Source: an uncultured Candidatus Saccharibacteria bacterium (GTDB taxonomy: Bacteria > Patescibacteriota > Minisyncoccia > Phycocordibacterales > UBA918). From it: a stretch of 64,000 nucleotides of DNA. A program made the position numbers and the translations under genes. Location of the stretch: assembly GCA_964593375.1 (NCBI GenBank), contig CAZQIF010000001.1, positions 98,185 to 162,184 on the forward strand. The letters run 5' to 3'. The notes under the pieces are model-generated. The model was given only the letters and a program-made list of their open reading frames with translations, ran no database searches and had not been told where the DNA came from. Positions 1-64,000 of this stretch are shown here, one piece after another. Every line of letters begins with the position of its first letter. Within the stretch, counting starts at the first letter, position 1.

Positions 1-490
1 ACTTACCGAAACCGAAGAGGAAAGCATGGAGCAACTCGAGAAACGTCTCAAGCTCTACCAAATTTTTAGAAACGCCGGAAAAATTGTTGAACAAGCATTT
101 GGTCGAAAGATGCTGTATGAGCGCACCTTTGTGTTTGATGAGACGCCACTTTTTGTAACCGATAACTACACCAATGTTTCTGCACTCACAAGTGCAATTG
201 CTGAAGTAGTCACTCGATTGCCGAAAAAAATTGATAAACCGAAAGTGCAGGTACGCAAAGTCGTGTCGCTTGAAGAAATGATTGACCGCCTTAAAGAGCG
301 TGTCGAACGACAGCTTTCATTTAAATTTAAAGATTTTACCGGAAATGCTTCTGAACGCGGGACAATTATAGTTGGTTTCCTTGCGGTACTCGAGATGGTC
401 AAACAGGGAAGTGTGATGGTACGACAAGCAGCACATTACACAGATATTGAAATTGAGCGGGATACAGGGAATGCTCCGAAATATGGATAG
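1..490 (+). CDS. scpA: Segregation and condensation protein A (ScpA), C-terminal part; 5' end lies outside the window
   Basis: The reading frame is open from base 2. The C-terminal motif ...TIIVGFLAVLEMVKQGSVMV is typical of ScpA. ScpB follows downstream. Confidence 0.75.
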   Translation, partial: LTETEEESMEQLEKRLKLYQIFRNAGKIVEQAFGRKMLYERTFVFDETPLFVTDNYTNVSALTSAIAEVVTRLPKKIDKPKVQVRKVVSLEEMIDRLKERVERQLSFKFKDFTGNASERGTIIVGFLAVLEMVKQGSVMVRQAAHYTDIEIERDTGNAPKYG

Positions 491-544
491 TTTGACGCGG
501 AAAAATGCGGATAGCACGCGGATTCATGCGGAAGGGTGAAGAGG

Positions 545-756
545 CGGTGTCATTCCGGGCTTGACCCGGAATCCAGAGTCAGCAAGAAATATTCTAGATC
601 CTGAATCAAGTTCAGGATGACAAATAATACGCTTCTGCGACTATCGGCGTTTATCCGCGTATTTTCTGGATTGCTTCACTTCGTTCGCAATGACAACCAC
701 CGGAAAGCTTCGCTTTCCGGTGGTTGTAATAGCTAAGTGCTAACAGCTATAAGCTA
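545..756. repeat. Structured repeat element, copy A. It has an IR unit gtcattccgggcttgacccggaatccag, a hairpin atcctgaatcaagttcaggat, and a DR unit ctggattgcttcacttcgttcgcaatgac-aaccaccggaaag..ctttccggtggtt followed by gctaagtgctaa words.
   Basis: Several perfect hairpins were read directly from the sequence. Related copies lie at 1161-1300, 17075-17190, 18915-19035 and 37805-37875. Confidence 0.7.
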
Positions 757-762
757 TAATAA

Positions 763-793
763 TTGACTAGTGTGTAACCACTGATATTATTAT
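763..793 (+). promoter_or_regulatory. Putative sigma70-like promoter for the small ORF at 797-1156. The -35 is TTGACT and the -10 is tattat/attatt, with a 17-19 nt spacer.
   Basis: Sequence motif match only. Confidence 0.35.
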
Positions 794-796
794 CAT

Positions 797-1156
797 ATGA
801 AAAAGGTGACTCCCAAAAAACAAGCTAAGAAAAAGCTCTCCTTGAGAGGTGCAAAGATGATTGATGGACTTCATACAAATGATGACGTCAAGCGATACAT
901 TGGTGCAGTTACTGAACATTTTGAACATCAGGTGTCTGCAGTTGCTGAACAATTCGGTTCTGTACAGCAAAAACTTGATTCCCACACAGAAATGATTGGT
1001 CGGCTCATGATTGATGTACAGGAAATCAAGAACGACCTCAAGCAAAAGGTGAATCGTGACGAATTCGCACACCTCGAAAAACGAGTGCTTGCACTTGAAA
1101 TTGGTCGTGGTAGCGACAATCCGCGAACCACTCTGGTAAGAACACCTCATCGATAG
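797..1156 (+). CDS. Hypothetical small basic coiled-coil protein (119 aa), inserted between scpA and scpB
   Basis: An intact ORF with a Lys-rich N-terminus and a heptad-like middle. It is flanked by repeat copies A and B. I recognise no homolog. Confidence 0.4.
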   Translation: MKKVTPKKQAKKKLSLRGAKMIDGLHTNDDVKRYIGAVTEHFEHQVSAVAEQFGSVQQKLDSHTEMIGRLMIDVQEIKNDLKQKVNRDEFAHLEKRVLALEIGRGSDNPRTTLVRTPHR

Positions 1157-1160
1157 TATC

Positions 1161-1300
1161 TAGCTATTAGCACTTGGCTTCTGGATTCCGGGTCAAGCCC
1201 GGAATGACACTGATTTCTGAGTTTTTTCTGGATTGCCACGCTTCGCTCGCAAAGACAACCACCGGAAAGTGAAGCTTTCCGGTGGTTCTAAGCGCTATGT
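1161..1300. repeat. Structured repeat element, copy B. The IR unit ctggattccgggtcaagcccggaatgac at 1181-1208 is the exact reverse complement of the copy A unit at 548-575. The DR unit at 1228-1287 is in the same orientation as in copy A.
   Basis: Direct comparison of the two copies. Confidence 0.7.
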
Positions 1301-1376
1301 GCTTCGGACTACGGTCTAGTCGGTTTATTGACAGGTTGGGGGCGAAAAATGGCCAAAATGTTGGTATACTTTAACT

Positions 1377-1937
1377 ATGGACCTTGAACGGCACATTGAG
1401 GGTGTCCTGTTTTATGAAGCAGAACCCATGACGATTAAAGCTCTCGCGGGTTTTTTTGAACGTACCCCTGAAGAAATTCTTTCAGCAATTGAATCACTTT
1501 CACAAAGACTCCTAAATGGAGCAACACGCATCGTACGAACTGACACCACTGTCGAGCTTGTCACCGCACCTGAAGTAGCAGAGACTATTGAAAAACTTCG
1601 ACGTGATGACCTTAAACGCGACATCGGAAAAGCGGGCGCTGAAACACTTGCGATTATTTTATACAAAGGACAACTAAGTCGCGCTGAAATCGACAACATC
1701 CGAGGAGTGAACTCCTCTTTCATTCTTCGCAACCTACTCGTACGTGGCCTCATTGAACGACGACCACATCCACGCGACCAACGCTCTTTTATGTACGCAA
1801 TTACCTCATCACTTCTTGAACACCTCGGTATTACAAAGCGCGAAGAACTTCCACAATTTGCAGACATCATGAATGCGCTTGATACCTTTGAAAAGGAGCG
1901 AAATGATACACCAGAACAAGTCTCACTCACTGATTAA
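1377..1937 (+). CDS. scpB: Segregation and condensation protein B (ScpB)
   Basis: The N-terminal winged-helix region IEGVLFYEAEPMTIKALA and the RGV.SSFILRNLLVRGLIER motif are typical of ScpB. Confidence 0.9.
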   Translation: MDLERHIEGVLFYEAEPMTIKALAGFFERTPEEILSAIESLSQRLLNGATRIVRTDTTVELVTAPEVAETIEKLRRDDLKRDIGKAGAETLAIILYKGQLSRAEIDNIRGVNSSFILRNLLVRGLIERRPHPRDQRSFMYAITSSLLEHLGITKREELPQFADIMNALDTFEKERNDTPEQVSLTD

Positions 1938-1938
1938 T

Positions 1939-2982
1939 ATGCCACCAGAAACTGAACCAACAGAGGAGATTATTACTCCAATTGCTCAAATACCAGAACC
2001 GCCTCTGCCTGAGGCATGGCATGTTCCGGTACTAAGGCAACTCTTTGTAGCGCTCGGCATTCTTGCGGTGGTGTTTGGTTCAACGTATGCAGGAACACTT
2101 GCTTCACTCCGTAATCAAAAAGCTGATGTCACCTCAGATGTGCGTGTTGAGGCAACACTCGCAGATGTCTCACAAGCTGAACCGATGCTCTCAGAGTACT
2201 TCAACGATGTCGTACTCACTGCAAAATCTGCTTTCGTGTTTGATGTCCAAAAAGGAAAGGTACTCTTTAACAAAAATGGTGATGAGGAGCTTCCACTTGC
2301 TTCGGTTACAAAACTCATGACTGCACTTGTCGCCTATGAGCTTCTCGAAACAGGGGCAACCGTTCCTATTTCTGTCGATGCGATTCGTGAGAGTGGAGAC
2401 AGTGGCTTTACTGACGGGGAGACATTTAGTGCGCGCGACCTCATTGACCTTGTCCTCATTGAATCTTCAAACGACGGTGCACGTGCGCTTGCAGGAGCGG
2501 CAGGGGAAGCACTCGTGGAGAGCGACGACCCAAACAGCGTTTTTATTGAAGCGATGAATCTCAAAGCAGAAGAAATTGGTCTCACCCGTACTCATTTCAG
2601 TAATGCAACTGGGCTCGACCTTTCACTGACCGAAGCGGGTGCATATGGAAGCGCCCGCGATATGGCATTCCTTATGGAGTATATCGTCACTAAATATCCT
2701 GACCTCGTGGCCCTCACGAGCACCAAACTCACTAAGATTGATAATACTCAGGGTGATTACCATCTCGTGAAAAACACGAACGAGGCTGTAAGCGAAATAC
2801 CAGGGCTTATTGCTTCAAAGACCGGATACACCGCACTTGCGGGTGGTAACCTTGTCATTGCGTTTGAGGCAGGGCTCAACCACGTCATTGTTGTTGCAGT
2901 TCTCGGCTCAACTGAAACGGGTCGTTTCGAAGATGTGGCTCTCCTCAGTGAACGAGCACGAGATTATGTAACAAGTAAATAA
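1939..2982 (+). CDS. D-alanyl-D-alanine carboxypeptidase, serine peptidase family S11 (PBP5-like)
   Basis: SxxK is present as SVTKLMTA, SxN as ESSNDGA, and KTG as SKTGYT. A TM segment lies at the N-terminus. An alternative start at 1873 would overlap scpB. Confidence 0.85.
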   Translation: MPPETEPTEEIITPIAQIPEPPLPEAWHVPVLRQLFVALGILAVVFGSTYAGTLASLRNQKADVTSDVRVEATLADVSQAEPMLSEYFNDVVLTAKSAFVFDVQKGKVLFNKNGDEELPLASVTKLMTALVAYELLETGATVPISVDAIRESGDSGFTDGETFSARDLIDLVLIESSNDGARALAGAAGEALVESDDPNSVFIEAMNLKAEEIGLTRTHFSNATGLDLSLTEAGAYGSARDMAFLMEYIVTKYPDLVALTSTKLTKIDNTQGDYHLVKNTNEAVSEIPGLIASKTGYTALAGGNLVIAFEAGLNHVIVVAVLGSTETGRFEDVALLSERARDYVTSK

Positions 2983-2990
2983 TTCACCAT

Positions 2991-4064
2991 ATGGAAGCTT
3001 CACTTATTAAAGTTTTTGCGCCGACCGCATTCGCATTCGTTGTGGGTATTATCATTACTCCACTTGTGACGCACTACCTCTACACGTACAAAATGTGGAA
3101 GAAAAAGGCAGGGAAGGGTGCAGGATACGGTGGCGGGGAAACTCCTATCTTTGATGCACTCCATAAAGAGAAGGACACCAATACTCCGCGTATGGGTGGT
3201 GTCGTTATTTGGGCGAGTGTACTCATCACCATTTTCTGCCTTTGGACACTCCAGTTTCTCTTCCCCGAAAGTGGTTTTTCAAAACTCGATTTTCTCAGTC
3301 GTTCACAGACATGGCTTCCTTTGGGCGCACTTATTATTGGTGCCTTCGTTGGGTTTATTGATGATTTTCTCGTTATTCGAGGAACGGGGAAGCATTTTGC
3401 TGGTGGACTACCACTCAGCCAACGACTCGTTGTTGTTGCAATCACTGCTCTTTTTAGCGCGTGGTGGTTTTATGAAAAACTCGATGTCCATGAAGTATCC
3501 CTCATTGGATACGGACCTATTGATTTAGGAATATTATTCATTCCATTTTTTGTACTCGTAGCAGTAGCGATATATGCAAGTAGCGTCATCGACGGAATTG
3601 ATGGTCTCTCTGGTGGTACCTTCATGTTTATTTTTACTGCGTATGCCGGCATAGCACTTTTCCAGAATCAAATCGACCTCGCGGCATATTGTGCTACTCT
3701 TGTTGGAGGCATTCTTGCGTTCCTCTGGTTTAATGTTCCACCCGCTCGTTTCTATATGACCGAAACGGGTGTCATGGCGCTCACGATGACACTCACCATC
3801 GTTGCCTTCATGACTGATGTCATTGGGGGAGGGGAGGGTGTTTCAGTACTCCCCATTATCGGTATACTCCTCGTCATCACCGTTCTTTCGGATATTTTGC
3901 AAGTTTTTTCAAAAAAAGTGCTTAAGAGAAAAGTATTTCAAATTGCACCCATTCATCATCATTTTGAAGCCGTTGGATGGCCCGCACCAAAAGTCACGAT
4001 GCGCTATTGGATTTTAGGTTTTGTCTTTGCCATTATCGGTATTTTGCTCGCAATCGCGCTCTAA
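2991..4064 (+). CDS. mraY: Phospho-N-acetylmuramoyl-pentapeptide transferase MraY
   Basis: A polytopic membrane protein with the PIHHHFE signature. Confidence 0.95.
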   Translation: MEASLIKVFAPTAFAFVVGIIITPLVTHYLYTYKMWKKKAGKGAGYGGGETPIFDALHKEKDTNTPRMGGVVIWASVLITIFCLWTLQFLFPESGFSKLDFLSRSQTWLPLGALIIGAFVGFIDDFLVIRGTGKHFAGGLPLSQRLVVVAITALFSAWWFYEKLDVHEVSLIGYGPIDLGILFIPFFVLVAVAIYASSVIDGIDGLSGGTFMFIFTAYAGIALFQNQIDLAAYCATLVGGILAFLWFNVPPARFYMTETGVMALTMTLTIVAFMTDVIGGGEGVSVLPIIGILLVITVLSDILQVFSKKVLKRKVFQIAPIHHHFEAVGWPAPKVTMRYWILGFVFAIIGILLAIAL

Positions 4065-4080
4065 AATTTCTCATTCTCCT

Positions 4081-5190
4081 ATGCATCATACTATCGACAG
4101 AACACTTCTCATTCTCGTCGTCGTTATAGTTGCTATCGGCTTCTTCGTTTTTTCTTCTGCATCACTCGGACTTTTAGCGCGCACTGGAGCACAGTTTTCC
4201 TCGGTAGCGCTTAATCAAGTTCTCTTCGGTCTTATAGGTGGTATGATTGCGCTCCTCATAACAAGTTCTATTCACTACCGCGTGTGGCGACAATACGCAT
4301 TTTATATATTTTTAATTTCTCTTGGGCTCACGCTTCTCGTATTCGTGCCCGCACTCAACTTCGAACACGGCGGTGCGAGACGGTGGATTGAAGTCGGTTC
4401 GTTTACTTTTCAACCCGCTGAGGTTTTGAAGATTGGTTTCGTTATCTATATTGCCACGTGGCTCTCAGGTATGAAAAAACGTATCACTGAATTCAAAGCA
4501 GGAACGCTCACTTTTTTTGGCCTCATCGGAATTCTTGGTGTTGTCATGCTTCTTCAGCCTGACACCGACACGTTCCTCATCATTGTTACTGCTTCTCTCG
4601 CTATGTTTATTGTGGCGGGCGGACGAATTCGTGATGTGATTATTTTTATACTTATCGGTGTGACACTCCTCGTAGCACTCGCGTTTACCAGGCCCTATAT
4701 CATGGAGCGTTTCACTGTGTTTCTTGACCCCATGAGTGACCCACAAGGTTCCGGCTACCAAATTAAGCAATCGCTCATTGCGGTTGGTTCAGGTGGTATC
4801 ACCGGACGTGGTTTTGGCCAAAGTATTCAAAAATTTGAATACTTACCTGAGCCTATTGGGGACTCGATTTTTGCGGTATTTAGCGAAGAATTTGGATTCA
4901 TCGGCAGTGTGCTCCTCATATTGCTCTTTGTTGCCTTTACCTTTCGAGGATATCGCATTGCTACCCATGCTCCTGATCTTTTTGGCATGCTCATTGTGGT
5001 TGGACTCATCACACTCATCATCACACAAACATTTCTCAACATTTCCGGCATGCTCGCACTTGCACCACTCTCGGGGTTACCGCTACCACTCATTAGTCAT
5101 GGCGGAACCGCACTCCTTACCACACTTGCAAGCATCGGCATTGTACTCAATGTGTCAAAGTATCAACGCCATTTTGAGATACAGTCGTGA
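4081..5190 (+). CDS. ftsW: SEDS-family peptidoglycan glycosyltransferase FtsW/RodA
   Basis: A 10-TM protein with conserved GGxxR and the C-terminal PLPLISHGGT motif. It lies between mraY and murG. The start is taken at MHHTIDR. Confidence 0.85.
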   Translation: MHHTIDRTLLILVVVIVAIGFFVFSSASLGLLARTGAQFSSVALNQVLFGLIGGMIALLITSSIHYRVWRQYAFYIFLISLGLTLLVFVPALNFEHGGARRWIEVGSFTFQPAEVLKIGFVIYIATWLSGMKKRITEFKAGTLTFFGLIGILGVVMLLQPDTDTFLIIVTASLAMFIVAGGRIRDVIIFILIGVTLLVALAFTRPYIMERFTVFLDPMSDPQGSGYQIKQSLIAVGSGGITGRGFGQSIQKFEYLPEPIGDSIFAVFSEEFGFIGSVLLILLFVAFTFRGYRIATHAPDLFGMLIVVGLITLIITQTFLNISGMLALAPLSGLPLPLISHGGTALLTTLASIGIVLNVSKYQRHFEIQS

Positions 5191-5209
5191 TACCATATAG
5201 TCATCACCT

Positions 5210-6328
5210 ATGAGCAGAGCAGTTATCGTATTAGTGGGAGGAGGAACCGGCGGGCATTTTTACCCGCTCATGAGTATTGCTGAAGCACTTAACACAGCTC
5301 CAAAAAAGCCGACACTTTACTACATGGGTCCAGACCCATACGACAAAGCGACGCTCGATAAAGAACAAATTAGTTTCATCAGTTGTCCTGCCGGAAAACG
5401 ACGCAAATATTTTTCGCTTCTTAACTACCTCGATTTCTTTAAAACGCTCAGTGGCATTTTTGTTGCAGTCATAAAACTCTTCTCCATATACCCTGATGTC
5501 ATCATTAGCAAAGGTGGGTACACGAGTGTACCGATTGTGCTCGCCGGATGGTTTCTCCGTATTCCGATTATCGTCCATGAATCTGATGCTGCGGTAGGTT
5601 CAGCAAATAAACTTGCCGCAAAATTTGCCCGCGTTGTCCTTGTTTCATACAAGGAGACTGTTCAATTTTTCCCTGCAGAGAAAACAGCATTTGTGGGAAA
5701 TCCCATACGACACGAACTCCGCACCCAACCCACAAGTGCACCCCATGAGCGTCTCGGTATTGAACCAACACTTCCCATGATTCTCGTCCTCGGCGGTTCG
5801 CAGGGTGCAGAGCGACTCAATGAACTTATTCTTGACTCACTCGATGAGCTTCTTGTTGATTTCACTATCGTGCATCAAACCGGCGAAAGACATTTCAATG
5901 TTGTGTCAGGCTCTGCGCATGGACTCGTTCCTAATCCTGAACTTTTTAAACGATATCATCCAGTCCCATTCCTCGGTCCTGATTTACTTAATGATGCACT
6001 CCATACCGCGACTCTCATTATTTCACGCGCAGGAAGTGGCACCATTCACGAAATTGCCATCCACGGCAAACCTGCAATTCTCATTCCGATTCCTGAGTCA
6101 ATAAGTCACGACCAGCGCACAAATGCATTCACCTATGCACGTTCTGGTGGTGCAATTGTAATGGAAGAATCCAATTTTAGTGACGGCTTGCTTCGAGCTG
6201 AAATTGACCGTATTATAGGAAATCCCGATATTTATAGCGAAATGTCGAGTTCAGCGCTCACCTTTGGGCGCGCAGATGCGGGGGATACAATTGCACAGAT
6301 TACACTTGAACTCGCCGAAACTCACTAA
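5210..6328 (+). CDS. murG: UDP-GlcNAc:lipid I N-acetylglucosaminyltransferase MurG
   Basis: The N-terminus GGGTGGHFYP matches MurG. It has a GT28 fold and sits within the dcw context. Confidence 0.9.
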   Translation: MSRAVIVLVGGGTGGHFYPLMSIAEALNTAPKKPTLYYMGPDPYDKATLDKEQISFISCPAGKRRKYFSLLNYLDFFKTLSGIFVAVIKLFSIYPDVIISKGGYTSVPIVLAGWFLRIPIIVHESDAAVGSANKLAAKFARVVLVSYKETVQFFPAEKTAFVGNPIRHELRTQPTSAPHERLGIEPTLPMILVLGGSQGAERLNELILDSLDELLVDFTIVHQTGERHFNVVSGSAHGLVPNPELFKRYHPVPFLGPDLLNDALHTATLIISRAGSGTIHEIAIHGKPAILIPIPESISHDQRTNAFTYARSGGAIVMEESNFSDGLLRAEIDRIIGNPDIYSEMSSSALTFGRADAGDTIAQITLELAETH

Positions 6329-6333
6329 TCCTT

Positions 6334-7710
6334 ATGGAAACTCCAAAATCCCAGGTTATCACTCGAATGCCCCCAAGCCCAACCGGCCTTCTTCATGTTG
6401 GCAACGTGCGAACGCTACTTTTTAACTATCTGTATGCAAAAAAGCATGGTGGAAAAATTGTGTTTCGTTCTGAAGATACTGACAAGGTGCGCAGTCGCCG
6501 CGAGTACGAAGAAATTAATCTTGACGACTTAGCATGGCTCGGTCTTTCATGGGATGAGTTTCATCGCCAATCTGAACGAGCTCCTATTTATCGTGATTAC
6601 CTCGAACGCTTGATTCAGCAAGATTTAGCGTATCTCTCAACAGAAGAAAGCAAACAAAACGAAGGGGAGATGGTTACTGTTGTACGATTACGAAATCCGA
6701 ATCAAGTCATAACTTTTACAGATGAAATTCGTGGAGAAATTACCTTTGACACAACGGAGCTTGGTGACATTGTTATCGCACGATCTCTCGATGACGCCTT
6801 GTACCATTTCACCGTTGTTGTTGATGATCATGAAATGAGTGTTACTCATATTATTCGTGGTGAAGACCATATTTCAAATACACCACGACAAATACTTATA
6901 CAGGAAGCACTTGGTTTTTCACGACCTATCTATGCACACTTGCCAATACTCCTCGGTACCGATCGTTCAAAGCTTTCAAAACGACATGGTTCAGTTTCGC
7001 TCCATGAATACCGAACACAAGGCTTTCTACCTCAAGCGATAAATAATTACCTTGCACTTCTCGGGTGGAACCCCGGAACAAATCAAGAAGTGTTCACCCT
7101 CCAAGAACTCATTGAACAGTTTGATTTAGCTGGTGTACAAAAAAGCGCAGCGATTTTTGATATTGAGAAAATGAAGTGGCTCAACCGAGAACATCTTCTT
7201 CGTATTGATGATGAGGCATTTTTTGATATGGCATTTGAACGCCTTTCTGAACGCATCTACGACCTCCCACAGTTTAGTCAGCATCGACTACGACTACTTC
7301 TGCCAACCATACGTGAACGTATTTCTGTTGCATCAGACATTACCGAGGAGGCTAAGAAGGGGGAGTATGATTTTGCCTTTACCGCACCAAAAGTTCCAGC
7401 TCTGATGCTCAAGTGGAAGAATGACACCTCCGTGCGTGATACGCTTCCTCGTCTACAAAAACTTGCTGAAATTATTTCACAAATACCTGAAGACATTGAT
7501 GCTGAAGAAATTAAGTCATACATCTGGAATTACGCCGAGGAAGTAGGGAAGGGGGAAGTTCTCTGGCCACTTCGGGTAGCGCTGACTGGAAAAGAGCGCT
7601 CACCAGACCCGTTTACTGTCATTGCTATTATAGGTTCTCCTGAAGCATTTAAAAGAATACAGAGTGCGTGTGATACAATTTTACATACAGAGGAGCGTCC
7701 GACAGCGTAA
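6334..7710 (+). CDS. gltX: Glutamyl-tRNA synthetase
   Basis: The HIGH region PSPTGLLHVGN and the KLSKRHG (KMSKS) motif are present. Confidence 0.95.
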   Translation: METPKSQVITRMPPSPTGLLHVGNVRTLLFNYLYAKKHGGKIVFRSEDTDKVRSRREYEEINLDDLAWLGLSWDEFHRQSERAPIYRDYLERLIQQDLAYLSTEESKQNEGEMVTVVRLRNPNQVITFTDEIRGEITFDTTELGDIVIARSLDDALYHFTVVVDDHEMSVTHIIRGEDHISNTPRQILIQEALGFSRPIYAHLPILLGTDRSKLSKRHGSVSLHEYRTQGFLPQAINNYLALLGWNPGTNQEVFTLQELIEQFDLAGVQKSAAIFDIEKMKWLNREHLLRIDDEAFFDMAFERLSERIYDLPQFSQHRLRLLLPTIRERISVASDITEEAKKGEYDFAFTAPKVPALMLKWKNDTSVRDTLPRLQKLAEIISQIPEDIDAEEIKSYIWNYAEEVGKGEVLWPLRVALTGKERSPDPFTVIAIIGSPEAFKRIQSACDTILHTEERPTA

Positions 7711-7751
7711 CACATACCTTTTGACCAATTCTCTGTAAAGCTCAGTATACT

Positions 7752-9089
7752 TTGAACACACAACCATTCAGTATGGCGAAGTTTTTTCAACAAGTTAGTT
7801 TTTTTGGTGCGTTGTTTTGGGTTCTTCTCCTCATCATATACGTCACACCCGTATCACTTGCAGAAGCACAATCTCAGGTTGAACAACTCAAGAATCAAAT
7901 TAATGAACGCAATACGCGACTCGAGGAAATTGAGAAAGAAATCGCTGCCTATCAAGCCGAACTCAAGAAAGTAGGTGGTGAAAAAAAGACACTCCAATCT
8001 GCTATCAACCAGCTTGAGCTCGAACGAAAAAAAGTACAGTCTGATATTAAATACACACAAAATAAAATTGGGGCGAAAGATTTGGAACTAAACAAACTGA
8101 GCCTCGAGATTGGCTTGACTCAAGAATCAATCACCACAAACGAGGAAGCAATTGCCGAAACGTTGCGTCGGCTCAATGAGTCTGATAATGACTCATTCAT
8201 TATCGCACTTCTTGAGTATGACAATCTTTCCGAAATTTGGAACTCTATAGAGGAGCTCGAGCAAGTTCGTTCGTTTATGTACAATAAGGTGGGGAGCCTC
8301 GTGTCAGAAAAGATTCTCCTTGAACAAAAGCGTGAAGAAACCACTGAAAAGCGTGAAGAACTTGTTGATCTTAAAAACCAATACACCGACCAGAATCTGG
8401 TTTTGACGAGCAACAAAACAGAGAAGAGTACACTTCTTAAGCGCACGCAAAGCCAAGAAGCAGAATATCAAAAAATGCTCAAAGAAAAAGAAGCAGCACA
8501 AGCGCAACTCCTTAAAGAATTGCGTGACTTTGAGTCAAAACTACAATTCATTCTTGATCCGAACACGATTCCACCAAAAGGAACTCAGGTATTTAACTGG
8601 CCGGTCGATAATGTGGTCATCACACAACTTTTTGGTGGCACTGAGTTTGCAAAGCAAAACGCATCGGTCTACGGCGGTCGTGCGTATCATCCGGGAGTCG
8701 ACTTTGGTGTACCGCGTGGTACGAAAATTTTTGCACCACTTGCAGGTACCGTGCGTGCAACGGGTGATACCGATGCCGTCTCCGGATGTTACTCATGGGG
8801 TAAGTGGACACTCATTGATCATGCAAATGGTCTTTCAACCCTCTATGCACACCAAAGCGTGCAGAGTGTTGTTCCTGGTCAATATGTGAACACTGGTGAC
8901 ATCATCGGATACAGCGGCAACACAGGCTATTCGACAGGTCCACACCTCCACTTCACTGTGTATGCAAAGTCAGGTGTCTCTGTACGTAAATTTAATGAAA
9001 TTAAGGCGGTAACAAGCTGTGGAGCGGCGACAACGCCAGTGGCAGCAACTGACGCCTACATTGACCCAATGGTTTATTTACCTCAGTAA
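7752..9089 (+). CDS. M23 family metallopeptidase with an N-terminal coiled coil (EnvC/NlpD-like murein hydrolase or activator)
   Basis: A signal/TM segment is followed by a long coiled coil. The C-terminal HPGVDFG...HLHFTVY is the M23 motif. Confidence 0.8.
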   Translation: MNTQPFSMAKFFQQVSFFGALFWVLLLIIYVTPVSLAEAQSQVEQLKNQINERNTRLEEIEKEIAAYQAELKKVGGEKKTLQSAINQLELERKKVQSDIKYTQNKIGAKDLELNKLSLEIGLTQESITTNEEAIAETLRRLNESDNDSFIIALLEYDNLSEIWNSIEELEQVRSFMYNKVGSLVSEKILLEQKREETTEKREELVDLKNQYTDQNLVLTSNKTEKSTLLKRTQSQEAEYQKMLKEKEAAQAQLLKELRDFESKLQFILDPNTIPPKGTQVFNWPVDNVVITQLFGGTEFAKQNASVYGGRAYHPGVDFGVPRGTKIFAPLAGTVRATGDTDAVSGCYSWGKWTLIDHANGLSTLYAHQSVQSVVPGQYVNTGDIIGYSGNTGYSTGPHLHFTVYAKSGVSVRKFNEIKAVTSCGAATTPVAATDAYIDPMVYLPQ

Positions 9090-9130
9090 TAAACCCACAC
9101 ATTTTTATATTACTAACTTACAAAAATTCA

Positions 9131-9196
9131 CCTTGCCAAAAAATTGACCGCTCACGGGCGCTAGCCCAAGCTTTAGTCAATTTTTTGGCAGGGTGA
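9131..9196 (+). terminator. Long, roughly 20-bp-stem inverted repeat caccttgccaaaaaattgac...gtcaattttttggcagggtg downstream of the M23 peptidase gene
   Basis: A near-perfect inverted repeat with one mismatch. It is a likely terminator or regulatory hairpin. Confidence 0.45.
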
Positions 9197-9249
9197 GTTC
9201 TTGTATAAAATTGCAGTGATTTTTCTAAATTGAGCCCAAATTTTACACT

Positions 9250-9744
9250 ATGATACAATCAGAAGTAATGAAACGGTTACTTTTTGTAGCACTCGTTATT
9301 GGTATCTGCTATCTCTCACTTGAGGGTTTAGAGAGTCTCACTGGGAAGAATCTCACCGCACTTCTCATACGAGCAAAAGGCTCTGCGGTCACTGAAACGA
9401 TTCTCAAACACTACACCGAGAGTGTTCCAGCACTTCGTGAGGTGATTAGTGAAAGCGGTTCGTACACACTGAACACACAATATGTAGACATCGACCGAGA
9501 TGGTGATGACGACCTCATTGTCATACTCGACTCAGTGCTCACATGCGGTTCAGGCGGATGCATGGCAAGCATGTTTTTACAAAATAAAGAAAAAGAATTT
9601 GTGCCGATTGATTTCCTCTACACGGTTAAAAATATTGAACCACTCGACACCTATTCAAGCGGTATGCGTGATCTCCGTATCAATGATGACGTATCAAACC
9701 ATCTTATATGGAATGGTAGTTCCTATACACTCGAGAGTCTTTAG
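9250..9744 (+). CDS. Hypothetical secreted protein (signal peptide, Asp-rich DxDxDGDDD stretch)
   Basis: An ORF with an N-terminal hydrophobic segment and no recognisable family. Confidence 0.4.
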   Translation: MIQSEVMKRLLFVALVIGICYLSLEGLESLTGKNLTALLIRAKGSAVTETILKHYTESVPALREVISESGSYTLNTQYVDIDRDGDDDLIVILDSVLTCGSGGCMASMFLQNKEKEFVPIDFLYTVKNIEPLDTYSSGMRDLRINDDVSNHLIWNGSSYTLESL

Positions 9745-9964
9745 AGCATATCTTCATATGCCTCATCTACTGTGTCGTCTGCATCAAAGTGATGGTTCAC
9801 CGTATATGTATACGACTCACACCACTTTGATTTGACTCCTTGTACCTGAGGCATCTGAAGGCATGCTCACAGCTGGTGCTTTTCAGGAGTGCAAACCAAA
9901 CATCTTGTTCTGGATATTTTAATAAACTTTCAACGAGTTCAGTACATACCTTGAGACGTAGGAT

Positions 9965-10006
9965 AGTACCTCTAAAACGACCTCGAGAGGTCATTTTAGA
10001 GGTACT
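9965..10006. repeat. 42-nt near-perfect palindrome agtacctctaaaacgacctcgagaggtcattttagaggtact
   Basis: Read directly. It lies within a 670-bp non-coding stretch upstream of the recombinase gene. Confidence 0.6.
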
Positions 10007-10418
10007 AGAGGTCCCGATACATACATCACACAAAGCGGATGAATAGGACTGGATTCCAGCTCATGGGCCAGAAAGACCAAAATGATGGAAAACAACCAAA
10101 TGAACGAAAAATGGTTTTTTATGATTTTTGCACAATTCAAATTTGTGCACGATATCAACCATCATGAGCAAGGGGAAGTGTGAACTATATTTTAGAAATT
10201 TTCTAACACAAATTACTTTCACACACTTTTTTCTCCGCAACTACAATTTTTTGATTTTCAGAGCAGGGGATAACTTGTTTGATTATATATGGGTAATTCT
10301 AGTATAGTACTGAGTATTAGAGATATTATACTCAGTTACAAGTGCCAGAGAATACCTTGTATTTTCAACACTTCACTCACTCCCCTCTAAGTAGATTGTT
10401 TACTATAATGAAACTGTT

Positions 10419-11390
10419 ATGACAAAGAAAACTACGGGAAAAAATGTGTTTCAACTGCTACCCTACATTGAAGATTTTTTGCTGTATATCCAAGCAAACA
10501 ATTATTCAGAAGAAACTTTATATAACTACGAGCGCGACTTGCTGACGTTCGATGCTTTTCTTTATGATGAAATGAGTAACCTCCCCTTCTCGAGCATAAC
10601 CAAGCGAACGGTCGAACAGTACAAAGCATATTTAAATTCTCGTGATCGAAAAACTGCTTCAGGAGACGATTCTGAACAGCGATTGAAGAGTGGGTCCATT
10701 AATCGTGCACTGACCTCACTTCGCAGGTACCTTGCGTATCTCATCGACATGGACTATGAAGCGCCCGTTGTTCCAGGTTCAATTAAACTCCTTCGTATGG
10801 AGAAGAAGCATGGTCAGGTAGCAGAACTAAATGAACTCATCGAACTCATCGAGTCACCGATGAAATTCGAAAAGGATAAGAGGGTTGCCCTTCGTAATCG
10901 AGCAGCACTTGAAACACTTTTTGCGAGTGGTATGCGTATATCAGAACTCATCAACTTAAAGCGAAACCAACTTGATAAATCTGGCCGAATTTTTATCCAA
11001 GGAAAAGGTAAGAAGCAAAGATTTATCTACCTCACTGAGCGTGCAATTAAGCACATTGGTTTCTATTTAGCAGAGCGTACGGATGACTTCCCCTACCTGT
11101 TTATTCCCGAACGAGGACTCAATGTCAAAGTCAAAAACAAACACATTTCTCCGAATTACCTGCAGATGAAAATAAAAAAATACCGTGAACTACTCGGTAT
11201 TAATGTTCCAACTAGTGCCCACTCACTGCGTCACGGTTTTGCAACATATCTCGCAGAAAAAGGTGCAAACCCTGCTGCCATCCAAATTCTCCTCGGACAT
11301 GAGTCACTTGATACCACCACGAGATACGTGCACGCTTCAGATAAGTATGCCGAGAGTACCCATAAGCAGTTCCACCCATTAAAGAAATGA
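10419..11390 (+). CDS. Tyrosine site-specific recombinase, XerC/XerD family
   Basis: The catalytic motifs RISELINL, HSLRHGFAT and LLGHESLDTTTRYVH are present, the last containing the catalytic Tyr. Confidence 0.85.
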   Translation: MTKKTTGKNVFQLLPYIEDFLLYIQANNYSEETLYNYERDLLTFDAFLYDEMSNLPFSSITKRTVEQYKAYLNSRDRKTASGDDSEQRLKSGSINRALTSLRRYLAYLIDMDYEAPVVPGSIKLLRMEKKHGQVAELNELIELIESPMKFEKDKRVALRNRAALETLFASGMRISELINLKRNQLDKSGRIFIQGKGKKQRFIYLTERAIKHIGFYLAERTDDFPYLFIPERGLNVKVKNKHISPNYLQMKIKKYRELLGINVPTSAHSLRHGFATYLAEKGANPAAIQILLGHESLDTTTRYVHASDKYAESTHKQFHPLKK

Positions 11391-11406
11391 AAGACTACAC
11401 GGATAT

Positions 11407-12195
11407 TTAAAATAGTCCGTTGGCGACCTCCGACAACATATCTCGATACTTTGAATCATCTTTCGTCAAAATAATTTCAAGTGTTCTGTTCGTGCTCAGT
11501 TTTGATTCTATTTCAGTATGACGTGTGAGATACTCTTTAAGACTTTCCGGAATAATTTCGTCCTGTGAGATTACGTGAAGTTTCGGATATGCTGCTCGGA
11601 TTCGATTCTTGAGGAGCACATAGTGCGTACATCCGAGCACAAGCGTACTCGCCTCCCCCAATTTGGTATCTATCATATTTTTGAGATACATCATTGCCTC
11701 ATCAATTTTTTCACTTTCAAGAAATGGAACCAATTCTGGTGTTGCGATGGATGTCAGTTTAATAGGTTTCTTTTCATTTTTTGCATTAAGTTCGATATCG
11801 TATTTTTTTGAGTTCACTGTTCGGCACGTACCAATGAGCAAAACGTTATGTGCACCCGATGCGAGAATTGTTTCTACTGTTGGAATGATGACTCCAAGAA
11901 TACGCTTGTCTGCGTAGACATGTGGAATGAGTTCGTCTTGTATTCTCCTCAGTGTTTCAGCTGATGCAGTGTTGCACGCAACAACAACAAGACCAGCACC
12001 TCTACTGAAAAGTTCTTTTACTCCATGTAATGTGAATGTGTACACTTCCTCTTCTGTTTTGTTACCATAGGGGAGATTGGCAGTGTCACCATAATACAGA
12101 TAATCATACTCTGGGAGGAGTGCACGTACTGCTTTGAGAATCGTAAATCCTCCAATGCCGGAGTCGAGAAAACCAATTTTTGTATCCGTTTCCAT
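11407..12195 (-). CDS. murI: Glutamate racemase MurI
   Basis: FDSGIGG and LGCTHY motifs are present. Confidence 0.9.
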   Translation of the reverse strand: METDTKIGFLDSGIGGFTILKAVRALLPEYDYLYYGDTANLPYGNKTEEEVYTFTLHGVKELFSRGAGLVVVACNTASAETLRRIQDELIPHVYADKRILGVIIPTVETILASGAHNVLLIGTCRTVNSKKYDIELNAKNEKKPIKLTSIATPELVPFLESEKIDEAMMYLKNMIDTKLGEASTLVLGCTHYVLLKNRIRAAYPKLHVISQDEIIPESLKEYLTRHTEIESKLSTNRTLEIILTKDDSKYRDMLSEVANGLF

Positions 12196-12196
12196 A

Positions 12197-12427
12197 TTAG
12201 CTTTCTATCATTCGAAAACGAGGTATCGTCTCACTATTGTAAGTGACACATTCTTCAAACATCGAGCGTGGCCGTACCCATATTGCCTTTTCGCTAAAAT
12301 CATCCGAATTATATTCGGCTTGGTACACCACCATCTTTTCAAGAGTCTCACTATGTCTTGCAATCGCAATGACCGTATATTCTCGTCCTTTATAATGTCG
12401 ATATCTTTTTCCAACAATTGCTTCCAT
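12197..12427 (-). CDS. DUF1653-like small protein
   Basis: The RYRHYKGREYTV pattern resembles DUF1653 (YodC-like). Confidence 0.5.
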   Translation of the reverse strand: MEAIVGKRYRHYKGREYTVIAIARHSETLEKMVVYQAEYNSDDFSEKAIWVRPRSMFEECVTYNSETIPRFRMIES

Positions 12428-12436
12428 GATATAAAA

Positions 12437-12889
12437 TTATTTTGCGAGTTTAACAATCTGCAAGTAGTGCTTTTTTGCCACCGGTTGTACCGAGAGTCGC
12501 ATACCCTTTTGCGTCACAAGCATATCAGCAAAAAATGGATCATTTTTGAGTACTGCTAATGTGAGCGGTTGCTTAAATTTTTTTTTAAATTTGAGATCAA
12601 CAGCAACCCAGCGAGGATTATCGGTTTTTGACTTTGCATCAAAGTACCTATGCTTTTGGTCAAACTGAGTTGGGTCTGGGTAGGCACCTTTTGCAACCTC
12701 TGCAAAGCCAACAACTCCAATCACTGTGGCATTTGAATGATAGAAAAGTACCCTATCCCCTACCCGCATAGTGCGCATAAAATTACGGGCTTGGTAATTG
12801 CGCACTCCATCCCACATACCAACCCCATTTCTCTCTAACGTATCAATACCATAGACCGACGGCTCACTTTTCATTAACCAATATTGCAT
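12437..12889 (-). CDS. EVE (PUA-like) domain protein
   Basis: MQYWLMKSEP...GDRVLFYHS is the EVE-domain signature. Confidence 0.8.
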   Translation of the reverse strand: MQYWLMKSEPSVYGIDTLERNGVGMWDGVRNYQARNFMRTMRVGDRVLFYHSNATVIGVVGFAEVAKGAYPDPTQFDQKHRYFDAKSKTDNPRWVAVDLKFKKKFKQPLTLAVLKNDPFFADMLVTQKGMRLSVQPVAKKHYLQIVKLAK

Positions 12890-12965
12890 ATCTCAGTGAC
12901 CACATTATACACGGCATGGCAAAATCCGGCTTTTGATTTGATATAATTGTAGTGACGGTTACATA

Positions 12966-13418
12966 GTGCACAAACCGGTTATAACCATAATCACTAAATC
13001 AAATATGATGATGTCAGAATCACAACGCGCGCTTGTTCGTAACTACGGCACGCTCGTTGGACGTGTACTCCTGGGACTTCTCTTTTTAGTTTCAGGTATT
13101 AATAAGTTACTCGGCGAAGGGGGAGTTTCTGGATTTGCAGATGGAATTGAAAAGATGGGTCTCCCGCTCGCTATCGTCGTGGCATGGATTGTTGTACTCC
13201 TCGAGATTATCGGCGGAGCAATGATTGTCGTTGGCTACCGCGTTGGTCTCGCAGCTTCTGCGCTTATTATTTTCCTCGTTCTCACGGTGCTTCTTGTACA
13301 CAATCCACTTACCGATGCAAAACAACTTACCGGCGCACTCAAGAATCTTTCAATTCTTGGTGGTCTACTTTACGTTGTGGCATACGGCGCAGGTGAAGGT
13401 TGGAAGCTCAAGATATAG
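12966..13418 (+). CDS. DoxX family membrane protein
   Basis: A 4-TM protein with a DoxX-like pattern. It has a GTG start; an alternative ATG lies at 13005. Confidence 0.7.
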   Translation: MHKPVITIITKSNMMMSESQRALVRNYGTLVGRVLLGLLFLVSGINKLLGEGGVSGFADGIEKMGLPLAIVVAWIVVLLEIIGGAMIVVGYRVGLAASALIIFLVLTVLLVHNPLTDAKQLTGALKNLSILGGLLYVVAYGAGEGWKLKI

Positions 13419-13437
13419 CACATTATTTTCGGGTAAC

Positions 13438-13466
13438 AAAAAGACCTCCGTTTAGGAGGTCTTTTT
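13438..13466. terminator. Bidirectional intrinsic terminator aaaagacctccgtttaggaggtcttttt
   Basis: A perfect 11-bp stem with T and A runs on both sides, placed between convergent genes. Confidence 0.75.
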
Positions 13467-13470
13467 GTTC

Positions 13471-13797
13471 TTAACGCATTGCAAGCGTAGGTTCCCAACA
13501 CGGAGCAGATGCGCTCCATGGTCGTGTCCCTTGCCGTTCATAGAGGTCACGAGCGTATGCCATATTGTCGTTGAGTTTCGTAAGATCAAGACCGAGTTTC
13601 TCTGCTTCAACTCCGTGGTAACGCGCATTGATTTGCATTACTCCAGTGTCTGCAGGATCTACTCGTCCTTGAAGAACTGACCCATCCGACAGAGTGTGTC
13701 GAAACGCTGATTCACAGCGTGCGATTTGAATCATGACAGGGATATCACTGAAGTAGGTGCGGACAGCCTTTTCTGTGTTTGTCCGTTCGCCCACCAT
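13471..13797 (-). CDS. Small lytic transglycosylase-like (SLT/GH23-like) protein
   Basis: IARCESAFRH is an ES motif and GVMQIN resembles a GLMQ-like motif. An in-frame upstream hydrophobic stretch (LILSSLLTAIIAVTNVVAVPVSDAAYG) lacks an ATG, GTG or TTG start. Confidence 0.45.
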   Translation of the reverse strand: MVGERTNTEKAVRTYFSDIPVMIQIARCESAFRHTLSDGSVLQGRVDPADTGVMQINARYHGVEAEKLGLDLTKLNDNMAYARDLYERQGTRPWSASAPCWEPTLAMR

Positions 13798-14191
13798 TTC
13801 TTCAGTGACCTGTTCGTTTGTTGCAATGTTCCCATATGCGGCATCACTAACCGGTACCGCAACTACGTTCGTTACAGCGATAATGGCTGTAAGTAAACTA
13901 GATAATATAAGCCTAGGGTCTTATCGAACAAATTTGCCTGAACGATTTTCAAACAAAAAACGGCGATATGCCGTTACCCCAATATAATAGCATATCTGGA
14001 TGAAAAGTCAAGTTATACAACTGATATTTTGGTGTGTCAATGCGCAAATAGTATATATTTTAAGCCATATTCTAAAATTTTGTCACGGTTTATAGCCCTA
14101 AAAAGCACTTTGAAACAAGAAAAATGCTTATTTTTTTGAGCACCAAAATATGGCTTATTTGCTTATCCTTTAGGAGTGCTCTCTTCCCTCT

Positions 14192-15040
14192 TTATATGTG
14201 CCCGAGCCTTTGTTCAAGAAGTACCATACTTCCATAAAGACCACCTTCATCTTTGAGTTTTGCATCTACAATAGCCGGGCATGGGAGAAAATCGCCGAGT
14301 AATGCCTTGGTATGGCGGATAATATCATCGAGAAAGATGCGTGGATCACCTATGACCATCGAACCACCGAGCACAATGACATCTGGAGACCAGTATGCAA
14401 CGGTATTTTTGAGACCGTGTGCAAGATATTTGGCAAGTTCGTCCCACACAGGGTCATCTTGTGGGATTTCAAACGGTTTTACCCCTCTCCGCTTCTCGAG
14501 CGCAGTCCCAGAAACAAGGTTTTCAAGTGTATGTGCCGTATTGTGACCAAGAAGACTACGGTCAATATCAAGTTCCTGGTGTCCGGGCTCAAAACCGACA
14601 CTTGAGACATCAAGGTGGCCGTTCACAAAGCGTGCACCACCAACTCCAGTACTCACGGTGTGGTAAGCGACAATTGAATATCCCTTCCCTGCCCCATGTA
14701 TAGCTTCACCCAGTCCAACAATCGCTGTGTCATTTTCAAGGAATACGGGCGCATTAAATCGCTTTTTGAGTGTCTCTACAAGTGGTCGTCCAACCCAATC
14801 AAGGAGCTTTTTTTCGCTCACAATCGCCGTTTTTTCATGATTTAGAGGTCCGCGAATACCACCCCCAATCGCATCGATTTTCTCTCCCCCCGCAAGGTCT
14901 TCAATTGCCTTACCAATTACTTCCATTCCTTTATCGAATTCGAGCGGTGTCTCAAACTTGATGGGCTCACCATACGACTGCAAGTCTTCGCTTCGTGCAA
15001 CACGAGTTTTTGTTCCGCCAATATCAAATAAAATGTACAT
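14192..15040 (-). CDS. ROK family sugar kinase (glucokinase-like)
   Basis: The N-terminal DIGGTKTR and a ROK-like body. Confidence 0.8.
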   Translation of the reverse strand: MYILFDIGGTKTRVARSEDLQSYGEPIKFETPLEFDKGMEVIGKAIEDLAGGEKIDAIGGGIRGPLNHEKTAIVSEKKLLDWVGRPLVETLKKRFNAPVFLENDTAIVGLGEAIHGAGKGYSIVAYHTVSTGVGGARFVNGHLDVSSVGFEPGHQELDIDRSLLGHNTAHTLENLVSGTALEKRRGVKPFEIPQDDPVWDELAKYLAHGLKNTVAYWSPDVIVLGGSMVIGDPRIFLDDIIRHTKALLGDFLPCPAIVDAKLKDEGGLYGSMVLLEQRLGHI

Positions 15041-15048
15041 GTGGTGTG

Positions 15049-16290
15049 TTATTCACTGAGTAAGCTTCTCGTGTGTGATTTGTAGAGTTCAATGCTTGGT
15101 TGGTCAAAAGCGTTCACGTCAAAGAGATGGCCGAGTATCATTACCTCAATCATAGAAACTGCCATGAGACGTCCAATTTCGTGCGGTGAAAGTGAAGGAA
15201 TAACGGTTGAATGATATGGCAACCCCTCATCAGAATATGCTTTGATAACTCCTTCACGAATGGCCTCCACAATAGTACGCGGGGATTTATTAACGAGCAT
15301 TGGCAGGTTTGCAAGAAGCCAATGGTTAGGCAATTTTTCATCACTGTTACTGAGTACGGTATATATGAAGTGTGTGTAGATTCCGCGGTTTCCTGAGAGA
15401 TAGAGTTGTGCTACTGAGTGCAAGTCGCTCGCTGAGGAAACGGTAGGTAAAATAGGATAATCAAACGGTTTTCCTTGTTTTGTTGTCTTCTTTCCGATGC
15501 TTTCTGCAAGTAGCTGTCGGTACCAGAGTGCAAATCGAGTGAGCTGACGATTGAAGGTAAAGAGGTCGAGTGTGTGCATTCCTTCTTCGGCTTTTATCAC
15601 GAGGTTAACGGCGCTTCTGATTGCGGTTGCAATTTCTTCTTGAGAATGTGCACTCTCTGCACCACGTCTGAAGGCCTGTGTATCAATGCCGAGAATCGTG
15701 AGTGGTACAATACCTACCGCACTAAAAACTGAGTAACGACCACCGATTGAATCAGGAAAATCAATCCATGTAATTTTCTTTTTCTTTGCTATTTTGGCAA
15801 GTGCGCTTTTGTCGGAGCCGATGAATACCATTCGCGAATAGACTTTCTCCCCAAACTTTTCCTCTGCTCGAGCGAGCACTTCGGTGCCGTTCGTCATCGT
15901 TTCGGTTGTCGTTCCAGACTTAGTGGTAAAGACTATCGCAATGTCACTCACATCCTTAACGGTAGAAAGAAGATGCTTATACTCACGCATGCGCTGGTCA
16001 TCAATTGAGTCAAGGACAAGAAGCGATGACGTGAGCTCTGAAGAAAGTGCACCCTGGAGTGCCTCAACACCAAGTGTTGAACCACCAATACCAATAAGCA
16101 CCACATGTCGTGCACCTATGAGGTGCGCAATCTTCTTTTTTACTTGATTCTGATAGCGAATATCACCCGCTATGCCAAGCGCAGATTCATGTTTAGCGTA
16201 GTTTGGCTTTTGGAAGCTCTCGACTAGTTTTTTTGCGTACGCGCGTGCTTTCTTTTCTAATGTTCTTTGTCGGTCTGATGCTCCTGTCAT
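15049..16290 (-). CDS. pgi: Glucose-6-phosphate isomerase
   Basis: GIGGSTLG, SKSGTTTET and GGRYS motifs are present. Confidence 0.9.
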   Translation of the reverse strand: MTGASDRQRTLEKKARAYAKKLVESFQKPNYAKHESALGIAGDIRYQNQVKKKIAHLIGARHVVLIGIGGSTLGVEALQGALSSELTSSLLVLDSIDDQRMREYKHLLSTVKDVSDIAIVFTTKSGTTTETMTNGTEVLARAEEKFGEKVYSRMVFIGSDKSALAKIAKKKKITWIDFPDSIGGRYSVFSAVGIVPLTILGIDTQAFRRGAESAHSQEEIATAIRSAVNLVIKAEEGMHTLDLFTFNRQLTRFALWYRQLLAESIGKKTTKQGKPFDYPILPTVSSASDLHSVAQLYLSGNRGIYTHFIYTVLSNSDEKLPNHWLLANLPMLVNKSPRTIVEAIREGVIKAYSDEGLPYHSTVIPSLSPHEIGRLMAVSMIEVMILGHLFDVNAFDQPSIELYKSHTRSLLSE

Positions 16291-16314
16291 ACGAATCAGA
16301 GAGTTAGGTTAGTG

Positions 16315-17064
16315 TTAAATTTGTCGTGGCGACAATTGATCAACATGGCTTGTAATGTACGCATACGCTTCATCAACAGAATCAACGAGATGCATAAGTT
16401 CCAAGTCTTCTGCGTCGATAGTCTTAAAGTCTTTCATCAGTTCCTTCTTCATGAAATTCAGCACGGGTGTCCAAAATTCTTTTCCATACAGTACGACGGG
16501 GATTTTTGATATTTTTTTTGTTTGAATGAGGGTAATCAATTCAAATAGCTCATCGAGCGTACCAAAGCCCCCTGGGAAATACACATACACTTCTGATGCA
16601 AACGAGAGCATTACCTTGCGAGAGAAGAAAAAATGAAATGTTTCAGTTTCAGTGACGTATGGATTGAGCTTTTGTTCCATGGGTAGCTCGATATTGAGTC
16701 CGACAGACTTCCCTCCGACTTTAAATGCACCGACGTTTGCCGCCTCCATGATGCCGGGGCCACCTCCGGTAATTATTGCAAAACCAGCTTTAGCAAGGCG
16801 GGCTGCAAGTTCTTCAGCAGCTTTGTATATAGGTTCACCTGGGCGCGTACGTGCGCTTCCAAAGAAGGTTGCTGCCGTGCCGTACTTGCGGAGAATTTCA
16901 AAACCATCAACAAATTCCGACATGATGCGGAAAATGCGCCATGATTGCACCGCATCATCAGTCTCGAAGAGGTCGGTAAGTACTCTGCAGTGAATATCTT
17001 TTGGGTCACCTTTCCCTTTTTTCTTCTTGGGTTTACTTTCAAAAATTTTATTTTGGCTACTCAT
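16315..17064 (-). CDS. LOG family protein (cytokinin riboside 5'-monophosphate phosphoribohydrolase-like)
   Basis: GGGPGIMEA and PGGFGTLDELFE motifs are present. Confidence 0.9.
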   Translation of the reverse strand: MSSQNKIFESKPKKKKGKGDPKDIHCRVLTDLFETDDAVQSWRIFRIMSEFVDGFEILRKYGTAATFFGSARTRPGEPIYKAAEELAARLAKAGFAIITGGGPGIMEAANVGAFKVGGKSVGLNIELPMEQKLNPYVTETETFHFFFSRKVMLSFASEVYVYFPGGFGTLDELFELITLIQTKKISKIPVVLYGKEFWTPVLNFMKKELMKDFKTIDAEDLELMHLVDSVDEAYAYITSHVDQLSPRQI

Positions 17065-17074
17065 GCGTATAGTG

Positions 17075-17190
17075 TATCATGCCAAAACATAGAAAATAGA
17101 ATATGGAATATGGAATAGTGAATATGAAAACGAGCGATTAGCTGTTAGCACCTAGCTCTTAGAGCTAATCGCTAAGTGCTAACTAACTAC
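17075..17190. repeat. Structured repeat element, copy C. It has a 7-mer tandem (aatatgg)x4 at 17099-17128 and the hairpin agcgattagctgttagcacctagctcttagagctaatcgct at 17133-17173, followed by a gctaagtgctaa word.
   Basis: Read directly. It shares words with copies A, B and D. Confidence 0.6.
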
Positions 17191-17780
17191 AACCACGGAA
17201 TCGAGAATTGCTCAAATTCAGGAACAAGTTTACGGCTATACAGAAGTCGTGAGATAACTTCAGCATGACAGAGGGCACCTGTAAGGGCATTGTGGGGTTC
17301 TGGTTCACTTTCGATGCCACAATAGTTGAGTACCGCGTCAAGATTAAGTGCTGAACGACGATGTTCGGGGTCTATTGGTGGTGTGAGTCCGTGATTTACC
17401 ATGTGCATGTAGCAAAGAGTATGGGTATCAATTGTACGATGTGCCAAATCCCATGCGATATTTTCACGGTCACACGCAGCTTTAAGATAATCACGGTCGA
17501 ATGAAACATTTTGCCCCGCAAGGGTGCGGTCACCCATATGCTGCGACCACTCGAGGAACATGCGTACAATTTCTCCTTCTGGTAACTTTTTTGGGTCTCT
17601 TGCTTCCTCCTCGGTAAAACCACAGACCGCGAGAGCCTCTTCCATTACATGGGCACCTTCCCACATGCGACATTCTTCATAAAAACGGTTTGTTGGATTA
17701 TCAAAATCAAGTGCGCCAATCGAGAGAATGGAGTGCTTTGCGTACTCGGTCCCCGAGGCTTCAATGTCTATGACTATCAT
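17187..17780 (-). CDS. DEDDh-type 3'-5' exonuclease (DnaQ/RNase T-like)
   Basis: The Exo I motif VIDIEASG is present, and HNALTGA is a likely Exo III region. Confidence 0.75.
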   Translation of the reverse strand: MIVIDIEASGTEYAKHSILSIGALDFDNPTNRFYEECRMWEGAHVMEEALAVCGFTEEEARDPKKLPEGEIVRMFLEWSQHMGDRTLAGQNVSFDRDYLKAACDRENIAWDLAHRTIDTHTLCYMHMVNHGLTPPIDPEHRRSALNLDAVLNYCGIESEPEPHNALTGALCHAEVISRLLYSRKLVPEFEQFSIPWL

Positions 17781-17916
17781 AGAGATAGCATAGCATAAAC
17801 GCGGAGGGACGCAGACAAGACGCGGATGTACGCAGAAAAGGATTTGGCTTAAATAATAATTTTTCTTATCACAAAATTGTGGAGTGCCAAATGTGCTTGC
17901 ACATTACCTACTGTGC

Positions 17917-17944
17917 TTGACATTAATCGTGAGTATGCTATGAT
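17917..17944 (+). promoter_or_regulatory. Consensus sigma70-like promoter, TTGACA-16 nt-TATGAT
   Basis: Exact -35 and near-consensus -10 hexamers were read directly. The promoter points toward 17950-18215. Confidence 0.6.
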
Positions 17945-17949
17945 ATTCG

Positions 17950-18215
17950 CGTTCAGGGACAGCAAACTCCTTGGGCAAATTTATAGAAATGTAGAGTTTG
18001 TGGTTCAGGTGTAAAAAGGAGGCTGGTATCCCCTGTAAAAACTACCTCAGCAGTTCAAGAGACCCGGAGCTAAGCATCTCCGTTTAAAGTGCCAATGTAG
18101 TACCCGGTCACCGCTGAGCTCGACTCCGCGGTGACCGGCCATCAATTCTAGTTCTAAGGACCAGTACGACCGCGCCCATTCATACCATATTCAACTGTGG
18201 TGAGGCGCGGTTTTT
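17950..18215 (+). ncRNA. Candidate stand-alone small RNA of about 265 nt. It has no ORF and contains the internal hairpin ccggtcaccgctgagctcgactccgcggtgaccgg. It ends at a terminator stem accgcgcc...ggcgcggt followed by ttttt.
   Basis: The assignment rests on a strong promoter plus a terminator and on the absence of coding potential. Its identity (6S, SRP or other) could not be confirmed. Confidence 0.35.
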
Positions 18216-18248
18216 ATATTTATATTGAAATTTTGTTACAATGTAATC

Positions 18249-18911
18249 ATGCGTGTCACTATTCATGATTCTTGGAAAAAGGTGCTTAAAGATGAATTTG
18301 AAGCTCCGTATTTTAAAACTCTTAGTGAAACTGTAAGAAATGCGTATTTAGAAAAAACTGTCTTCCCTCCTCCGAAGCTTGTCTTTAATGCATTTGAGCT
18401 CTGTCCATTTGAACAAGTAAAAGTCGTAATACTCGGACAAGACCCCTACCACGGTAAGGGTCAAGCACACGGGCTCTGCTTTTCAGTGCAAGATGGTGTG
18501 AAAATTCCTCCCTCACTTCAAAATATTTATAAGGAAATAAAAGATGATATTGGTAAAGAAATTCCTGAAACTGGTGATTTAGAAAATTGGGCTAAGCAAG
18601 GGGTGCTTTTACTTAACGCAACACTCACCGTAGAAGCCGGTCATGCAGGTTCTCACCAAGGACTCGGTTGGGAACAATTTACCGATGCGGTCATTAAGAA
18701 AATTTCTGATGAGAAGGAGCATGTCGTGTTTCTCCTCTGGGGGAAATACGCGCAAGGAAAAGAATCCCTCATTGACGCATCAAAACACCTCCTATTGAAA
18801 GCTCCCCACCCTTCCCCGTTTTCGGTACATACCGGCTTTTTCGGATGCAAACACTTTAGTAAAACAAATGCATATTTGGAGAAATACGGAATTAAAGAAA
18901 TCAGGTGGTGA
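18249..18911 (+). CDS. ung: Uracil-DNA glycosylase, family 1
   Basis: GQDPYH and HPSPFS motifs are present. The start is taken at MRVTIHDSW; the ORF itself is open from 18225. Confidence 0.9.
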   Translation: MRVTIHDSWKKVLKDEFEAPYFKTLSETVRNAYLEKTVFPPPKLVFNAFELCPFEQVKVVILGQDPYHGKGQAHGLCFSVQDGVKIPPSLQNIYKEIKDDIGKEIPETGDLENWAKQGVLLLNATLTVEAGHAGSHQGLGWEQFTDAVIKKISDEKEHVVFLLWGKYAQGKESLIDASKHLLLKAPHPSPFSVHTGFFGCKHFSKTNAYLEKYGIKEIRW

Positions 18912-18914
18912 AAA

Positions 18915-19035
18915 CTAGCACGTAGCTATTAGCACTTAGCCTCTGGATCGCTTCACTTCGTTCGCGTTGACGACCGGCGCGCGAAGCGCGCCGGTCGTTG
19001 CTAAGTGCTAAAAGCTAGGTGCTAATAGCTTATAT
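18915..19035. repeat. Structured repeat element, copy D. The outer inverted words are agctattagcacttagc / gctaagtgctaa..gctaatagct. The inner sequence is ctggatcgcttcacttcgttcgcgttgac followed by the hairpin gacgaccggcgcgcgaagcgcgccggtcgt.
   Basis: Read directly. It is homologous to the DR unit of copies A and B. Confidence 0.7.
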
Positions 19036-19659
19036 GAAAAAATTCTCTGGGAGTTCTGTATCAAAAATTTTTGTGAGAAGGAAATGTTTCTTTTCTTCGC
19101 TTTCTTTTGCTTGACGAACGGCGTCCATACTCAGCACATACCCTAGTGCAGGAGCTCCACTCACCGAATCGTACGATTTTTCCTCTCCGATTCGAATACA
19201 GCCAAGTGACTCGTAAAATACGCGATGCTTAGGGTTAATAGCAAAACAGAGGTAATCGTGTGCACTCACGAGTCCATATTGCACCGCAAGACCAAGAAGC
19301 CCGACTGATACATCAAGAACAGCAATGTGTGGGAATTCCTTAAGTGCCAATTTATTAATTGCAAACTGACATACCTCTCCAATCCGAGCACCCGTATCTC
19401 GATACACTCCAAGTTCTTCGCGGTACATTATATCCATCGGCACACCATGCATGTCAGACACTACGGAGATTGTGCCAAACAGTTGTTCATTGTGGCGCGC
19501 AATCATCGTCGTTGCTCCTGCCCTGCCTAAATATGCGCCAATGCCTTCATTGTGCGAATCATCTGGATTACGGTATCCCTCTTTAACATACACTTCATGC
19601 ACAAGTTGTAGTGAATCTTGCAAGTCATCTTCTGTGCACGCAACACTAAATTGAACCAT
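19030..19659 (-). CDS. GNAT-fold acyltransferase resembling acyl-ACP-dependent N-acyl synthases (LuxI / FeeM-like)
   Basis: EVCQFAINK can be compared with the LuxI-family E.SRFA motif. A VYVKEGYR region lies near the N-terminus. The gene is in an operon with a carrier protein and a PPTase. The assignment is tentative. Confidence 0.45.
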   Translation of the reverse strand: MVQFSVACTEDDLQDSLQLVHEVYVKEGYRNPDDSHNEGIGAYLGRAGATTMIARHNEQLFGTISVVSDMHGVPMDIMYREELGVYRDTGARIGEVCQFAINKLALKEFPHIAVLDVSVGLLGLAVQYGLVSAHDYLCFAINPKHRVFYESLGCIRIGEEKSYDSVSGAPALGYVLSMDAVRQAKESEEKKHFLLTKIFDTELPENFFI

Positions 19660-19665
19660 AAAAAA

Positions 19666-19920
19666 TTATTCAACAATTCCGTACTTTATCCGACTCACAT
19701 ACTCAATCACGTCCCTCACCGTATGCATCTTTACCACATCCTCATACGCAGTTTCAACCTCATATGCCTTCTCAAATGCAAGCAACAATTCAAAGAGCTG
19801 AATTGAATCACGAGATAGATCAGCAATAATACTCTCCTCAGTAATAGCTGAAGCATTTGCTCCAAGCGAAGTCGCCATAAGTTCTATTACTTCTTTTGCT
19901 ATTTCACTATAATTTTTCAT
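19666..19920 (-). CDS. Acyl/peptidyl carrier protein
   Basis: An 84-aa acidic four-helix-type protein. DLSRDSIQLFELL is a DSL-like phosphopantetheine attachment motif. Confidence 0.65.
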   Translation of the reverse strand: MKNYSEIAKEVIELMATSLGANASAITEESIIADLSRDSIQLFELLLAFEKAYEVETAYEDVVKMHTVRDVIEYVSRIKYGIVE

Positions 19921-20633
19921 AACACCATATTAACGAGCATGTACACGTTTTTGTATACCGCCCAGTGCACTGTTGCATTCACTCGTTCTCCTGCAATAGT
20001 GATGGTGACGTTACCATTTTCAAGATTAACCATTGTTTCTACAGTGCGTGGGTGTGTCTTAAGACCCGTACCAATAGCTTTAAGATACGCTTCCTTAAGA
20101 CTCCACCTGAGCGTTGCATCAACTTTTTGCACCGCTGGTGAAAGCGCATTATGCGTATCAATTTCATGCTGAGTCATAAATCCCTTTAGAGTTTCAGGAC
20201 GAAAATTGCGTACTCGTTCGATGTCGATACCAATACCACTCCATTCACCACGTGGCACTGCATTCGCCGCTGCAAATTCATCACAATGACTGAGCGTAAG
20301 GAGTACTCCGCTCGCGTCAAAACCTGCTTGCGTATCAAGGAGCCTACCACTTGGCGGCACTCCCTGACCTGACGCAATTTCAATACGCTCGAGCGGAATC
20401 TGCACAAACTGTGTTCTATCAAAGTGGTCGTGAAGCGCACGCTTTGCTGCAAGTCTTCCAAAAAGCCAGTCACGTTGCTTTGCGAGCGGAATGCGCTTAT
20501 ACATTTCACGCTCCGTTTCGGTACATACCGCAAATGCGCTTCGTTCATCCTCAAGTTCTTTATCAACAATTACGAGGCCAAGTGTTGAGGGTTCTGTCTT
20601 TGAGAGCATGTGCTTGTATGTCGTATATATCAT
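19917..20633 (-). CDS. 4'-phosphopantetheinyl transferase (Sfp/EntD type)
   Basis: GIDIE and WSLKEAYLKAIG motifs are present. The stop overlaps the carrier-protein start. Confidence 0.8.
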   Translation of the reverse strand: MIYTTYKHMLSKTEPSTLGLVIVDKELEDERSAFAVCTETEREMYKRIPLAKQRDWLFGRLAAKRALHDHFDRTQFVQIPLERIEIASGQGVPPSGRLLDTQAGFDASGVLLTLSHCDEFAAANAVPRGEWSGIGIDIERVRNFRPETLKGFMTQHEIDTHNALSPAVQKVDATLRWSLKEAYLKAIGTGLKTHPRTVETMVNLENGNVTITIAGERVNATVHWAVYKNVYMLVNMVL

Positions 20634-20845
20634 AGGAAGTATTTAAAATGCATAAACGAGACAATTAAAAATACACCGCTGTCGTGTATGGCCTCTATAA
20701 TACCAGAAACAACACACAACACTAAATTTTTTGATTAAGCTTTGAAGTATCAATTTAAAACACAATAACCTATATATTGTCAAAATGAACTGGTCTGGAA
20801 TTAAACAAAATCAGGCATATACCATATAATTACATAATTACTCAT

Positions 20846-21487
20846 ATGCACACCCCACCAAAAAAGCATATCCCCCTGCTCCGTTTTAAGGTTTTAGATA
20901 TCCTTTATGATCCCCTTCTTTTTGTATCGGGATTGGGTAAAGGATTTAAATCAAGAATTACTAATCTTGCGAAATTAAACGACGAACCGGCCACCATCGT
21001 TGACGTCGGGTGTGGTACAGGAACGCAACTACTGATTCTGAGAGAAAAATATCCACAAGCGAAGATTTGGGGTATTGATCCAGATTTTTCATTGATTTCA
21101 AAACTTCAGTCTTCACGAGCATTTGCAACTAAAGATATTTCATTCAATTGCGCACATGCTGAATCATTGCCGTTTGAGGAAAGTTCTATTGATGTTTGTT
21201 TTTCAACCTTGGCATTCCATCATATGAGCACCCATTCAAAACAAGAAGCATTTCGTGAAATATATCGAATTCTCAAACCCGATGGCGCTCTTGTGCTTAC
21301 TGACTGGGGTGTGTCGAGATTCCCTTTTCTTCGCTTCCTTCTCATTTTTGAGAAACAGGAGTTTCTTAATGACCACATCGTTGGACTTATACCGCACTAC
21401 GCAGAACATGCAGGGTTCACACAAATTTCTGAAACTCGTGTAAAATTTTCTGGTATCTGGACATGGGTTTTTAAAAAAAAGCTATGA
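20846..21487 (+). CDS. Class I SAM-dependent methyltransferase (Methyltransf_11-like)
   Basis: The VDVGCGTG motif is followed by a typical Rossmann-fold body. Confidence 0.8.
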   Translation: MHTPPKKHIPLLRFKVLDILYDPLLFVSGLGKGFKSRITNLAKLNDEPATIVDVGCGTGTQLLILREKYPQAKIWGIDPDFSLISKLQSSRAFATKDISFNCAHAESLPFEESSIDVCFSTLAFHHMSTHSKQEAFREIYRILKPDGALVLTDWGVSRFPFLRFLLIFEKQEFLNDHIVGLIPHYAEHAGFTQISETRVKFSGIWTWVFKKKL

Positions 21488-22227
21488 GCATGACTGCTTT
21501 ATTTCTTGTTCTTGGCATTCTTGTACTGTGTGTGGTTTGCTATGAAGCGATACGTATCGGTATCCATGCACGCAAGGCAGTTCTCGCAGGTAAGCGTGCG
21601 GTTCCCGTTTCAAAAGCACATGCAAGCCCCCACAAAAGTGTGCTCGTGATTGGAGATAGTACCTCATTTGGAACTGGTGCGCGTGAGGCAAAAAACTCTC
21701 TTGTTGGACGACTTGCGCAAGATTATCCCAATATTGCAATCACCAACGCCTCACGAAACGCAATGAACGTGCGTGAATTAAAACACACGTTGTCGAACAT
21801 ACGTGAAAATCATTTTGATATTATCATGATGCACATTGGTGGTGTTGATACGCTTTCCTTTACCTCCTCAGCACAAATTACTCATCACTTTAAGGAAATT
21901 GCTGAACATACTGTTGCGATGGGAGCGGAAGCTGTTATCCTCGTTTCTGTGAACAATGTTGGTACTGCACCATTTATCCGATTTCCTCTCAGTACACTTT
22001 TTGATTGGAGAAGCAGGAAGATGACTGAGCTTTTTAGCAAACTTTCTAACACGCACAATATGCATCATGTTCCCCTCTATGAAAAACGAGAAGATGACCC
22101 GCTTGGAAAGGAACCTGAGATATTATTCTCAGACGACAAAATTCACCCAAACGATGCTGGGTATGCAGTGTGGTATCGTATGATACAGAATGCTGTCGAC
22201 CCCTATCTATCATGCACGAATATGTAA
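21484..22227 (+). CDS. SGNH/GDSL hydrolase, membrane-anchored (paralog 1)
   Basis: An N-terminal TM segment, block I VLVIGDSTSFG and block V DKIHPNDAGY. Confidence 0.75.
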   Translation: MSMTALFLVLGILVLCVVCYEAIRIGIHARKAVLAGKRAVPVSKAHASPHKSVLVIGDSTSFGTGAREAKNSLVGRLAQDYPNIAITNASRNAMNVRELKHTLSNIRENHFDIIMMHIGGVDTLSFTSSAQITHHFKEIAEHTVAMGAEAVILVSVNNVGTAPFIRFPLSTLFDWRSRKMTELFSKLSNTHNMHHVPLYEKREDDPLGKEPEILFSDDKIHPNDAGYAVWYRMIQNAVDPYLSCTNM

Positions 22228-23039
22228 CCCTACTCATCACGTCGCTCCCCCCTCTCGATTCCTCGAGTGCAGTATTTTACGTTACAAACGTATTGATATT
22301 CATTGTAGTACTGAGGACGCTCATCATGATTCTCCACCTTCTCCTCAATAAACAGCTTGCGTTTTCAAGTAAGCCATATACGTCGACGAACGAACAGGCA
22401 AAAAAAATACTCATTCTCGGTGATAGTACTGCAGTAGGAACCGGTGCACATGCTCCCGAAGAAACTATAGCTGGGAGACTTGCGCACGATTTTCCAAATG
22501 CTCAAATTGTGAACGTAGCACAAAACGGGGGTATTATTAAAGACCTCACGAAGCAAATTGAAAAAGTTTCAGGCCAAACATTTGACATCATCATCATAAG
22601 TGCAGGAGGAAATGATGTGTGGCATTTTTCTCGACTCAAAACAATTCGCACACACCTCACGGGAGTCTTTTTACAGGCACTTACAATGAGCAATCATCGT
22701 GTCATTTTTCTTCATTACAATAGTATTGGTTCTGCACCACTCTTCCCTTTTCTCATTCAGTTCTTCCTCAAAATCGAGGAGAAGCGAATTTATAAAACCA
22801 TTCATGCAGTTGCATCAGAATTACAAGTGCCTATCATCAACCTTTTTACGGAGGAGACTGATAACCCATTTTTAAAGAATCCGAAGCATCTTTTTGCACG
22901 CGATGGTATTCATCCGAGTTCACGTGGATACGAAGTCTGGTACCACCGTATGTGGCTCGAAATGGTGCGAAATGGATACTACTCTTCAGAGAATAACAAA
23001 ATACCCAAAGATTTGTCTTCCCCGGTTCAAAACTATTAG
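22212..23039 (+). CDS. SGNH/GDSL hydrolase, membrane-anchored (paralog 2)
   Basis: ILILGDSTAVGTG and ARDGIHPSSRGY motifs are present. The ATG at 22212 overlaps the upstream stop, and the ORF is open from 22170. Confidence 0.7.
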   Translation: MHEYVTLLITSLPPLDSSSAVFYVTNVLIFIVVLRTLIMILHLLLNKQLAFSSKPYTSTNEQAKKILILGDSTAVGTGAHAPEETIAGRLAHDFPNAQIVNVAQNGGIIKDLTKQIEKVSGQTFDIIIISAGGNDVWHFSRLKTIRTHLTGVFLQALTMSNHRVIFLHYNSIGSAPLFPFLIQFFLKIEEKRIYKTIHAVASELQVPIINLFTEETDNPFLKNPKHLFARDGIHPSSRGYEVWYHRMWLEMVRNGYYSSENNKIPKDLSSPVQNY

Positions 23040-23041
23040 TA

Positions 23042-23908
23042 CTAGTCTTTTACCAAAAATCGAGCAAGTCGTATTTTGATTTGTTGGAGTGGATTTCTGT
23101 TTCCAAACGACATGCGGCCGAGCACGTATCGGTCGCGCATCACATCAAACTGGTGATAATACGGCACTGCATGAATCGTTCCTCTTTTGAGTAAAATTTT
23201 TAGTGCTTGAATTGCTACAACTCCCGCACAAAGATTAATAGCGCCAATCGAAGATGGGCCACGTTTCTCATTAAGATTTGTCCCTTTTAGGTAGCTCCGT
23301 TGAAGCATTTTTGGAAGAAGACCCACAAAAAAGGCAATGAGCTTTTCGTGGTATGACATCGAATCTTTTACGGCAAAGTAATCGTCAAAGTTTGGCCCTC
23401 CCGGCATAAAAATAAGAAACGCCGTACCAAACCCAATTGGTCCCGCAGTGACAACAGGGATATATCGCTTCAGCGATTCATTGTAGAGCATACGACGTGC
23501 GTCAACTTCAAATGCATCGAGTGCATCGACGGTAAGATGGGCATCGTGAAGAAATATATCAATATTTTCAGGGGTAATGCCCGAGTTAAATATTTCAATT
23601 TGGCAGTTTGGGTTGATTTTGAGTGCTTCCTCCTTCATTACGTGGACTTTTTCTTGCCCGAGCGTGTTCATGTTTGCTCCGTATTGTCGGTTGAAATTTT
23701 TAAGCTCAAAGACATCCAAGTCTGCAACTTTGAATTTTTCAAATCCTTGCCGTACAAGCGAAATGAGATGCGCTCCGCCGACACCACCCATACCCGGAAT
23801 TGCAATGGTAAACTCGCGGAGCTTTGCCTGCTCATCAGTTGAAAGAAGACCGATATTGCGAGAAAATGCCTCTGAATAATTAAATGGTGTTGTAGAAAGA
23901 TTAGTCAT
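23042..23908 (-). CDS. ThiF/MoeB/HesA (E1-like) family adenylyltransferase
   Basis: GMGGVGGAHL is a nucleotide-binding loop on a Rossmann-type body. There is no clear C-terminal rhodanese domain or Cys motif. Confidence 0.8.
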   Translation of the reverse strand: MTNLSTTPFNYSEAFSRNIGLLSTDEQAKLREFTIAIPGMGGVGGAHLISLVRQGFEKFKVADLDVFELKNFNRQYGANMNTLGQEKVHVMKEEALKINPNCQIEIFNSGITPENIDIFLHDAHLTVDALDAFEVDARRMLYNESLKRYIPVVTAGPIGFGTAFLIFMPGGPNFDDYFAVKDSMSYHEKLIAFFVGLLPKMLQRSYLKGTNLNEKRGPSSIGAINLCAGVVAIQALKILLKRGTIHAVPYYHQFDVMRDRYVLGRMSFGNRNPLQQIKIRLARFLVKD

Positions 23909-23917
23909 GAGGTCTTG

Positions 23918-24994
23918 TTAAGAATAGGTAATGTCTGGTTCTTTGCGGAGAGATGGAATTCGGCGCCCGGTACCAACCCCAATGCGGAACATGCACATAA
24001 GTTTTTCATTAGAGCCAACAGCGAATTTTTCATATAATGATTTTGTGCTTTTCTTAAGAAGAGTTTTTTGAGGTAGTGTGAATGCTGATGGATCCTCTTC
24101 AACATGTTCATTAAGTAGAAGGGTTGCAAAGGTTGGCTGCACGCTAAGTCCTTGCCTTGTTGCAACGAGCCACATGCGCTCTAAAATCCTCCCCGCGTGT
24201 ACACATTCAGTATGGGTACTGCTCGGAAGGATAATGCCACAGTATGCACCGGCTTGTGTGTACCTTAGTGACTCCACCAAAGCAGCGATATGTTGAATGC
24301 CGAGCGTTCCTAAAACACTTACAATCTTCCACTTGCGGAGCACGAATCGAAATAGTATGAATTTACAGAAATTGAGTTCCAGTGTTCGAACATCAAGTCC
24401 ATCTTCGGTGGTGTGCACTTCATGCGGTGTCCACCTCAGTGCTGCGAAGAATTCCTCATGGAGTTTTTGGTGTGAAAAAAGAAGCTGAACTTGTGTCATA
24501 ACAAGGTGCGCAATTTCGCGAATTGTTTTCTTATTTTCGATGAAAACAACACGCCCACTAAGCCTAAGAGTTGATGGTATTTGAGAAAGCTCATCTTTTT
24601 GTGTCAGTGAAAGAGGTTCCTTGAGATAGGGACCTCGATCTGTAATGCGGTCATACATGTACCGGTACAGATTCACACCTCGATCAACCGGGTCATACAT
24701 GAGTGTAATGGTTGCGGTATGTTTTGGGTCTTTTTTTGCTGGAAATAAAACAACTTTTGCATCATATCCAAAGTGGTCTGCTGCAATGAGCATGTTTTCA
24801 ATCACACAACCATGTGTGATGTGCTCAACAAAAGATGACCCTACAAGGATGTTTTTAGATTGTTTTTGCCCAGTTGAAAAAATTTTTACGGTGTTCCGTC
24901 TTACGACAAAACGCCATGGCTGTGTATTGTCACCCGAAGGTGCTGAGACACCTGCGCGGATAATTTCTCTAATGTCATCACGAAGCTTGCTCAT
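23918..24994 (-). CDS. Two-domain nitroreductase-family (SagB-type-like) oxidoreductase
   Basis: The N-terminus SAPSGDNTQPWRFVV is the canonical nitroreductase motif. At 358 aa it is consistent with a two-domain architecture. Confidence 0.75.
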   Translation of the reverse strand: MSKLRDDIREIIRAGVSAPSGDNTQPWRFVVRRNTVKIFSTGQKQSKNILVGSSFVEHITHGCVIENMLIAADHFGYDAKVVLFPAKKDPKHTATITLMYDPVDRGVNLYRYMYDRITDRGPYLKEPLSLTQKDELSQIPSTLRLSGRVVFIENKKTIREIAHLVMTQVQLLFSHQKLHEEFFAALRWTPHEVHTTEDGLDVRTLELNFCKFILFRFVLRKWKIVSVLGTLGIQHIAALVESLRYTQAGAYCGIILPSSTHTECVHAGRILERMWLVATRQGLSVQPTFATLLLNEHVEEDPSAFTLPQKTLLKKSTKSLYEKFAVGSNEKLMCMFRIGVGTGRRIPSLRKEPDITYS

Positions 24995-25053
24995 AGAAAA
25001 TACTCTTATCTATAGAATACCATGAGCACAGAGACGAAATTCAAGATATGCAT

Positions 25054-25488
25054 TCATATTCCTTTGCAGTTGCCTGCTGGGGTATATCCCGCCTTTTCAG
25101 CTTCTGCCTTTGAGTTGAACCATACTTTGTTTTCTTCTTTAATTTGCTTTGCTCCAACACACCACGGGAGGTGGTATTTGGTGCCGTTTTTGGATGCGAC
25201 ATACTGTGCATCTGCTACAACAGGTACACCAGACTTTTCAATATTCTTGGTAGTCGTTGCCTCATTTGTACCCTCATTAAAAACGTCCGTTACTTGAGAC
25301 AGAGGAATAGAAGCAGTGGTTTCATTTGTACTGTTTTTTGGCCCAAAATCGGCCACAGAGGCCCTCCCAAGGCCAAAAGATGCAACTCCAACGAGTACGA
25401 GCAAAATGGCCAAAAAAACGTCTTTGTCTGCAAAAAACCGCTTGATATTTATGATTATCTCTTGTATACTCACGCGGTCATTATACAC
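25054..25488 (-). CDS. Membrane-anchored protein with a C-terminal Cys-containing domain (YHLPWC...[10 protein letters not shown])
   Basis: A TM anchor, a Thr/Asn-rich linker and a conserved-looking Cys/His C-terminal module. Confidence 0.4.
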
Positions 25489-25535
25489 GAGCTCAAGCGG
25501 ATTTTACGAGTGGGCTAACAGCAAAAATAGTAACC

Positions 25536-25814
25536 ATGGCAACCAAAAAAGCTGGAGGTTCAGCTAAAAACCTACGAGACTCAAACCCAAAATACTTGGG
25601 TGTTAAGCGATCTGATGGTCAGACGGTTAAACTCGGTGAAATCATTGTGCGACAACGGGGTACAAAAATTAAGCCTGGAAAAAACGTATCTGCAGGAGTT
25701 GACCATACACTCTATGCTGCTAAGGCTGGAAAGGTATCTTTCAAGAACGTTAAGAAACTCGGCTTTGATGGAGAAACAAAGATGAAGAAGATTGTACACG
25801 TAGTAACCAAGTAA
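25536..25814 (+). CDS. rpmA: 50S ribosomal protein L27
   Basis: [23 protein letters not shown]...[10 protein letters not shown] matches L27. Confidence 0.95.
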
Positions 25815-25827
25815 CTATCTCAGTTAG

Positions 25828-25866
25828 AAAACCGCCCGCATGACTTCGTCATGCGGGCGGTTTTCG
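25828..25866. terminator. Bidirectional intrinsic terminator aaaaccgcccgcatgac..gtcatgcgggcggtttt
   Basis: A perfect stem flanked by A and T runs, placed between convergent genes. Confidence 0.8.
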
Positions 25867-25884
25867 TTTTCATTTCGCTCGTTA

Positions 25885-26586
25885 CTATTGTGCACTAATG
25901 GTCACTGAATTAACGATGACTGGGTCTACAGGAACATCGCGCTCTCCCGTAGAAACTGTATTAATTGCATCTACGATATCCATTCCGTCGATAACACGAC
26001 CAAATACAGGGTGTCGTGAACTAAATGGTTCTTTGTCAAAATCGAGGAAAGTATTGTCTTTTGTGTTGATGAAGAATTGGCTCCCTCCTGAGTTTGGCTG
26101 ACCGGTATTTGCCATTGCGATGGTACCACGGGTATTTGTGAGGAGAGGACCTGCAATAAACTCATCTTGAATGGTGTACCCTGGACCACCTGTTCCATAG
26201 GTAGTGCTGTCACTTCCCTTGGAATTTGGGTCACCACCCTGAATCATAAAATCACTAATGACTCGATGGAATTTAGTACCATTATAAAATCCTTCTTCGG
26301 CAAGTTTAATGAAGTTACCTGTGGTAATCGGCATTTGGTCCTCAAAGAGTTCGAGTTTGATTGGTCCTTTGTTTGTGTCGAATATTGCAACTCTGTTCAT
26401 GGTATTTGATATGATTGGATTATTAATTTCGAGCTCCTCGGGAGCGAGTGGTCCATCAAGTTTTTCTGAATCTATCAAAAGCGCTGGGGTTGATTCAACC
26501 TGCTTTGAATGTGTCCAAAACCCAATAGCACCAAGGATGAGAACTGAAACACCGATGATGGTAAGTACTTGTTTAACGTTTGCCAT
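25885..26586 (-). CDS. Cyclophilin-type peptidyl-prolyl cis-trans isomerase with an N-terminal membrane anchor
   Basis: FHRVISDFMIQGGDP and GTIAMANTGQPNSGGSQFFI motifs are present. Confidence 0.9.
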   Translation of the reverse strand: MANVKQVLTIIGVSVLILGAIGFWTHSKQVESTPALLIDSEKLDGPLAPEELEINNPIISNTMNRVAIFDTNKGPIKLELFEDQMPITTGNFIKLAEEGFYNGTKFHRVISDFMIQGGDPNSKGSDSTTYGTGGPGYTIQDEFIAGPLLTNTRGTIAMANTGQPNSGGSQFFINTKDNTFLDFDKEPFSSRHPVFGRVIDGMDIVDAINTVSTGERDVPVDPVIVNSVTISAQ

Positions 26587-26594
26587 ATACGAAT

Positions 26595-27035
26595 CTATTT
26601 TTGAATTATGGTTAGTGTAAGCACCCCTTTCTTTTTACCAGAAAGTAGTGGTATTTCATGTGTACCGAGTGCCTTAAGTGGGTGAGGGAGCTCGATGCAG
26701 GCTACCGGAATGTGAATACCAAGTTCTGCGAGTCTACTACTTACATCTTCAGCCTTAACTCCACTGAAAAGGTGTCCTTGTTCATTTGCGGGTGCGGATA
26801 GCTCAACCTGAGTAGTACTGAGTGTCGCGAGTGCTTCATCAAACGATTCTTCGGTTGCCACCACGTGCTCTGCATGCTTTGACTTCCACTCGGTGAGCTT
26901 TTTTAGATTAAAAGGCGTTGCTGGCTCGGCCAATTTTCGAGGAATAAGGAAATTGAGCGCATGACCCGACGGAACCTCTTTTATCTCGCCACGCCTCCCA
27001 ATTCTGGCTACATCCTTAATTAGAATAACTTTCAT
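26595..27035 (-). CDS. rplI: 50S ribosomal protein L9
   Basis: MKVILIKDV..IG..GEI..V..G.A.NFLIP matches L9. Confidence 0.9.
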   Translation of the reverse strand: MKVILIKDVARIGRRGEIKEVPSGHALNFLIPRKLAEPATPFNLKKLTEWKSKHAEHVVATEESFDEALATLSTTQVELSAPANEQGHLFSGVKAEDVSSRLAELGIHIPVACIELPHPLKALGTHEIPLLSGKKKGVLTLTIIQK

Positions 27036-27142
27036 GCGTCTATGTGAATTTACCTGTTAACGTGTGTGGGTGTCATCATAGCAAAAATCTGCACGCATTC
27101 AAACACCTACTCGGGTAGGCGAATATAAAACAGTTTTGCGCT

Positions 27143-28453
27143 CTACTTGTTCAAAAACTCTATAGCGGCATCGAGCTGTGGGTCTTTGCCGTTCACCCTA
27201 TCCTCAGCAGTACGCTTGACCTCAATATTTGGAGCAAGACCGCCGTTTGAAATCGATGTGCCATCCGGAGTGAGCCAACGCGCAATAGTTACTTTGAGCG
27301 AGGAACCATTTTTTAGATTTACAAGCTCTTGCACTGAACCTTTTCCGAACGTTTGCTCACCAATAATTGTTGCTGCCTCGTGTTCTTTAAGTGCTCCCGC
27401 AAGAATTTCTGACGCAGAGGCAGAACCGCCATCAACGAGCACTACCATGCTTTCTGGAGCAAAACTCCCTAGTGTTTTTCCTGAACTTCGATACAGCGTT
27501 TCTTCCTGTCCTTCTCCGAAACTTTCACGAACAACAACCTCGCCAACTGGAAGGAAGTAACTCGCAATACCAACCGCACTCTGCAGATACCCGCCGGGGT
27601 TTCCACGCAAGTCAAGAATGAGTTTCTTCTTTCCACTTTGTACAAACTTACGAAGTGCATTCTGAATGTCTTGCTCTGCAAGTGCATTGAAACTGTAGAG
27701 TGCCACAATAAAGACGTCATCCCGCTCTTCTGTTTTGCTCGTCGGTATAGAAATATTGTCTCGAATGATAGCTATATCAATGAATTCTTCAGCATCCTTA
27801 CGCAAAAGTGTGAGCTTAACCTCAGTACCCTTCTCACCACGAATTCGTCTTACCGCCTCATCAACATTCATTTTCTCAGTTGATTCTCCGTCGATTTTCA
27901 CAATAATGTCTCCGGCAACAATCCCAGCCTTTTCTGCAGGGGTCTGGGGGAGTGGCGCAATTATCGTTATGAGTCCTTCACGCATTCCAACTTCCATTCC
28001 TACACCACTGAAATTGCCCGAAATGTCTTGTTCAAAAAGTTCCGCTTGCTGTGGTGGCATGAAGATGGTGTATGGGTCTCCGTATGATTCAGCAAGGCCT
28101 GCAATCGCGCCAAATACTCTATCTTCCTTTGAAACGGTGCTTGAGGTAGTGCCTGCAGCAAATTTTTCTTCGAGTAAATTCCATGCCTGCCAAAACTCCG
28201 AAAGATCTACCGCGACATCAACTGCAGGTGGCGCATAAAAAAGTGAACCGATATTTGCTTCAAGACGAGACTGTGAGGCACCAAAGTAGAGACCAGAGAA
28301 AAATGCCGCGGTTGCAAAAAGAACAGCAAGCACTACTCCAAGTACGGGAAATGGTGACCGCGCATCTGCTTCCTGAATGTCTAAAGTCTCAGGAATGTCT
28401 GTCTGTGGGTCCAACTGTGGCACAAAGGTGCTAAATGGGTCTGGTTGTTGCAT
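27143..28453 (-). CDS. ctpA: Carboxyl-terminal processing protease (S41, PDZ-containing)
   Basis: LDLRGNPGGYL is the S41 signature, preceded by a PDZ region. The start is taken at MQQPDPF; the ORF is open to 28534. Confidence 0.85.
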   Translation of the reverse strand: MQQPDPFSTFVPQLDPQTDIPETLDIQEADARSPFPVLGVVLAVLFATAAFFSGLYFGASQSRLEANIGSLFYAPPAVDVAVDLSEFWQAWNLLEEKFAAGTTSSTVSKEDRVFGAIAGLAESYGDPYTIFMPPQQAELFEQDISGNFSGVGMEVGMREGLITIIAPLPQTPAEKAGIVAGDIIVKIDGESTEKMNVDEAVRRIRGEKGTEVKLTLLRKDAEEFIDIAIIRDNISIPTSKTEERDDVFIVALYSFNALAEQDIQNALRKFVQSGKKKLILDLRGNPGGYLQSAVGIASYFLPVGEVVVRESFGEGQEETLYRSSGKTLGSFAPESMVVLVDGGSASASEILAGALKEHEAATIIGEQTFGKGSVQELVNLKNGSSLKVTIARWLTPDGTSISNGGLAPNIEVKRTAEDRVNGKDPQLDAAIEFLNK

Positions 28454-28545
28454 AGTTATTGTCGATTGATTATCGCACACAATCCCAAGTTTACACAAAA
28501 AATAACTTTGGTATTTAGAAGAGCATGATACCATATAGGTATCTT

Positions 28546-29460
28546 ATGATTGAACGCTTTGAACAAGGAAAGCTAGCTTGGATAAGCCTTAAGAATCCAA
28601 CCACAGAAGAAGCGCAAGAAGTAATGATTTCCTGCGATATTCCACCGTCGCTCATGACTGACCTCTCGACACCTGTGCCACAGAGCGAGGCTATTATTGT
28701 TGACGGGGTCATTAAAATCACCCTCGACTTCCCTATTGTAAAGCGTGTGGACATGCAATATCCTCACGAAATTAAGTTTATTGTTTCCAAGAATTCACTC
28801 GTAACCGTCCAGTATGAGGACATGGAAGCAACGGACCGATTCAAAAAACAATTCGAGGTTGCCTCAACCTTGCACAAAGGAAACCATAGCAAGATGACCG
28901 GTGCCCACCTGTACATTCTCCTCATGAATGAGCTGTACAATGTAATGGAATCAAAGCTTGATTACCTTGAATCAAAACTTCTCGAGCTTGAAGAACAGAT
29001 TTCTCAAGATAAAGAAAAGGAAATCATTTTTGAGCTTTCAAAAATGAGTAAGAGAATGATTGCCTTTCGTCATGTTATACGATCTCACGAAGATGTACTC
29101 AAGGATGTAAAAGTGGAATTTGAAGCAGTTTTCCAGCATTCATATAGTGCCGAAGTCGAAGATCTTCAAGATACATATAATTACCTGTTGCGAAGACTCA
29201 CTACACTTTTTGAATCACTGGTTGACCTCCGTGAGACAAACTTCGCGCTCCTCACCACAAAGCAGAACGAAGTGATGAAGATACTTACTATCATGGCCTT
29301 TGTCACATTCCCACTTTCTCTCCTTACCTCAACATTCGGTATGAATACGGTTTCAACTCCTATAGTTGGAGATCCGGGGGACTTTTGGATTATTGTGAGC
29401 ATTATGGTGAGCGCAATGGTGTGTTTCTTTATATTCTTTAAATATAAGCGGTGGATTTAA
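28546..29460 (+). CDS. corA: CorA family Mg2+/Co2+ transporter
   Basis: A C-terminal two-TM segment with the GMN motif in TFGMNT. Confidence 0.85.
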   Translation: MIERFEQGKLAWISLKNPTTEEAQEVMISCDIPPSLMTDLSTPVPQSEAIIVDGVIKITLDFPIVKRVDMQYPHEIKFIVSKNSLVTVQYEDMEATDRFKKQFEVASTLHKGNHSKMTGAHLYILLMNELYNVMESKLDYLESKLLELEEQISQDKEKEIIFELSKMSKRMIAFRHVIRSHEDVLKDVKVEFEAVFQHSYSAEVEDLQDTYNYLLRRLTTLFESLVDLRETNFALLTTKQNEVMKILTIMAFVTFPLSLLTSTFGMNTVSTPIVGDPGDFWIIVSIMVSAMVCFFIFFKYKRWI

Positions 29461-29462
29461 TG

Positions 29463-29535
29463 CTGGTTTCTCAGTAATCAGTTATCAGTACTCAGTTACC
29501 TGATAACTGCTAACTGAGTACTAAACTGAACCACG
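29463..29535. repeat. Nested inverted repeats: cagttatcag..ctgataactg and agtactcagtta..taactgagtact
   Basis: Read directly. The word tactcagttac is shared with the inverted repeat upstream of the recombinase gene at 10307-10339. Confidence 0.6.
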
Positions 29536-29571
29536 GACAAAAGTCTGAGTTTTTGTTAGAATAGCGCTACT

Positions 29572-31047
29572 ATGTTTTCATTCTTTAGTAAAAAGCCTGA
29601 ACCAAAAGAATACTCCCCCATCCACCTCTTTAATACCCTTTCGAGTCAGAAAGAGCTTTTTAAGCCTCTTAAAGAAAATGAGGTTACGATGTATACCTGT
29701 GGTCCGACAGTCTACGATTATGTGCACATTGGCAATCTGGCATCATATATTTTTGCAGACACACTGAAGCGCACATTCATGTATGCAGGCTACACAGTGA
29801 AGCACACCATGAACCTTACCGACTTCGGCCATCTCACTGATGACGGCGATGCCGGCGAAGACAAAATGATGAAAGGGCTCCGCAAGGCAGGAAAGCCAAT
29901 TACCCTTTCCGCGATGCACGACCTCTCAGATGGATTTATTGACGCCTTCATGAATGACCTTGAGGAACTTAACATGGTGCACGCAAGCAAGTACACGCGC
30001 GCGAGCGACTATGTGAAAGAACAAATTGCACTCATTAAGACCCTTGATGATAAAGGATATACGTATGAAACTTCGGATGGTGTCTATTTTGATATCTCAA
30101 AGTTCCCCACCTATGGAAAGCTCGGTAACATTGACCTCGAAAAACTGAAAAGTGGCGCACGCGTAGAAGCCAACCCAGAAAAAAAGCATCCCGCTGATTT
30201 TGCACTTTGGAAAAAAGGCCTCCTTGGCTGGGACAGCGAATGGGGCAAGGGTTTCCCCGGATGGCACATCGAGTGTACCGCGATGGCATTTGCCTCCCTC
30301 GGAAAGCAAATTGACGTACACACTGGTGGCGAAGACCTCAAATACACACACCACAATGGTGAAATCGCTCAGGCTGAAGCAGCAACCGGTAAATCGCCAT
30401 ATGTGTCCTATTGGTTCCATAATGCCTTTATCACGATTGATAGCACTAAGATTTCAAAGTCTCTTGGCAACACCATTTCTCTTCACAATATTATTGACCG
30501 AGGTATTTCAGCCGATTCATACCGCTACTGGGTACTTACCTCTCACTATCGTTCTCAAGCAAACTTTACATTCGAGGCACTCCAGGGTGCAAAGCAGGCA
30601 CTCTTCCGCCTTAAGCGATATATTGTCGAAGAATACAAAAATGCTAAGGGTACGGTTGACCCTGCCTTCAAAGCAGCATTCATTACCGCCCTTGGGGACG
30701 ACCTCGATACACCAAAAGCAATCAGTATTCTCTGGGAACTGATTAAAGATAAGCGCGTCTCCCCAGCTGACAAAGTCGCCACACTCAAAGACTTTGATAA
30801 AGTGCTCGGTATTGGGCTTTCAGATGAACAAGACGAGGTGATTCGAGAACTCGGTATTGTTGAGCCAGATGAGGTACCCGATGAAATACAGCAACTCCTT
30901 GATGAACGTGAAGTCGCGCGTATTGCACGCAACTGGGATGAAGCTGATCGTCTTCGAGAAGCAATTAATTTCAAAGGGTATAACCTTGAAGACACTCCGA
31001 ATGGTCCACGCGTCTCAAAGAACTCTCCGCTTTCTGATACAAATTAG
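29572..31047 (+). CDS. cysS: Cysteinyl-tRNA synthetase
   Basis: MYTCGPTVYDYVHIGN and KISKSLGN (KMSKS) motifs are present. Confidence 0.95.
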   Translation: MFSFFSKKPEPKEYSPIHLFNTLSSQKELFKPLKENEVTMYTCGPTVYDYVHIGNLASYIFADTLKRTFMYAGYTVKHTMNLTDFGHLTDDGDAGEDKMMKGLRKAGKPITLSAMHDLSDGFIDAFMNDLEELNMVHASKYTRASDYVKEQIALIKTLDDKGYTYETSDGVYFDISKFPTYGKLGNIDLEKLKSGARVEANPEKKHPADFALWKKGLLGWDSEWGKGFPGWHIECTAMAFASLGKQIDVHTGGEDLKYTHHNGEIAQAEAATGKSPYVSYWFHNAFITIDSTKISKSLGNTISLHNIIDRGISADSYRYWVLTSHYRSQANFTFEALQGAKQALFRLKRYIVEEYKNAKGTVDPAFKAAFITALGDDLDTPKAISILWELIKDKRVSPADKVATLKDFDKVLGIGLSDEQDEVIRELGIVEPDEVPDEIQQLLDEREVARIARNWDEADRLREAINFKGYNLEDTPNGPRVSKNSPLSDTN

Positions 31048-31075
31048 AAAAAGCGCCCCATCGGGCGCTTTTTGT
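31047..31075 (+). terminator. Intrinsic terminator aaaaagcgccccatcgggcgctttttg
   Basis: A GC stem followed by a T run, immediately after the cysS stop. Confidence 0.8.
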
Positions 31076-31388
31076 TGATATTTGAATATTCAGAAGATCT
31101 TCGTCGCCAGCTTGACCACAAGTGGCGCACTGATGAGAACAGTGATGAAAAGCGGCCACGGACTGCGAAGTACGTGGCGACCAGACATATCCCAAACCAA
31201 GTTACCGAGCATGGCAAGAATGAGAACAATTTCCCACATTGCGAGGTTCATGGCTAACTCCTGTGAAAGAACCCATACAGAATACTCAGATTTTTTCAAT
31301 ATGCAATCTCACTTTCTTGACAGAACCCTAATCCCCAATTGTGCACGATTATCCTCAGTTTTGAGGTTTGAGTTGAGGGTAATTTTTC

Positions 31389-32825
31389 GTGATACAATTG
31401 CTTCACTATATGCCCGAGACAGAAATCCCAACACAGCAGAGCGGAACACGGAGTCGATTACTCCGAACTCCCCCACAGAATGTTGACGCTGAGCGTGCAC
31501 TCCTCGGTGCGATTATTTTGAAACCGGAAACGATGCACGATGTCTCGGTGACAGTGTATCCTGAATCTTTTTTTGCCGATAAGCATCGAGAAATTTTCCG
31601 CGCCATTCTCGACACCTTCATGAAGGGTGACCCAATTGATATTCTTTCCATCACGACAAAACTAAAAGACCGAAGTCTCCTCGAACGAACTGGTGGTGCA
31701 AGCTACATCACTGAGCTCGTCGAAACTGTTCCTGCTGCAAGTAACGCACTCTACTATGCCGAGCTTGTACAGAACAAAGCAATTCTCCGTGGACTCATAA
31801 ATGCGGCCGATGATATTGCTGAGATTGGATATTCTGACCCTGAAAATGTCGATGAAGCAATGGATAATGCTGAAAAAAAGATTTACCAAGTTACGAATGC
31901 ACCAACGACACAGAAATTTACTTCAATTGGCAGTTCACTCGTCGAGGCGTGGGATAGATTTGAAAAACTCAATTCTTCGGGCGATGCAAAGCGTGGTGTG
32001 CCAACAGGATTCACTGCACTTGATAACCTCACTGCAGGACTTCAAAAATCTGACCTCATCATTATCGCAGCGCGTCCGAGTATGGGAAAGACAACGCTCG
32101 CACTCGACATTGCACGAAATGCCGCGCTTCTCCACAAAGCATCTGTTGGTATCTTCTCACTTGAAATGAGCGACCAACAACTCGTCGACCGCATGCTCGC
32201 AGCAGAAGCAGGTGTTGATTCGTGGAAACTCCGCACCGGTAAACTCACCACAGACCATGAGTTTGAAGCGGTACAGGCCGCAATGGCTCGCCTTTCTGAA
32301 GCACCGATTCATATCGACGACCAGCCCGGAAACAATATTCTCAAAATGCGTTCTTCTGCACGTCGTCTCAAGAATGAACATGGCCTTGATCTCCTTATTG
32401 TTGATTACCTCCAGCTCATGAGTCCGACATCAACGAAAGCAAGTGATTCAATGGTGCAACAAATTACAGAGATTTCTCGTTCACTTAAAATCCTTGCCCG
32501 TGAGCTCGATGTGCCAGTGATTGCACTTTCTCAGCTCAGTCGTGCCGTTGAACAGCGCGGGGGCAAGCCTCGCCTCTCTGACCTTCGTGATTCTGGCTCG
32601 ATAGAGCAAGATGCCGACCTTGTGATGTTCATTCACCGCGAAGACAAAGTTAATAAAGCGTCTGACCGCCCAAATATTGCTGAAATTCTTATTGAAAAGC
32701 ACAGAAATGGTCCCGTTGGTTTTGCGGAACTCTATTTCGACGAAAAGCACGTGCGTTTCCTCAATCTCGATACACACCATGCAACTGGTAGTGCGGGTGA
32801 CGCTGGTGGCGCAGATGATTTTTAA
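31389..32825 (+). CDS. dnaB: Replicative DNA helicase DnaB
   Basis: The N-terminal domain ERALLGAIIL, Walker A ARPSMGKT and LIVDYLQLM are present. Confidence 0.95.
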   Translation: MIQLLHYMPETEIPTQQSGTRSRLLRTPPQNVDAERALLGAIILKPETMHDVSVTVYPESFFADKHREIFRAILDTFMKGDPIDILSITTKLKDRSLLERTGGASYITELVETVPAASNALYYAELVQNKAILRGLINAADDIAEIGYSDPENVDEAMDNAEKKIYQVTNAPTTQKFTSIGSSLVEAWDRFEKLNSSGDAKRGVPTGFTALDNLTAGLQKSDLIIIAARPSMGKTTLALDIARNAALLHKASVGIFSLEMSDQQLVDRMLAAEAGVDSWKLRTGKLTTDHEFEAVQAAMARLSEAPIHIDDQPGNNILKMRSSARRLKNEHGLDLLIVDYLQLMSPTSTKASDSMVQQITEISRSLKILARELDVPVIALSQLSRAVEQRGGKPRLSDLRDSGSIEQDADLVMFIHREDKVNKASDRPNIAEILIEKHRNGPVGFAELYFDEKHVRFLNLDTHHATGSAGDAGGADDF

Positions 32826-32839
32826 TTTGATTCACTCCA

Positions 32840-33454
32840 ATGACGACACTCGAAGAACTTATCAAACTATTTGAACGCTTCCCTGGCATCGGAGGAAGAC
32901 AGGCGCGTCGTTTTGCGTATCATCTTCTTAATGAAGAGGCTGACACTGTGGCAAGACTCTCCGAACTTATTCGTAACATCCAAGGCACAGTGACTGAATG
33001 TTCTTCCTGCTTCCGCTTTTTCACAAGTGAGCGTGGAAACAGTGAATGTAGAGTGTGTAGTGACATGGCTCGTGACAATACCAAACTTGCGATTGTAGAG
33101 CGGGAGTCTGATTTAGATGCCCTTGAACGCTCTAAAACGTATGAAGGCTACTACTTTGTGCTCGGTGGCACCGTTCCCCTCCTTAATTCAGAAGATATTA
33201 AGAAACTTCGTGGTGGTGCACTCAAAAGTATTGTCCTTCAAAAAGCACAAAAGGGCCTCACAGAAATTATTCTCGCTTTTTCGGTAAATCCCGACGGTGA
33301 AAACACTGCACGATATGTAGAATCAATTCTCAAAGACATTGTTGCGGAATACAAAATTAAAGTGAGTCAGCTCGGGCGTGGGCTTTCGACTGGCTCTGAA
33401 CTTGAGTATGCAGATCCTGAGACGATTAAGAACGCTTTGCAAAATCGTTTATAG
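32840..33454 (+). CDS. recR: Recombination protein RecR
   Basis: The N-terminal HhH LPGIGGRQARRFAYHLL, a C4 zinc finger and a Toprim region are present. Confidence 0.9.
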   Translation: MTTLEELIKLFERFPGIGGRQARRFAYHLLNEEADTVARLSELIRNIQGTVTECSSCFRFFTSERGNSECRVCSDMARDNTKLAIVERESDLDALERSKTYEGYYFVLGGTVPLLNSEDIKKLRGGALKSIVLQKAQKGLTEIILAFSVNPDGENTARYVESILKDIVAEYKIKVSQLGRGLSTGSELEYADPETIKNALQNRL

Positions 33455-33542
33455 AAGATACTGAATATTGAATAGAAAATATTAAATAAGAAATCCCCGC
33501 GAGCCGTGGCTTGCGGGGATGAAAAAGATGTCCATATAGTTC

Positions 33543-33806
33543 TTATTTGGTCACGCGGAATTGTGCAAGTGCGAACAACAGTGTACTTATCACAACACCC
33601 AGAACGAGTGACCACCAGAATTCAATATCTAGAACAAATGCAACCCCACACACGAACCATGCGACGAGAAAGAGAGACCGAGTGACGTAGACCCCTTTGA
33701 GAAAATATGACCGTTCAAGTACAGAATCCACGCTGTTGAGCTGATAGACTGCCACAAAAACTTCAGTCATTGCAACAAAGAAAACTGCGACTCCGAAGTA
33801 CACCAT
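33543..33806 (-). CDS. Hypothetical small 3-TM membrane protein
   Basis: The ORF has a consensus promoter 60 nt upstream. The start is taken at MVYFGV; the ORF is open to 33905. Confidence 0.35.
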   Translation of the reverse strand: MVYFGVAVFFVAMTEVFVAVYQLNSVDSVLERSYFLKGVYVTRSLFLVAWFVCGVAFVLDIEFWWSLVLGVVISTLLFALAQFRVTK

Positions 33807-33876
33807 GACACCTTGCAAATCGAAAGAATTCACGCGTATTCTCCCAAAAACACTTCGGACGTCCCGAATTAAAAAT

Positions 33877-33905
33877 ATTGTACAATATTCTATATTGTGT
33901 GTCAA
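33877..33905 (-). promoter_or_regulatory. Consensus sigma70-like promoter on the minus strand, TTGACA-17 nt-TACAAT
   Basis: The reverse complement of tgtcaa ... attgta, read directly. Confidence 0.55.
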
Positions 33906-33906
33906 C

Positions 33907-33937
33907 GAAAACCCCCGCGCTTTTGCGCGGGGTTTTT
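33907..33937. terminator. Intrinsic terminator aaaacccccgcgcttttgcgcggggttttt at the 3' end of rplU
   Basis: A perfect stem flanked by T and A runs. Confidence 0.8.
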
Positions 33938-33941
33938 GTGA

Positions 33942-34289
33942 TTATTTAAGTGATTCGATTGCTACTGTAGCATATTTCTGTCGATGACCAATCTTTCGGT
34001 CGCGGTTTGATTTTGCCTTGTAGCGAACGATGGTGATTTTCTTTCCTTTCTTTAGCCCTTTGTATGTTCCCTGCACCTTGGCTCCCTTAATGTATGGCGC
34101 GCCAATCGTGGTGTCAGAACCATTATCTACCATAAGGACCTTATCGAAGGTTACCTTGTCTCCTTCCTTGATTTCACTATCGAGGAGCTCAACTTCAACA
34201 ACATCTCCTACTGAGACCATATACTGCTTTCCGCCAGTCTCAATGACCGCGAATTCAGTGCTTAATGCTGTGGTTTCCTTCTTTTTCAT
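33942..34289 (-). CDS. rplU: 50S ribosomal protein L21
   Basis: FAVIETGGKQYMVSVGDVV matches L21. Confidence 0.95.
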   Translation of the reverse strand: MKKKETTALSTEFAVIETGGKQYMVSVGDVVEVELLDSEIKEGDKVTFDKVLMVDNGSDTTIGAPYIKGAKVQGTYKGLKKGKKITIVRYKAKSNRDRKIGHRQKYATVAIESLK

Positions 34290-34368
34290 AACGTGCCCGT
34301 GATTCTACTAGAAAACCCTAAAATATGCAACTAAAGAACGGTTGCTCTAATAAAACAATAATATGCTA

Positions 34369-34396
34369 TTGACTAATTTATAATCTATGATATGAT
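34369..34396 (+). promoter_or_regulatory. Putative promoter TTGACT-16 nt-TATGAT with RBS aggaga before the ATG at 34430
   Basis: Motifs read directly. Confidence 0.45.
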
Positions 34397-34429
34397 ATTT
34401 ATGAAGTTCACAACATACAGGAGAAGTTC

Positions 34430-34687
34430 ATGGACAAAACGAATAAGTACGGATGGATTCTTATGATTGTTGTCGGCCTATTGCTTATAGTTATCGCCGA
34501 ACGAGGCGATACGGTAAGCTCTGAGATTATCACGCTCGCGCAGACCGCGTGCACGACAAACGGAGGTCTGGACACAATCGAAACGAACCATGTGCCAGTC
34601 CTTGGCATAGACCTCCGGAGCGAGTATAGGGTTAGCTGTAAAAACGGCATGGCAGTCACCATGTCAAACCTGAAACTCGGAAAGTAG
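34430..34687 (+). CDS. Hypothetical small secreted/membrane-anchored protein (85 aa, two Cys)
   Basis: Supported by a promoter, an RBS, an N-terminal hydrophobic segment and a downstream terminator. Confidence 0.45.
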   Translation: MDKTNKYGWILMIVVGLLLIVIAERGDTVSSEIITLAQTACTTNGGLDTIETNHVPVLGIDLRSEYRVSCKNGMAVTMSNLKLGK

Positions 34688-34693
34688 CATCCC

Positions 34694-34733
34694 AAGACCC
34701 GCCCACGAGAAAGACTCGTCCGCGGGTCTTTTT
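34694..34733 (+). terminator. Intrinsic terminator gacccgc...gcgggtc followed by ttttt
   Basis: A stem-loop followed by a T run. Confidence 0.6.
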
Positions 34734-34743
34734 CTTATTTTAA

Positions 34744-34770
34744 TTATTTAGGGGTCCGACCCCTAAATAA
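34744..34770. repeat. Hairpin repeat ttatttaggggtccgacccctaaataa, copy 1 of 3
   Basis: A perfect hairpin immediately 3' of the stop of a minus-strand gene. Copies lie at 36100-36124 and, half-length, at 39405-39422. Confidence 0.7.
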
Positions 34771-36003
34771 TTACTGAGGATCCTGGGGCTTCTCGAGCGG
34801 TGATGATTTTCGCTTACCGCACGCCTGACACACGGGAAGATCTACAAATCGTGCGTTATGGCAGTGTTCGCAACTTGCATAGACTTGATACCCACAACGT
34901 GGACAAAATACCATTGTGTTATCGAGCGTAAATGAGCACTTTGGACACTTGTGGTCTTTGAGGCGTCTGATTGCGACAACAGCGCTGTTGTACACGCGCT
35001 TTTGAATGACATACACAATCCCTCCAAAAAGCAGAATAACGAGCACCACTGACCCGTAATAGAGCACGTAGCGCAATATGGCGACCTGCATGAAGATATC
35101 AATAATCAGTTGAATGAGTGCGTGTGGAATAATTTCGTAGAGGAACATACCCACAACTTGGAGGAATAGGAGTGAGGAAGCGACAAAAATTGCACCTGCA
35201 ATAATCGTATACGGGCTATTTCCTTTCTTGAAACGGAAGTAGTAGCGCATGCTGAGGACAAAGAACGGAATGATGAAAAGCAGAGTGAGTCCAAACACCT
35301 TGAGGCGATACCAATTCACTGCTTTGTTGTAGAGTGAGAGGGCTTTGTCATACTGTGCCTCGTAAGTTGGAACCTTCGTTTGTATCTGCGCAAGAAGTGC
35401 ATCTCTTTCTCGCGTGAGTGCAATTACCTGTGCTTGGCGTAATGCTATTTCATCGTCAACGGTTACAACGGCATTTTGTTCTGTCCCCACATCGAATGCA
35501 CCCTCGATTTGTGCCTGTCGTTCTTGCAGACTAATGTCGTAGTTTGAGACTGCCTGACTCCGCTTATATTTAAGCTGTTCTATAGTGTTGCTCAAGGTTG
35601 AGACTTCAGTACTTTTTGCAAAATACTGTTTCAGCAAGGGTTCCACCGAAGTGATACTGCTACTTACACCAGATTCATTTTCATAGGTACTGAATGTACA
35701 GTTCCCTTTTTGAAGTGATGAATTCGAGTAATATCCATAGTCGTAACCGTAGCCAGAGTACTCATTCGTGTTCGTTTGTACATTAAGTACGGAAGCGAAC
35801 TCACGAGCGCAAGAAGAAATGGTTACCGGTCTTTCTGGAATACTGCGTAAATCTCCAAAGACTGTTTGTGAAATTCCAACAATAAAAAGTGCCATCAAAA
35901 TGAGCAGAAAATATCCAATTTTTGTTGTCTTTTTTTCGCTTATCTCCTCATACGCATCTCCATCTACCGGGCTCTGTTTCTTACCAAAAAACCACATATA
36001 CAA
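34771..36003 (-). CDS. Hypothetical membrane protein with a Tyr/Gly-rich segment, a coiled coil, multiple TM helices and a C-terminal double zinc ribbon
   Basis: CPKC...CPRCG...CEHC...CQACG at the C-terminus. I recognise no family. Confidence 0.5.
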   Translation of the reverse strand: MYMWFFGKKQSPVDGDAYEEISEKKTTKIGYFLLILMALFIVGISQTVFGDLRSIPERPVTISSCAREFASVLNVQTNTNEYSGYGYDYGYYSNSSLQKGNCTFSTYENESGVSSSITSVEPLLKQYFAKSTEVSTLSNTIEQLKYKRSQAVSNYDISLQERQAQIEGAFDVGTEQNAVVTVDDEIALRQAQVIALTRERDALLAQIQTKVPTYEAQYDKALSLYNKAVNWYRLKVFGLTLLFIIPFFVLSMRYYFRFKKGNSPYTIIAGAIFVASSLLFLQVVGMFLYEIIPHALIQLIIDIFMQVAILRYVLYYGSVVLVILLFGGIVYVIQKRVYNSAVVAIRRLKDHKCPKCSFTLDNTMVFCPRCGYQVYASCEHCHNARFVDLPVCQACGKRKSSPLEKPQDPQ

Positions 36004-36099
36004 TGTTTAATACAATAAATACTTCACCATTAATACTACCACCCGCTCCTCTGCGATTATTGTTCACATCTATATAAAGTGGACAGATATAAATCCACC

Positions 36100-36124
36100 T
36101 ATTTAGGGGTCTGACCCCTAAATA
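36100..36124. repeat. Hairpin repeat tatttaggggtctgacccctaaata, copy 2
   Basis: A perfect hairpin immediately 3' of the rmuC stop. Confidence 0.7.
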
Positions 36125-36126
36125 AA

Positions 36127-37293
36127 TTACTCAATCTCCTGAGGTTTTTGTGCTTCAATCTCGAACACTTTATGTGGAATCCTGGGTTCTACTTCGATTT
36201 GTGGAATATCGGGCTCAACATCAATTCGAGCTCCTTTATCATTTATCCTGTCAATTACTGGATATACACGAGCGTCCCATGACCCTGCCATTTCATTGAA
36301 TTTATTTGTTGCCTGTTTGAGGGCACCTCCAATTCCGACGACATGTCCCATAAAAATTTTTAATCTGTCACCCAACAATGCAATGTCTTTTACTACTCGT
36401 TGAATATTTTCGGTAGACCTATGTTGTTTCCAAGCATGTGCTATAAGCACGATTAAGGGCATTATTGTTGCTGGACTTGCAATCATGACATTTTGTTCCT
36501 GGGCTTCACTATAGAGATTTGCATCTTCCTGAAAGATTGTTCTCACAGCAGGTTCACTTGGAACATACATTATGACGTAGGGAATCTTTCCATCAATTTT
36601 TTGATATTTCTTTGATGACAAGTCTTTAACTCTCCCCCGAATGTCCTGAATGAACTTTGCAATATGGCTTTTCCTTTTTTCTTCATCCTTTTCTTCAACA
36701 TATTTAAAATATTCCTGTAAACTTGCCTTGGAGTCAATTGCAAGTTGCGAATCATTTGGCAGATTGATTATCACGTCAGGACGCTGAGATTGGTCTTCGT
36801 CATTCTGAATCGTTTCTTGTGTTAAAAAATTAACCCCCTCAGACAAGCCAGACTGTATGAGAAGATCTTTAAGTGCCGCCTCCCCCCAACGCCCCCTGAT
36901 TCCGCTTGCAGATGAAAGCACAGTTTTAAGGTTTGTTGCTGTTTCTTCCACTTTTGTGCTTGCAGTCAAAACTGATTTGATATTTTCACTTAGAGCACCA
37001 AACTGCTCTTTTCTTTCTTTCTCATATATGTTCACCGCATCCTTCAGCCCTTGTACAGTTTGATGTATTTCCCTATTTTTATCTTCAAAGTCATTTCGAA
37101 AGTCATTTTTTTGTTCTCTCAGAACATCAGTTGCGATTGATTTAAATAACGGCCCAAGTTGGTCATTATTTCCCTTACTTTCATCAAGAATTCTTTTTTC
37201 CGCTGCTAATTCTTTATTTTTAATATATGAGGCTACAAAAAAGCCAATAATACCTCCTAAAAACATTCCTATGAGTATTTGAATTGAATCCAT
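36127..37293 (-). CDS. rmuC: DNA recombination protein RmuC
   Basis: An N-terminal TM segment, a coiled coil, GRWGE and PDVIINLPNDSQLAIDSK motifs. Confidence 0.85.
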   Translation of the reverse strand: MDSIQILIGMFLGGIIGFFVASYIKNKELAAEKRILDESKGNNDQLGPLFKSIATDVLREQKNDFRNDFEDKNREIHQTVQGLKDAVNIYEKERKEQFGALSENIKSVLTASTKVEETATNLKTVLSSASGIRGRWGEAALKDLLIQSGLSEGVNFLTQETIQNDEDQSQRPDVIINLPNDSQLAIDSKASLQEYFKYVEEKDEEKRKSHIAKFIQDIRGRVKDLSSKKYQKIDGKIPYVIMYVPSEPAVRTIFQEDANLYSEAQEQNVMIASPATIMPLIVLIAHAWKQHRSTENIQRVVKDIALLGDRLKIFMGHVVGIGGALKQATNKFNEMAGSWDARVYPVIDRINDKGARIDVEPDIPQIEVEPRIPHKVFEIEAQKPQEIE

Positions 37294-37349
37294 TACGTAA
37301 TTCTATCATGATAACTATGGTAATATATAGTTCACATAATAAAGAAACT

Positions 37350-37805
37350 ATGGAACTACACAATCAAATCAAAGACGAACTCAAAATTGCCATGAAGGCA
37401 CATGATGCAGTACGGCTTCGCACGGTGCGTAGTATGCTGACAGCCTTTATGAACGAACTCGTGGCGACAAACCGTAAGCCACAGGAAACTCTTGTTGACG
37501 TTGAAGTTTTAACAGTGATTAAACGCCTCGCAAAACAGCGAAAAGAATCAATTGTACAATTTGATGCTGCAGGCCGAACTGATCTTTCAGGCCCCGAAAA
37601 GGAAGAACTCGTGGTTCTCGAATCCTACCTCCCTACCCTCATGTCACGTGACGCAATCCGCCCGATTGTAGAAGCGAAGATTACTGAACTTGGATTTACT
37701 GATAAATCTAAAATGGGCATGCTCATTGGTTCCTTAATGAAGGAACTTGCAGGTAAGGCAGATGGAGCAGACGTCAAAGCTGTAGTTGAGGAATTGCTCA
37801 AATAA
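37350..37805 (+). CDS. GatB/YqeY domain protein
   Basis: ELKIAMKAHDAVRL..LR matches the YqeY pattern. The ORF is open from 37284. Confidence 0.85.
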   Translation: MELHNQIKDELKIAMKAHDAVRLRTVRSMLTAFMNELVATNRKPQETLVDVEVLTVIKRLAKQRKESIVQFDAAGRTDLSGPEKEELVVLESYLPTLMSRDAIRPIVEAKITELGFTDKSKMGMLIGSLMKELAGKADGADVKAVVEELLK

Positions 37806-37875
37806 TTTGAAACTGGATTCCGGCTCGTCGGCCGGAACGACAACCACCGCGGAAAGTGAAACTTTCCGCGGTGGT
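37805..37875. repeat. Structured repeat element, copy E: ctggattccggctcgtcggccggaacgac-aaccaccgcggaaagtgaaactttccgcggtggtt
   Basis: Two perfect hairpins. It is homologous to the DR unit of copies A and B. Confidence 0.7.
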
Positions 37876-37935
37876 TTGCGTTTTACACAATGTATGGTAT
37901 AATAATACTCAGATAAACCAACAAAGGAGTACATC

Positions 37936-38151
37936 GTGGGCGTACGAAAACGAATTACGCTTACCCGAGAAATGCTCGGGCGACTGCGCGTAGCAGTTCG
38001 CTTGGCAAACAGGGACCAACATCAAGCAACCACTGCTGTTATGACTTCTCTCCAGGGAGTACCGTTCGGCGAGAGTTACATTCGAATTCGAGACGAAATG
38101 ATCGTTCGTTTGAAGAAAACCATCGCAAATCAAAACCACAGGAGGACGTGA
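37936..38151 (+). CDS. Small basic protein, possibly ribbon-helix-helix-like (RKRITLTREMLGRLRVAV)
   Basis: A GTG start 7 nt after RBS aaaggag. It overlaps the next ORF, suggesting an operon. Confidence 0.35.
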   Translation: MGVRKRITLTREMLGRLRVAVRLANRDQHQATTAVMTSLQGVPFGESYIRIRDEMIVRLKKTIANQNHRRT

Positions 38152-38408
38152 TGGCAACAAAAAAGCCGAAGCCTGTTCCCCCACCCCATGTCGCTCGTGC
38201 AAAACTTAAGGGAGATACAGAGGCCCTACGTGCGATGGGACGAATTGGCGGCAAAAAGGCAGCGCTATCGAAGGCTCGTCAAAAGTTCCTTGCGGAACTT
38301 CACAAGGAACTTGACGAACTCCAGAAGCAACTCGAGGAGGAGTTTCGTCAACAAGAAATGTACGACAAGGCCGTTCAGGCCAACGAACACACCCATCCTG
38401 TCGACTGA
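38151..38408 (+). CDS. Hypothetical small protein (Lys/Pro-rich N-terminus, coiled coil)
   Basis: RBS aggagg lies 5 nt upstream. A terminator follows at 38423-38459. Confidence 0.4.
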   Translation: MATKKPKPVPPPHVARAKLKGDTEALRAMGRIGGKKAALSKARQKFLAELHKELDELQKQLEEEFRQQEMYDKAVQANEHTHPVD

Positions 38409-38422
38409 GACTGAGTGGTACG

Positions 38423-38459
38423 GACCCGAGGCGCATCGCGCTTCGGGTCTTTCTTTTTC
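38423..38459 (+). terminator. Intrinsic terminator gacccgaggcgc..gcgcttcgggtc followed by a T run
   Basis: Read directly. Confidence 0.65.
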
Positions 38460-38531
38460 CTTGACATTAAAATGAATTTGTTTGATTATAGTCGTTGGCA
38501 ATTTGTGACGTAGTTCATTAGGAGAAGTACG

Positions 38532-38858
38532 ATGGCAAGGACGAAACCGTATGATGGGCATTTCAGAATTAAGCACAATGAGATGCCTGGAATAGACACA
38601 ATCGGAGCACGAATCGATGATTGCCTCACTCCGAAAGGAACCTTCGACAAGCTTTACTCCGCAATTGATGCTGTACTAGATCCTGAGGATTTTTTCGAGA
38701 TTGCATACACGAGAAGCAGAGCTCTTGTTCTTTGGTGCCGAATCAAAAATCAATCGCCCGAGAACCTAAAAAAGAAGACGGCAACTATTCGGCGGGCGAT
38801 GGCGAGGGTTGGTTTCAAGATGAGCCCCTTCGTTTCAATCTTGGGCTCGAAGCACTAA
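38532..38858 (+). CDS. Hypothetical protein (108 aa)
   Basis: RBS aggaga precedes the ORF. It is followed by the hairpin cgggcggttc..gaaccgcccg. Confidence 0.4.
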   Translation: MARTKPYDGHFRIKHNEMPGIDTIGARIDDCLTPKGTFDKLYSAIDAVLDPEDFFEIAYTRSRALVLWCRIKNQSPENLKKKTATIRRAMARVGFKMSPFVSILGSKH

Positions 38859-38879
38859 ACAGGGAGAACAATTTTCAAA

Positions 38880-38910
38880 CGGGCGGTTCCAAGCAACTTG
38901 GAACCGCCCG
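38880..38910. repeat. Hairpin repeat cgggcggttccaagcaacttggaaccgcccg, copy 1 of 2
   Basis: A perfect 11-bp stem. The same stem recurs at 39370-39400. Confidence 0.7.
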
Positions 38911-38986
38911 TAATTTGTCAGATTGACAAATTGCACCATTTGCTCAATAATCCATGCCAGTACTCTCACCAACAAAGGAGCTTCTC

Positions 38987-39355
38987 ATGAAGAAAAACCC
39001 ACTGAGTAAAGGTGTGTTCTTGATAAAGGGCAGTGACGTAGGTAGCTTTCAACAACCAAAGCGTCGCTACGGCAACAAGTCATCGTTAATCACTGACATC
39101 AACACGGAAAATGAAAGTGCGCTTACTTCACTGGGAATCGGTGAACCCGTTTCAGTAATCATCGCGAACAATTTGGAAGCAAAGTTGCACTTAGATTTTG
39201 AACTATGGGGACTGGCACTTCATGTTCATGTCGAGTCAATTCAAGACTTACAAAAGTTCATCAATGTTCACTCACAGCTGGAGAGCGCCTTCTTGAAAAG
39301 TGGCTTCCGGATGGACACTCCCTTTTGCCTCTTCAGTCGGCCAGCAAAGAAGTAG
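38987..39355 (+). CDS. Hypothetical protein (122 aa)
   Basis: RBS aaaggag precedes the ORF. A hairpin and T run follow. The ORF is open from 38954. Confidence 0.4.
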   Translation: MKKNPLSKGVFLIKGSDVGSFQQPKRRYGNKSSLITDINTENESALTSLGIGEPVSVIIANNLEAKLHLDFELWGLALHVHVESIQDLQKFINVHSQLESAFLKSGFRMDTPFCLFSRPAKK

Positions 39356-39369
39356 TTCTACAGACGCAA

Positions 39370-39422
39370 CGGGCGGTTCGGAGTTTCTCTGAACCGCCCG
39401 TGTTTTATTTAGGGGTCCGACC
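39370..39422. repeat. Composite element: hairpin cgggcggttcggagtttctctgaaccgcccg plus T run, followed by a half copy of the atttaggggtccgacc repeat
   Basis: Read directly. It lies between the convergent hypothetical gene and truB. Confidence 0.65.
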
Positions 39423-39423
39423 A

Positions 39424-40095
39424 CTACATAGGGTCTTCTAATGATTGTGCGTCTTCAATTTTGAACTCCCCTACTTTTGTACGTCTCAGATTTTGAAGTG
39501 TTGCTGGGTAGCCGAGTCGTCGTCCAATTTCTTCACCGAGCGAGCGTATGTACGTACCACTTCCCACATTGAACTTTACAGTTAGTACCGCACGATTATT
39601 TTCATACGTAGTATTCAAAAGTTCAATTGCGGTCACTTCCATAGCACGCACCGGTAAGTCGGTTACTTCCTCGCCTGTTTTCTCTGCTTTGCGTGCTCGC
39701 TTATACATCGGCACTCCATCTTTTTTGATTGCTGAGTATGCTGAAACTTCGAGTTCAATCACTCCAACCATGCTCATGAGTACTTCAGAAACTTTTTCTG
39801 ATGGTAGTTCGGGAACGTCACAACTTTCAAGAATTTCACCCTCCATATCTCCAGTACTCCGTTGTTCCCCGATTAGAACTTCTGCAACATACTCTTTTGA
39901 AAGTTTGATGTAGTCGCTCAGTTTTTTTGTCCCCTGCCCCACACCAATAATCATGAGTCCGCTTGCAAGCGGGTCGAGTGTGCCAGCATGCCCCATCTTG
40001 CGAATGCCCAGCTTCCTCCTTAGCCTACGAATCACATCAAAAGACGTTATTCCTTTTGGTTTATCGATAATAAGTATGTCAGAGGCTGTTTCCAT
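39424..40095 (-). CDS. truB: tRNA pseudouridine(55) synthase TruB
   Basis: HAGTLDPLASGL, with the catalytic Asp, is present. Confidence 0.9.
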   Translation of the reverse strand: METASDILIIDKPKGITSFDVIRRLRRKLGIRKMGHAGTLDPLASGLMIIGVGQGTKKLSDYIKLSKEYVAEVLIGEQRSTGDMEGEILESCDVPELPSEKVSEVLMSMVGVIELEVSAYSAIKKDGVPMYKRARKAEKTGEEVTDLPVRAMEVTAIELLNTTYENNRAVLTVKFNVGSGTYIRSLGEEIGRRLGYPATLQNLRRTKVGEFKIEDAQSLEDPM

Positions 40096-40126
40096 GAGCG
40101 CATACTACCAAACTTTGCATTCTTTG

Positions 40127-41362
40127 CTACAACACTAGTAAATCTGGATTGAGAACAAGTAATGTTCCTAAAACAAGCATTAGGATTCCCCCCACAAGAA
40201 GCGACATTTGCGCGTACTTGTGTCCGTGCGCTTCAAGTTTTGAAAAGCCCCATATTGCGAGACCAAAGACAATGAAATCGTCGACCATATATCCAACCGA
40301 GTATACGATGAGGTAAAACTGTCGTGTTATAAAGTCGAGCTGATTGAGTTCGAGAATTTTGGTGTATGCCTGCGGAATACCGATAGAGCAAGCAAATTCG
40401 ATAACATTGACTGAGAACGCGAGTGCGATGATGCCAAAAATAGTGAGAATGGTTGTCGGGCGACTGATAAGGTCTTTGATGCGCGCCGTTGTCTTCCCTT
40501 GTGACTCAATATCACTTATGTCACACGTGAGTGCTTTGTTTCGATTTTTGCGATAGCGATACAAGAAGAAAATACCCCCTCCTACCGCAAGAAGTCCCAC
40601 GAGTGGTGTGACAATCGCGTCAAGACCTACAAAGTCCCATGCGGTAAACCACACATTGAGGATGAGGTTGTACATGATGGCTTCTGCAACCACAAAGATA
40701 CTCGCGACCATGACCATCTTTTTCCTGTCACCAATCTGCGAAAGAAGCACAAGGAAGGTGATGAGTACCCACATCGCACATGGATTAAAACCATCAATCG
40801 TTCCCAAAATTGCAGAGAGTGAAAAGAGTGAGAGTGTCTTTAAATCAACAACGCCGAGAAGTGGCAAGTTGAAGACGAACTGATTTGGATTCGTAATCGA
40901 ATCACAGGAAGTACCGTTTTCGTCGCACCCGGTGCCAACAAAACTATCTGATTGCTTCGGTGCTCGCGCGAGGTGGTCTTCGATGGTTTTAATGTCTGAT
41001 GAGCGTGCACGCAGAACCATTTCTTTAATGCGGACTCCAGTCGTATCCCCAGTACTAAAACCCTGAATCACTTCCCCACCTATAACGGTAAGCGGTGTGA
41101 CGTGCGAAAGCTCGTGCTTATTTAAAAGTGCCTCAAATGCTACTTTTGCTTCCTCATCATCAATTACATTCAGATATTCGTAGCTCACACTGGAATCATT
41201 AGCGCCATACGTATCCAAAAAAATCTTTTCGTCAGCACAATGGGTGCATTTGTCGCGTCCAAAAAGAAAGACGGTCACTGGTGCACTCGGCGCTTGTGCA
41301 AAGGTCGTGTAGCTAAATAGACTAACGAAAATAAAGCACAATATAATGAATAGGCGTGTCAT
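40127..41362 (-). CDS. Thiol-disulfide oxidoreductase-like membrane protein. It has a signal peptide and an N-terminal thioredoxin/glutaredoxin-like CxxC domain fused to a CcdA/DsbD-like polytopic domain with TM cysteines.
   Basis: The CTHC motif, and NPCAMW and EFACSIG in TM helices. The assignment is tentative. Confidence 0.5.
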   Translation of the reverse strand: MTRLFIILCFIFVSLFSYTTFAQAPSAPVTVFLFGRDKCTHCADEKIFLDTYGANDSSVSYEYLNVIDDEEAKVAFEALLNKHELSHVTPLTVIGGEVIQGFSTGDTTGVRIKEMVLRARSSDIKTIEDHLARAPKQSDSFVGTGCDENGTSCDSITNPNQFVFNLPLLGVVDLKTLSLFSLSAILGTIDGFNPCAMWVLITFLVLLSQIGDRKKMVMVASIFVVAEAIMYNLILNVWFTAWDFVGLDAIVTPLVGLLAVGGGIFFLYRYRKNRNKALTCDISDIESQGKTTARIKDLISRPTTILTIFGIIALAFSVNVIEFACSIGIPQAYTKILELNQLDFITRQFYLIVYSVGYMVDDFIVFGLAIWGFSKLEAHGHKYAQMSLLVGGILMLVLGTLLVLNPDLLVL

Positions 41363-41371
41363 ATTTTGCTA

Positions 41372-41821
41372 TCATACCACACCTGAAATACCCGCGGGTA
41401 CTTGGTGTATGTAGTTCGAAGAAATGGCACGGAGTGCACTTTTAAGCTCATAGTGGTCAGGAATCGTGCGCGCGACGTGCTCCCAAAATGTGCTCGAATG
41501 GTTGAATTCAATGAGGTGACAGAGTTCATGGACAATAATGTAGTCGATGAGCGCTTCGGGCAGAAACACAATACGGTAATTAAAATTGAGGTTCTGCTTA
41601 CTCGAACAACTCCCCCACCGAGAGCGAAGGTTCTTAATTGCCACACGATTGTACGTGCAGTTGTAGTACTGATTCCAGTGTGCAAGTTTTTCATGCACGA
41701 GTGCACGCGCATGCTCTTTATGCTCCTCGTAGTGGCGTATGGATGCACGTGAACGCCGCGCCCCTTTTGGGGCGCGGCGTCTCCTTCTCGTTCGTATGCG
41801 TATTCCCGGAATAAACCACAT
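41372..41821 (-). CDS. DUF45/YgjP-family metal-dependent hydrolase
   Basis: IIVHELCHLIEFNHSSTFWE matches HExxH...HS..FW. Confidence 0.7.
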   Translation of the reverse strand: MWFIPGIRIRTRRRRRAPKGARRSRASIRHYEEHKEHARALVHEKLAHWNQYYNCTYNRVAIKNLRSRWGSCSSKQNLNFNYRIVFLPEALIDYIIVHELCHLIEFNHSSTFWEHVARTIPDHYELKSALRAISSNYIHQVPAGISGVV

Positions 41822-41823
41822 GG

Positions 41824-43518
41824 TTACTTGAGCGTATAAAAGATTCTTCCGAGTCGAATAATGTCGTAGTCATAGCGCTCATCGAGCGCCTCATACACCG
41901 GCTTCAGCTTTTCGGTACCCTCTGCCCTAAATGCTTCACTGAGCTCACCATAGATATGATTCCACGATGCGCTGTCCGGAATAAGTGCATCAAGGTGTGA
42001 GCGCAAGAGAACTCCCTCTTCGGCAAGCTTTTCGATATGTACCCAAATGGTAGACGGTGCCATATTGCGCACTTTTGCAATTTCATTTACTGAGTGCTGT
42101 TTGAGTACAAGTTCTTTCGTTGCCTCTAAAGTACTCTCCTTTTTCATCCGCTCTCCTGGTGTCTTTTTCGCTTTTCCCTCACTTGGTTCGACATCCCATT
42201 TTCCACCCGATGCGTTCACGAAGTTCTTTTGCATCGTCTCTATTTCTCCGTCATCCATTTCATTAAACGCAAATTCACCGTCATCTGATTCTTCTCTAAA
42301 ACGTGCGTCACGAAGCACCACGCGCGGATCAACGAGGAGTGCTTGGGAATTAATACCAAGAATCTTCATACCCATAAGCGAACGCACGCGAGAGAGCGCA
42401 ACATAGCCCTGCCCGTACGTAAAAGCGTTTCGCAGGTCAATTTCAGCAGCATCAAGCGACATTCCTTGGCTCTTATGCACGGTAATCGCCCATGCAAGAC
42501 GGAGTGGCACTTGCGTTACCTCTGCAAGCACCTTCCCATCCTCATTCATAACACTCCATGAAGAAGGCTCAATCTTCAACGTTCGTCCATCACTTGTTTC
42601 AATGATTGGAAATCCATCTTCCCTATCAAAATCAGTGACACGTCCCAAGGTGCCATTCACATACCCCACCTCAAAATTATTTTTTGTGCACATGACCATC
42701 GCCTCACGCCGTAGTTCTAAAATTTCTGGAGAGAGACAACTCTTCACGAGACCGACGAGCAGTTGTTTATTACCATGCGCTTCCATCTTATATGTTGCAC
42801 CCTCAGTGTTAAGTTCGCCAAGTCTCGTGAGGTTGACTGAATCGACATCGCTATTGTGGGTAAAGAGTCGTGTTGGTTCAATATCAGGAAATCCAATGTC
42901 CGTTTGTTCTGAAAGAAGTGTGTAGTGCGATTCCTCGACATCATTACGGCGAATTGATGCAAGAAGTCCAAGAAGCAATTCGTCTTCTTGTCGATGTTGT
43001 TCGGTAAGGTAGCAGGTGAGAAATTTCGCCCCTTCCCATGAACGTGACTCAAAGGCAAAGCGAGGCATCTCTCCCCTTCCTGCAATTGGAGGAAGTTGAA
43101 AAAAATCACCAACTAAAATCACTTGGAGTCCACCGAATGAATCACCGTTTCGACGAATTGTTCGACAGACTGCTTCCACCATATCGAGCACCCGTCCGTC
43201 TAACATTGAAATTTCATCGATGACAAGCACCTTTGCTTTTTGAATGCGCTTAACTGTTTTTTCTTTTCCGGCAATAAAATCCAAATCGTACTGTGTGAGC
43301 GTATCGCGAATGCCAATGCCACTCCATGTGTGAATCGTCATGCCCCCAATATGGGTTGCGGCGATTCCGGTTGATGCGGTCACTGCGACAGAAATGCCAT
43401 GAGCTTCGAGCCATTCAATGTATTCATTAAGTACATATGTTTTTCCTGACCCTGGTTCTCCCGTGAGAAACACATTCGCACCGGTCTTTAAAATCTCCAG
43501 AGCCTGTTTTTGAATCAT
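41824..43518 (-). CDS. PIF1-like (RecD/Pif1 family) ATP-dependent DNA helicase with a C-terminal HTH-like domain
   Basis: Walker A TGEPGSGKT, the Pif1 signature GDFFQLPPI and TVHKSQG are present. An alternative GTG start lies at 43551. Confidence 0.8.
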   Translation of the reverse strand: MIQKQALEILKTGANVFLTGEPGSGKTYVLNEYIEWLEAHGISVAVTASTGIAATHIGGMTIHTWSGIGIRDTLTQYDLDFIAGKEKTVKRIQKAKVLVIDEISMLDGRVLDMVEAVCRTIRRNGDSFGGLQVILVGDFFQLPPIAGRGEMPRFAFESRSWEGAKFLTCYLTEQHRQEDELLLGLLASIRRNDVEESHYTLLSEQTDIGFPDIEPTRLFTHNSDVDSVNLTRLGELNTEGATYKMEAHGNKQLLVGLVKSCLSPEILELRREAMVMCTKNNFEVGYVNGTLGRVTDFDREDGFPIIETSDGRTLKIEPSSWSVMNEDGKVLAEVTQVPLRLAWAITVHKSQGMSLDAAEIDLRNAFTYGQGYVALSRVRSLMGMKILGINSQALLVDPRVVLRDARFREESDDGEFAFNEMDDGEIETMQKNFVNASGGKWDVEPSEGKAKKTPGERMKKESTLEATKELVLKQHSVNEIAKVRNMAPSTIWVHIEKLAEEGVLLRSHLDALIPDSASWNHIYGELSEAFRAEGTEKLKPVYEALDERYDYDIIRLGRIFYTLK

Positions 43519-43587
43519 GTCGACTATTATACAAAAGTAACGGCCACTCACCTAGGTGAGTGGCCGAGTAGCAATGTGGGATTCTTT

Positions 43588-44103
43588 CTAGAGACGGTTC
43601 CAAAACCAAGTTCGCTCCATCGGGAATCCATCAATGAAAATGTTCAGAGCCATGATACACATGAGGAGATAGAACACCACAAACGCGACGACCAGAATAT
43701 GGTGCCGAGCCGGGTTTTCGAGACCCGAATATGTATTCCGGAGTAATCCGTACATCGTGACAAGCCCCACCGCAAGAGTGTTAAACATAATGAACTGTGG
43801 GTCGTCTAAGATCACATTCGTTCTCCAGATGGCTGAATCGAGTCCAACAACTCCAAGAAGGGCCATCGCCATCAAAATGCTCGAAAGTCCTTTGTGATTA
43901 TCGACAGCGTCGATCTCAGAGTGTCTCATCGCCCGTTGCAGTCGGTGCGCCGCCCTCCCTGAGGTCATCATGTAGACAAAGTACATGAATCCCATACCAA
44001 GAGATAAAACGCTTAACGTTGCACCATTTATCGGAGTACTGACGACAATGCACAGCACCAACACTGCCCAAATACTGATTCCGACAAGTCGCGAAAATGA
44101 AGC
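43588..44103 (-). CDS. Hypothetical 4-5 TM membrane protein
   Basis: The ORF is open to 44205. The start is taken at MASFSRL. Confidence 0.35.
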   Translation of the reverse strand, partial: ASFSRLVGISIWAVLVLCIVVSTPINGATLSVLSLGMGFMYFVYMMTSGRAAHRLQRAMRHSEIDAVDNHKGLSSILMAMALLGVVGLDSAIWRTNVILDDPQFIMFNTLAVGLVTMYGLLRNTYSGLENPARHHILVVAFVVFYLLMCIMALNIFIDGFPMERTWFWNRL

Positions 44104-44355
44104 CATGAGTCTCTCCTCGAGTGAATAAGAGCAAAACTTACCAACCGGCATAGTACCACAAAATCTTAGTACTTCCAGACGAACGTACCCCGTGGACTTT
44201 ATCAAACGACATATTTCTGGTATAACTATGGCCGGAAATTAAGAAGCGCAAGCAACTATAATTTCCGAGCCCGTCGGTTCATGTGTCCCAGAGAGACACC
44301 TTGAACAGACGCCAGAGGCAAACGCTCAGTACAGAACAAACGTAGATACACATTC

Positions 44356-44545
44356 GGCCTCATCGTCTGACGCTGAAATTTGTATGATGCGAATGCATCA
44401 TAACAAGCAAACTGCTTTGCTTGTGTACAAATTTCAGAATCGGAGCATGTCGCTCTGCGACAGCGAGATGGGGTCGCGGAATTTCGCAAGAAATATCCGA
44501 GACTAGGACAGCTGGTCTTGTAAACATCCAGCAAATCGGTTCAGT
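44356..44545 (+). pseudogene. Pseudo-tRNA-Glu. The 5' acceptor/D fragment GGCCTCATCGTCTGACG lies at 44356-44372, followed by a 131-nt insert. A D/anticodon-arm fragment with an enlarged loop lies at 44503-44544. The T arm and 3' acceptor are missing.
   Basis: Direct alignment to the intact tRNA-Glu immediately downstream. Confidence 0.6.
44373..44437 (+). repeat. 65-nt cloverleaf-like structured insert: a 12-bp closing stem ctgaaatttgta/tacaaatttcag enclosing the two hairpins tgatgc-gaat-gcatca and acaagcaaa-ctgc-tttgcttgt
   Basis: Read directly. It lies inside the pseudo-tRNA. Confidence 0.55.
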
Positions 44546-44557
44546 ACAATTACAGAC

Positions 44558-44629
44558 GGCCTCATCGTCTAACGGTTAGGACAGCTGGTTCTCATCCAGC
44601 AAATCGGGGTTCGATTCCCCGTGAGGTCA
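44558..44629 (+). tRNA. tRNA-Glu (anticodon CTC)
   Basis: A manually folded cloverleaf. The acceptor is GGCCTCA/TGAGGTC, the D arm GTCTAACGGTTAGGAC, the anticodon stem GCTGG/CCAGC with loop TTCTCAT, and the T arm CGGGGTTCGATTCCCCG. Total length is 72 nt and CCA is not encoded. Confidence 0.85.
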
Positions 44630-44644
44630 TGTTACAAAAGCGAG

Positions 44645-44667
44645 CACGTATTAACGTGCCGTTTTTG
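44645..44667 (+). terminator. Intrinsic terminator gcacgtattaacgtgc followed by cgttttt, after the tRNA
   Basis: A perfect 6-bp stem followed by a T run. Confidence 0.6.
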
Positions 44668-44683
44668 TTAATGACCTCACGGG
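44654..44683. repeat. 30-bp direct repeat acgtgccgtttttgttaatgacctcacggg, copy 1. It contains the reverse-complemented tRNA-Glu 3' end. Copy 2 lies at 45692-45720.
   Basis: Direct comparison gives 26 of 29 identical positions. Confidence 0.65.
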
Positions 44684-44834
44684 CAAGAGTGTATAGACAC
44701 TCTTGCAGGGGAATCGAACCACCGGAACGATGTTACATCGTCACGAGTGAGGTGTGTCCCGCGGCACTTAATATTTTGTAAGTGAAGCGCAACAAAATAT
44801 TTAGTGACCGTCAGGATCATTCCCCATGAGGTCA
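44671..44834. pseudogene. Further tRNA-Glu-derived fragments. One is minus-oriented with a T-arm/acceptor-like sequence interrupted by the 22-nt hairpin caagagtgtatagacactcttg. A plus-oriented 3' fragment gatcattccccatgaggtcac lies at 44814-44834.
   Basis: Similarity to the tRNA-Glu T arm and 3' end. No intact cloverleaf could be folded. Confidence 0.45.
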
Positions 44835-44988
44835 CAAATCACCATCAGCAACACGGAGGCCCGGCCTCCGTGTTAACCACTGCAAACCAAACTGATTTAA
44901 ATTCGCCATACTTCTGTTTTTGTGTTATAAATTTAATAGTCTTTGTTATTTGTAAGCCAAACACATAGAGAAAGAAAGGCATTCCAAC

Positions 44989-45552
44989 ATGACCCTAACG
45001 CTCGAAGAGCCCGGAGTTAATACTTGGGGATTGAAATCGTATATGCCCAAGGGTAATTTGTTTTTCCCATATGTCATCACTCGTCCCTTGGTGGCGTGGG
45101 ACATGCTACCCCTGATGCTCTTTCAGAAGTATCTTTCGGAAGAAACGGTTAGACAACGTTTCCACTACAACAAGAAGCTCGACCAACGGATACGCTGGGA
45201 TCGCCTGATGGATGCGTGCACTATCGATTACCAGAACGATATCGCCTTCGTCGCCACCAGTCTCATTGGTTCGATTCTTGGACTTGTGCAACTATATCGC
45301 GACAAGCCAAAGTCTGAATCAGCTGAAATCGCATTCGTGGTACGAGATGATCTTCAGAAGAATGGCCTGGGGCGTACGCTCACGCGTCGCACCCTTGAGG
45401 CTGCGCGGCTCCGTGGCATAACAGCAGTACATGGTGTCACCGAGCCCGAAAACACCCCGATGATTCGCGCATTTCTTTCGTGGGGATTCACCATCAAACG
45501 AGTCGACGGTGAGGTTGAGGCAACGCTCGTGCTTCCGCCAATCCAAAGCTGA
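44989..45552 (+). CDS. GNAT family N-acetyltransferase
   Basis: The acetyl-CoA-binding motif LQKNGLGRTL (Q/RxxGxG/A) is present. Confidence 0.8.
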   Translation: MTLTLEEPGVNTWGLKSYMPKGNLFFPYVITRPLVAWDMLPLMLFQKYLSEETVRQRFHYNKKLDQRIRWDRLMDACTIDYQNDIAFVATSLIGSILGLVQLYRDKPKSESAEIAFVVRDDLQKNGLGRTLTRRTLEAARLRGITAVHGVTEPENTPMIRAFLSWGFTIKRVDGEVEATLVLPPIQS

Positions 45553-45691
45553 TGTTGAACAAAAGCACCCCTTCATCCGTTACGTCGCGCCAAGCACGTA
45601 ACGGATTTTCTTTATTCAAGGCAAATACCCTCCCATGATTCATTTAGTCACCTCACATTTACAGAGATTCTGCCCTCGGGAACATACATGT

Positions 45692-45720
45692 GTGTGCCGT
45701 TCTTGTTAATGGTCTCACGG
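45692..45720. repeat. Direct repeat copy 2, gtgtgccgttcttgttaatggtctcacgg
   Basis: See 44654-44683. The two copies bracket the GNAT gene. Confidence 0.65.
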
Positions 45721-45830
45721 TTTTAATCGTGACTTGCGCACATTTCTAAAGAAGATTGTCTTCACCCTTCACAAAAAACCGACTTTCCTCTATTATCAAC
45801 TCCGAGTTTACAAACCAATGGAGGTATTCC

Positions 45831-46187
45831 ATGGAAAAAGTTCCTTTAGTACAGTACGGTGGAGTTATTCAGACTCTGCTTGCTGAAATCATGAACAAAC
45901 GACGTGGAGCAATGAAAGGATCACAGGAGCAATATAGCGATATTCCACCTCGAGATTTTTTCGCCTACATTGCAAAGCACCCACTCCCCGAAGTCGAGTA
46001 TTTTGACAGATGGATGGCCGAGAAAGTGAACGAGATCATCCGCTTCATCAACAAAACTGATGATGCGCTGAATCTCAAGCGTGCAATCAACTACGTACTC
46101 AAACAAAGCGGAAACAATGGGCACTGCCCGTTTGCGGGAGACAACTATAGTCCCGACCGCCTCGAGATTGATGACAGAGATGAATAA
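45831..46187 (+). CDS. Hypothetical protein (118 aa)
   Basis: RBS ggagg precedes the ORF and a strong terminator follows at 46215-46275. The ORF is open from 45756. Confidence 0.4.
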   Translation: MEKVPLVQYGGVIQTLLAEIMNKRRGAMKGSQEQYSDIPPRDFFAYIAKHPLPEVEYFDRWMAEKVNEIIRFINKTDDALNLKRAINYVLKQSGNNGHCPFAGDNYSPDRLEIDDRDE

Positions 46188-46279
46188 AACAACCTACGGA
46201 GAGAGCACACAGGACTCCAGCTCCCGCTTATGAAGACAAAGACTGTCTTCATAAGCGGGGGCTGTTTTATTTTTGATAC

Positions 46280-46380
46280 TAATCCAACTTAATACACTGC
46301 ACGGGGCAGGCCTCAGTAGCGTCTTTGTTGGCTTCGAAATTGGCTTCGTCGATTGGTGCGACGACCACGCGATTATTTTT
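46280..46380 (-). pseudogene. Ferredoxin 3'-end remnant encoding ...KNNRVVVAPIDEANFEANKDATEACPVQCIKLD*. It is the displaced copy of the fdx C-terminus.
   Basis: It is about 85% identical to 47018-47118. The first 37 nt, which include the stop codon, are identical. Confidence 0.6.
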
Positions 46381-46609
46381 TGGTACGCTTGAGAAAATTG
46401 AGATATACAACCCTATCGATACCGAGTGTACGAAGATTATTAAGTACAATCATTTGTGGTAACTGTGAGTCTCTTGGGATTACAATTGGTCTGTTTATTC
46501 CCACTTTCCAATAGATGCGGTGGTCTCCCTTTTCCCTTTTAAACTCACAACCCTGACTCAAAAGAAACTTTTCGAATTCTTTCCAATGTATTGCGCCTAT
46601 TTTTGGCAT
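46373..46609 (-). CDS. hicA: HicA-family type II toxin (mRNA interferase)
   Basis: KEFEKFLLSQGCEFKREKGDHRIYW...VIPRDSQLPQ..VLNNLRTLGI matches the HicA/YcfA pattern. Confidence 0.7.
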   Translation of the reverse strand: MPKIGAIHWKEFEKFLLSQGCEFKREKGDHRIYWKVGINRPIVIPRDSQLPQMIVLNNLRTLGIDRVVYLNFLKRTKK

Positions 46610-46621
46610 GCGGAGGAAATG

Positions 46622-46903
46622 TTAGGCAAAAGTAGGTACCTTAACACTAAAATCTTTCGTCGTAATAGTTGGTGGAGTCCATTGTTTTAGAACTTTCTTC
46701 CACCCAAGTTCAGAAAGTACTTCGTCGGTAGTGCCGGCATTATGCAGTTCTTCAAAAAAAATACCCACAAGTTCATTGAAGCGTGCTTTCACCTCCTTAT
46801 CTGATTTACCTGAAGTTGCGATATCAAGAGCAGGCGCATACGCAACAAAGCGACGGCCTTGCTTAGAAATATTGACTTTAAGTTGCAGAGAATTTGGAAT
46901 CAT
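46622..46903 (-). CDS. hicB: HicB-family antitoxin
   Basis: RFVAYAPALDIATSGKSDKEVKARFNELV is a UPF0150/HicB-like N-terminal domain. The gene lies upstream of hicA in the same operon. Confidence 0.6.
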   Translation of the reverse strand: MIPNSLQLKVNISKQGRRFVAYAPALDIATSGKSDKEVKARFNELVGIFFEELHNAGTTDEVLSELGWKKVLKQWTPPTITTKDFSVKVPTFA

Positions 46904-47026
46904 ATACTTACAGGTTACACCACCACAAAAACTCGGTCAATCATCGATAATTTCATGTACGTTTGCCAAGATTTTGTTACGGCAATTCTATAGTTTATAC
47001 ATAGGTCCGGCCTTCGTAATTGTACG

Positions 47027-47263
47027 TTAATCCAACTTAATACACTGCACGGGGCAGGCCTCAGCAGCGTCTTTGTTTGCTTCGTAGTCGGCTTCATCAA
47101 TTTGAGCCACCACCATTTTATTCCCTTTCATTTTTCCATTCTGGAGGTCGGACTTCCCATCTTCTTCATTCATCTTCCAATTTTTTGGTGCAAGCATCGA
47201 GCAAGAACCACACCCGATACAGGAGTTACGTTGATGACAAATGATAATTTTTTTGATTCCCAT
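47027..47263 (-). CDS. 4Fe-4S ferredoxin
   Basis: The cluster motifs CIGCGSC and ACPVQC are present. The protein is 78 aa long. Confidence 0.8.
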   Translation of the reverse strand: MGIKKIIICHQRNSCIGCGSCSMLAPKNWKMNEEDGKSDLQNGKMKGNKMVVAQIDEADYEANKDAAEACPVQCIKLD

Positions 47264-47314
47264 ACAATGTATTAATTACCCGCAAACTCTCTAGGGGACC
47301 CCTAGAGAGTTTGA

Positions 47315-48577
47315 CTAATTATCCGTTTCTGTTCTGTCTTTCCAGAGATACACGCGGTCATTTTCGCGGACACGACTTGTGACGGGAATGGTTATGATAT
47401 CCCCTTTCTTTGCCTCAGTCACCGGAATCCTATCCACATTGCGAAGTTCAGTAACCGTTGCTGAGTACACTCCCGTGGTCCGTCCAATAATTTTAATCTC
47501 GTCGCCAACTGCAATATCACCCGCATCGAGAAGAATTTCTGCAACACCTGCTTTCACAAAATATGATTGCACCACACCGAGTGCAAATTTTTCTTTGGCC
47601 GCCTTAGAACCTTTCACGTCGCTGTATGCATCTATTTCTTGTCCAAGATAGTAGTTACCGTGCGAAAGTGTGCGGTTGTATACGGTTTTGAGTGATTCAT
47701 AGTACCCCTCAATTTTTTCTTTTGTGTACGTGCCATTTTGCACGTCGAGGAGTGCATGTTTGTATGCTCGGGTCACAACCTCAACATACTCTGGCGCACG
47801 TCCACGTCCTTCGATTTTAAATACCTGTACACCTGCATCGAGAAGCTCGGGTATCTTATCAATCATGCAAATATCAGCGGCACTGAGCACATACTGATTG
47901 TCGACAACAAGCTCTTGCCCCGTTTCTAAATCGGTTACCTTGTATGCGCGTCTACAATTCTGCCTGCATGCCCCACGGTTTGCGGAAGAATTGTCGGTAT
48001 AGAGACTCATGAGACAGCGCCCTGATTGTGCGATGCAGAGTGCACCGTGCACAAAAGCTTCAATCTCCATGAGTCGTCCTTCATTTCCCATGAGATTTTC
48101 TTCACGAATTTTGAGTCCAATATCCTTGATTTGGTTCAGGGTAAGTTCACGAGCGAGCACAACGCGGTTCGTGAGATTTGCAAAGAATTTGACCGACTCA
48201 TAGTTTGAGACAGAAAACTGTACCGAAATATGCACCGGCATTTTTATTTCATTGCAGTACTGCACCGTTGCAAAATCAAAGGCAATGATAGCGTCGACAT
48301 TATTCTCTTTTGCAGCGTCAACGATTTTTCGCATGAGCTTTGTGTCATGGTCGTAGAGGAGTGTGTTCACCACAAGGTACGCTTTCACCTTATGTTCGTG
48401 GCAAATATCAGCGACTTCTTTAATGTCCGCAAGTGTCATGTTGTCTGCGGCACGAGCACGCATATTGAGCTGTGTGACACCAAAGTAAATACTTCCGCAT
48501 CCTGCCTGAATAGCGGCCATGAGACTATCAAAACTCCCTGCAGGGGACATTATTTCAGCTTCTTCTGGTTTCACCAT
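47315..48577 (-). CDS. Peptidase U32 family protein (RlhA/TrhP-like RNA hydroxylation family)
   Basis: EAFVHGALCIAQSGRCLMS and a U32 body of about 420 aa. Confidence 0.85.
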   Translation of the reverse strand: MVKPEEAEIMSPAGSFDSLMAAIQAGCGSIYFGVTQLNMRARAADNMTLADIKEVADICHEHKVKAYLVVNTLLYDHDTKLMRKIVDAAKENNVDAIIAFDFATVQYCNEIKMPVHISVQFSVSNYESVKFFANLTNRVVLARELTLNQIKDIGLKIREENLMGNEGRLMEIEAFVHGALCIAQSGRCLMSLYTDNSSANRGACRQNCRRAYKVTDLETGQELVVDNQYVLSAADICMIDKIPELLDAGVQVFKIEGRGRAPEYVEVVTRAYKHALLDVQNGTYTKEKIEGYYESLKTVYNRTLSHGNYYLGQEIDAYSDVKGSKAAKEKFALGVVQSYFVKAGVAEILLDAGDIAVGDEIKIIGRTTGVYSATVTELRNVDRIPVTEAKKGDIITIPVTSRVRENDRVYLWKDRTETDN

Positions 48578-48628
48578 AGCAAAAAAGTGTACTTGGAATT
48601 AGGAGAAGTGGCAAGGAAAAATATTCCC

Positions 48629-49243
48629 TTACCCATAAAACTCAATCATGCGGTTTACCTTATCTTCAATACTCATCAGAGGGCCGAGACATTCACTGTA
48701 CTCGAGGGTTGCAGAGGCATTCTTCCAAAAATGAAACTTGTGTTTTGCATTGAGACCCGTAAGTCGCACGAGCACAATCGGGACATTCTCTGAAAAAAGA
48801 ACTTTGGCTCCCCGTTCAAAGTCGGCAACCATATCGGAATCACGCACGATCTTCCCTTCTGGAAAAAGGAGAATCGTATATCCCTGCCGAAGAAAGTCTC
48901 GTGTGAGGAGAAGACGTTGCATGCGCTCCATGACGGTATTTCCAATATTGTATCCACCAAAGAGCCGGATGAAAAATCCGAGTATGGGGCGTTCCATGTA
49001 GTCGGGTGTCACCGGATAACGGACAGGAACCACATTCGTCCAGTTTCGTATCCCGATGTGGTACGTAATGAGAAATGGGTCAATCTTGCTCTGGTGGTTC
49101 GCCACAATGAACGTACCATGTGTTATGCGTAGACCATCTGGACGTTTAACGGTAATCCGGAGAAGTCGCGTCAGCACAAAATTGACCGGTATGGTCATGT
49201 ACTGAATTGCAACAAACCAGCCCTTCATGAGAATCTTTTGCAT
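48629..49243 (-). CDS. plsC: 1-acyl-sn-glycerol-3-phosphate acyltransferase (PlsC/LPLAT family)
   Basis: NHQSKID matches HxxxxD, and FPEG is present. The ORF is open to 49276. Confidence 0.8.
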   Translation of the reverse strand: MQKILMKGWFVAIQYMTIPVNFVLTRLLRITVKRPDGLRITHGTFIVANHQSKIDPFLITYHIGIRNWTNVVPVRYPVTPDYMERPILGFFIRLFGGYNIGNTVMERMQRLLLTRDFLRQGYTILLFPEGKIVRDSDMVADFERGAKVLFSENVPIVLVRLTGLNAKHKFHFWKNASATLEYSECLGPLMSIEDKVNRMIEFYG

Positions 49244-49304
49244 GGTTAATTGATAGCCAGTATAACACGCCATCAAAGCCCTTACTGATACTGTGTTTTA
49301 GTGT

Positions 49305-49787
49305 CTAGAGCAGTTGCCCAATAATCACCACATAGTTTTTGCCATACTTCTTCGCACATTTTGGACAAGTGGTATACCACATGAACATTTTTTTGACCGC
49401 CATTCCCTTCTCAGTGGTGAAGCGTTCAAAATCTTCCATCCATTTTCCGGTGTCTTTGAAATTGCCTTCATACACCTTACTAAAGAAGTTGCCACTCATG
49501 ACGACGTTTTCAGCATCTTCAACTTTGGTATCAACAGATATGTACAAATCCATATTCCACTTAGAAGTATGGTCTGAAAGCCACATAGCGTCCGCACCCA
49601 CAGTGCCCGTTTTTTCAATTTTTTCCTGACAACGCTTCATAACCCCGCCAAAGTTAACGGGCATATAGAAAAGCGTAAAGACTTTGTCTTTGATAAATTT
49701 CTTGTTGTTCCACGTAAATGTTTTATTGTCCCATGGTGCTGGATCAAATTTTAAGCAACATACTTCTTCTTTTTGTAGTGTTTCCAT
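49305..49787 (-). CDS. Hypothetical protein (160 aa)
   Basis: The ORF has a conserved-looking C-terminal CPKCAKKYG. I recognise no family. Confidence 0.4.
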   Translation of the reverse strand: METLQKEEVCCLKFDPAPWDNKTFTWNNKKFIKDKVFTLFYMPVNFGGVMKRCQEKIEKTGTVGADAMWLSDHTSKWNMDLYISVDTKVEDAENVVMSGNFFSKVYEGNFKDTGKWMEDFERFTTEKGMAVKKMFMWYTTCPKCAKKYGKNYVVIIGQLL

Positions 49788-49810
49788 TGTTGTATGGTTA
49801 TCTTATACCA

Positions 49811-50149
49811 TTACTTCTTTTTAACTTTTTTCTTTGGAAGCGGAACATGTAAAGCGGTAATACTGATGAGTTCACAAAGCCATTCGCGGTCTTCAATACT
49901 ATCTTCATCGATGCACATAGACACTTTCGCTCCATCGTACGCATAACCTTCTTTGTATCGTTCCCCGACAAACTCTCTCCCATCCTCAGTAATTCTTACG
50001 AATAGTGTATCGTCACAGACAAGTGCAACAACTCTCCCCTCGCAATACAGAGCATACTCACCAAACATTTTCCGTGCAGTAACACCCTCAATTTCTTGAA
50101 GTTGATCGAGTATGTAATCTACTGTTGCTTGACTGGTTGCCATATACAA
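49811..50149 (-). CDS. TfoX/Sxy N-terminal domain protein (competence-regulator-like)
   Basis: MFGEYALYCEGRVVALVCDDTLFV matches the TfoX_N pattern. Confidence 0.7.
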   Translation of the reverse strand: MYMATSQATVDYILDQLQEIEGVTARKMFGEYALYCEGRVVALVCDDTLFVRITEDGREFVGERYKEGYAYDGAKVSMCIDEDSIEDREWLCELISITALHVPLPKKKVKKK

Positions 50150-50161
50150 CCATTATACGCC

Positions 50162-52570
50162 TTACTTCCCTGTTCCTTTATTGAGTTCTGCGCGCGTGAG
50201 TGGACCAACAAAACCGACAGCGGGGGTAATGTTGTGCAGTTTCTGGTACGCAATGACCGCCTCGCGCGTAATGGGGCCAAAATACCCTGTGTCGGTTGGA
50301 TACGTAAAGAGACCCAAAGTGCGCAAGTGCTTTTGCAGCTGGGTTACGTCGTTTCCTGACATACCGATATGAAGGTTCATCGTGAAGTTAAACGTACTCG
50401 CACCTAACACTTGACTAGGTGGTGGTACAACAGGTGCAGGTTGTACTATTTTTCGCTTGTGAGACTTTGAACCGGTTTGCGAATGAGACACTTCTTTCTC
50501 CTTCACCATTACTGTGCGGATGACCGGTATTGCTTCATTTCCTGCCGAGTCCTCGACTGTATAGGTAACGGTGTACGAACCGACCGTTGCGGTGTTTACG
50601 GTGTTTACAACATTTATTTTTGCAGTAATGCTTCCATCGACATCATCTTGCGCGGTTGCTCCAGCATCGCTGTACGAGTCGCCTACTGTCACCGAAACAG
50701 GATTATTTCCCAGAAGTGTTATTACTGGATTTGTCGTATCTTTCACAAAAACCGGAACACCTCTGAGATATGGGTATCCTCCATTTACACTTGCCTTCAC
50801 TGCCCAAATATCTTCAAAATTCCATCCGACAAAACTAGCCTGTTGTTTCATTTGTGCGGTTGTGAGACCGTTTGCGTCTGAGCACGACTCCGGCACATTC
50901 CAATCAGTACTTCCGCACATCTTTAGGTAACCTGATACTTCAGTATCCCAATATGAACCTGACTGGCTCCCTCTTTGATACTGCCAACCAATGAGTCCTC
51001 CGGAGCTCCCTGGTCCTATGAGTTGAACCGCTGCGTATGAATTTACGACATCACCATAGCTTATCCATTGTTCATTGATTCCCACAATACCACCGATATT
51101 TCCTCCGCTTGATGCCGTCATCTTCCCGAGGGCATAGCAGTTTTCGATGTGTCCTGAGTAGTTTTGACCTGCTATGAGTCCAGCCGGCCCGAGTTCACCA
51201 CTCATGGTAAGGTCTGCATAACTGCGAGAAATAATTCCTGAATTTTGTGAAGCAATGCCTCCACACTTTCCGTTACAGGTCATTACTCCTTGAATTGAGG
51301 TTTTTTCAATTGTTCCGTTGTGAAAGTTCACGATACCGCCACAGTACGTCGATGAGCAAAAAATGTTTGCATTTGTGAAGTTTACTCCAGTGATTTTTGC
51401 ACCAGAAGAAATGGTGTCGAAGATTCCTCTGTTGTTACTTTCTCTCGAAACCATTCGCAAGTTCTTAATGAGGTGGCCTTGGCCATCGAGTTGTCCACCA
51501 AATTCACCGATGGCAGTGAAGTTTGAGATTCCCGAGCAGTCAATGTCATTCTCAAGGCGATAAAACCATCCGGGATGTGCGCTGATATTTTGGAATTCTC
51601 CGCACGTGGTAATTGGTGAAGGATTACTTGCGGATGAACCAAGGCCGACATTATTTACCACGACAGTAACTGGATTCGTCGTACCAATATTATCAGCATT
51701 GTCTGTCATGACCGCAAAGAGCTTGTATGTGCCATCTAGAACTACCGTGGAATCCCAACTAAATGTGAATGAGGGCATGTAATCGTAACTATTCCAGTCT
51801 CTTTCATCGAGGGGCTTGCATGCAATCTCGGTTTCGGGGCTCGCAACTCCATATTTTAAGCATACGTCCTTAACAAGTGATTGATTATCTTCAGCATTAA
51901 CAAACACGTTAACGGTACCCTTAACTTGTCCGAGCGTTGATGGGTCATCGACACGACCAGTGGGAGCTGTCGTGTCAGAACAAATCTCAACTGGTCCTGG
52001 GCCGCCATATCCATCACAGTCATTATCAATACTATCGCCACATATTTCAGGGCCTGTATAAATGCACATATATTGGTCACAGGCGTTACCGATACCATCT
52101 TTGTCATCATCAAGCTGGTTTGGGTTACTTGTAAGTGGACAATTGTCTGCAACATCTCCCAAACGGTCACCATCAGAATCTTGTTGCTCTGGATTGTAGT
52201 GACTTGGTGCGTTGTCACATGGGTCCCCGACACCATCGTCGTCACCGTCTGCCTGACCTGAATTTGAAAGGTTTGGGCAGTTATCAACTACAGTTCCTAC
52301 GCCGTCTGCATCAGGATCTTCTTGACCTGGATTTGGATCATAGGGTGCGTTATCACATACAGAACCGATGCCATCCCCATCAGGGTCTGCTTGGTCTGCA
52401 TTTGCAACACTTGGACAGTTGTCGAGTGAATTTCCTACCCCATCGAGATCATTATCTTCAATAGGAACATCTGCATAAGCAATTGAAATAAAAAAGCTTG
52501 CACCAAGTAGTACTGTGGCAAGAAGCATCGCATATTCACGAGCGTGAATAGACCTTATGAAAAAATTCAT
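50162..52570 (-). CDS. Large secreted cell-surface protein. It has thrombospondin type-3-like Ca-binding repeats, GLUG-motif repeats, an Ig-like (DUF5011-type) domain and a C-terminal peptidoglycan-binding domain.
   Basis: A signal peptide. Repeated DxDxDGxGDxCDN repeats, GGIVG/GGLIG repeats, and LLGNNPVSVTVGDSYSDAGATAQDDVDGSI. The C-terminus LQKHLRTLGLF..DTGYFGPITREAVIAYQ is PG_binding_1-like. Confidence 0.75.
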   Translation of the reverse strand: MNFFIRSIHAREYAMLLATVLLGASFFISIAYADVPIEDNDLDGVGNSLDNCPSVANADQADPDGDGIGSVCDNAPYDPNPGQEDPDADGVGTVVDNCPNLSNSGQADGDDDGVGDPCDNAPSHYNPEQQDSDGDRLGDVADNCPLTSNPNQLDDDKDGIGNACDQYMCIYTGPEICGDSIDNDCDGYGGPGPVEICSDTTAPTGRVDDPSTLGQVKGTVNVFVNAEDNQSLVKDVCLKYGVASPETEIACKPLDERDWNSYDYMPSFTFSWDSTVVLDGTYKLFAVMTDNADNIGTTNPVTVVVNNVGLGSSASNPSPITTCGEFQNISAHPGWFYRLENDIDCSGISNFTAIGEFGGQLDGQGHLIKNLRMVSRESNNRGIFDTISSGAKITGVNFTNANIFCSSTYCGGIVNFHNGTIEKTSIQGVMTCNGKCGGIASQNSGIISRSYADLTMSGELGPAGLIAGQNYSGHIENCYALGKMTASSGGNIGGIVGINEQWISYGDVVNSYAAVQLIGPGSSGGLIGWQYQRGSQSGSYWDTEVSGYLKMCGSTDWNVPESCSDANGLTTAQMKQQASFVGWNFEDIWAVKASVNGGYPYLRGVPVFVKDTTNPVITLLGNNPVSVTVGDSYSDAGATAQDDVDGSITAKINVVNTVNTATVGSYTVTYTVEDSAGNEAIPVIRTVMVKEKEVSHSQTGSKSHKRKIVQPAPVVPPPSQVLGASTFNFTMNLHIGMSGNDVTQLQKHLRTLGLFTYPTDTGYFGPITREAVIAYQKLHNITPAVGFVGPLTRAELNKGTGK

Positions 52571-52680
52571 AAAATTGAGATTAAAATTATGTAATACGTA
52601 TAGACATCTATCTATATGTCAATAATAGTACTCCCCGCAATACGGGTGTCAATAAATATTTTAGTTTGATGTATTAAAAG

Positions 52681-52713
52681 GGGCCGGATGCGCGATGCGC
52701 ATCCGGCCTTTGT
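52681..52713 (-). terminator. Strong hairpin ggccggatgcgcgatgcgcatccggcc flanked by cctttt / tttgtt; bidirectional
   Basis: A perfect 12-bp stem. Confidence 0.6.
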
Positions 52714-52729
52714 TGGAACGGGGAACGAA

Positions 52730-52978
52730 CTAGTAGTGGTTATTCGAGCAACTGGGATCTGCACACACATAGTGCGGGAGTCCCGCATGCTCATTTTCAC
52801 CATTTCTGGATGGGATGCTTGGGTTCGTGGCATAAAACACATTGACTTTGATCATTTTTATACCACAATGCCTTGGATTGCCGTTTTGGTGTGTTGGAAC
52901 CGATACACGGAAGCAGCCCGGACGAGCCTTTCTCACCAAACTCACGATTTCGGAGTTGGCTTTGCGAACATGTAGCAT
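52730..52978 (-). CDS. Small Cys/His-containing hypothetical ORF (82 aa), speculative
   Basis: It is terminated by the hairpin at 52681-52713, but coding evidence is weak. Confidence 0.2.
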   Translation of the reverse strand: MLHVRKANSEIVSLVRKARPGCFRVSVPTHQNGNPRHCGIKMIKVNVFYATNPSIPSRNGENEHAGLPHYVCADPSCSNNHY

Positions 52979-53052
52979 GTACTTTTCTCCTGTTAATTAC
53001 GGAAAATTCCGGTGCTTTTATACAATTTTTTCATTTAAATGTCAATTGGGAG

Positions 53053-54069
53053 TATAGAAACATTTAGGGTGCTTTTATGAACCTTTGAGTAACTCTGAGA
53101 TAACTTTAAATCGTCTATCTTTTCGAAGTCCATGATGTTGCGCAACTTTCTTTTTGAGGCCGGCAAAATATCCATCAATAGTATTTGTAGTGTTGGGAAT
53201 ATTAAGTTCAGGGTATCGCTGATAGGTGAACAAATGGGGAAGATTTGTTGCGAGTGAACGATACGCACTCCGTACGTTCTTGTGTGTGTAGTACCAATGC
53301 TTGGTACCAAGAACATACGTCTTCTCAGTAATGAAGGAACGGTACTGCTTCTCCCAGAGGGTAAGTGCAGTGGTAAAGACCTCTTCGGTAGTGTGTGGCA
53401 AGGTGAGCATGAGCGTGCGAAGGTCTTGTCCTGCTTGTGTTTCAGGTTTTCTCGTAAGGTACTTCGTCACCGTCTTCATCTGGTGGAAGTGACATACTTG
53501 TACTGGTATGTCTTTAAAGACGGTGGCTAAGCCACGCCGTCCGTCAATAACCGCAGCGGTGAAGATCCACCCACGTGACTCGAGTATTTTTCGTCCGTAG
53601 TGGTAGTGTGCCATGATTTCACTTGATACTTCACCCCACCAAAGATTCTTGTGGAGTGTCCACGATCTAAACACACAGACACCATATAGACGTCCCCAGA
53701 ACGTAGTGTCTGCGACGATGATAGTGGCTTGGGGTATGAGGTCGGTCTGTGTGACCGCATGGGCATCAAGTTGTTTGCGTACCCACACATGACTCTTCCC
53801 GTATGTATGAGCAAGTTCATTGAGTGTTTGCTTGCCGTGAGTGTATGCGTGCCAAAGCTTTTCTGGTATTCCTGTGTCTCTCTTTTTATATTGAAATCGA
53901 TACCCGCACACACCGCACTGATATCGTTGCACACGATTGCGTGTTCCATTCTTTTTAACGGTTATTGCACTGCATTTGGAGCAAATCCGCTGTTTTTTTA
54001 TGCAGTGTCATAAATTATTCAACTTTTATAATTAAATAGAGCCGTACTATAGCAAAAATAGCACCCCAA
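53053..54069 (-). mobile_element. IS1-family-like insertion sequence of about 1.0 kb. Its 24-bp imperfect terminal inverted repeats are agaaacatttagggtgctttt (left) and aaaatagcaccccaaatgtttct (right).
   Basis: The inverted repeats were read directly at both ends of the transposase gene. Confidence 0.65.
53075..53932 (-). CDS. IS1-family transposase (InsAB-like fusion)
   Basis: The QRYQCGVCGYRF zinc-finger half and a DDE-type body are present. The upstream CSKCSAITVKKNGTRNR half of the InsA-type finger is in another frame. An ATG at 54009-54011 would fuse in frame if the A7 run at about 53993-53999 were A6. Confidence 0.65.
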   Translation of the reverse strand: MQRYQCGVCGYRFQYKKRDTGIPEKLWHAYTHGKQTLNELAHTYGKSHVWVRKQLDAHAVTQTDLIPQATIIVADTTFWGRLYGVCVFRSWTLHKNLWWGEVSSEIMAHYHYGRKILESRGWIFTAAVIDGRRGLATVFKDIPVQVCHFHQMKTVTKYLTRKPETQAGQDLRTLMLTLPHTTEEVFTTALTLWEKQYRSFITEKTYVLGTKHWYYTHKNVRSAYRSLATNLPHLFTYQRYPELNIPNTTNTIDGYFAGLKKKVAQHHGLRKDRRFKVISELLKGS

Positions 54070-54242
54070 ATGTTTCTTTAGCTCACAAATTGATTCTACG
54101 CAACAAAAAACCACCGGCTACTCACCCAGAGGTTTTTTGTTCGTAAGACTCGAGTGAATACTTTGGCCACAAAGTATTGCTTGAGCGATTACTATCTTTC
54201 TTCACATTGAACTACACTGTTGCCGTCCATATTTTCTGTTCA

Positions 54243-54833
54243 TTACAAGCAAGGTGCACATTGCGCATTTCTTTTAAGCTCTTCGATTTCTCCTTTGAGT
54301 ATTTCCATATGGGCAACAATTTTTTGTGTTTGTTCAGTCATCTTTACTTCAAATTGATTCGTGTGTCGGGCGAGTGTTTCAGCTACACTGATCATTTCGG
54401 TGATGTCTTCCATGGCAAGCAGAATAATCGGAGGAAAGACTTCTATCGAGGTATCTTTGCGGTGAATCTGACGTGCGTTAAGGATAATCACTTTCCTTCC
54501 AATTGACGGGAAATCGTGCGTGACTTCAAAACCCTTAAAAAATGTATTATGCGGGAGTATATCTTCTAACAGTTTTCGTAGCTGTGGAATATCCCACTGA
54601 CCATTCCCGAGTTCATACACAACCTTTCCTTCCGTGTCATCTGGATCAACTTGAAACGTACGGTAAAACGGTTCATTTGCAGCCATCACACAGAGATTTT
54701 TGTTGAGAATAAGTACAGGCTCACGCACAACATCAACCACTGTTTTAATGTATGTCCAACTTTCACCCCAGAGTGCCCCAAAATACCCTGCTTCGGATTT
54801 TAGATTAGGTGTATCCTCTTTAAGTGTTTTCAT
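54243..54833 (-). CDS. PAS domain protein with a C-terminal coiled coil
   Basis: PVLILNKNLCVMAANEPFYRTF is a PAS fold. There is no kinase domain. Confidence 0.6.
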   Translation of the reverse strand: MKTLKEDTPNLKSEAGYFGALWGESWTYIKTVVDVVREPVLILNKNLCVMAANEPFYRTFQVDPDDTEGKVVYELGNGQWDIPQLRKLLEDILPHNTFFKGFEVTHDFPSIGRKVIILNARQIHRKDTSIEVFPPIILLAMEDITEMISVAETLARHTNQFEVKMTEQTQKIVAHMEILKGEIEELKRNAQCAPCL

Positions 54834-54947
54834 ATATTCATTGCCGTAATAGTGAATATATTATTGCAAATTTTTTGTATATACTTTCATATTCTGTAAC
54901 TAGCAAAGAACCGCACAATGATTCACATCATTCAGTGAGGATTGATT

Positions 54948-56885
54948 TTAGTTGTGACCAAAATATCGTGGGAAAAGTGGTGGCATACCATCTTGAGTAC
55001 TTCCATCAGTTTCTATAGGAACCTGCGCAACTGACTCTGGCCACGGAAGTGGGAGATTACCCGTAAACGGCACATCTCCGAAAAGCACATCAGCAACTCC
55101 CTGTCCTTCACTCCCGGGAAGCCATGCCATAACGAGCGCATCCCATGATGGAACTTCGTCAGTAATGATGAGCGGTCGACCAGAAACGAGAATGACGATT
55201 ACCTTTTTGCATACAGATTTTAGTTGTCGAATTGTATTTAAATCGGGAGGACTGAGGGTTGGATTTGCATTATCACCCCACCCTTCTGCGTATGGTGCTT
55301 CACCAACAACTGCAATACCTAAATCAGCGAGTGGTGTTGTGGTACTGAAATTTCCATTTTGGTTATATTCGACAAGAACATTTTTTCCGGCGCGTGCCTT
55401 AATGCCAGAGAGAATCGAGGTGCTCTGAGGAAGCCAGTTGCCATCTATCCCCTGCCACTCAACCGTCCACGCGCCGGACTGTCTTCCAACATTATCTGCA
55501 GAACTCCCCGCAACGCGAATAGTGCGCACATTTTGTTTAATGGGCAAAATGTTTTCATCGTCTTTAAGCAGTACAAGTGATTTTTGGACTGCTTCACGTG
55601 CAAGTGCCCTATGTGCATCTCCACCAACGACACCTCCTGCAATATCGCCACTTCGCGGTTCGTCAAAAAGTCCGACTGCAAACTTAGCGCGAAGAATTCT
55701 GCGCACCGCATCATTAATACGCTCTTCTTTAACTTCACCACGTGATACAGCGCGTGACACATTCGCTATAAATGTTTGGTAATCAAACGGAAGCATGACC
55801 ATATCAACGCCCGCATTGATTGCAGTCACTGCTGCTCTGTATTCGCCTCCGGAGATTTCGTACACGCCATACCAATCTGAGACCACAAAGCCTTGAAACT
55901 TAAGTTCACCCTTGAGTACGTCGGTAATGAGATACTTTTCAGCACTCAGTTTTGTATTACCCCAACTATTGAGTCCAACCATGACACTCCCTGCACCGGC
56001 CAGAACTGCTGCTTTAAACGGCGGAAGATATTCTTGTTTGAGTGCATTTTCATTCACTTCTGTGGTTCCTTGGTCAATATGGAAATTCTTATTACTTGAG
56101 GTGTCCCACGCCATACTTCCCACACCAACATAGTGCTTTAAGGTGCTCAGTACTCTCAACGTTGAACTCCCATTATCTGAATTCTGAAGTCCTCGGACAT
56201 ATGCCGAGCCAAGCTTCGCAACAAGCGTTGGGTCATCAGAGAATGTTTCATAGGTTCTTCCCCAACGAATATCTTGCGGCATATCAAGTGTCGGCGAATA
56301 GCTCCAGTAAATTCCGGTCGCCATGAGTTCTTGTCCTGTTGCTCGAGCAACACGCTCAACAAGTTTTTCGTCTCCCGTCGCGCCGAGTCCTATCATGTGC
56401 GGAAAAATGGTTGCCTCGGTGAGATTTGAATGACCATGAATCGCATCAATGCCGTACAAGATTGGAATACCAAGACGACTCTGAAGCGACTTTTCTCTAA
56501 AGCTCGTAATCATTTCACGCCAACCCTTCACGTTGTTTTCTGTTGGTTTTGCGCCCATACCACTCAGCATTGCACCGATACCGTATGTGGTTATGTCGTC
56601 AAGAATGTGCACACTGTTTTTCTCTACAAGTACCATTTGAGCAATCTTTTCCCTAAGCGACATACGCGAGAGCAAATCCTCGACTCTGTTGTCGTCTGTG
56701 TGCGCTCCACTTCGATACAGTGCATCTTGTGGTGGCACCTCAAGCATTACCACCGGAACTATTGTTGGTGTTCTGAAATACGTTACTACAATGAATATGC
56801 TGAGAGCTAAAAAAATGACACCTACGACGAGTATGACGGGGCGCCATTTTTTAGATTTCATTTTTAGCTTTTTCACTCGTGACAT
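54948..56885 (-). CDS. Glycoside hydrolase family 3 (beta-glucosidase / beta-N-acetylhexosaminidase-like), membrane-anchored
   Basis: GIPILYGIDAIHGHS, KHYVGVG and GFVVSDW, the last containing the catalytic Asp, are present. Confidence 0.85.
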   Translation of the reverse strand: MSRVKKLKMKSKKWRPVILVVGVIFLALSIFIVVTYFRTPTIVPVVMLEVPPQDALYRSGAHTDDNRVEDLLSRMSLREKIAQMVLVEKNSVHILDDITTYGIGAMLSGMGAKPTENNVKGWREMITSFREKSLQSRLGIPILYGIDAIHGHSNLTEATIFPHMIGLGATGDEKLVERVARATGQELMATGIYWSYSPTLDMPQDIRWGRTYETFSDDPTLVAKLGSAYVRGLQNSDNGSSTLRVLSTLKHYVGVGSMAWDTSSNKNFHIDQGTTEVNENALKQEYLPPFKAAVLAGAGSVMVGLNSWGNTKLSAEKYLITDVLKGELKFQGFVVSDWYGVYEISGGEYRAAVTAINAGVDMVMLPFDYQTFIANVSRAVSRGEVKEERINDAVRRILRAKFAVGLFDEPRSGDIAGGVVGGDAHRALAREAVQKSLVLLKDDENILPIKQNVRTIRVAGSSADNVGRQSGAWTVEWQGIDGNWLPQSTSILSGIKARAGKNVLVEYNQNGNFSTTTPLADLGIAVVGEAPYAEGWGDNANPTLSPPDLNTIRQLKSVCKKVIVILVSGRPLIITDEVPSWDALVMAWLPGSEGQGVADVLFGDVPFTGNLPLPWPESVAQVPIETDGSTQDGMPPLFPRYFGHN

Positions 56886-56922
56886 CTTCCTACTATTGTA
56901 GCAAGCGAAAATCGAGATATCA

Positions 56923-57351
56923 CTAGTTTATGCATGATTTAGCCTTGAAAAAGTCCATAGCACTCGGCGTAGCCCCTGCTTTAATTTCGGCTACGCGCGC
57001 TACTCCGAGCTTCCCTTCGAAACAGGTAACCTGCGATGGACTAATTGATGCAGGAATAGTCGAAGGATCAATACCAAGTGCACTCAGTGCTGATTTTTGG
57101 GAGTCTGAGAGGTTAATGGGGATACTTTCTGATGCAGAGGTTGAAGTGGTGGTAGTTGTTCCAGTATTTGTATGTGTGTTTGTTGGCGTAACCGTTGTTA
57201 CCTCTGCTTTTGGTGTCCCTGATGAAAATGGTGTTGACATCATGCCAAGCGAGATAGCGAGATAGAATCCTATCCCCACAAGAATAAGTGCAAGAAAAAT
57301 TATACCGAGCGAAATGAAAGTGATTGAAACTGGTTTATTCATAGTACCCAT
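56923..57351 (-). CDS. Hypothetical membrane-anchored Thr-rich protein
   Basis: A TM anchor followed by a poly-Thr linker. Confidence 0.4.
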   Translation of the reverse strand: MGTMNKPVSITFISLGIIFLALILVGIGFYLAISLGMMSTPFSSGTPKAEVTTVTPTNTHTNTGTTTTTSTSASESIPINLSDSQKSALSALGIDPSTIPASISPSQVTCFEGKLGVARVAEIKAGATPSAMDFFKAKSCIN

Positions 57352-57440
57352 AGAGCCGTTCTTTAATGGAAATCATTTCACATAGCTGTTTTCTTCTGAA
57401 AAGGTAGTATTTAAAAAAATTATTGAACTTTTGAAGTGAG

Positions 57441-57611
57441 TTATGAACCAACCACATGCGGTTGAATGAGCTGAAAAATAAATCCAAGTGTTCCGAGAAT
57501 AAACGTAGCAATTGCAAACACAATGATGCTTGCGGTTGCACTTCCATCTTTGAATATTTTTCTGAATATCGTGTATGAAAGTCCAGATTCGAGTATAGTT
57601 TGTTGTTTCAT
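57441..57611 (-). CDS. Possible small single-TM protein (56 aa; not in the supplied ORF list)
   Basis: Translated manually as MKQQTILESGLSYTIFRKIFKDGSATASIIVFAIATFILGTLGFIFQLIQPHVVGS. Confidence 0.25.
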   Translation of the reverse strand: MKQQTILESGLSYTIFRKIFKDGSATASIIVFAIATFILGTLGFIFQLIQPHVVGS

Positions 57612-57707
57612 ATAAATAAATATTACTTGTATAAACCTTCACACTTTTCCCATAGCGTGAGAATGAAGCGAGCTTTTAAATACCTTCCTCAAACTTTTCT
57701 TGTTCAT

Positions 57708-57953
57708 CTAACGAAGCGCTTTCACGATTGCAATGAGTACTACTGCCCCAAAAAGTGCAACAATGAAGCTGTAGAGATTAAAACCACTCACTCCCCCCTG
57801 TCCCATAACACTCATGAGCCAACCACCCACAACTGCACCAACAATGCCAATTACAATATTGAGTATTGCTCCTTGCTGTCCGTCTGTTTTCATGATGAGC
57901 GATGCAATCCAACCGACGAGCGCACCAAAGACAATCCATAAAATGAATCCCAT
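57708..57953 (-). CDS. GlsB/YeaQ/YmgE family (transglycosylase-associated) membrane protein
   Basis: Gly-rich TM repeats, GALVGWIAS and GAVVGGWL. Confidence 0.8.
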   Translation of the reverse strand: MGFILWIVFGALVGWIASLIMKTDGQQGAILNIVIGIVGAVVGGWLMSVMGQGGVSGFNLYSFIVALFGAVVLIAIVKALR

Positions 57954-57997
57954 ATAAATATGTATTAGGTTTTTATAACGTTAGTAACGTTTGTACA

Positions 57998-58357
57998 TCA
58001 CACCCCTTCTTGTTCATTAAGTTTAATCGCAGCCTCTTTTGTTGAAACACTTTTGCTCATGAGAAGTAACTCAGTAATTCCAAGTGCAATAAGCCAGTAC
58101 ACAAACATAGCGAGAAGCGTTGTCCACTCAAAGACATTCCCCTCCACTTGTGAGACGCGGAAGACTGAAATAAATGGAGCGACGAGTGGCGAAGAAATAC
58201 TGTAGACAAACTCAGTGAAACCTGCGTTTGGATTTCCTGCAAACAGCTTAAGGAAAAATCTGAACATGAGTAATACTTCGAGCACTCCGAATATGTACCA
58301 CAGAATCTGCGTCGCCCTAAAGATTGGCTTGGTCGTTTGTGAGTTGTATGAATCCAT
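57998..58357 (-). CDS. YggT family membrane protein
   Basis: WYIFGVLEVLLMFRFFLKLF matches the YGGT pattern. Confidence 0.7.
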   Translation of the reverse strand: MDSYNSQTTKPIFRATQILWYIFGVLEVLLMFRFFLKLFAGNPNAGFTEFVYSISSPLVAPFISVFRVSQVEGNVFEWTTLLAMFVYWLIALGITELLLMSKSVSTKEAAIKLNEQEGV

Positions 58358-58670
58358 ATACGCTATGCCGATAGTCTCAGTGAATCATTACACTTCTCCC
58401 GCTTACCTTATTTCTGTGGTATAGTTGGTATTCAAGCATAACTCACCGCAGTCACCATATTGTCACCACACTGCAACAAAGCCAGAACCTACGCATCCAA
58501 ATGAGGGCTTATTACAAATAGATTTTTGAAACCCGTACGGGGTTTGTAATATGTTTGTAACGAATCCTGTTTCGTACGGCTTTATATACATAGGTACTCC
58601 TACTGGAGGCGGGCTAGAAAGTCTCAATAGAATTCGGTACTACGATATTACTCATTAGTACCGACCACAT

Positions 58671-59204
58671 ATGCAAACAAGCATTATGACAAAAAAAGAA
58701 ACAGCAACATTACAGTCCGAGCTAACCGTAGCGCATCATGACTACGAGCACGGTCTTAATGCACGAGCGCTTTTCAAAGTCCAAAATCAAGCAACAAGCG
58801 AAGATTTAGTGCAGGTGACGTTTATGAAAACGTGGGTCTACCTCGCAAAAGGAGGAAAAATAGACATTATGAAGGCATTTCTCCACCATGTTTTGAATGG
58901 TCTTATTATTGACGAATATCGTAAGAGAAAAACAACATCGCTCGACAGTTTGCTCGAGAAAGGTTTTGAGCCAAGTTATGACAACAACGAACGTACACTC
59001 GATGTATTTGACGGAAAAATTGCGATTGACTTAATCAATCACCTTCCTAAAAAGTATCAAAAGGTAATGCGCATGCGCTATGTGCAAGAACTCACCCTTA
59101 AAGAAATGTCACTCATAACGGGGCAGTCAAAAAACACCATTGCAGTGCAAGCGCACCGAGGACTTGAGAAAATGAAGGAACTGTATATGAACGAAACGAG
59201 GTAA
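58671..59204 (+). CDS. ECF-type RNA polymerase sigma factor (sigma-70 family)
   Basis: Region 2 EDLVQVTFMKTW and region 4 ELTLKEMSLITGQSKNTIAVQAHRGLEKM are present. Confidence 0.8.
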   Translation: MQTSIMTKKETATLQSELTVAHHDYEHGLNARALFKVQNQATSEDLVQVTFMKTWVYLAKGGKIDIMKAFLHHVLNGLIIDEYRKRKTTSLDSLLEKGFEPSYDNNERTLDVFDGKIAIDLINHLPKKYQKVMRMRYVQELTLKEMSLITGQSKNTIAVQAHRGLEKMKELYMNETR

Positions 59205-59221
59205 CTTAGGTAGTGCGCTAA

Positions 59222-59262
59222 AACGCCGGCACATTTCCTTCGGAAATGTGCCGGCGTTTTGA
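59222..59262. terminator. Bidirectional intrinsic terminator aaaacgccggcacatttccttcggaaatgtgccggcgtttt
   Basis: A perfect 16-bp stem flanked by A and T runs. Confidence 0.85.
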
Positions 59263-59275
59263 TGTGAAATGGGTA

Positions 59276-60568
59276 CTACTCTATACTTTGCCACATGTTG
59301 CTCTGTCGAACGAGGAGTTCCTCCTTCTTTTCTGGTTCGAGCATAATCTCTTCAACAATGCGTTCTGCGCGAATAGATTGTGAACCCTTAATGAGAAGCG
59401 CGTCACCGGGCTTAATAATTGACTCTATTTCTCTGCGCGCACTCTCAGTGTCATCATATTGCAAAATATTTCGTTCATCCATGCCGTATTCAAGTGCACC
59501 CTTTGCGTATCCACGTGCGCGAACACCAATGGTTATAAGTAAGTCAACCGAAGCACCGGCAAGTCGTCCGATTCGCTCATGTTCTTTAATTGAAAACTGT
59601 CCAAGCTCCATCATGTCACCAAGTATCGCAATCCTGCGCTGAACACCTTTCAGTTCCTTAATGGTCTGGAGTGATTGCTCAGTTGCAACCGGCGATGCAT
59701 TATATGTATCATCAATAATGAGTGTGTTTTTTATTCCATCAAGGAGTCTCATGCGCCCTGGGGGTGGAATGTGTAAACGAAGTGCATCATCTACTTCATC
59801 AATACTGATATTAAAAATTGAACCGACTGCAGCTGCAGCTGCATAATTGTACGCATGTTGCACACCGAGTGATCCGGTGACACGCATTATTTTGGCAGTA
59901 TTAAGGTGTGTGAGCGTAAATTCAAAACCAATTGCTTTTCCGTTTTCGTACACCACTCTATCCGCTGATGCGGTGTATGGTGAAAGTGAGTAGCGACTGT
60001 ACCCGATTGATTGCTGTAACGTCCCCTCGGCTACTGCCATCACTTGTGCATCGTCTTGGTTGTAAACGAGTACTCCTTCAGATTTCAGCGCCTTTACCAG
60101 TTTTACCTTTTCTTCGCTCACCTGCTCAGGTGATTCGAAATATTCAACATGTACTGGCACATCAGGAAGACGCGTGAGGACGACTATATCGGGCTTAATC
60201 CATGAGGTAAGTCTATCCATGTCCCCGGGGCGGTCAACACCCATTTCGAGAATAAGTAGTTTTGGATAATCGTGCGGATGTATTGCGAAAAGCCCACCAT
60301 CAATGATGTTTTTTACCCAATGAAACGGATTATTCCAGGCATTTGAAAGTCCGAGGACCGTGAGCGCGACACCAATATCTGAATTAAAACTCTTTTCACT
60401 TTTTCGTGTATACAGGTGACTCTTGCACACGGTATAGATGGCATCTTTCACTGATGTCTTCCCTACACTTCCCGTGACCGCAACAATAATAGGCTTAGTT
60501 CGCTTGAGGAGAATTTTTGCCTCAAACGTCATAATGCTTACAATAATTTTTTTGAAGATTGTTTTCAC
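59276..60568 (-). CDS. murF: UDP-N-acetylmuramoyl-tripeptide--D-alanyl-D-alanine ligase
   Basis: VAVTGSVGKTS and DDTYNASP motifs are present. Confidence 0.9.
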   Translation of the reverse strand: MKTIFKKIIVSIMTFEAKILLKRTKPIIVAVTGSVGKTSVKDAIYTVCKSHLYTRKSEKSFNSDIGVALTVLGLSNAWNNPFHWVKNIIDGGLFAIHPHDYPKLLILEMGVDRPGDMDRLTSWIKPDIVVLTRLPDVPVHVEYFESPEQVSEEKVKLVKALKSEGVLVYNQDDAQVMAVAEGTLQQSIGYSRYSLSPYTASADRVVYENGKAIGFEFTLTHLNTAKIMRVTGSLGVQHAYNYAAAAAVGSIFNISIDEVDDALRLHIPPPGRMRLLDGIKNTLIIDDTYNASPVATEQSLQTIKELKGVQRRIAILGDMMELGQFSIKEHERIGRLAGASVDLLITIGVRARGYAKGALEYGMDERNILQYDDTESARREIESIIKPGDALLIKGSQSIRAERIVEEIMLEPEKKEELLVRQSNMWQSIE

Positions 60569-60591
60569 AGAAAATTTAATATCGTCTGGTT

Positions 60592-62301
60592 TTATCTGTC
60601 AGGCGGAATACTGTAGTAATTTATCAGAAAATGGGTTAAATCCATGAAAGGGTCAGTGAGTGTCTCAGACGCATAGCTTACCCCCTTCGGCTCAACAGTA
60701 TACAGGAAAATGAGGAATTTAGGGTCATAGGCAGGAAAATAGCCAAAAAACGAGTGTAAATAGCGGTCGTCATAGTACTTTTTTGTTTCAGGATCAGAAA
60801 TTTGGGCAGTCCCTGTTTTGGCAGCAATAGAGTAATGCTCCATAGCAACCGTGCCGTGCTTAAGTGCCTTATCAACGACCGTCACAAGCATGCGCGTGAT
60901 TTCTTCACTGGTCTCTTTGCTAAATACCTGTTCTCCCGGAGGAAAACCGACTTCATGTTCTTTGCCATTTAGGTGCAGAGTGCGCTGTACAATATGCGGT
61001 GTTATGAGTACGCCACCGTTTGCGAGCGTTGCGAGTGCCCGAGTTGTTGCAATTGGGGTGAGGGCAATTCCTTGTCCGAACGATGCGGTCGCATACTCAA
61101 CATCGCGTGGGCTTTTCAAGTTTTCAACAAGTCCATGCCCTTCACTTGGCAAATCGATACCTGTCTCAGTACCAAGTTTGAGCTTCGTAAAGTAATCACG
61201 AAATGTATCCTTTCCCATTGTTTTAACCACGTGCGCAACACCGGTATTGAGAGATTGATTGAGTACTTCTTGCATACTCACCGTTCCGCGCCCACGTCCA
61301 TCAAAATTCTTAATCGTGTAATCATCGAGGTCAATGTATCCTGCATCATAGTATGTCGACGATGGCGTAACCGCGCCTGAATCGAGCCCAGAAGCCATCG
61401 TGAGCGCTTTAATAATTGAACCCATTTCATATACATTTTCAACGAGCGGATTTGAAAAAGTTGCAATGTCAACTTCTGATTTATTGTTTAAATCAAACGA
61501 AGGAGCGATTGAGAGTGCATACACTTCACCCGTGTTTGGATCCATAATGATGCCACCGGTGAGGGTACTTTGATACTTTTCGTTAACTGCCTCAAGTGTT
61601 TTATCGAGTGTTCGTGCAACCGTTGGCTCAATTGAGGTAATAATGTCACCTTGTTCATCATCTTTTTTATCAAAAACTACTGTACTGAAGTTACTAAAAA
61701 TTTCAGCAAAGAAATTTACAAAAAGACGCTCTTCATCACGGACGAGCGTGTCTTCATAGTACCGCTCAAGACCGTACTTTCCGACAAGTTCATTTTCTTG
61801 GTAGCCAATAAAGCCGATGGTGCGTGCAGCGAGTGAATTACCTGGGTAATAGCGCCACTGGTTTCGATAAAGACCAATGCCTTTCAGTTTTAATACCTCA
61901 ATTTTATCTGCATCAGCTGTTGATACCTGACGATTAATTTCTTGATACGTTTTTTCTTTCTTGTTTGCACGTAAGGCAAAGTCTTCCTTATCAATAGGAA
62001 GAATTGCATTCAGGGCAGAGTATGTGGCTTCGACATCAGTGATGCGTGTCGGGTCAATGGCGAGTAAATAGCCAGTTTGCATCGTTGCTGCTGAAACTTT
62101 TTCACCATCCTTTGTCTGAAGGAAAATACTACCTCGTTTATAGAGTTCACGAACCGTATGAACGTACTGATTCTCTGCCTCTGCACGATACTTTTCGCCC
62201 TCGAGCACCTGAATCTGGTACAGTCTACCAATAAGAATACAAACGAAGAGTATAATGACCCAAGTTAGAAAACGTATCTTTTGTACTGCACTTTTTCTCA
62301 T
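60592..62301 (-). CDS. ftsI: Penicillin-binding protein 2 / FtsI (peptidoglycan D,D-transpeptidase)
   Basis: An N-terminal TM segment, SxxK in GSIIKALT, and KTG in AKTGTAQ. It sits within the dcw context. Confidence 0.9.
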   Translation of the reverse strand: MRKSAVQKIRFLTWVIILFVCILIGRLYQIQVLEGEKYRAEAENQYVHTVRELYKRGSIFLQTKDGEKVSAATMQTGYLLAIDPTRITDVEATYSALNAILPIDKEDFALRANKKEKTYQEINRQVSTADADKIEVLKLKGIGLYRNQWRYYPGNSLAARTIGFIGYQENELVGKYGLERYYEDTLVRDEERLFVNFFAEIFSNFSTVVFDKKDDEQGDIITSIEPTVARTLDKTLEAVNEKYQSTLTGGIIMDPNTGEVYALSIAPSFDLNNKSEVDIATFSNPLVENVYEMGSIIKALTMASGLDSGAVTPSSTYYDAGYIDLDDYTIKNFDGRGRGTVSMQEVLNQSLNTGVAHVVKTMGKDTFRDYFTKLKLGTETGIDLPSEGHGLVENLKSPRDVEYATASFGQGIALTPIATTRALATLANGGVLITPHIVQRTLHLNGKEHEVGFPPGEQVFSKETSEEITRMLVTVVDKALKHGTVAMEHYSIAAKTGTAQISDPETKKYYDDRYLHSFFGYFPAYDPKFLIFLYTVEPKGVSYASETLTDPFMDLTHFLINYYSIPPDR

Positions 62302-62304
62302 TCA

Positions 62305-62628
62305 TCAGCTTTCGTTATTCTTAGATAATGCAACGGTAGGTTCTACTGGTTCTATAAAAATTTTTGCGCTCGTAAAAATATAGCCGTGCATCGAGGCGAT
62401 GTCGGCGCTTACTTTGTGCTGGGCATTTATATACTGTGATTCAAGTTCACCAATACTTGAACTAAGTGAGGTGATTTCTTGATTGAGCTCTTTGCGCATA
62501 ACAACATGCGCAACCGATGCGCATAAAAAGTACGTGTAGCAGGATGCAGACAATATCACACAAGTGATAGCAAAAATAAGCCATCGTCGCTCATCTTTAT
62601 ATAATTCTGTGTTTGTATACCTAGCCAT
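62305..62628 (-). CDS. ftsL: FtsL-like cell division protein
   Basis: A small protein with one TM helix and a coiled coil, placed between rsmH and ftsI with overlapping stop and start. Confidence 0.6.
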   Translation of the reverse strand: MARYTNTELYKDERRWLIFAITCVILSASCYTYFLCASVAHVVMRKELNQEITSLSSSIGELESQYINAQHKVSADIASMHGYIFTSAKIFIEPVEPTVALSKNNES

Positions 62629-63520
62629 GTTTTTCTAAAATTCGAAGTTTCGCGCTTCGTGATCGTCGATTTTCTTTTTGTTCCTCTCGTGTGGGTGTTA
62701 ATGGCTTCTTAGTGATAATCGTGCCGATTCCGGCCTCCTGTATTGCTTTAAATGCGTGTTTTACGATACGGTCTTCAATGCTGTGAAAAGTGATGATGGC
62801 GAGTCGTCCGCCAGGGGCAAGTCTTCCGACTGATTTTTCTATAAATTCGCGAAGTGCATCAAGTTCGTCGTTTACCGTGATGCGGAGTGCTTGAAAGGAC
62901 TTTGTTGCTGGGTGTGTTTTCCCATTTCGATACACTCCTGGGACAGCGTTTTTAATTATCTCTGCAAGCTCCCGTGAACTCTCTATGGGCGCTCGCTCTC
63001 GTTCAAGAACAATTGCGTTTGCAATCCTGCGGTAGTATCGCTCCTCACCGTACCCTTTTAAGACATTTTGGATATCCTCTTCTCTCCAATCGTTCACGAT
63101 ATCTCGTGCCGTGAATGGATAGAGTTCAGAATCTCCAAACGTCATGATAAGTGGCTCATCAACTGCAAATGAGAATCCCTTCCCATTCCCCGAGAACTGC
63201 TCAATTCTCCATCCGAGGTCGGCGAGTATGCCGTCTACCTCTTTTATTCCGAGTTCTTCGAGTACTGTGTCAATGTTCCTAAAGTTTGCCACCTTAAGGT
63301 GTACTGTGGCTTCGGTCGTGAGATGCCCTAGCTGTTTAATCGCAGTGCTATCTGCATCTAAACCAACAAAGCATCCAGACTTCGAAAGCTTGGACACTAT
63401 ATATTGAGTATGACCTCCGCTCCCTACTGTGGCGTCCAGAACGGTCGAGTCTGGTGATATGCGAAGTGCATCGACTGCTTCGTTTCTGAATACAGTTATG
63501 TGTTGTTCCATATTGCTCAT
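62621..63520 (-). CDS. rsmH: 16S rRNA (cytosine1402-N4)-methyltransferase RsmH (MraW)
   Basis: DATVGSGGHT and a MraW-like body. Confidence 0.95.
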   Translation of the reverse strand: MSNMEQHITVFRNEAVDALRISPDSTVLDATVGSGGHTQYIVSKLSKSGCFVGLDADSTAIKQLGHLTTEATVHLKVANFRNIDTVLEELGIKEVDGILADLGWRIEQFSGNGKGFSFAVDEPLIMTFGDSELYPFTARDIVNDWREEDIQNVLKGYGEERYYRRIANAIVLERERAPIESSRELAEIIKNAVPGVYRNGKTHPATKSFQALRITVNDELDALREFIEKSVGRLAPGGRLAIITFHSIEDRIVKHAFKAIQEAGIGTIITKKPLTPTREEQKENRRSRSAKLRILEKHG

Positions 63521-63522
63521 TC

Positions 63523-63960
63523 TTAAAGGATGCCGATCTCACCGAGCTTCTCTGCCAAGGCATCTGCTTGATTTTCAATACGGCGCTTGTATTCAATCCA
63601 CTGATTCTCTCCCCAAATTTCTATACGATTATAGATACCTGCAAGTACAATTTTTCCCTCTTGTAGTCTTGCAAATTCTTTTAAGAAATCCGGAACAAGA
63701 ATTCGTCCGACGCTATCCACCTCCACCTCGACTGCTCCCGAAAGGAAGAATCGATTGAACCCTCTTGTGTCCGCCTGTCCGAGTGGGAGTTGACCAATCT
63801 TTTCAGTGATCTTCTCCCACTCTTTGAGCGGATATACAAAGAGACAATTATCAAGTCCTCGAGTAACCACAAGGCTCTTACCAAGTTCCTTCCTCCACTT
63901 TGAAGGTAAGGACAGCCGTTTCTTGGCATCGATATTGTGTGTGTACTCTCCAATCAGCAT
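63523..63960 (-). CDS. mraZ: Transcriptional regulator MraZ
   Basis: Duplicated DxxxR-type halves, with NIDAKKRLSLPSKWR in the first. Confidence 0.9.
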   Translation of the reverse strand: MLIGEYTHNIDAKKRLSLPSKWRKELGKSLVVTRGLDNCLFVYPLKEWEKITEKIGQLPLGQADTRGFNRFFLSGAVEVEVDSVGRILVPDFLKEFARLQEGKIVLAGIYNRIEIWGENQWIEYKRRIENQADALAEKLGEIGIL

Positions 63961-64000
63961 GTGAATGATTGATGAACTTGATGTTGATAACTATTTTCAT

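Follow-up and report, generated by a model that had tools for sequence, protein, structure and literature searches.

[quoted passage not shown] In M. tuberculosis, a FeeM-fold N-acyltransferase, an FDO desaturase, and a ThiF cyclase are clustered as TyzABC, with the acyltransferase on another transcription unit than the FDO-ThiF pair, and the product is an acyl-tyrazolone; TyzA (322 aa) uses acyl-CoA, and the published description of the cluster includes neither an ACP nor a phosphopantetheinyl transferase (PPTase) (PMC10404671). TrzAS/Rv1355c-Rv1356c can be grouped with TyzABC as a close system (PMC12856293). In OxzAB of Pseudoalteromonas rubra, an N-acyltransferase that uses acyl-CoA in vitro (OxzA) works with a single ThiF-nitroreductase fusion (OxzB), and N-acyl Tyr/Phe is converted into 2-alkyl-4-arylidene oxazolones; the published occurrences of this system are confined to alpha-, beta-, and gammaproteobacteria (de Rond et al., bioRxiv 10.1101/2020.06.11.147165). 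Clusters of NasY with ThiF and a nitroreductase, in some cases joined by a methyltransferase, give rise to stieleriacines, thalassotalic acids, and kyonggic acids, all N-acyl-2,3-dehydrotyrosines; reports of this pathway cover Pseudomonadota, Actinomycetota, and Planctomycetota, its acyl-ACP donor is assumed to come from primary metabolism, and the description mentions a carrier protein only as that donor and makes no reference to a PPTase, GDSL, or PlsC-like gene (PMC12479983). One account of Patescibacteria (CPR) has them incapable of lipid synthesis, with mechanisms of lipid uptake and processing not identified (PMC11665869), and a second reports an enrichment in lysolipids (PMC7242380). 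Within the literature covered, an incomplete sample, Patescibacteria were not reported to carry the present cluster or any genes for N-acyl amino acids or oxazolones.

The window analyzed here is a 64,000-nucleotide stretch of Patescibacterial DNA, in which three minus-strand open reading frames spanning 19030-20633 encode a PPTase, an ACP, and a 209-aa FeeM-type protein (Table 1). The coordinates given in a first-pass annotation agree with the ORF listing, and every motif that it quoted was recovered: GIDIE and WSLKEAYLKAIG in the PPTase, DLSRDSIQLF in the ACP, and EVCQFAIN and VYVKEGYR in the 209-aa protein. The PPTase stop and ACP start share an ATGA overlap, and a gap of 6 nt separates the ACP stop from the FeeM-type start. 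All three proteins have Pfam matches above the gathering scores, and PPTase-ACP-FeeM is also the gene order in 11 of 12 distinct related loci, which puts the trio beyond chance.

Table 1. Features of the cluster and the associated PlsC-like gene, with positions in the window.
Feature	Position	Strand	Basis
FeeM-family N-acyl amino acid synthase, 209 aa, carrier-protein-dependent GNAT-fold N-acyltransferase (predicted)	19030..19659	-	PF21926, fold
Dedicated acyl carrier protein, 84 aa, attachment Ser39 (predicted)	19666..19920	-	PF00550
Sfp-type 4'-phosphopantetheinyl transferase, 238 aa	19917..20633	-	PF01648, TIGR00556
AT-rich divergent intergenic region between PPTase and methyltransferase operons	20634..20845	.	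position from flanking ORFs
Class I SAM-dependent methyltransferase, UbiE-like, 213 aa	20846..21487	+	PF08241, PF01209
GDSL/SGNH hydrolase 1, 247 aa, N-terminal membrane anchor	21484..22227	+	PF13472
GDSL/SGNH hydrolase 2, ORF of 289 aa, membrane anchor	22170..23039	+	PF13472
ThiF-type ATP-dependent adenylase, predicted TyzB/OxzB-like cyclase, 288 aa	23042..23908	-	PF00899
FDO-type flavoenzyme, nitroreductase superfamily, predicted TyzC-like N-acyl amino acid desaturase, 358 aa	23918..24994	-	NF005901
PlsC-like (LPLAT) acyltransferase	48629..49276	-	PF01553

The first gene was rightly annotated as an Sfp-type PPTase: its product, about 230 aa in two halves, matches PF01648 ACPS in two stretches (E=1.1e-17, 64.5 bits, cutoff 25), TIGR00556 (52.5 bits, cutoff 45.35), and, weakly, 4PPT_N (E=0.018), and its GIDIE and WSLKEAYLK motifs, of the patterns GxD(I/M)E and WxxKE(A/S)xxK, are conserved in 11 loci. 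Gene callers offer an alternative start at about 20609, 8 codons later, which gives 230 aa. The second gene likewise encodes an ACP (PF00550 PP-binding, E=3.5e-8, 34 bits, cutoff 20.8) with the expected attachment serine, Ser39, which aligns to Ser36 of E. coli AcpP and lies in a DSIQLFELL motif, at the start of helix II, that is invariant in 12 loci. The ACP matches NCBIfam ACP models at up to E=2.5e-14, yet it falls under all AcpP equivalog cutoffs and is thus a specialized ACP rather than the AcpP of fatty-acid synthesis (FAS).

The 209-aa protein, for which an acyl-ACP-using LuxI- or FeeM-like fold had been suggested, proved to be FeeM-like by profile, direct match, and predicted fold. It matches PF21926 with E=1.8e-26 (93.3 bits, gathering score 27, profile positions 3-156 of 158) and FeeM itself (2G0B) with E=2.1e-21 in phmmer, at an identity of only about 30%. 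Structure prediction and comparison with LuxI, FeeM, and HlyC gave FeeM as the best match: a Foldseek search of the PDB with the AF2 model (pLDDT 86) returned 2G0B first (E=8e-16, TM 0.76-0.88, rmsd 2.0-2.8 A), with generic GNATs trailing at E ~1e-7, and both profile and fold place the protein outside unrelated GNAT families. Glu95 in its EVCQFA segment aligns with the Glu of FeeM EVVQFA, and H145 and F148 in NPKHxxFY align with FeeM NPKHDTFY, all three being invariant in 9 homologs; the FeeM His/Phe assignment follows the sole H-x-x-F in the region, since the PDB chain index is 1-2 residues off the numbering of the paper. From its family, the protein would be predicted to catalyze amino acid N-acylation from acyl-ACP. 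An HlyC/TAAT assignment was rejected, as no such Pfam match was obtained and no HlyC/ApxC-type structure appeared in the top 50 fold matches.

The trio had been annotated as self-contained, a description that did not hold, as it comes without an acyl-loading enzyme and appears to form the front part of a larger cluster that is itself conserved. In the window, a compact 6-kb block at 19030-24994, within which ORFs and profile searches reveal no unrelated genes, brings it together with a UbiE-like methyltransferase, two GDSL hydrolases, and ThiF-type and FDO-type enzymes. The methyltransferase (PF08241, E=4.8e-22; PF01209 Ubie_methyltran, E=1.2e-11) also adjoins the cluster in three related loci (L002, L003, and L018). 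Both GDSL enzymes match PF13472, the first with E=4e-14 (GDS at 57, DKIH at 218, hydrophobic residues 1-19) and the second with E=1.5e-16 (GDS at 84, DGIH at 245, hydrophobic residues 29-47); the second probably begins at the ATG at 22212, for a length of 275 aa (its L002 ortholog has 273 aa), and the gene pair is kept in most related loci.

The two remaining enzymes of the block connect it to the oxazolone pathways. The ThiF-type protein, which carries a GMGGVG loop, matches PF00899 (E=1.1e-39), NF006077 PRK08223 (358 bits, cutoff 266), and the ThiF parts of the fusion models PRK14851 (positions 22-298, E=1.2e-91) and PRK14852 (positions 311-586, E=3.3e-76). Residues 5-352 of the FDO-type protein match the Rv1355c family NF005901 (positions 374-713 of 722, E=2.1e-44), and matches were also obtained to PRK14851 (positions 329-671 of 679, E=4.2e-47), to the Acg family NF047509 (FDO-B; E=2.4e-34), and to the PDB structure of Acg, 2YMV (E=5e-6); SagB-type models gave no match in the NCBIfam profile search. 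As to clade, both FDO-A (TyzC, OxzB, Rv1355c) and FDO-B were matched, as judged by profile scores. The FeeM, ThiF, and FDO proteins are collinear with the 989-aa NCBIfam fusion model PRK14852 (positions 32-199, 311-586, and 617-745), and the latter two match the ThiF-FDO fusion models PRK14851 and Rv1355c family end to end; the fusion-model matches lie under the full-length NCBIfam cutoffs, as is expected of single-domain proteins. The N-acyltransferase, ThiF, and FDO combination by which Oxz/Tyz/NasY-type clusters are recognized is contained entirely in 19030-24994.

Gene spacing divides the block into three transcription units rather than a single operon, and, as in the tyz cluster, the acyltransferase is on another unit than the FDO-ThiF pair. 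Promoter and terminator scans of 18800-25700 found sites no more numerous than in shuffled sequence, so the units are drawn from gene spacing alone. The divergent intergenic region is presumed, tentatively, to be a bidirectional promoter region: it contains promoter-like hexamers at 20802-20830 (+, 10/12) and 20753-20726 (-, 9/12), the count of such sites being no higher than in shuffles. Rfam and tRNA scans detected nothing inside or close to the cluster. At a GC content of 0.42-0.43 against ~0.44 across the window, the block shows no compositional trace of having been acquired horizontally in recent times.

All related loci found belong to Patescibacteria MAGs or metagenome contigs; context counts refer to 12 distinct loci, scans for more having yielded 2 in metagenomes and 3 in genomes. 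A complete Kaiserbacteria genome, CP064968, carries the cluster as well. The PPTase-ACP-FeeM order is retained at FeeM identities of 35-67%, and synteny across the 12 CPR loci, several of which lie on incomplete contigs, comprises the ACP (12/12), PPTase (11/12), a PlsC-like acyltransferase (10/12), ThiF (9/12), GDSL (9/12), a MacB ABC system (about 8/12), FDO (5/12), and the methyltransferase (4/12). The trio is thus a fixed core, usually next to the PlsC-like acyltransferase and MacB-type exporters. In the window the PlsC-like gene is 29 kb from the trio, whereas its ortholog adjoins PPTase-ACP-FeeM in 10 of the 12 loci; the protein shares 58.6% identity (BLASTP) with that of locus L004 and matches PF01553 with E=1.8e-12. 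A DPANN archaeal locus holds FeeM, ThiF, and FDO together (FDO, E=5e-58) and has no ACP, and some CPR genomes (L011, L015) encode ThiF without FeeM, so the FeeM-ThiF link is not obligatory. A 381-385-aa protein in L004, L009, and L016, considered as a divergent FDO, was rejected upon finding no hmmsearch cross-match and an hhalign probability of 2%; it carries an SGGKDS PP-loop motif.

Synthase family and fold, the proposed catalytic Glu, the carrier/Ppant-site His and Phe, and the pairing of the synthase with its own ACP are common to the locus and FeeL/FeeM, but the locus differs in having an Sfp-type PPTase in the operon, in its ThiF, FDO, methyltransferase, and GDSL neighbors, and in its Patescibacterial host, with no FAS visible in the window. 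Set beside the Tyz and Oxz systems through family models and published descriptions, it contains the same enzyme types as TyzABC and OxzAB. Its ACP, PPTase, methyltransferase, and GDSL pair come on top of the TyzABC set, and its ThiF and FDO genes are separate rather than fused as in OxzB. The closest match to the block as a whole is the S. neptunia set of NAS, ThiF, nitroreductase, and UbiE-like methyltransferase (PMC12479983). OlsB/OlsA and E. coli Aas offer a parallel in the logic of an acyl-ACP-dependent N-acyltransferase combined with a PlsC-family O-acyltransferase; the window nevertheless differs from OlsB/OlsA in that its N-acyltransferase is of the FeeM family and its PlsC-like gene is unlinked, and from Aas in that it has no acyl-ACP synthetase domain.

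With somewhat better than even confidence, we read the trio as the acyl-transfer front end of a lipid-metabolite cluster conserved in Patescibacteria, one resembling the known pathways for N-acyl-dehydro-amino-acid and oxazolone lipids; the chemistry, substrates, and order of steps proposed below are deduced from family membership and gene context. The Sfp-type PPTase would make holo-ACP at Ser39, an enzyme outside those recognized in the window would load a fatty acyl chain onto the ACP, and the FeeM-type synthase would form an N-acyl amino acid by moving the chain from acyl-ACP onto the alpha-amino group of its substrate, probably an aromatic amino acid. By analogy with the Oxz/Tyz/NasY gene contexts, the FDO flavoenzyme may then desaturate this product at the alpha,beta position, and the ThiF-type enzyme may adenylate the carboxylate and cyclize the molecule to an acyl-oxazolone, which could hydrolyze to an N-acyl-dehydro-amino acid. 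The UbiE-like methyltransferase would tailor the product, the MacB-type ABC system found beside the FeeM gene in most relatives would probably export it, and the membrane-anchored GDSL pair and PlsC-like enzyme would most likely release or transfer acyl chains from scavenged lipids, roles for which the Oxz/Tyz precedent does not account. Unlike in the characterized Oxz/Tyz members, the donor here is presumably acyl-ACP, an assignment favored because of the conserved dedicated ACP and PPTase and the FeeM carrier-binding residues.

Several observations were counted against the pathway as proposed: FDO is present in only 5 of the 12 loci, ThiF can occur without FeeM, the cluster is split over three transcription units, OxzA and TyzA use acyl-CoA without a dedicated ACP, and an ACP-loading enzyme was not found within the window. 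On the last point, profile searches of window ORFs of at least 120 aa detected neither FAS nor an AMP-binding acyl-ACP synthetase, in keeping with the earlier remark that no FAS is visible in this window.

An alternative that we consider unlikely, albeit deserving of attention, is that the cluster serves membrane-lipid salvage or aminolipid synthesis instead of a tailored metabolite. The ACP, PPTase, PlsC-like enzyme, and GDSL lipases would then re-acylate scavenged lysolipids in the manner of Aas, with ThiF and FDO as accessories, and the FeeM product would be a structural N-acyl amino acid lipid, which might undergo further acylation by the PlsC-like enzyme along OlsB/OlsA lines. Such a role would suit the membrane anchors of the GDSL pair, the more frequent adjacency of the PlsC-like gene to the trio (10/12 loci, compared with 5/12 for FDO), and the match (E=8.4e-11) between the PlsC-like protein and the acyltransferase domain of Aas (acyl-[ACP]--phospholipid O-acyltransferase), which is acyl-ACP-dependent, with the HX4D motif (HQSKID) of the PlsC-like protein conserved; it would also suit Patescibacteria as depicted in published work, without lipid synthesis, enriched in lysolipids, and with no lipid uptake or processing mechanism identified (PMC11665869, PMC7242380, PMC12455944). 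However, an OlsB assignment of the N-acyltransferase was rejected, as the protein matches FeeM and has no match to the OlsB family PF13444 at E<=1, and in the window it is ThiF and FDO that lie inside the block while the PlsC-like gene is remote. Moreover, the FeeM-ThiF-FDO fusion family and the characterized pathways tie FeeM to ThiF and FDO, and an OlsA-type second acylation needs a 3-hydroxyacyl chain, for which no source is visible.

A broader and distinctly less probable proposal is that the cluster forms a hub for lipid harvesting, in which acyl chains of host-derived glycerolipids are loaded onto the private ACP and lysolipids are left behind. The loader could be the GDSL enzymes, the PlsC-like enzyme working in reverse (transacylation), or the ThiF enzyme, and the acyl-ACP could be spent both on membrane re-acylation and on an exported N-acyl-amino-acid-derived oxazolone for episymbiont-host interaction. 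This proposal presupposes an organism that could lack fatty-acid synthase and acyl-ACP synthetase altogether, the scan having covered the window ORFs.

It is very improbable that the ThiF-type enzyme is itself the missing acyl loader, with E1-like adenylation of a free fatty acid and its handover to the Ppant thiol of holo-ACP. The idea draws on the want of any acyl-ACP synthetase or FAS gene in the window, on the linkage of ThiF to PPTase-ACP-FeeM in 9 of 12 loci as against 5 of 12 for FDO, and on ThiF-family chemistry, in which, according to a review, a carboxylate is adenylated and then attacked by a thiol or other nucleophile (PMC12596934). It is opposed by the strength of the match to the ThiF domains of the fusion families (E=3e-76 and 1e-91), whose characterized members are cyclases acting on N-acyl amino acids, and by the DPANN locus, where ThiF and FDO occur without an ACP. 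We know of no ThiF-family enzyme that activates fatty acids.

The first-pass annotation had also allowed for an AHL-like signal, and a LuxI-type quorum-sensing synthase with its own ACP would be conceivable insofar as FeeM and LuxI have a common fold, both use acyl-ACP, and the AHL synthase BjaI is among the fold matches. BjaI nonetheless ranks 19th (E=2.3e-6), some ten orders of magnitude below FeeM, PF00765 Autoind_synth has no match to the 209-aa protein at E<=1 (PF21926 is the sole Pfam report), no LuxR-type regulator occurs in the block, and the context is ThiF/FDO rather than SAM-related; the LuxI-type assignment was rejected on the profile and fold evidence, and we rate it as extremely improbable. 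That a housekeeping AcpS/AcpP remnant of fatty-acid synthesis merely adjoins an unrelated GNAT acetyltransferase merits next to no credence, for although ACPs and PPTases are widespread housekeeping genes, this PPTase, at ~230 aa, is of the Sfp type rather than an AcpS, the ACP scores under every AcpP equivalog cutoff, the trio stays together in 11 of 12 loci across 35-67% identity, the GNAT is specifically FeeM-family, and no FAS genes are nearby.

Irrespective of which reading is favored, the cluster is a concrete, clonable gene set with which to ask whether these cells turn scavenged fatty acids into acylated signaling or membrane molecules and by what means an ACP is charged without FAS. 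Were the lipid-harvesting proposal true, it would represent a new route to acyl-ACP and the first genetic handle on host-lipid processing by Patescibacteria and, via the related locus, DPANN archaea. If the preferred reading, that of a tailored lipid metabolite, is true, the acyl-oxazolone/N-acyl-dehydro-amino-acid pathway would extend to Patescibacteria and DPANN archaea, and a carrier-protein-dependent version of the acyl-oxazolone pathway would be added to those described.

The three minus-strand genes for a phosphopantetheinyl transferase (PPTase), an acyl carrier protein (ACP), and a FeeM-like protein, arranged with the PPTase stop and the ACP start sharing an ATGA and with 6 nt between the ACP stop and the next start, form the conserved core of a more extensive Patescibacteria gene cluster that is related to the Oxz, Tyz, and NasY pathways. 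The first-pass annotation was correct in its observation and core interpretation: ORF listing recovered the three genes at precisely the positions it gave, with every peptide string it had quoted, and its Sfp-type PPTase, carrier protein with an attachment serine, and FeeM-like 209-aa product were all borne out. Its description of the operon as self-contained was not.

Besides its Pfam assignment, the 209-aa protein directly matches the sequence of the FeeM crystal structure (PDB 2G0B; E=2.1e-21 over residues 18-177), and its AlphaFold2 model, built on nine homologs (pLDDT 86, pTM 0.86), returned six FeeM chains as the best Foldseek PDB matches (E=8e-16 to 5e-14; TM 0.66-0.88; 30-32% identity), ahead of generic GNAT acetyltransferases (~1e-7) and the AHL synthase BjaI (~2e-6). 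Glu95 in EVCQFA aligns with the Glu of EVVQFA in FeeM, where Glu95 has been proposed as catalytic and the equivalent Glu-to-Ala mutant of a homolog is inactive (PMC4897644); likewise, NPKHxxFY (H145, F148) lines up with the part of FeeM where a His and a Phe have been linked to carrier-protein/Ppant binding (PMC11685415), and both motifs are invariant across the nine closest homologs. By profile, structure-sequence match, predicted fold, and aligned motifs, the protein belongs to the FeeM family of N-acyl amino acid synthases and is of the carrier-protein type. LuxI, HlyC, and OlsB identities were rejected, as the Autoind_synth and OlsB-type PF13444 profiles gave no match at E≤1, FeeM ranked first by fold, and no HlyC-type enzyme appeared among the top 50 Foldseek PDB matches; with BjaI far behind FeeM, the AHL-synthase alternative entertained at first pass is effectively excluded.

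ACP Ser39, the counterpart of E. coli AcpP Ser36 in the alignment, belongs to a DSIQLFELL motif unchanged across 12 loci. The PPTase has the Sfp-type length, and 11 loci conserve its GxD(I/M)E and WxxKE(A/S)xxK motifs. The ACP scores under every NCBIfam AcpP equivalog cutoff and is therefore a specialised carrier; a housekeeping ACP can effectively be dismissed on these scores and on the retention of the trio genes together across loci.

Divergent from the trio lies a plus-strand unit of three genes, a methyltransferase and two GDSL hydrolases, each hydrolase keeping its GDS and DxxH blocks intact and having a hydrophobic anchor at the N-terminus, and convergent on that unit are two minus-strand genes, for a ThiF-family protein and a nitroreductase-superfamily flavoenzyme (FDO). 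The 358-aa FDO protein matches the NCBIfam families PRK14851 (a ThiF-FDO fusion; E=4e-47), Rv1355c (FDO half; E=2e-44), and Acg (E=2e-34), and the ThiF-family protein hits the ThiF half of PRK14851 (E=1e-91) and that of PRK14852 (E=3e-76). The window's FeeM (32-199), ThiF (311-586), and FDO (617-745) fall in order on the single 989-aa FeeM-ThiF-FDO fusion model PRK14852, a fusion-type argument that the three would act together. The 144-aa ORF beside the FDO gene, which has a hydrophobic segment at its N-terminus and a weakly Ada_Zn_binding-like C-terminus, is kept at the same position in the related locus L002 (65% identity) and could belong to the cluster. As the first-pass annotation had noted for fatty-acid synthase, neither such a gene nor an AMP-binding acyl-ACP synthetase was found among scanned window ORFs of at least 120 aa.

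The window block has members of the three enzyme families (an N-acyltransferase of FeeM fold, a desaturase of the FDO group, and a cyclase of the ThiF type) that define three characterised systems: TyzABC of M. tuberculosis, which makes C12:0-tyrazolone (PMC10404671), OxzAB of Pseudoalteromonas rubra (bioRxiv 10.1101/2020.06.11.147165), and the NasY/ThiF/nitroreductase clusters proposed for N-acyl-2,3-dehydrotyrosines, with a UbiE-like methyltransferase in S. neptunia (PMC12479983). By analogy, the block would work like these systems, reported from Pseudomonadota, Actinomycetota, and Planctomycetota; it differs in host lineage and in its private ACP and PPTase, GDSL hydrolases, and PlsC-like partner. 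The descriptions cited here for the three systems mention no PPTase or cluster-encoded carrier protein, and acyl-CoA is the in vitro donor for OxzA and TyzA (bioRxiv 10.1101/2020.06.11.147165; PMC10404671).

Features of the window and of related or partly related loci (L-numbers; positions within each locus)
Feature	Source	Positions	Strand	Description
PPTase	window	19917-20633	-	238 aa; Pfam ACPS E=1.1e-17
ACP	window	19666-19920	-	84 aa; Pfam PP-binding E=3.5e-8
FeeM-like	window	19030-19659	-	209 aa; Pfam PF21926 FeeM E=1.8e-26, 93 bits vs cutoff 27
UbiE-like SAM methyltransferase	window	20846-21487	+	Pfam
GDSL/SGNH hydrolase 1	window	21484-22227	+	Pfam
GDSL/SGNH hydrolase 2	window	22170/22212-23039	+	Pfam
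ThiF-family protein	window	23042-23908	-	NCBIfam PRK08223 above cutoff
Nitroreductase-superfamily protein	window	23918-24994	-	358 aa; NCBIfam FDO group
144-aa ORF	window	25054-25488	-	just upstream of FDO gene
PlsC-like ortholog	window	48629-49276	-	58.6% identity to L004 copy; HX4D kept
Tyrosine recombinase/integrase	window	10419-11390	+	unrelated to cluster
EVE-domain protein	window	12437-12889	-	unrelated to cluster
802-aa protein	window	50162-52570	-	repeat-bearing surface protein models, SleB-like C-terminus; unrelated to cluster
MacB-type ABC systems	L005; L007; L008; L010	6408-9880; 4859-8372; 11578-15018; 4189-7723
MacB-type ABC systems, duplicated	L017; L018	2420-5981 and 9300-12739; 10627-17749
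VTT/DedA-like protein	L004; L006; L007; L009; L018	4144-4758; 3321-3920; 10467-11087; 3306-3935; 7138-7731

Members of the close FeeM subfamily are few: of 5.8 billion proteins, 34 came up in a profile search that used a word-based prefilter, and an exhaustive search of 1.84 billion gave 110 representative clusters at E≤1e-30 (the wider family reaching 3,623 at E≤1e-3). Carriers of the subfamily are Patescibacteria MAGs (Nomurabacteria, Kaiserbacteria, Paceibacterota). Across 12 distinct annotated loci, ACP is universal and PPTase occurs in 11, a PlsC-like (LPLAT) acyltransferase in 10, ThiF and GDSL in nine each, FDO in five, and a methyltransferase in four. A MacB-type tripartite ABC system (ABC_tran, FtsX, and membrane-fusion protein), found in about eight of the 12, and in most relatives placed right beside the FeeM gene in convergent orientation, is not present near the window's cluster. 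Also absent from the window is a VTT/DedA-like membrane protein of ~200 aa (weak similarity, E=8e-5 to 1e-3) that follows ThiF in five of the 12; DedA-family proteins are linked to lipid flipping. The window's PlsC-like gene is unlinked, preceded by a U32-peptidase/TrhP-like gene (47315-48577) and followed by one for a 160-aa PF20603 'bacterial hydrolase' protein (E=1e-63; minus-strand pair at 48629-49787). Window 14192-18911 is syntenic with L003 2612-6680 (72-83% identity; UDG, RNase T-like exonuclease, LOG/lysine-decarboxylase-like, and ROK kinase genes), a sign that the cluster occupies a stable place in the chromosome and is not a mobile island.

Variants occur among the relatives. L008 (9305-10621) carries two tandem FeeM-family paralogs, with the PlsC-like gene on one side and the PPTase-ACP pair on the other. 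In L004 (1-3129), L009 (1-2283), and L016 (2069-5773), ThiF is flanked, in FDO's stead, by genes for an aldehyde dehydrogenase, a NAD_binding_4 (fatty acyl reductase-like) protein, and a 381-385-aa protein lacking a Pfam match and bearing an SGGKDS PP-loop motif and CxxC pairs; these may form a different module, for tailoring or acyl activation. In some Patescibacteria genomes, the same ThiF subfamily (64-68% identity) stands alone (Kaiserbacteria CP060228, L011 10001-10855) or is accompanied by a single GDSL gene and an ABC exporter of the MacB type (L015 10001-15222), with no FeeM, ACP, or FDO nearby; therefore, ThiF is not strictly tied to the FeeM module. On DPANN archaeal contigs (L013/L014 9002-11928), adjoining RNA polymerase Rpb2/Rpb5 genes, a 298-aa FeeM-family gene is divergent from a ThiF gene (60% identity to the window's) followed by an FDO homolog (E=5e-58), with no ACP; ~4 kb from these genes, the contigs encode an AMP-binding enzyme and a second FeeM/Autoind_synth-like protein. 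The archaeal FeeM-ThiF-FDO locus suggests a pathway common to ultra-small bacteria and archaea.

Judged by family, the PPTase would make holo-ACP and the FeeM-like enzyme would acylate an amino acid with acyl-ACP as donor; context and precedent suggest that FDO may desaturate, ThiF may adenylate and cyclise, and the methyltransferase may tailor the product, for which MacB-type export is likely in relatives. The main rival is a structural role, either in re-acylating lysolipids, as Aas does, or in making aminolipids along OlsB/OlsA lines. The near-constant PlsC-like neighbour favours it, and the window's PlsC-like protein is similar to the acyltransferase domain of Aas, which is acyl-ACP-dependent (E=8e-11). 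Such a role is weakened, and the less likely of the two, given that the N-acyltransferase is FeeM rather than OlsB and that a FeeM-ThiF-FDO fusion family exists; it is compatible with, and does not exclude, the Oxz/Tyz/NasY-like pathway.

Candidates for acylating the ACP in that pathway are the GDSL, PlsC-like, or ThiF enzymes. Published accounts hold that Patescibacteria do not synthesise lipids and that the mechanisms by which they take lipids up have yet to be identified (PMC11665869; PMC12455944; PMC7242380). The interest of the cluster lies in its host lineage and in the question of how its carrier protein is loaded.

Follow-up and report, generated by a model that had tools for sequence, protein, structure and literature searches.

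The segment between positions 19030 and 24994 of the window (the whole 64-kb stretch of DNA analysed) forms a single 6-kb gene island, in which genes for a methyltransferase, two SGNH hydrolases, a ThiF-like protein and a nitroreductase lie next to a divergent operon for a phosphopantetheinyl transferase (PPTase), an acyl carrier protein (ACP) and a FeeM-type synthase. We consider it likely that the island encodes an ACP-dependent version of the acyl-oxazolone/N-acyl-dehydroamino-acid pathway exemplified by OxzAB, TyzABC and TrzAS. The observations behind this proposal are the family assignments, the conservation of active-site motifs, an NCBIfam model that runs across three of the families and synteny across phyla. 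Two elements of the original prediction, a compact island working with the carrier-protein operon and a specialised ThiF/nitroreductase unit, held up; its assignment of that unit to thiazole/oxazole-peptide (TOMM) machinery did not. Nor is the product class as unclear as had been stated, the trio of synthase, ThiF and nitroreductase being that of the published acyl-oxazolone pathway (bioRxiv 10.1101/2020.06.11.147165; PMC10404671; PMC12856293).

Organization of the island

The five genes originally flagged were all found where they had been placed (Table 1). Gaps between consecutive genes, from the synthase to the nitroreductase, measure 6, −4, 212, −4, −16, 2 and 9 nt. In the divergent operon, the stop codon of the PPTase gene and the start of the ACP gene share 4 nt, and the ACP gene lies 6 nt upstream from the synthase gene. 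The predicted overlaps on the other side are also present: 4 nt (ATGA) between the methyltransferase and the first SGNH gene, and 16 nt between the two SGNH genes when the second is taken to start at the ATG at 22212, as the aligned N-termini of orthologues support, rather than at the GTG at 22170 of the listed ORF. The 212 bp region probably holds the promoters of both operons. Its best sigma-70-like matches score 10/12 (20802-20830, + strand) and 9/12 (20753-20726, − strand), the number of such matches not being above chance.

Table 1. Features of the island and a possible accessory gene elsewhere in the window.
Feature	Position	Strand	Size	Remarks
N-acyl amino acid synthase (NAS; FeeM/NasY/OxzA type)	19030..19659	-	209 aa	last gene of PPTase-ACP-NAS operon
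Dedicated acyl carrier protein	19666..19920	-	84 aa	Ser39 in D-S-I motif; Pfam PP-binding E 3.5e-8
Sfp-type 4'-phosphopantetheinyl transferase	19917..20633	-	238 aa	Pfam ACPS E 1.1e-17
Divergent intergenic region	20634..20845	.	212 bp	only sizeable island gap; separates two operons
Class I SAM-dependent methyltransferase (UbiE/Methyltransf_11-like)	20846..21487	+	213 aa	Pfam Methyltransf_11/25 E ~5e-22
SGNH paralogue 1	21484..22227	+	247 aa	N-terminal TM helix; Pfam Lipase_GDSL_2 E 4e-14
SGNH paralogue 2	22212..23039	+	275 aa (from ATG 22212)	N-terminal TM helix; Pfam Lipase_GDSL_2 E 1.5e-16
ThiF-like adenylating enzyme	23042..23908	-	288 aa	predicted to close an oxazolone ring with ATP (TyzB / OxzB N-domain type)
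Two-lobed monomeric nitroreductase-superfamily flavin oxidase	23918..24994	-	358 aa	FDO type (TyzC / OxzB C-domain); predicted to desaturate Calpha-Cbeta
PlsC-family acyltransferase	48629..49276	-		possible detached accessory; Pfam Acyltransferase E 1.8e-12

The synthase, which had gone unnamed in the original prediction, is the key to the product class of the island. It matches the Pfam FeeM family (PF21926, E 1.8e-26) and, through residues 18-177, the FeeM structure 2G0B (E 2.1e-21); its orthologues sit beside an ACP gene in contigs L001, L003 and L091-L094. Judging from its sequence, the carrier protein is a divergent ACP, since every NCBIfam AcpP equivalog scores under cut-off (at best 52.9 versus 71). 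The PPTase exceeds the cut-off of TIGR00556 (52.5 versus 45.35 bits).

Orthologues of the methyltransferase were found in islands of the CPR type (Patescibacteria-type, ultrasmall hosts), with 49% identity in L091 and L093 and 35% in L088 and L090; homologues of the window and L001 methyltransferases also adjoin ThiF/nitroreductase genes in Stieleria (L007), Roseiconus (L023) and several proteobacteria. Each SGNH protein carries the anticipated N-terminal transmembrane helix in the form of one strongly hydrophobic segment (residues 1-22 and ~20-46, with 19-residue Kyte-Doolittle means of 2.73 and 2.82, respectively). The first retains the Ser, Gly, Asp and His residues and has Val for the block III Asn, this block reading GG(V/I)D in 8/8 orthologues; the second, whose subfamily is small, numbering 102 representatives at E<=1e-30 in a set of 1.84 billion, has the complete canonical S-G-N-H set, with GGND in 9/9 orthologues. 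The two are 27% identical in alignment and find each other in reciprocal tblastn (E ~1e-30). By these comparisons the pair appears as conserved, diverged paralogues, one of them always devoid of the block III asparagine.

The ThiF-like enzyme and its flavin partner

The ThiF protein with its GMGGVGGAHL motif lies on the opposite strand, 9 nt downstream from the nitroreductase gene, as had been described. It scores 358 bits against PRK08223 (cut-off 266), also matches PRK14851 and PRK14852, and carries residues G39/G41/G44, R74, K87, D128 and D131 that are invariant in 27 homologues. Proteobacterial and planctomycete homologues are 45-49% identical to it, about half of them being the ThiF domain of fused ThiF-nitroreductase proteins. 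Among solved structures its closest relative is TcdA, which has itself been described as a cyclase that forms an oxazolone (PMC12596934).

The two-domain nitroreductase with SAPSGDNTQPWRF is likewise present on that strand. Its NCBIfam matches comprise PRK14851 (4e-47), the Rv1355c family over the whole length (2e-44) and the Acg family (2e-34); none of the SagB models was matched at E<=0.01. An AF2 model (pLDDT 88.4, pTM 0.90) had as its top Foldseek match, and its sole full-length PDB match among those listed, the Acg homologue 2YMV (E 7e-12, TM 0.70/0.76), a structure that also served as reference for TrzS (PMC12856293). The protein is thus an Acg/TyzC/Rv1355c-type two-lobed flavin oxidase, not a SagB/McbC-type enzyme. 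Its identity to non-CPR homologues is only 23-30%, which counts against the oxazolone reading.

NCBIfam PRK14852 (989 positions) covers three window proteins successively: the synthase (32-199), the ThiF protein (311-586) and the nitroreductase (617-745); the PRK14851 and Rv1355c family (TrzS) models span the last two. Across 80 genomes in which the ThiF homologue served as anchor, tblastn placed the nitroreductase in fusion with ThiF in 26 cases, next to it in another 26 and no more than 10 kb away in 6. Iterated profiles raised a nitroreductase (fused, adjacent or near) in 59 genomes, a synthase homologue nearby in 70 and both in 55, the synthase counts being subject to possible drift of the profile towards other GNAT-fold proteins. 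In most relatives, then, the pair is fused or adjacent. Two known producer genera are represented: oxzAB from Undibacterium has been functionally expressed (bioRxiv 10.1101/2020.06.11.147165), and in Stieleria clusters of ThiF, nitroreductase, methyltransferase and NAS genes accompany N-acyl dehydrotyrosines (PMC12479983). The clustering is not due to chance, since at least five further contigs carry the same set of genes in rearranged order: L091 has all eight genes, L001 and L003 have the seven other than the methyltransferase, in differing orders, and L090 and L092 carry variants.

Comparison with known systems

Oxazolone synthetases combine three activities: formation of an N-acyl amino acid by a FeeM-type synthase, its ATP-dependent cyclisation by a ThiF-like enzyme and desaturation by a two-lobed flavin oxidase of the Acg type (bioRxiv 10.1101/2020.06.11.147165; PMC10404671; PMC12856293), all three having been demonstrated for TyzABC and TrzAS (PMC10404671; PMC12856293). 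Mycobacterium tuberculosis TyzABC (Rv2336-Rv2338c; N-acyl tyrazolone) resembles the island in dividing these activities among separate proteins: a stand-alone FDO-type nitroreductase, modelled as monomeric, two-lobed and Acg-resembling, shares an operon with a stand-alone ThiF cyclase, the acyltransferase being nearby and transcribed separately (PMC10404671). TyzA, however, has 322 aa and was assayed with acyl-CoA, the host is actinobacterial (PMC10404671), and ACP, PPTase, SGNH and methyltransferase genes are absent. The link to the window is through the NCBIfam Rv1355c and Acg family matches and shared architecture. OxzAB of Pseudoalteromonas rubra and other proteobacteria also joins an N-acyltransferase to ThiF and nitroreductase domains, and at the loci of the proteobacterial ThiF homologues a synthase homologue is usually found directly upstream; however, OxzB is a single di-domain protein where the window has two genes, OxzA was reconstituted with decanoyl-CoA (bioRxiv 10.1101/2020.06.11.147165), and the two-gene operon is without carrier-protein, SGNH or methyltransferase genes.

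TrzAS (Rv1356c/Rv1355c; N-acyl tryptazolone) is connected to the window by the whole-length Rv1355c family match and by 2YMV as closest solved fold. TrzS differs in being a 722-position fusion whose ThiF part gives just 59 bits against the window ThiF, and it is specific for tryptophan and short chains (PMC12856293). Mutation of a conserved ThiF Asp (D217A) in TrzS abolished cyclisation (PMC12856293), and the equivalent of D217 is probably the invariant D128/D131 of the window protein. [quoted passage not shown] Finally, FeeM/FeeL, the environmental DNA N-acyl tyrosine synthase that gave the best sequence match, is described as dependent on ACP (PMC10404671), in agreement with the dedicated ACP gene beside the window synthase; the FeeM system lacks a ThiF or nitroreductase step, and its product is therefore a plain N-acyl amino acid.

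Proposed pathway and alternatives

Several features of the relatives evoke lipid synthesis. Their islands also contain PlsC-type acyltransferases, DedA/VTT proteins, a patatin and MacB-type exporters; one acyltransferase (AT2) lies beside ACP/NAS genes in L001, L003 and L090-L094, and the L001 protein is 33% identical to the window PlsC homologue, which is possibly part of the pathway here. The ThiF subfamily also has members outside the pathway, which counts against the oxazolone reading: it is solitary in the complete Kaiserbacteria genome L082, occurs without the nitroreductase in L092 and in DPANN archaea is paired with AMP-binding ligases, alongside lipases, without synthase or nitroreductase. 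The island might make or remodel a membrane aminolipid, the synthase and a PlsC-type O-acyltransferase following the OlsB/OlsA logic of ornithine lipids, ThiF activating a carboxylate for ester or amide ligation rather than ring closure, and the nitroreductase desaturating another position of the lipid. FDO enzymes are generally tied to lipid biosynthesis (PMC10404671). We consider this rather unlikely: the window's PlsC homologue is 24 kb away from the island, and most of the 80 genomes have ThiF near a synthase and either fused with the nitroreductase or next to it, an architecture for which oxazolones are the only products shown so far. Moreover, since oxazolones are activated acyl donors in their own right, aminolipid formation may be a downstream elaboration and not a true alternative.

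It is very improbable that the two proteins are unrelated housekeeping neighbours, that is, a MoeB/ThiF/TcdA-type activator (sulfur transfer, tRNA modification) and an ordinary NAD(P)H nitroreductase or Acg-like flavin sequesterer. The ATP-binding half of ThiF does align with TcdA, Uba5, ThiF and MoeB, and Acg is without established catalytic role; but the protein is no MoeB/ThiF activator, as it scores far under the cut-offs of the ThiF, MoeB and TcdA equivalogs (92 vs 159, 66 vs 266 and 63 vs 304), its sequence has no CxxC zinc motifs, no ThiS/MoaD-like small gene is found near it, and fusion, adjacency and cross-phylum synteny with nitroreductase and synthase speak against chance. The pair is a specialised, co-transcribed unit, as proposed.

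Least probable of all is that this unit supplies TOMM docking (E1-like) and dehydrogenase functions, with YcaO and precursor encoded elsewhere. The pairing recalls McbB/McbC or SagC/SagB, TOMM enzymes of the McbBCD/SagBCD type likewise make and oxidise a five-membered O/N heterocycle, and the search covered 64 kb of the genome; but such systems depend on a YcaO cyclodehydratase and a precursor peptide of ribosomal origin, whereas, as already noticed in the original prediction, the window has no YcaO among ORFs >=285 aa, and the island offers no space for a precursor, its gaps being narrow and free of short ORFs rich in Cys/Ser/Thr. Neither protein matched TOMM-specific NCBIfam models at E<=0.01, no McbC/SagB-type structure was among the 50 Foldseek matches listed, ThiF keeps a complete adenylation site where the TOMM partner is a docking domain, and the conserved partners in relatives are NAS, ACP and lipid enzymes, never YcaO. 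The TOMM substrate is also of another kind, a peptide where that of the island would be a lipid-like small molecule.

The favoured acyl-oxazolone pathway would begin with conversion of the dedicated ACP to its holo form by the PPTase. The synthase would then move a fatty acyl group from acyl-ACP onto the alpha-amino group of what is, by analogy, most likely an aromatic amino acid (Tyr, Phe or Trp). The ThiF-like enzyme, with ATP, would adenylate the free carboxylate, attack by the amide oxygen yielding a 5(4H)-oxazolone, and the FMN oxidase would remove two hydrogens across Calpha-Cbeta to give a conjugated 4-ylidene-oxazolone; these two steps may occur in the other order. The methyltransferase would add a methyl group to the head group, a modification with a parallel in the methylated stieleriacines. 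Lastly, the membrane-tethered SGNH enzymes would act on the lipid, our preferred guess being an opening of the electrophilic oxazolone, through either hydrolysis, which would yield an N-acyl-dehydroamino acid, or transfer onto an acceptor; alternatively, they might supply acyl chains from phospholipids. Inferred elements of this scheme are the product and the amino acid used, the choice of ACP over CoA to donate the acyl group, the site of methylation and the part played by the SGNH enzymes. Three points weigh against it: the characterised OxzA, TyzA and TrzA work in vitro with acyl-CoA instead of acyl-ACP; the 64-kb window holds no acyl-ACP synthetase or fatty-acid synthase gene; and the known desaturases require O2.

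The novelty of the island lies in its setting and accessories: a CPR-type host, a dedicated ACP with its PPTase, a recurrent methyltransferase and the SGNH pair. The version of the pathway encoded here would be one split into separate genes, dependent on a carrier protein and joined to two membrane-anchored esterases.

Gene content of the island

The key to the 6-kb island (19030-24994) is a gene that the original prediction had left unnamed, encoding a FeeM-type N-acyl amino acid synthase (NAS) and lying 3.4 kb from the gene for the ThiF-family protein. The genes that had been named in the region are all present, each assignment being upheld by Pfam, and the N-terminal transmembrane helix proposed for either SGNH hydrolase corresponds to one strongly hydrophobic N-terminal segment in each protein. 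The overlaps of stop and start codons were likewise found, by 4 nt between the methyltransferase (MT) and SGNH#1 genes and by 16 nt between SGNH#1 and SGNH#2. Since the N-termini of the orthologues align at the ATG, this codon is the most likely start of SGNH#2. Successive genes of the island are separated by 6, −4, 212, −4, −16, 2 and 9 nt, the 212-bp gap setting the divergent PPTase-ACP-NAS operon apart from the plus-strand genes. A scan for promoters and terminators returned no more matches than expected by chance; operon boundaries are therefore based on gene spacing. Both components of a carrier system were recognized: a PP-binding domain with the serine of a D-S-x motif and a two-lobed transferase of the ACPS superfamily.

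Features of the island and of its surroundings in the window
Feature	Coordinates	Strand	Evidence and remarks
NAS, third gene after PPTase and ACP	19030-19659		Pfam FeeM, 1.8e-26; PDB 2G0B, 2.1e-21
ACP	19666-19920		PP-binding, 3.5e-8; DSI motif holds the serine
PPTase, 238 aa, first gene of the divergent operon	19917-20633		ACPS, 1.1e-17; GIDIE and WSLKEA motifs
Class I SAM methyltransferase (MT)	20846-21487	+	Pfam
SGNH#1 (SGNH/GDSL)	21484-22227	+	Pfam Lipase_GDSL_2, threshold passed
SGNH#2 (SGNH/GDSL)	listed from GTG 22170; start most likely ATG 22212	+	Pfam Lipase_GDSL_2, threshold passed
ThiF-family protein, 288 aa, nine bases downstream of NTR	23042-23908	-	Pfam PF00899, 1.1e-39
Nitroreductase-superfamily protein (NTR), 358 aa	23918-24994	-	Pfam
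Sunset-domain protein, 144 aa, membrane-anchored	25054-25488	-	directly upstream of NTR
Tyrosine recombinase/integrase	10419-11390
Stretch of about 3 kb with short ORFs only	44250-47300		surrounds the only tRNA of the window
tRNA-Glu	44558-44629
PlsC-family acyltransferase	48629-49276	-	24 kb from the island; 33% identical to one within the islands of relatives
PF20603 'Bacterial hydrolase' protein	49305-49787	-	E 1.2e-63; adjoins the PlsC-family gene

The sunset-domain protein carries its name-giving domain at the C-terminus (NCBIfam NF051437, just under the cut-off) and a weak Ada_Zn_binding match. The gene has the same arrangement in L091, the locus of the closest relative (65% identity). 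Co-directional with NTR and kept in L091, it is missing from the other islands and was rejected as an island member. A match of the MT to BioC (2.9e-16) lies far under the cut-off and reflects generic class I similarity; with no fatty-acid synthase genes present, a BioC-like role was discarded.

SGNH#1 and SGNH#2 are paralogues (27% identity; reciprocal tblastn E about 1e-30) and were always found in tandem, in the window and in the orthologue loci. In nine of nine orthologues SGNH#2 retains all four SGNH blocks, with GDS in block I, Gly in block II, GxND (here GGND) in block III and DxxH in block V. The corresponding block III of SGNH#1 reads GG(V/I)D in all eight orthologues (loci L001, L003 and L088-L092 plus the window), and its Ser, Gly, Asp and His are kept. 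The two lineages are old and differentiated, and the constant tandem, with one member devoid of the block III Asn, suggests that the two proteins share out the work or assemble into a heteromer. The subfamily of SGNH#2 has few members, with 102 representatives at E ≤ 1e-30 among 1.84 billion, and a metagenome scan with the SGNH#2 alignment returned only five loci, useful in themselves but not numerous enough for statistics. In both proteins basic residues follow the transmembrane helix, and the positive-inside rule then predicts catalytic domains that face the cytoplasm.

Identity of the ThiF and nitroreductase proteins

The ThiF protein falls within NCBIfam PRK08223 (358 bits versus a cut-off of 266), whose members are ThiF proteins that stand alone. 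Its adenylation site is intact, the GxGxxG motif and residues R74, K87, D128 and D131, whose roles were assigned from the MoeB/ThiF literature, being invariant across 27 homologues. The possibility that it activates a sulfur carrier in the manner of MoeB or ThiF was rejected: the scores against the equivalog models fall short of the cut-offs (92 and 75 bits for ThiF, cut-offs 159 and 152; 66 versus 266 for MoeB; TcdA also far under), the sequence contains only two Cys and no CxxC pair, so that the zinc-binding pairs of such activators were not found, and no small GG-ended ORF that could encode a ThiS/MoaD-like partner was found nearby.

In NCBIfam the nitroreductase matched PRK14851 (679 positions, covering ThiF and nitroreductase; 4e-47), the 'Rv1355c family' (2e-44) and the 'Acg family FMN-binding oxidoreductase' (2e-34). 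Its AlphaFold2 model (pLDDT 88.4, pTM 0.90) had a single full-length match in the PDB, the Acg homologue of M. smegmatis (2YMV; E 7e-12, TM 0.70/0.76); the remaining fold matches were single-domain nitroreductases spanning about half of the model. Lobe 1 contains the APSxxNxQPW motif, and R116 and R120, both invariant, stand where lobe 2 begins, a placement that would fit a pseudo-dimeric, single-flavin enzyme.

A third model, PRK14852 (989 positions), was matched by the three window proteins in successive segments: NAS at 32-199, ThiF at 311-586 and NTR at 617-745. This end-to-end match implies that the three domains are joined in one polypeptide elsewhere, and such a polypeptide would act as a Rosetta stone, linking three genes that are separate in the window. 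No triple fusion was seen among the fetched loci. Two candidates, ORFs of 902 aa (L061) and 808 aa (L021), proved to be merely N-terminal read-through in high-GC DNA, and a third (L073) was a plain ThiF-NTR fusion overlooked by tblastn. Since these candidates fell, PRK14852 is the only link that unites all three families.

The original prediction had read the ThiF/nitroreductase pair as the docking and dehydrogenase half of a thiazole/oxazole-modified peptide (TOMM) machinery, while stating that YcaO and an obvious precursor peptide were absent. Both absences were borne out. No ORF of at least 285 aa in the 64-kb window matched YcaO, the only ORFs of this size without any Pfam family being 40127-41362 (411 aa) and 53075-53932. 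Among the intergenic short ORFs between 14 and 30 kb none was rich in Cys, Ser or Thr, and the gaps within the island measure, the 212-bp one apart, 9 nt at most. The proposed half did not hold up either: NTR is not of the SagB/McbC type, as it matched none of the SagB-type NCBIfam models at E ≤ 0.01 and its one full-length fold match is the Acg homologue 2YMV. The ThiF protein, for its part, retains the whole adenylation motif set. We regard a TOMM function of the pair as scarcely credible; it points instead to oxazolone chemistry. An E1-like protein beside a nitroreductase thus need not signify a RiPP, and a tempting mis-annotation is corrected.

Synteny in relatives and sister islands

A scan with the ThiF alignment, taking one genome per species, yielded 80 loci, in which the ThiF proteins of relatives, Undibacterium and Stieleria among them, are 45-49% identical to that of the window. 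Both genera have been linked experimentally to oxazolones or N-acyl dehydrotyrosines. By tblastn with the window proteins, NTR was found within the ThiF ORF itself in 26 loci, within 400 nt in 26 more and within 10 kb in 6; it is thus fused or adjacent to ThiF in 52 of the 80 relatives, some loci scored as lacking it being divergent fusions such as L073. Word-indexed searches had given just 19 NTR and 9 synthase relatives, and iterated profiles were used instead on all ORFs of the fetched loci. These placed an NTR homologue in 59 loci, a NAS homologue within 10 kb of ThiF in 70 (within 5 kb in 68) and both together in 55, with the proviso of a possible drift of the synthase profile towards other GNAT-fold proteins. 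Judged from the family scores and from synteny across the 80 loci, the pair is not an ordinary nitroreductase and a MoeB-like protein devoid of conserved linkage, the outcome that the original prediction had named as contrary to its view.

The best-named homologues of the window proteins belong to Minisyncoccia, Paceibacteria, Nomurabacteria and Kaiserbacteria, and the window holds housekeeping genes of the small-genome type together with the sunset-domain protein; on these grounds the source genome is assigned to the CPR/Patescibacteria type. CPR-type islands have far more in common than the three core genes.

Gene order in the islands of CPR-type relatives (L numbers denote fetched loci)
Locus	Layout
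L091, closest relative	all eight genes; MT moved behind SGNH#2
L001	SGNH1-SGNH2-DedA-patatin-PlsC-PlsC-PPTase-ACP / NAS-NTR / ThiF-MT
L003	NAS-ACP-PlsC-PlsC-SGNH2-SGNH1 / PPTase-NTR-ThiF-DedA
L090	ThiF-PlsC-NAS-HlyD-ABC-FtsX / SGNH1-SGNH2 / MT-NTR
L092	ThiF-DedA / SGNH2-SGNH1-PlsC / PPTase-ACP-NAS; without nitroreductase
L088, L089, L093, L094	partial contigs, consistent with the layouts of L001, L003 and L090-L092

The gene set is kept although its order is shuffled, which argues that the SGNH pair, ACP/PPTase and MT are functionally tied to the core. The 77 loci from non-CPR genomes contained no SGNH pair and no PPTase, save for one PPTase-profile match in L005. ACP was detected by tblastn in L001 and L003 only, the profile scan not extending to ORFs of its size. 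A MacB/FtsX-type ABC exporter and a HlyD-like adaptor directly adjoin the synthase module in L090 (2392-6041) and L094 (6408-9844), and in L092 this position is taken by an ABC ATPase; the exporter beside the synthase module hints that the product is exported. In the NTR-less L092 (856-4528), an aldehyde dehydrogenase, an unannotated 381-aa protein and a reductase-like Epimerase/NAD_binding_4 protein are encoded divergently from ThiF, a gene set that may represent variant chemistry.

Members of the ThiF subfamily also occur alone (L082), without NTR (L092) and with other partners (DPANN archaea). In L082, from a complete Kaiserbacteria genome of 951,832 bp (CP060228.1), a lone homologue (10001-10855) is 68% identical to ThiF of the window, and no other island gene was found within 10 kb on either side. 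Homologues in DPANN archaea, Woesearchaeota and Nanoarchaeota among them, are 59-61% (L002, 8421-10846; L012, 8421-10855) and 47% (L010, 5954-8408) identical. These three loci have neither nitroreductase nor synthase; an AMP-binding or PaaK-like ligase gene lies directly upstream of ThiF, and in L002 and L012 its stop codon overlaps with the beginning of the ThiF gene. Palmitoyl-thioesterase/LCAT-like alpha/beta hydrolases, patatin, a DedA-like protein and an ABC transporter are encoded nearby. This arrangement suggests transfer between domains and a different carboxylate substrate.

A candidate acyl-oxazolone pathway

Several published systems share the core of the window island. De Rond, Asay and Moore described an N-acyltransferase (OxzA) and a ThiF-nitroreductase di-domain protein (OxzB) that together produce tyrazolones and phenazolones; these 4-arylidene-oxazolones stem from N-acyl Tyr or Phe (bioRxiv 10.1101/2020.06.11.147165). 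Grigg et al. found the same chemistry in three separate M. tuberculosis proteins, the acyltransferase TyzA, the ThiF-type ATP-dependent cyclase TyzB and the FDO-type O2-dependent desaturase TyzC (PMC10404671). Kleetz et al. assigned Rv1355c (TrzS) and Rv1356c (TrzA) to a tryptazolone pathway, using 2YMV as structural reference and the D217A change of a conserved ThiF Asp as a cyclase knock-out (PMC12856293). Clusters combining NAS, ThiF, nitroreductase and methyltransferase were reported in producers of N-acyl dehydrotyrosines by Sauer et al., N-acyl tyrosines being known so far from three phyla only (PMC12479983). The window likewise encodes a synthase of FeeM/NasY fold, a ThiF protein with an intact site and, 9 nt from it, a two-lobed, Acg-like nitroreductase of FDO type, predicted to belong to FDO-A. 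The library of papers searched contains no report that connects Patescibacteria with oxazolone biosynthesis or N-acyl amino acid synthases.

In the pathway that we propose, PPTase would convert ACP to its holo form, the synthase would N-acylate an amino acid from acyl-ACP, ThiF would adenylate the carboxylate, leading to ring closure and an oxazolone, and the FDO would desaturate the Calpha-Cbeta bond. Family membership, the span of PRK14852 over three families, synteny and the published enzymology of homologues together make these four steps probable. The MT could then methylate the head group, and the SGNH enzymes could act on the reactive oxazolone, by opening or transferring it, or else supply acyl chains to the pathway. 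Four points are inferred: the choice of amino acid, the use of ACP in place of CoA as donor, the site of methylation and the SGNH role. Three observations sit uneasily with the pathway: neither an acyl-ACP synthetase nor a fatty-acid synthase was seen in the 64-kb window, the known desaturases require O2, and members of the ThiF subfamily also occur outside such a setting (L082, L092 and the DPANN archaea).

A bolder reading, which we consider unlikely, is that the CPR island constitutes a self-contained system absent from other phyla, in which the diverged, membrane-tethered SGNH pair plays one of two roles. It might load the dedicated ACP with acyl chains stripped from phospholipids that are scavenged from the host; or it might use the electrophilic oxazolone as an activated donor, from which an N-acyl-dehydroaminoacyl group is attached to an acceptor of the membrane or of the host. 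The islands of relatives add PlsC-type acyltransferases, DedA, patatin and a MacB-type exporter to the pair. If this reading were true, the oxazolone would be a reactive lipid intermediate of the interaction between episymbiont and host and not an end product.

Returning to the four-step acyl-oxazolone pathway, its chemistry and core architecture are already known, so the island is not categorically new. New are the lineage of the host and the form of the pathway, split into separate genes and linked to a carrier protein, as well as a conserved accessory module made up of the diverged SGNH pair and MT and, in relatives, also of PlsC, DedA and MacB. Only recently were acyl-oxazolones and N-acyl dehydro-amino acids recognized as a class of lipids. 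Their pathway's occurrence in a genome of CPR/Patescibacteria type widens its known distribution and ties it to carrier-protein chemistry, with an ACP and PPTase of its own, and to a conserved membrane-anchored SGNH pair. Biosynthetic genes are very few in CPR/Patescibacteria, which are commonly held to depend on their hosts for lipids; the presence of such a pathway therefore suggests an investment in a specialised lipid or signal.

Follow-up and report, generated by a model that had tools for sequence, protein, structure and literature searches.

The convergent genes yqeY (PF09424, E = 2.5e-39) and truB (PF01509, E = 1e-36) are separated, in the 64 kb stretch of DNA analyzed here (the window), by a gap carrying four small ORFs of 71, 85, 108 and 122 aa, designated orf1 to orf4 and collectively the islet. 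The ORF sizes, strong Shine-Dalgarno (SD) sites and flanking genes given in a preliminary description of this DNA all match, as does the overlap of the first two ORFs, in which the orf1 stop TGA and the orf2 ATG form TGATG. The SD sites lie 6–8 nt upstream of the start codons. The features of the region are as follows.

37842–37876, + strand: predicted intrinsic terminator of yqeY, a 16-bp stem AACCACCGCGGAAAGT with loop GAA, then TGCGTTTT; −34.4 kcal/mol, z −6.9
37894–37902, + strand: P1, candidate promoter of orf1-orf2, an extended −10 element (TGgTATAAT) recognized by consensus match only
37936–38151, + strand: orf1, 71 aa, GTG start, pI 11.9, SD AAAGGAG, atypical codon usage
38151–38408, + strand: orf2, 85 aa, SD AGGAGG, coupled to orf1 via TGATG, typical codon usage
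38422–38450, + strand: T1, predicted terminator of the orf1-orf2 unit, a 13-bp stem then TTCTTTTTCC
38461–38489, + strand: P2, promoter-like site of orf3, TTGACA-17-GATTAT
38532–38858, + strand: orf3, 108 aa, pI 9.7, SD AGGAGAAG
38879–38911, + strand: T2, hairpin 3′ of orf3, ACGGGCGGTTCCAAG-caa-CTTGGAACCGCCCGT
38912–38932, no strand: perfect 21-bp palindrome AATTTGTCAGATTGACAAATT, AATTTGTCA-gat-TGACAAATT, overlapping the −35 box of the putative orf4 promoter
38923–38951, + strand: P3, promoter-like site of orf4, TTGACA-17-AATAAT, 11/12 matches
38987–39355, + strand: orf4, 122 aa, pI 9.1, SD AAAGGAG, atypical codon usage
39369–39401, + strand: T2′, hairpin 3′ of orf4, ACGGGCGGTTCGGAG-ttt-CTCTGAACCGCCCGT then GTTTTATTTA, with the form of a canonical intrinsic terminator
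39406–39428, no strand: degenerate hairpin of a second family (TATTTAGGGGTC...), overlapping the truB stop codon

By codon usage, the annotated frame was the best of the six for all four islet ORFs, and this test, together with the dN/dS of the orf3 family (see below), supports regarding the ORFs as real genes. The codon scores of orf1 (0.07), orf3 (0.02) and orf4 (0.01) compare with 0.225 for orf2 and 0.20 ± 0.06 for typical genes, and the GC3 of the atypical islet genes is 0.49–0.52 versus 0.405 ± 0.054 for the genes of the window. The region is predicted to fall into three transcription units that are autonomous. Every unit would have its own sigma-70-like promoter and SD site, encode one or two small, basic, cytoplasmic proteins and end in a GC-rich, terminator-like hairpin; unit 1 is orf1-orf2, unit 2 is orf3 alone and unit 3 is orf4 alone. 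The compact, modular layout of genes without known function noted in the preliminary description is upheld by this anatomy and by the family searches reported below. On sequence grounds, the promoter-like and terminator-like sites would be active as such. A promoter scan gave an alternative call for P1 (TTTACA-16-AATACT at 37882–37909), and the ATGGTATAAT core of P1 is kept at the same junction in a related genome, L002. The location of P3 favors the orf4 start at 38987 over that at 38954, the start in the public 133-aa gene call.

Within about 10 kb of the islet are genes for an S41 peptidase, CorA, CysS, DnaB, RecR, L21, RmuC, YqeY, TruB, a YgjP-like protein, Pif1, a GNAT protein and a U32 protein, and these surroundings are housekeeping in character, not a defense island. 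No integrase, intI or transposase gene was found within about 10 kb of the islet, and likewise none at the related locus L202. A RAYT- or IS200-like gene is also absent from the window neighborhood.

Four hairpins of the islet region begin 13–36 nt past a stop codon, with folding energies of −25 to −34 kcal/mol (z −4.5 to −7.6). Their U-tracts are good at 37842–37876, 38422–38450 and 39369–39401 and poor at 38879–38911 (T2), where the tract is a weak AAUUUGU (AAUUUGUCAG). T2 and T2′ lie 13–20 nt 3′ of stop codons, ahead of predicted promoters, and both have 15-bp stems (with one G·U pair in T2′), 3-nt loops and energies of about −29 kcal/mol, with z values of −7.6 and −5.5. The same 11-bp stem with different loops had been reported after the third and fourth genes; both hairpins were located, and the lower 11–12 bp of their stems (ACGGGCGGTTC/GAACCGCCCGT) are indeed identical. 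The two hairpins differ in the loop and in the apical 4 bp, where pairing is kept (CAAG/CTTG vs. GGAG/CTCT). In the 64 kb, the 11-mer ACGGGCGGTTC occurs only at the four arm positions of T2 and T2′, a count reached in 0 of 100 shuffles. Both are predicted to be ordinary transcription terminators.

The window holds three stem-sharing hairpin families of 2–3 copies each. That of the yqeY terminator has more copies at 693–727 and 1257–1287, and the second family, seen in degenerate form at the truB stop codon, has intact copies at 34741–34773 and 36100–36124. An Rfam scan at a permissive threshold returned noise only. A metagenome scan for the T2/T2′ stem sequence found single copies in over 120 contigs that are unrelated and for the most part high in GC, so the sequence is generic and the scan was uninformative on origin.

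For orf1, no match was found in Pfam or NCBIfam at E ≤ 1 or in PDB, nor to any ribbon-helix-helix (RHH), HTH or AbrB profile. An N-terminal KRITLT resembles the KRLTIT of CopG, but the earlier suggestion that orf1 is an RHH protein is unsupported; comparisons with Arc, CopG and Mnt gave z ≤ 1.35, and the KRITLT strand is not kept in the sole detectable relative. This relative makes up the middle of a 140-aa protein that occupies the corresponding position in genome L004; in that protein, an orf1-like domain and a tail similar to the C-terminal end of orf2-type proteins are fused.

The orf2 product is helical, highly charged and of low complexity; its basic N-terminus carries PPxV...GDxxALxAMG+xGG, its middle is a charged helical stretch, and THP[VI]D is found at its C-terminus. 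Its family, found in 10 genomes and always directly 3′ of yqeY, is the one recurrent occupant of the yqeY–truB slot, being present in 10 of about 22 such slots. Nine genomes (L018, L038, L005, L034, L025, L031, L006, L026 and L202) carry an orf2 homologue without an orf1-like gene. Searches with the family (nine members) against Pfam, NCBIfam, PADLOC and PDB gave nothing above noise. A relationship of the orf2 motif to KGG stress proteins was considered and rejected (hhalign probability 6.9% over 11 columns). Downstream of orf2, the 3′ arm of T1, its T-tract and the ensuing TTGACA are conserved in L002.

A large homologue search with orf3 retrieved only orf3 itself; with the orf3 profile, the family came to three members out of 5.8 billion proteins, one each in the window, L002 and L202. 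Purifying selection on this family is shown by an estimated dN/dS of about 0.09 between L002 and L202 (0.08 for truB). Between the window and L002, however, orf3 is 25% identical versus 70% for truB and 81% for yqeY, which points to the exchange of an allele or cassette. The fold is predicted with moderate confidence to comprise disordered residues 1–21 followed by a generic ferredoxin-like domain (beta-alpha-beta-beta-alpha-beta), and BFVD contained no significant structural match. A search of orf4 against 1.84 billion representative proteins retrieved itself and one other match but no true relative; the other match, to the LRR repeats of a NACHT-LRR protein, was judged to be a compositional or repeat artifact. 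The orf4 structure model has a pLDDT of 43, too low for use. The ferredoxin-like fold of orf3, the flanking hairpins and an HVH in orf4 prompted consideration of an HUH/IS200-type transposase, but this was rejected, as the second His is a Tyr in a 99%-identical variant of orf4, there is no Y1_Tnp match, and the proteins between hairpins elsewhere are unrelated.

The palindrome at 38912–38932 occurs once in the window and is a candidate operator. Its half-site AATTTGT is found twice more in the putative orf3 promoter (at 38475 and 38500), and the very basic orf1 is a candidate for the protein that binds the palindrome over the orf4 promoter. From the high pI values and the nearby palindrome we infer, as a best guess, that the islet proteins are small nucleic-acid-binding or regulatory accessory proteins.

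The gene order yqeY, gap, truB, 411-aa gene, with yqeY facing the other two, is found in 21 loci and in L202, and comparison of these sequences indicates that the slot is common to a whole family-level clade of Patescibacteria (Paceibacteria/Kaiserbacteria-like). Across 21 relatives the gap varies from 284 to 2002 bp with different small ORFs in each, a variability not that of conserved housekeeping genes. The slot ORFs of about 22 related genomes form at least 10 unrelated small-protein families plus singletons, and by these comparisons the gap is shown to be a hypervariable small-gene islet, with the turnover seen at the level of species, not among strains (each species is represented by one genome in the comparison). 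L002 and L202 differ in the first cassette and are collinear in the remainder. Contigs L001 and L205, almost identical to the window, have its gene content and differ from it by one substitution each.

Neither the four islet proteins nor 53 slot proteins from related genomes gave a match above noise to Pfam, NCBIfam, PHROG or PDB. The earlier suggestion of a small defense module likewise gained nothing from PADLOC, which gave 0 matches at E ≤ 1 for the four proteins and a best E of 6e-4, at chance level, for the 53. Viral relatives of orf1, orf3 and orf4 were absent from IMG/VR and INPHARED, and those of orf2 from INPHARED.

Neighboring hairpins with the same stem are also found in the yqeY–truB slots of L002, L202, L035 and L006, with stems differing from those of the window, and others bracket rplU, rpmA, an ORF of 119 aa and, as an insertion with respect to L202 and L025, a 410-aa gene. 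Pairs of hairpins with a common 9-mer amount to 1.09% within a locus compared to 0.17% between genomes (6.3-fold), and 9 of 15 such pairs are adjacent, against 2.95 ± 1.47 after permutation, where 9 was reached in 1 of 2000 permutations. These counts show an enrichment of same-stem neighboring hairpins. There are also 206 9-mer-sharing pairs between genomes, and stems composed of an A-tract plus GGCGCC recur across genomes, so part of the sharing is compositional convergence. Since same-stem hairpins flank ordinary genes such as rplU and rpmA, they reflect a lineage-wide terminator habit and not a signature of cassette recombination. With their terminator-like form, their position 13–20 nt past stop codons and no recombinase within about 10 kb, the hairpins do not behave as the cassette boundaries they were first taken for. 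Like the REP-like or SLS repeated stem-loop families of bacterial intergenic regions (Cozzuto et al. 2008, PMC2267715) and intrinsic terminators, they are GC-rich, lie at gene ends and present the same stem at several genome sites. Unlike REP/SLS families, there are only 2–3 copies per family in 64 kb, and the copies are preferentially adjacent and bracket one gene; and unlike REP, BIME and MITE elements, they share the lower stem only and have no conserved flanks.

We consider it probable, at roughly 0.6, that the islet is what a hypervariable slot contains in this genome, namely three autonomous units, with the same-stem terminators of units 2 and 3 resulting from terminator copying in the lineage. 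Integron cassettes are generally promoterless and expressed from a common Pc, and their attC sites are imperfect palindromes of 57–141 nt with R″/L″-L′/R′ boxes, extrahelical bases and a GTTRRRY core. As in integron arrays and CALINs, the islet is a row of small, mostly unknown genes with a hairpin repeat after each that is alike within one genome but changes from genome to genome. It nevertheless differs from such arrays; there is no intI, and the hairpins, which are 33 nt long with perfect or near-perfect stems, have no R/L boxes or extrahelical bases and show, by eye and folding, GTT followed by CCAA or CGGA. Only two repeat copies are present in the islet, and every unit has its own promoter-like TTGACA-17-TAnnnT-type site directly after the preceding terminator. 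The hairpins could still be attC-like recombination sites of an undescribed CPR cassette exchange, in which units move as circles and insertion duplicates the hairpin on both sides. This would fit the terminator-gene-terminator footprint with lineage-specific stems in the slots of the window, L002, L202, L035 and L006 and around the inserted 410-aa gene, the excess of same-stem pairs among adjacent hairpins, and junctions that are conserved while the adjoining coding content differs. Such an exchange is very improbable, given the lack of an integrase or recombinase gene nearby, the short, perfect stems without attC features, the separate predicted promoters, the presence of same-stem pairs around rplU and rpmA, which are not mobile, and the scattering of the identical stem, singly and as a generic terminator, over unrelated, mostly high-GC metagenome contigs; the differing apical parts of T2 and T2′ are also unexpected after a recent site duplication. 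The common stem might otherwise derive from an ancient tandem duplication of one cassette, with the orf3 and orf4 proteins diverged beyond recognition and the lower stem retained by selection against single stem substitutions. The two units are alike in architecture and length (hairpin start-to-start 490 bp), are both atypical and nearly equal in GC3 (0.51/0.52) and codon scores (0.02/0.01), and encode proteins whose C-termini both read G-F-[KR]-M-x(1,2)-P-F; their predicted element orders (b-a-b-b-a-b for orf3, b..a-b-b-a-b for orf4) appear similar, and the apical stem changes between T2 and T2′ are compensatory. Duplication is unlikely, however, as the proteins gave a Smith-Waterman z of 0.37, a BLASTP E of 34 and an hhalign probability of 0.1%, the DNA beyond the hairpins gave a z of 1.3, the pLDDT of the orf4 model makes the fold comparison weak, and non-duplicated housekeeping genes also lie between same-stem pairs. 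Paralogy was undetectable for orf3/orf4, for orf1/orf2 and for gene3/orf3-like gene.

A parallel is provided by the purF–radC islands of clostridial CAG-217, recombinase-free hypervariable islands of small ORFs that carry acrIIA22 (Forsberg et al. 2021, PMC8545432). As in the slot described here, two conserved flanks enclose 0.3–2 kb of small, mostly unknown ORFs with high turnover, one gene is kept far more often than the rest (acrIIA22 there, orf2 here) and there is no integrase or transposase. By analogy, the slot might be a conflict locus, for anti-phage defense or anti-defense, with orf2 as the anchor and fast-turnover small effectors around it, and the divergence of orf3 relative to truB and the atypical codon usage would agree with such a role. 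This is improbable in view of the PADLOC results, the housekeeping surroundings and the lack of relatives in IMG/VR or INPHARED (for orf2, in INPHARED), whereas many ORFs of the purF–radC islands have phage homologues; those islands also vary among strains with at least 98% identical flanks, while the variation here is between species-level relatives. The orf1-orf2 pair, for its part, has the outline of a type II toxin-antitoxin system with an RHH antitoxin, in which orf1 would be the DNA-binding antitoxin, orf2 the toxin, and orf3 and orf4 unrelated passengers. The two genes are small and overlap at stop and start under one predicted promoter, with one predicted terminator downstream; orf1, the upstream one, encodes a very basic protein with the CopG-like KRITLT, and the L004 fusion suggests a functional link between them. 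However, orf2 stands without orf1 after yqeY in nine genomes, which is not viable for a toxin, its charged, low-complexity, helical product matches no toxin family, and orf1 matches no RHH, HTH or AbrB profile. The addiction module proposed earlier is highly doubtful.

Under the preferred reading, a hypervariable slot filled with autonomous units, orf2 would be an older resident and orf1, orf3 and orf4 would be young or recently exchanged lineage-restricted genes, with T2 and T2′ serving as the terminators of units 2 and 3. We infer that a unit added 3′ of an existing terminator would acquire a copy of that terminator, with local duplication and hairpin-sited recombination as possible routes, leaving a terminator-gene-terminator footprint; T2 and T2′ would then have a common stem because the added unit ended up with a copy of the pre-existing terminator. 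A bolder idea, which we regard as a long shot, is that terminator hairpins in these ultra-small CPR genomes double as recombination or template-switch sites at which self-contained promoter-gene-terminator units are gained, deleted and swapped without a dedicated integrase, with the yqeY–truB slot as a landing pad for fast-evolving small proteins, maybe in host/phage conflict.

While the immediate biological impact of the four predicted proteins is modest, the slot is a delimited example of where new genes build up in the small genomes of Patescibacteria, with more than 10 unrelated small-protein families in one slot across about 22 species, none of them present in family, structure, phage or defense libraries. 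It would be a convenient natural system for following how small genes of CPR bacteria are born, exchanged and lost, and the sharing of stems by neighboring terminators suggests a simple route by which new transcription units may become insulated.

The gap between the convergent yqeY and truB genes, referred to here as the slot, holds four ORFs (orf1-orf4), and everything that the preliminary description reported of this islet is present: the ORFs themselves, their Shine-Dalgarno (SD) sites, the overlap of orf1 and orf2, and a repeated stem with different loops. An SD site lies 6-8 nt before each of the four start codons, orf1 and orf2 are joined by a stop/start overlap (TGATG), and the annotated frame is the top of six for all four ORFs when scored by the codon usage of the window. 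The elements of the islet are as follows.

Genes and predicted signals of the islet (window coordinates)
37842-37876, yqeY terminator
37894-37902, extended -10 element TGgTATAAT, between the yqeY terminator and orf1-orf2
37936-38151, orf1, 71 aa, GTG start
38151-38408, orf2, 85 aa
38422-38450, terminator after orf1-orf2
38461-38489, promoter-like TTGACA-17-GATTAT before orf3
38532-38858, orf3, 108 aa
38879-38911, hairpin after orf3, weak U-tract
38923-38951, promoter-like TTGACA-17-AATAAT before orf4, 11/12 matches
38987-39355, orf4, 122 aa
39369-39401, hairpin after orf4, good T-tract

Judged from these signals, the islet would comprise three transcription units: orf1-orf2, orf3 and orf4. The matching junctions of L002 and L202, loci from the closest relatives, run in the order stop codon, hairpin, T-tract, TTGACA, 17 nt, -10 box, SD and ATG, and this grammar, common to all three, puts the hairpins at just the positions expected of intrinsic terminators. 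The public gene call makes orf4 longer (133 aa, 38954-39355, starting at 38954); an SD site at 38974-38980 and a -10 box predicted at 38946-38951 favour the 122-aa start at 38987. The islet is also present in two independent short-read assemblies (SRR12762274 and SRR11674048) with one substitution apiece relative to the window, these being A>T at the first hairpin base (38879) and H81Y in orf4 (39227).

The best 80 YqeY matches in genomes were from MAGs labelled Paceibacteria, Kaiserbacteria, Nomurabacteria, Yonathbacteria or generic 'Patescibacteria' (43-81% identity), and the source of the window is an uncultivated Patescibacteria (CPR) genome. The genes around the islet are housekeeping genes, with S41 peptidase, CorA, CysS, DnaB, RecR, L21, a 410-aa zinc-ribbon membrane protein, RmuC and YqeY upstream, and TruB, a 411-aa thioredoxin-like membrane protein, a YgjP-like protein, Pif1 helicase, tRNA-Glu, GNAT and U32 peptidase downstream. 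No integrase, transposase or defence gene was found within about 10 kb. Compared with L202 and L025, the window carries an insertion of about 1.8 kb between rplU and rmuC (34290-36126). It encodes the 410-aa membrane protein, which has a double zinc ribbon at its C-terminus, and may hold an 85-aa membrane ORF as well (34430-34687).

A comparison of related genomes showed the order yqeY, gap, truB, 411-aa gene, with the latter two reading toward yqeY, to be kept in 21 fetched loci and in L202, while the gap varies from 284 to 2002 bp and its small ORFs differ in nearly every genome. All-against-all phmmer sorted the slot ORFs into ten families of 2-4 members and many singletons, and 53 plausible slot proteins gave nothing beyond chance against Pfam and PADLOC. 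Collinearity of L002 and L202 runs from gene 3 to truB, and their first cassettes are unrelated. Between the window and L002, junction elements are kept (the T-tract and TTGACA that follow the first terminator, and the ATGGTATAAT that follows that of yqeY) while the flanking coding content is different. The slot of L017 contains an IS element (L017:10896-11804) encoding a 302-aa rve-type (DDE) transposase.

The four islet products are all basic (pI 9.1-11.9) and soluble, without a hydrophobic segment, and gave no match above noise against Pfam, PHROGs, NCBIfam, PADLOC or PDB sequences. Only orf2 is a recurrent slot resident among them, with homologues directly after yqeY in nine loci (L018, L038, L005, L034, L025, L031, L006, L026 and L202) that have in common the N-terminal motif PPxV...GDxxALxAMG+xGG; a suspected kinship of this motif with KGG stress proteins was unsupported on comparison. 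Among 5.8 billion clustered proteins, orf3 and orf4 matched only themselves. Relatives of orf3 were confined to L002 and L202, in both of which the gene is the last one ahead of truB, and a profile of orf3 and its L002 relative added one further member, giving a family of three. No relatives of orf4 were found anywhere searched; HMMER against 1.84 billion representatives returned orf4 itself and a marginal match to the LRR repeats of a 2304-aa NACHT-LRR protein, which was judged spurious, and its structure model (pLDDT 43) was unusable. The sole relative of orf1 is the middle portion of a 140-aa protein that occupies the first slot position in L004 (L004:10585-11007). In its tail (28 aa, ending GIPEDDR) this protein is similar to the C-terminus of orf2-type proteins from L005 and L006. 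The two genes may be fused here, and the likeness is a faint hint that orf1 and orf2 might work together. The proposal that orf1 is a ribbon-helix-helix (RHH) protein was based on an 8-residue likeness to the N-terminus of CopG, and found no support: alignment to Arc, CopG and Mnt gave z<=1.35, and the L004 homologue reads KHKSTLDDD at that position.

Comparison of L002 with L202 gives the orf3-like gene a dN/dS of about 0.09 (71% aa identity), akin to that of truB (0.08, 78% identity), and its product is thus a protein under purifying selection. The window and L002 share 25% identity in orf3, against 70% in truB and 81% in yqeY, so the orf3 of the window is a very divergent allele or a paralogue rather than a simple orthologue; by their truB and yqeY identities, the window, L002 and L202 are about equally related. 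The GC3 of orf1, orf3 and orf4 is 0.49-0.52, compared with 0.405 +/- 0.054 in window genes, and they score 0.07, 0.02 and 0.01 for codon usage, compared with 0.20 +/- 0.06, whereas orf2 is typical (0.225). Taken with the junction and identity data, this atypical composition describes the slot as one older resident gene (orf2) plus young or exchanged accessory genes, set in a fixed regulatory scaffold.

The two islet hairpins have 15-bp stems (about -29 kcal/mol, z -7.6 and -5.5) in which the lower 11-12 bp are identical, while the apical 4 bp and the loop are different yet still paired. Their 11-mer is absent elsewhere in the window, the observed count being reached in 0/100 shuffles, and a hairpin at 25827-25865 has AACCGCCCG in common with them. 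Two further hairpin families occur in the window, and in other genomes the last slot gene again lies between two same-stem hairpins, with a lineage-specific stem.

Other hairpin families of the window, and same-stem pairs in other slots
693-727, 1257-1287 and 37842-37876 (yqeY terminator), terminator-like family, stem AACCACCG(C)GGAAAG
34741-34773, 36100-36124 and 39406-39428, family TATTTAGGGGTC..GACCCCTAAATA, truB copy (39406-39428) degenerate
L002 slot pair, AAGGCGCCA
L202 slot pair, AAAGGCACC/AAAGGCGCCA
L035 slot pair, AAACCGCCTG
L006 slot pair, CCCGAAACG

In the first family, both arms of the yqeY-terminator copy contain an additional CG, so that the indel is compensated, and the other two copies bracket a 119-aa coiled-coil ORF (797-1156) without a Pfam match; copies of the second family overlap the stop codons of three minus-strand genes, at whose 3' ends they lie. 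Across 82 loci (L002-L081, L202 and the window; 1.32 Mb, 493 hairpins), a 9-mer is shared by 1.09% of within-locus pairs and 0.17% of between-genome pairs (6.3-fold), and 9 of the 15 sharing pairs lie next to each other, where permutation gives 2.95 +/- 1.47 (9 reached in 1/2000 permutations). Same-stem pairs also surround rplU in L025 (6231/6957) and rpmA in L026 (1321/2003), and bracket the inserted zinc-ribbon gene of the window (34771-36003). In a metagenome scan the islet stem was found on more than 120 unrelated contigs, mostly of high GC, as single copies, many followed by T-runs; the stem sequence is generic. We conclude that the islet hairpins are probably terminators, that the same-stem pair is real but not peculiar to the islet, and that neighbouring terminators in this clade often appear to be copies of each other. 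L002 also carries two copies, about 5.8 kb apart, of an AT-rich palindrome with a 20-bp stem, CCACTTATATTATAATTCCC-catg-GGGAATTATAATATAAGTGG (L002:7907 and L002:13749), and the more distant L060 has four hairpin stems with a common 10-mer, GGAATTTTCC, within about 6 kb (5298, 7952, 8463 and 11634).

Such a pair could arise by tandem duplication of a gene with its terminator, followed by divergence, and the orf3 and orf4 units are indeed alike in architecture, length, atypical composition and predicted secondary-structure order. Neither the proteins (z 0.37, hhalign probability 0.1%) nor the unit DNA outside the hairpins (z 1.3) has detectable similarity. This origin is considered unlikely, and terminator copying without gene paralogy is favoured over it because the same pattern occurs at housekeeping genes; in that case, a unit would have inserted downstream of an existing terminator, bringing a copy of that terminator with it.

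A palindrome at 38912-38932, perfect and of the form 9+3+9 (AATTTGTCA-gat-TGACAAATT), overlaps the orf4 promoter at its -35 box and occurs once in the window. Its half-site is found twice more in the orf3 promoter (38475 and 38500), so that 4 of the 20 copies in the window fall inside 460 bp. The palindrome is a candidate operator, maybe shared by the orf3 and orf4 promoters. One might guess that orf1 binds it, and that the islet products are small accessory proteins with nucleic-acid-binding or regulatory roles.

As to known systems, the operon layout of orf1-orf2 fits a toxin-antitoxin module, but the pair is not co-inherited and matches no toxin or antitoxin family, and an identity as a defence module is opposed by the lack of PADLOC matches and the housekeeping surroundings. 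Nor is an integron-like cassette array with the hairpins as its borders supported: the hairpins sit at terminator positions, there are only two repeats, integrase and attC architecture are absent, and each unit appears to have its own promoter. The hairpins fit instead the long-known repeated stem-loop families of bacterial intergenic regions (PMC2267715). The closest described kind is a short hypervariable island without a recombinase, in which small ORFs sit between conserved genes, as described for the purF-radC/acrIIA22 locus (PMC8545432); the islet differs from such islands in having no phage homologues in our searches. The preliminary interpretation is partly supported: the region is a hypervariable slot of orphan small genes, and an RHH, defence, addiction or cassette identity finds no support. 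The islet is genuine and its predicted terminators are ordinary; modest in itself, it is a handy entry point for studying how genes turn over, and how terminators may be copied, in CPR genomes.
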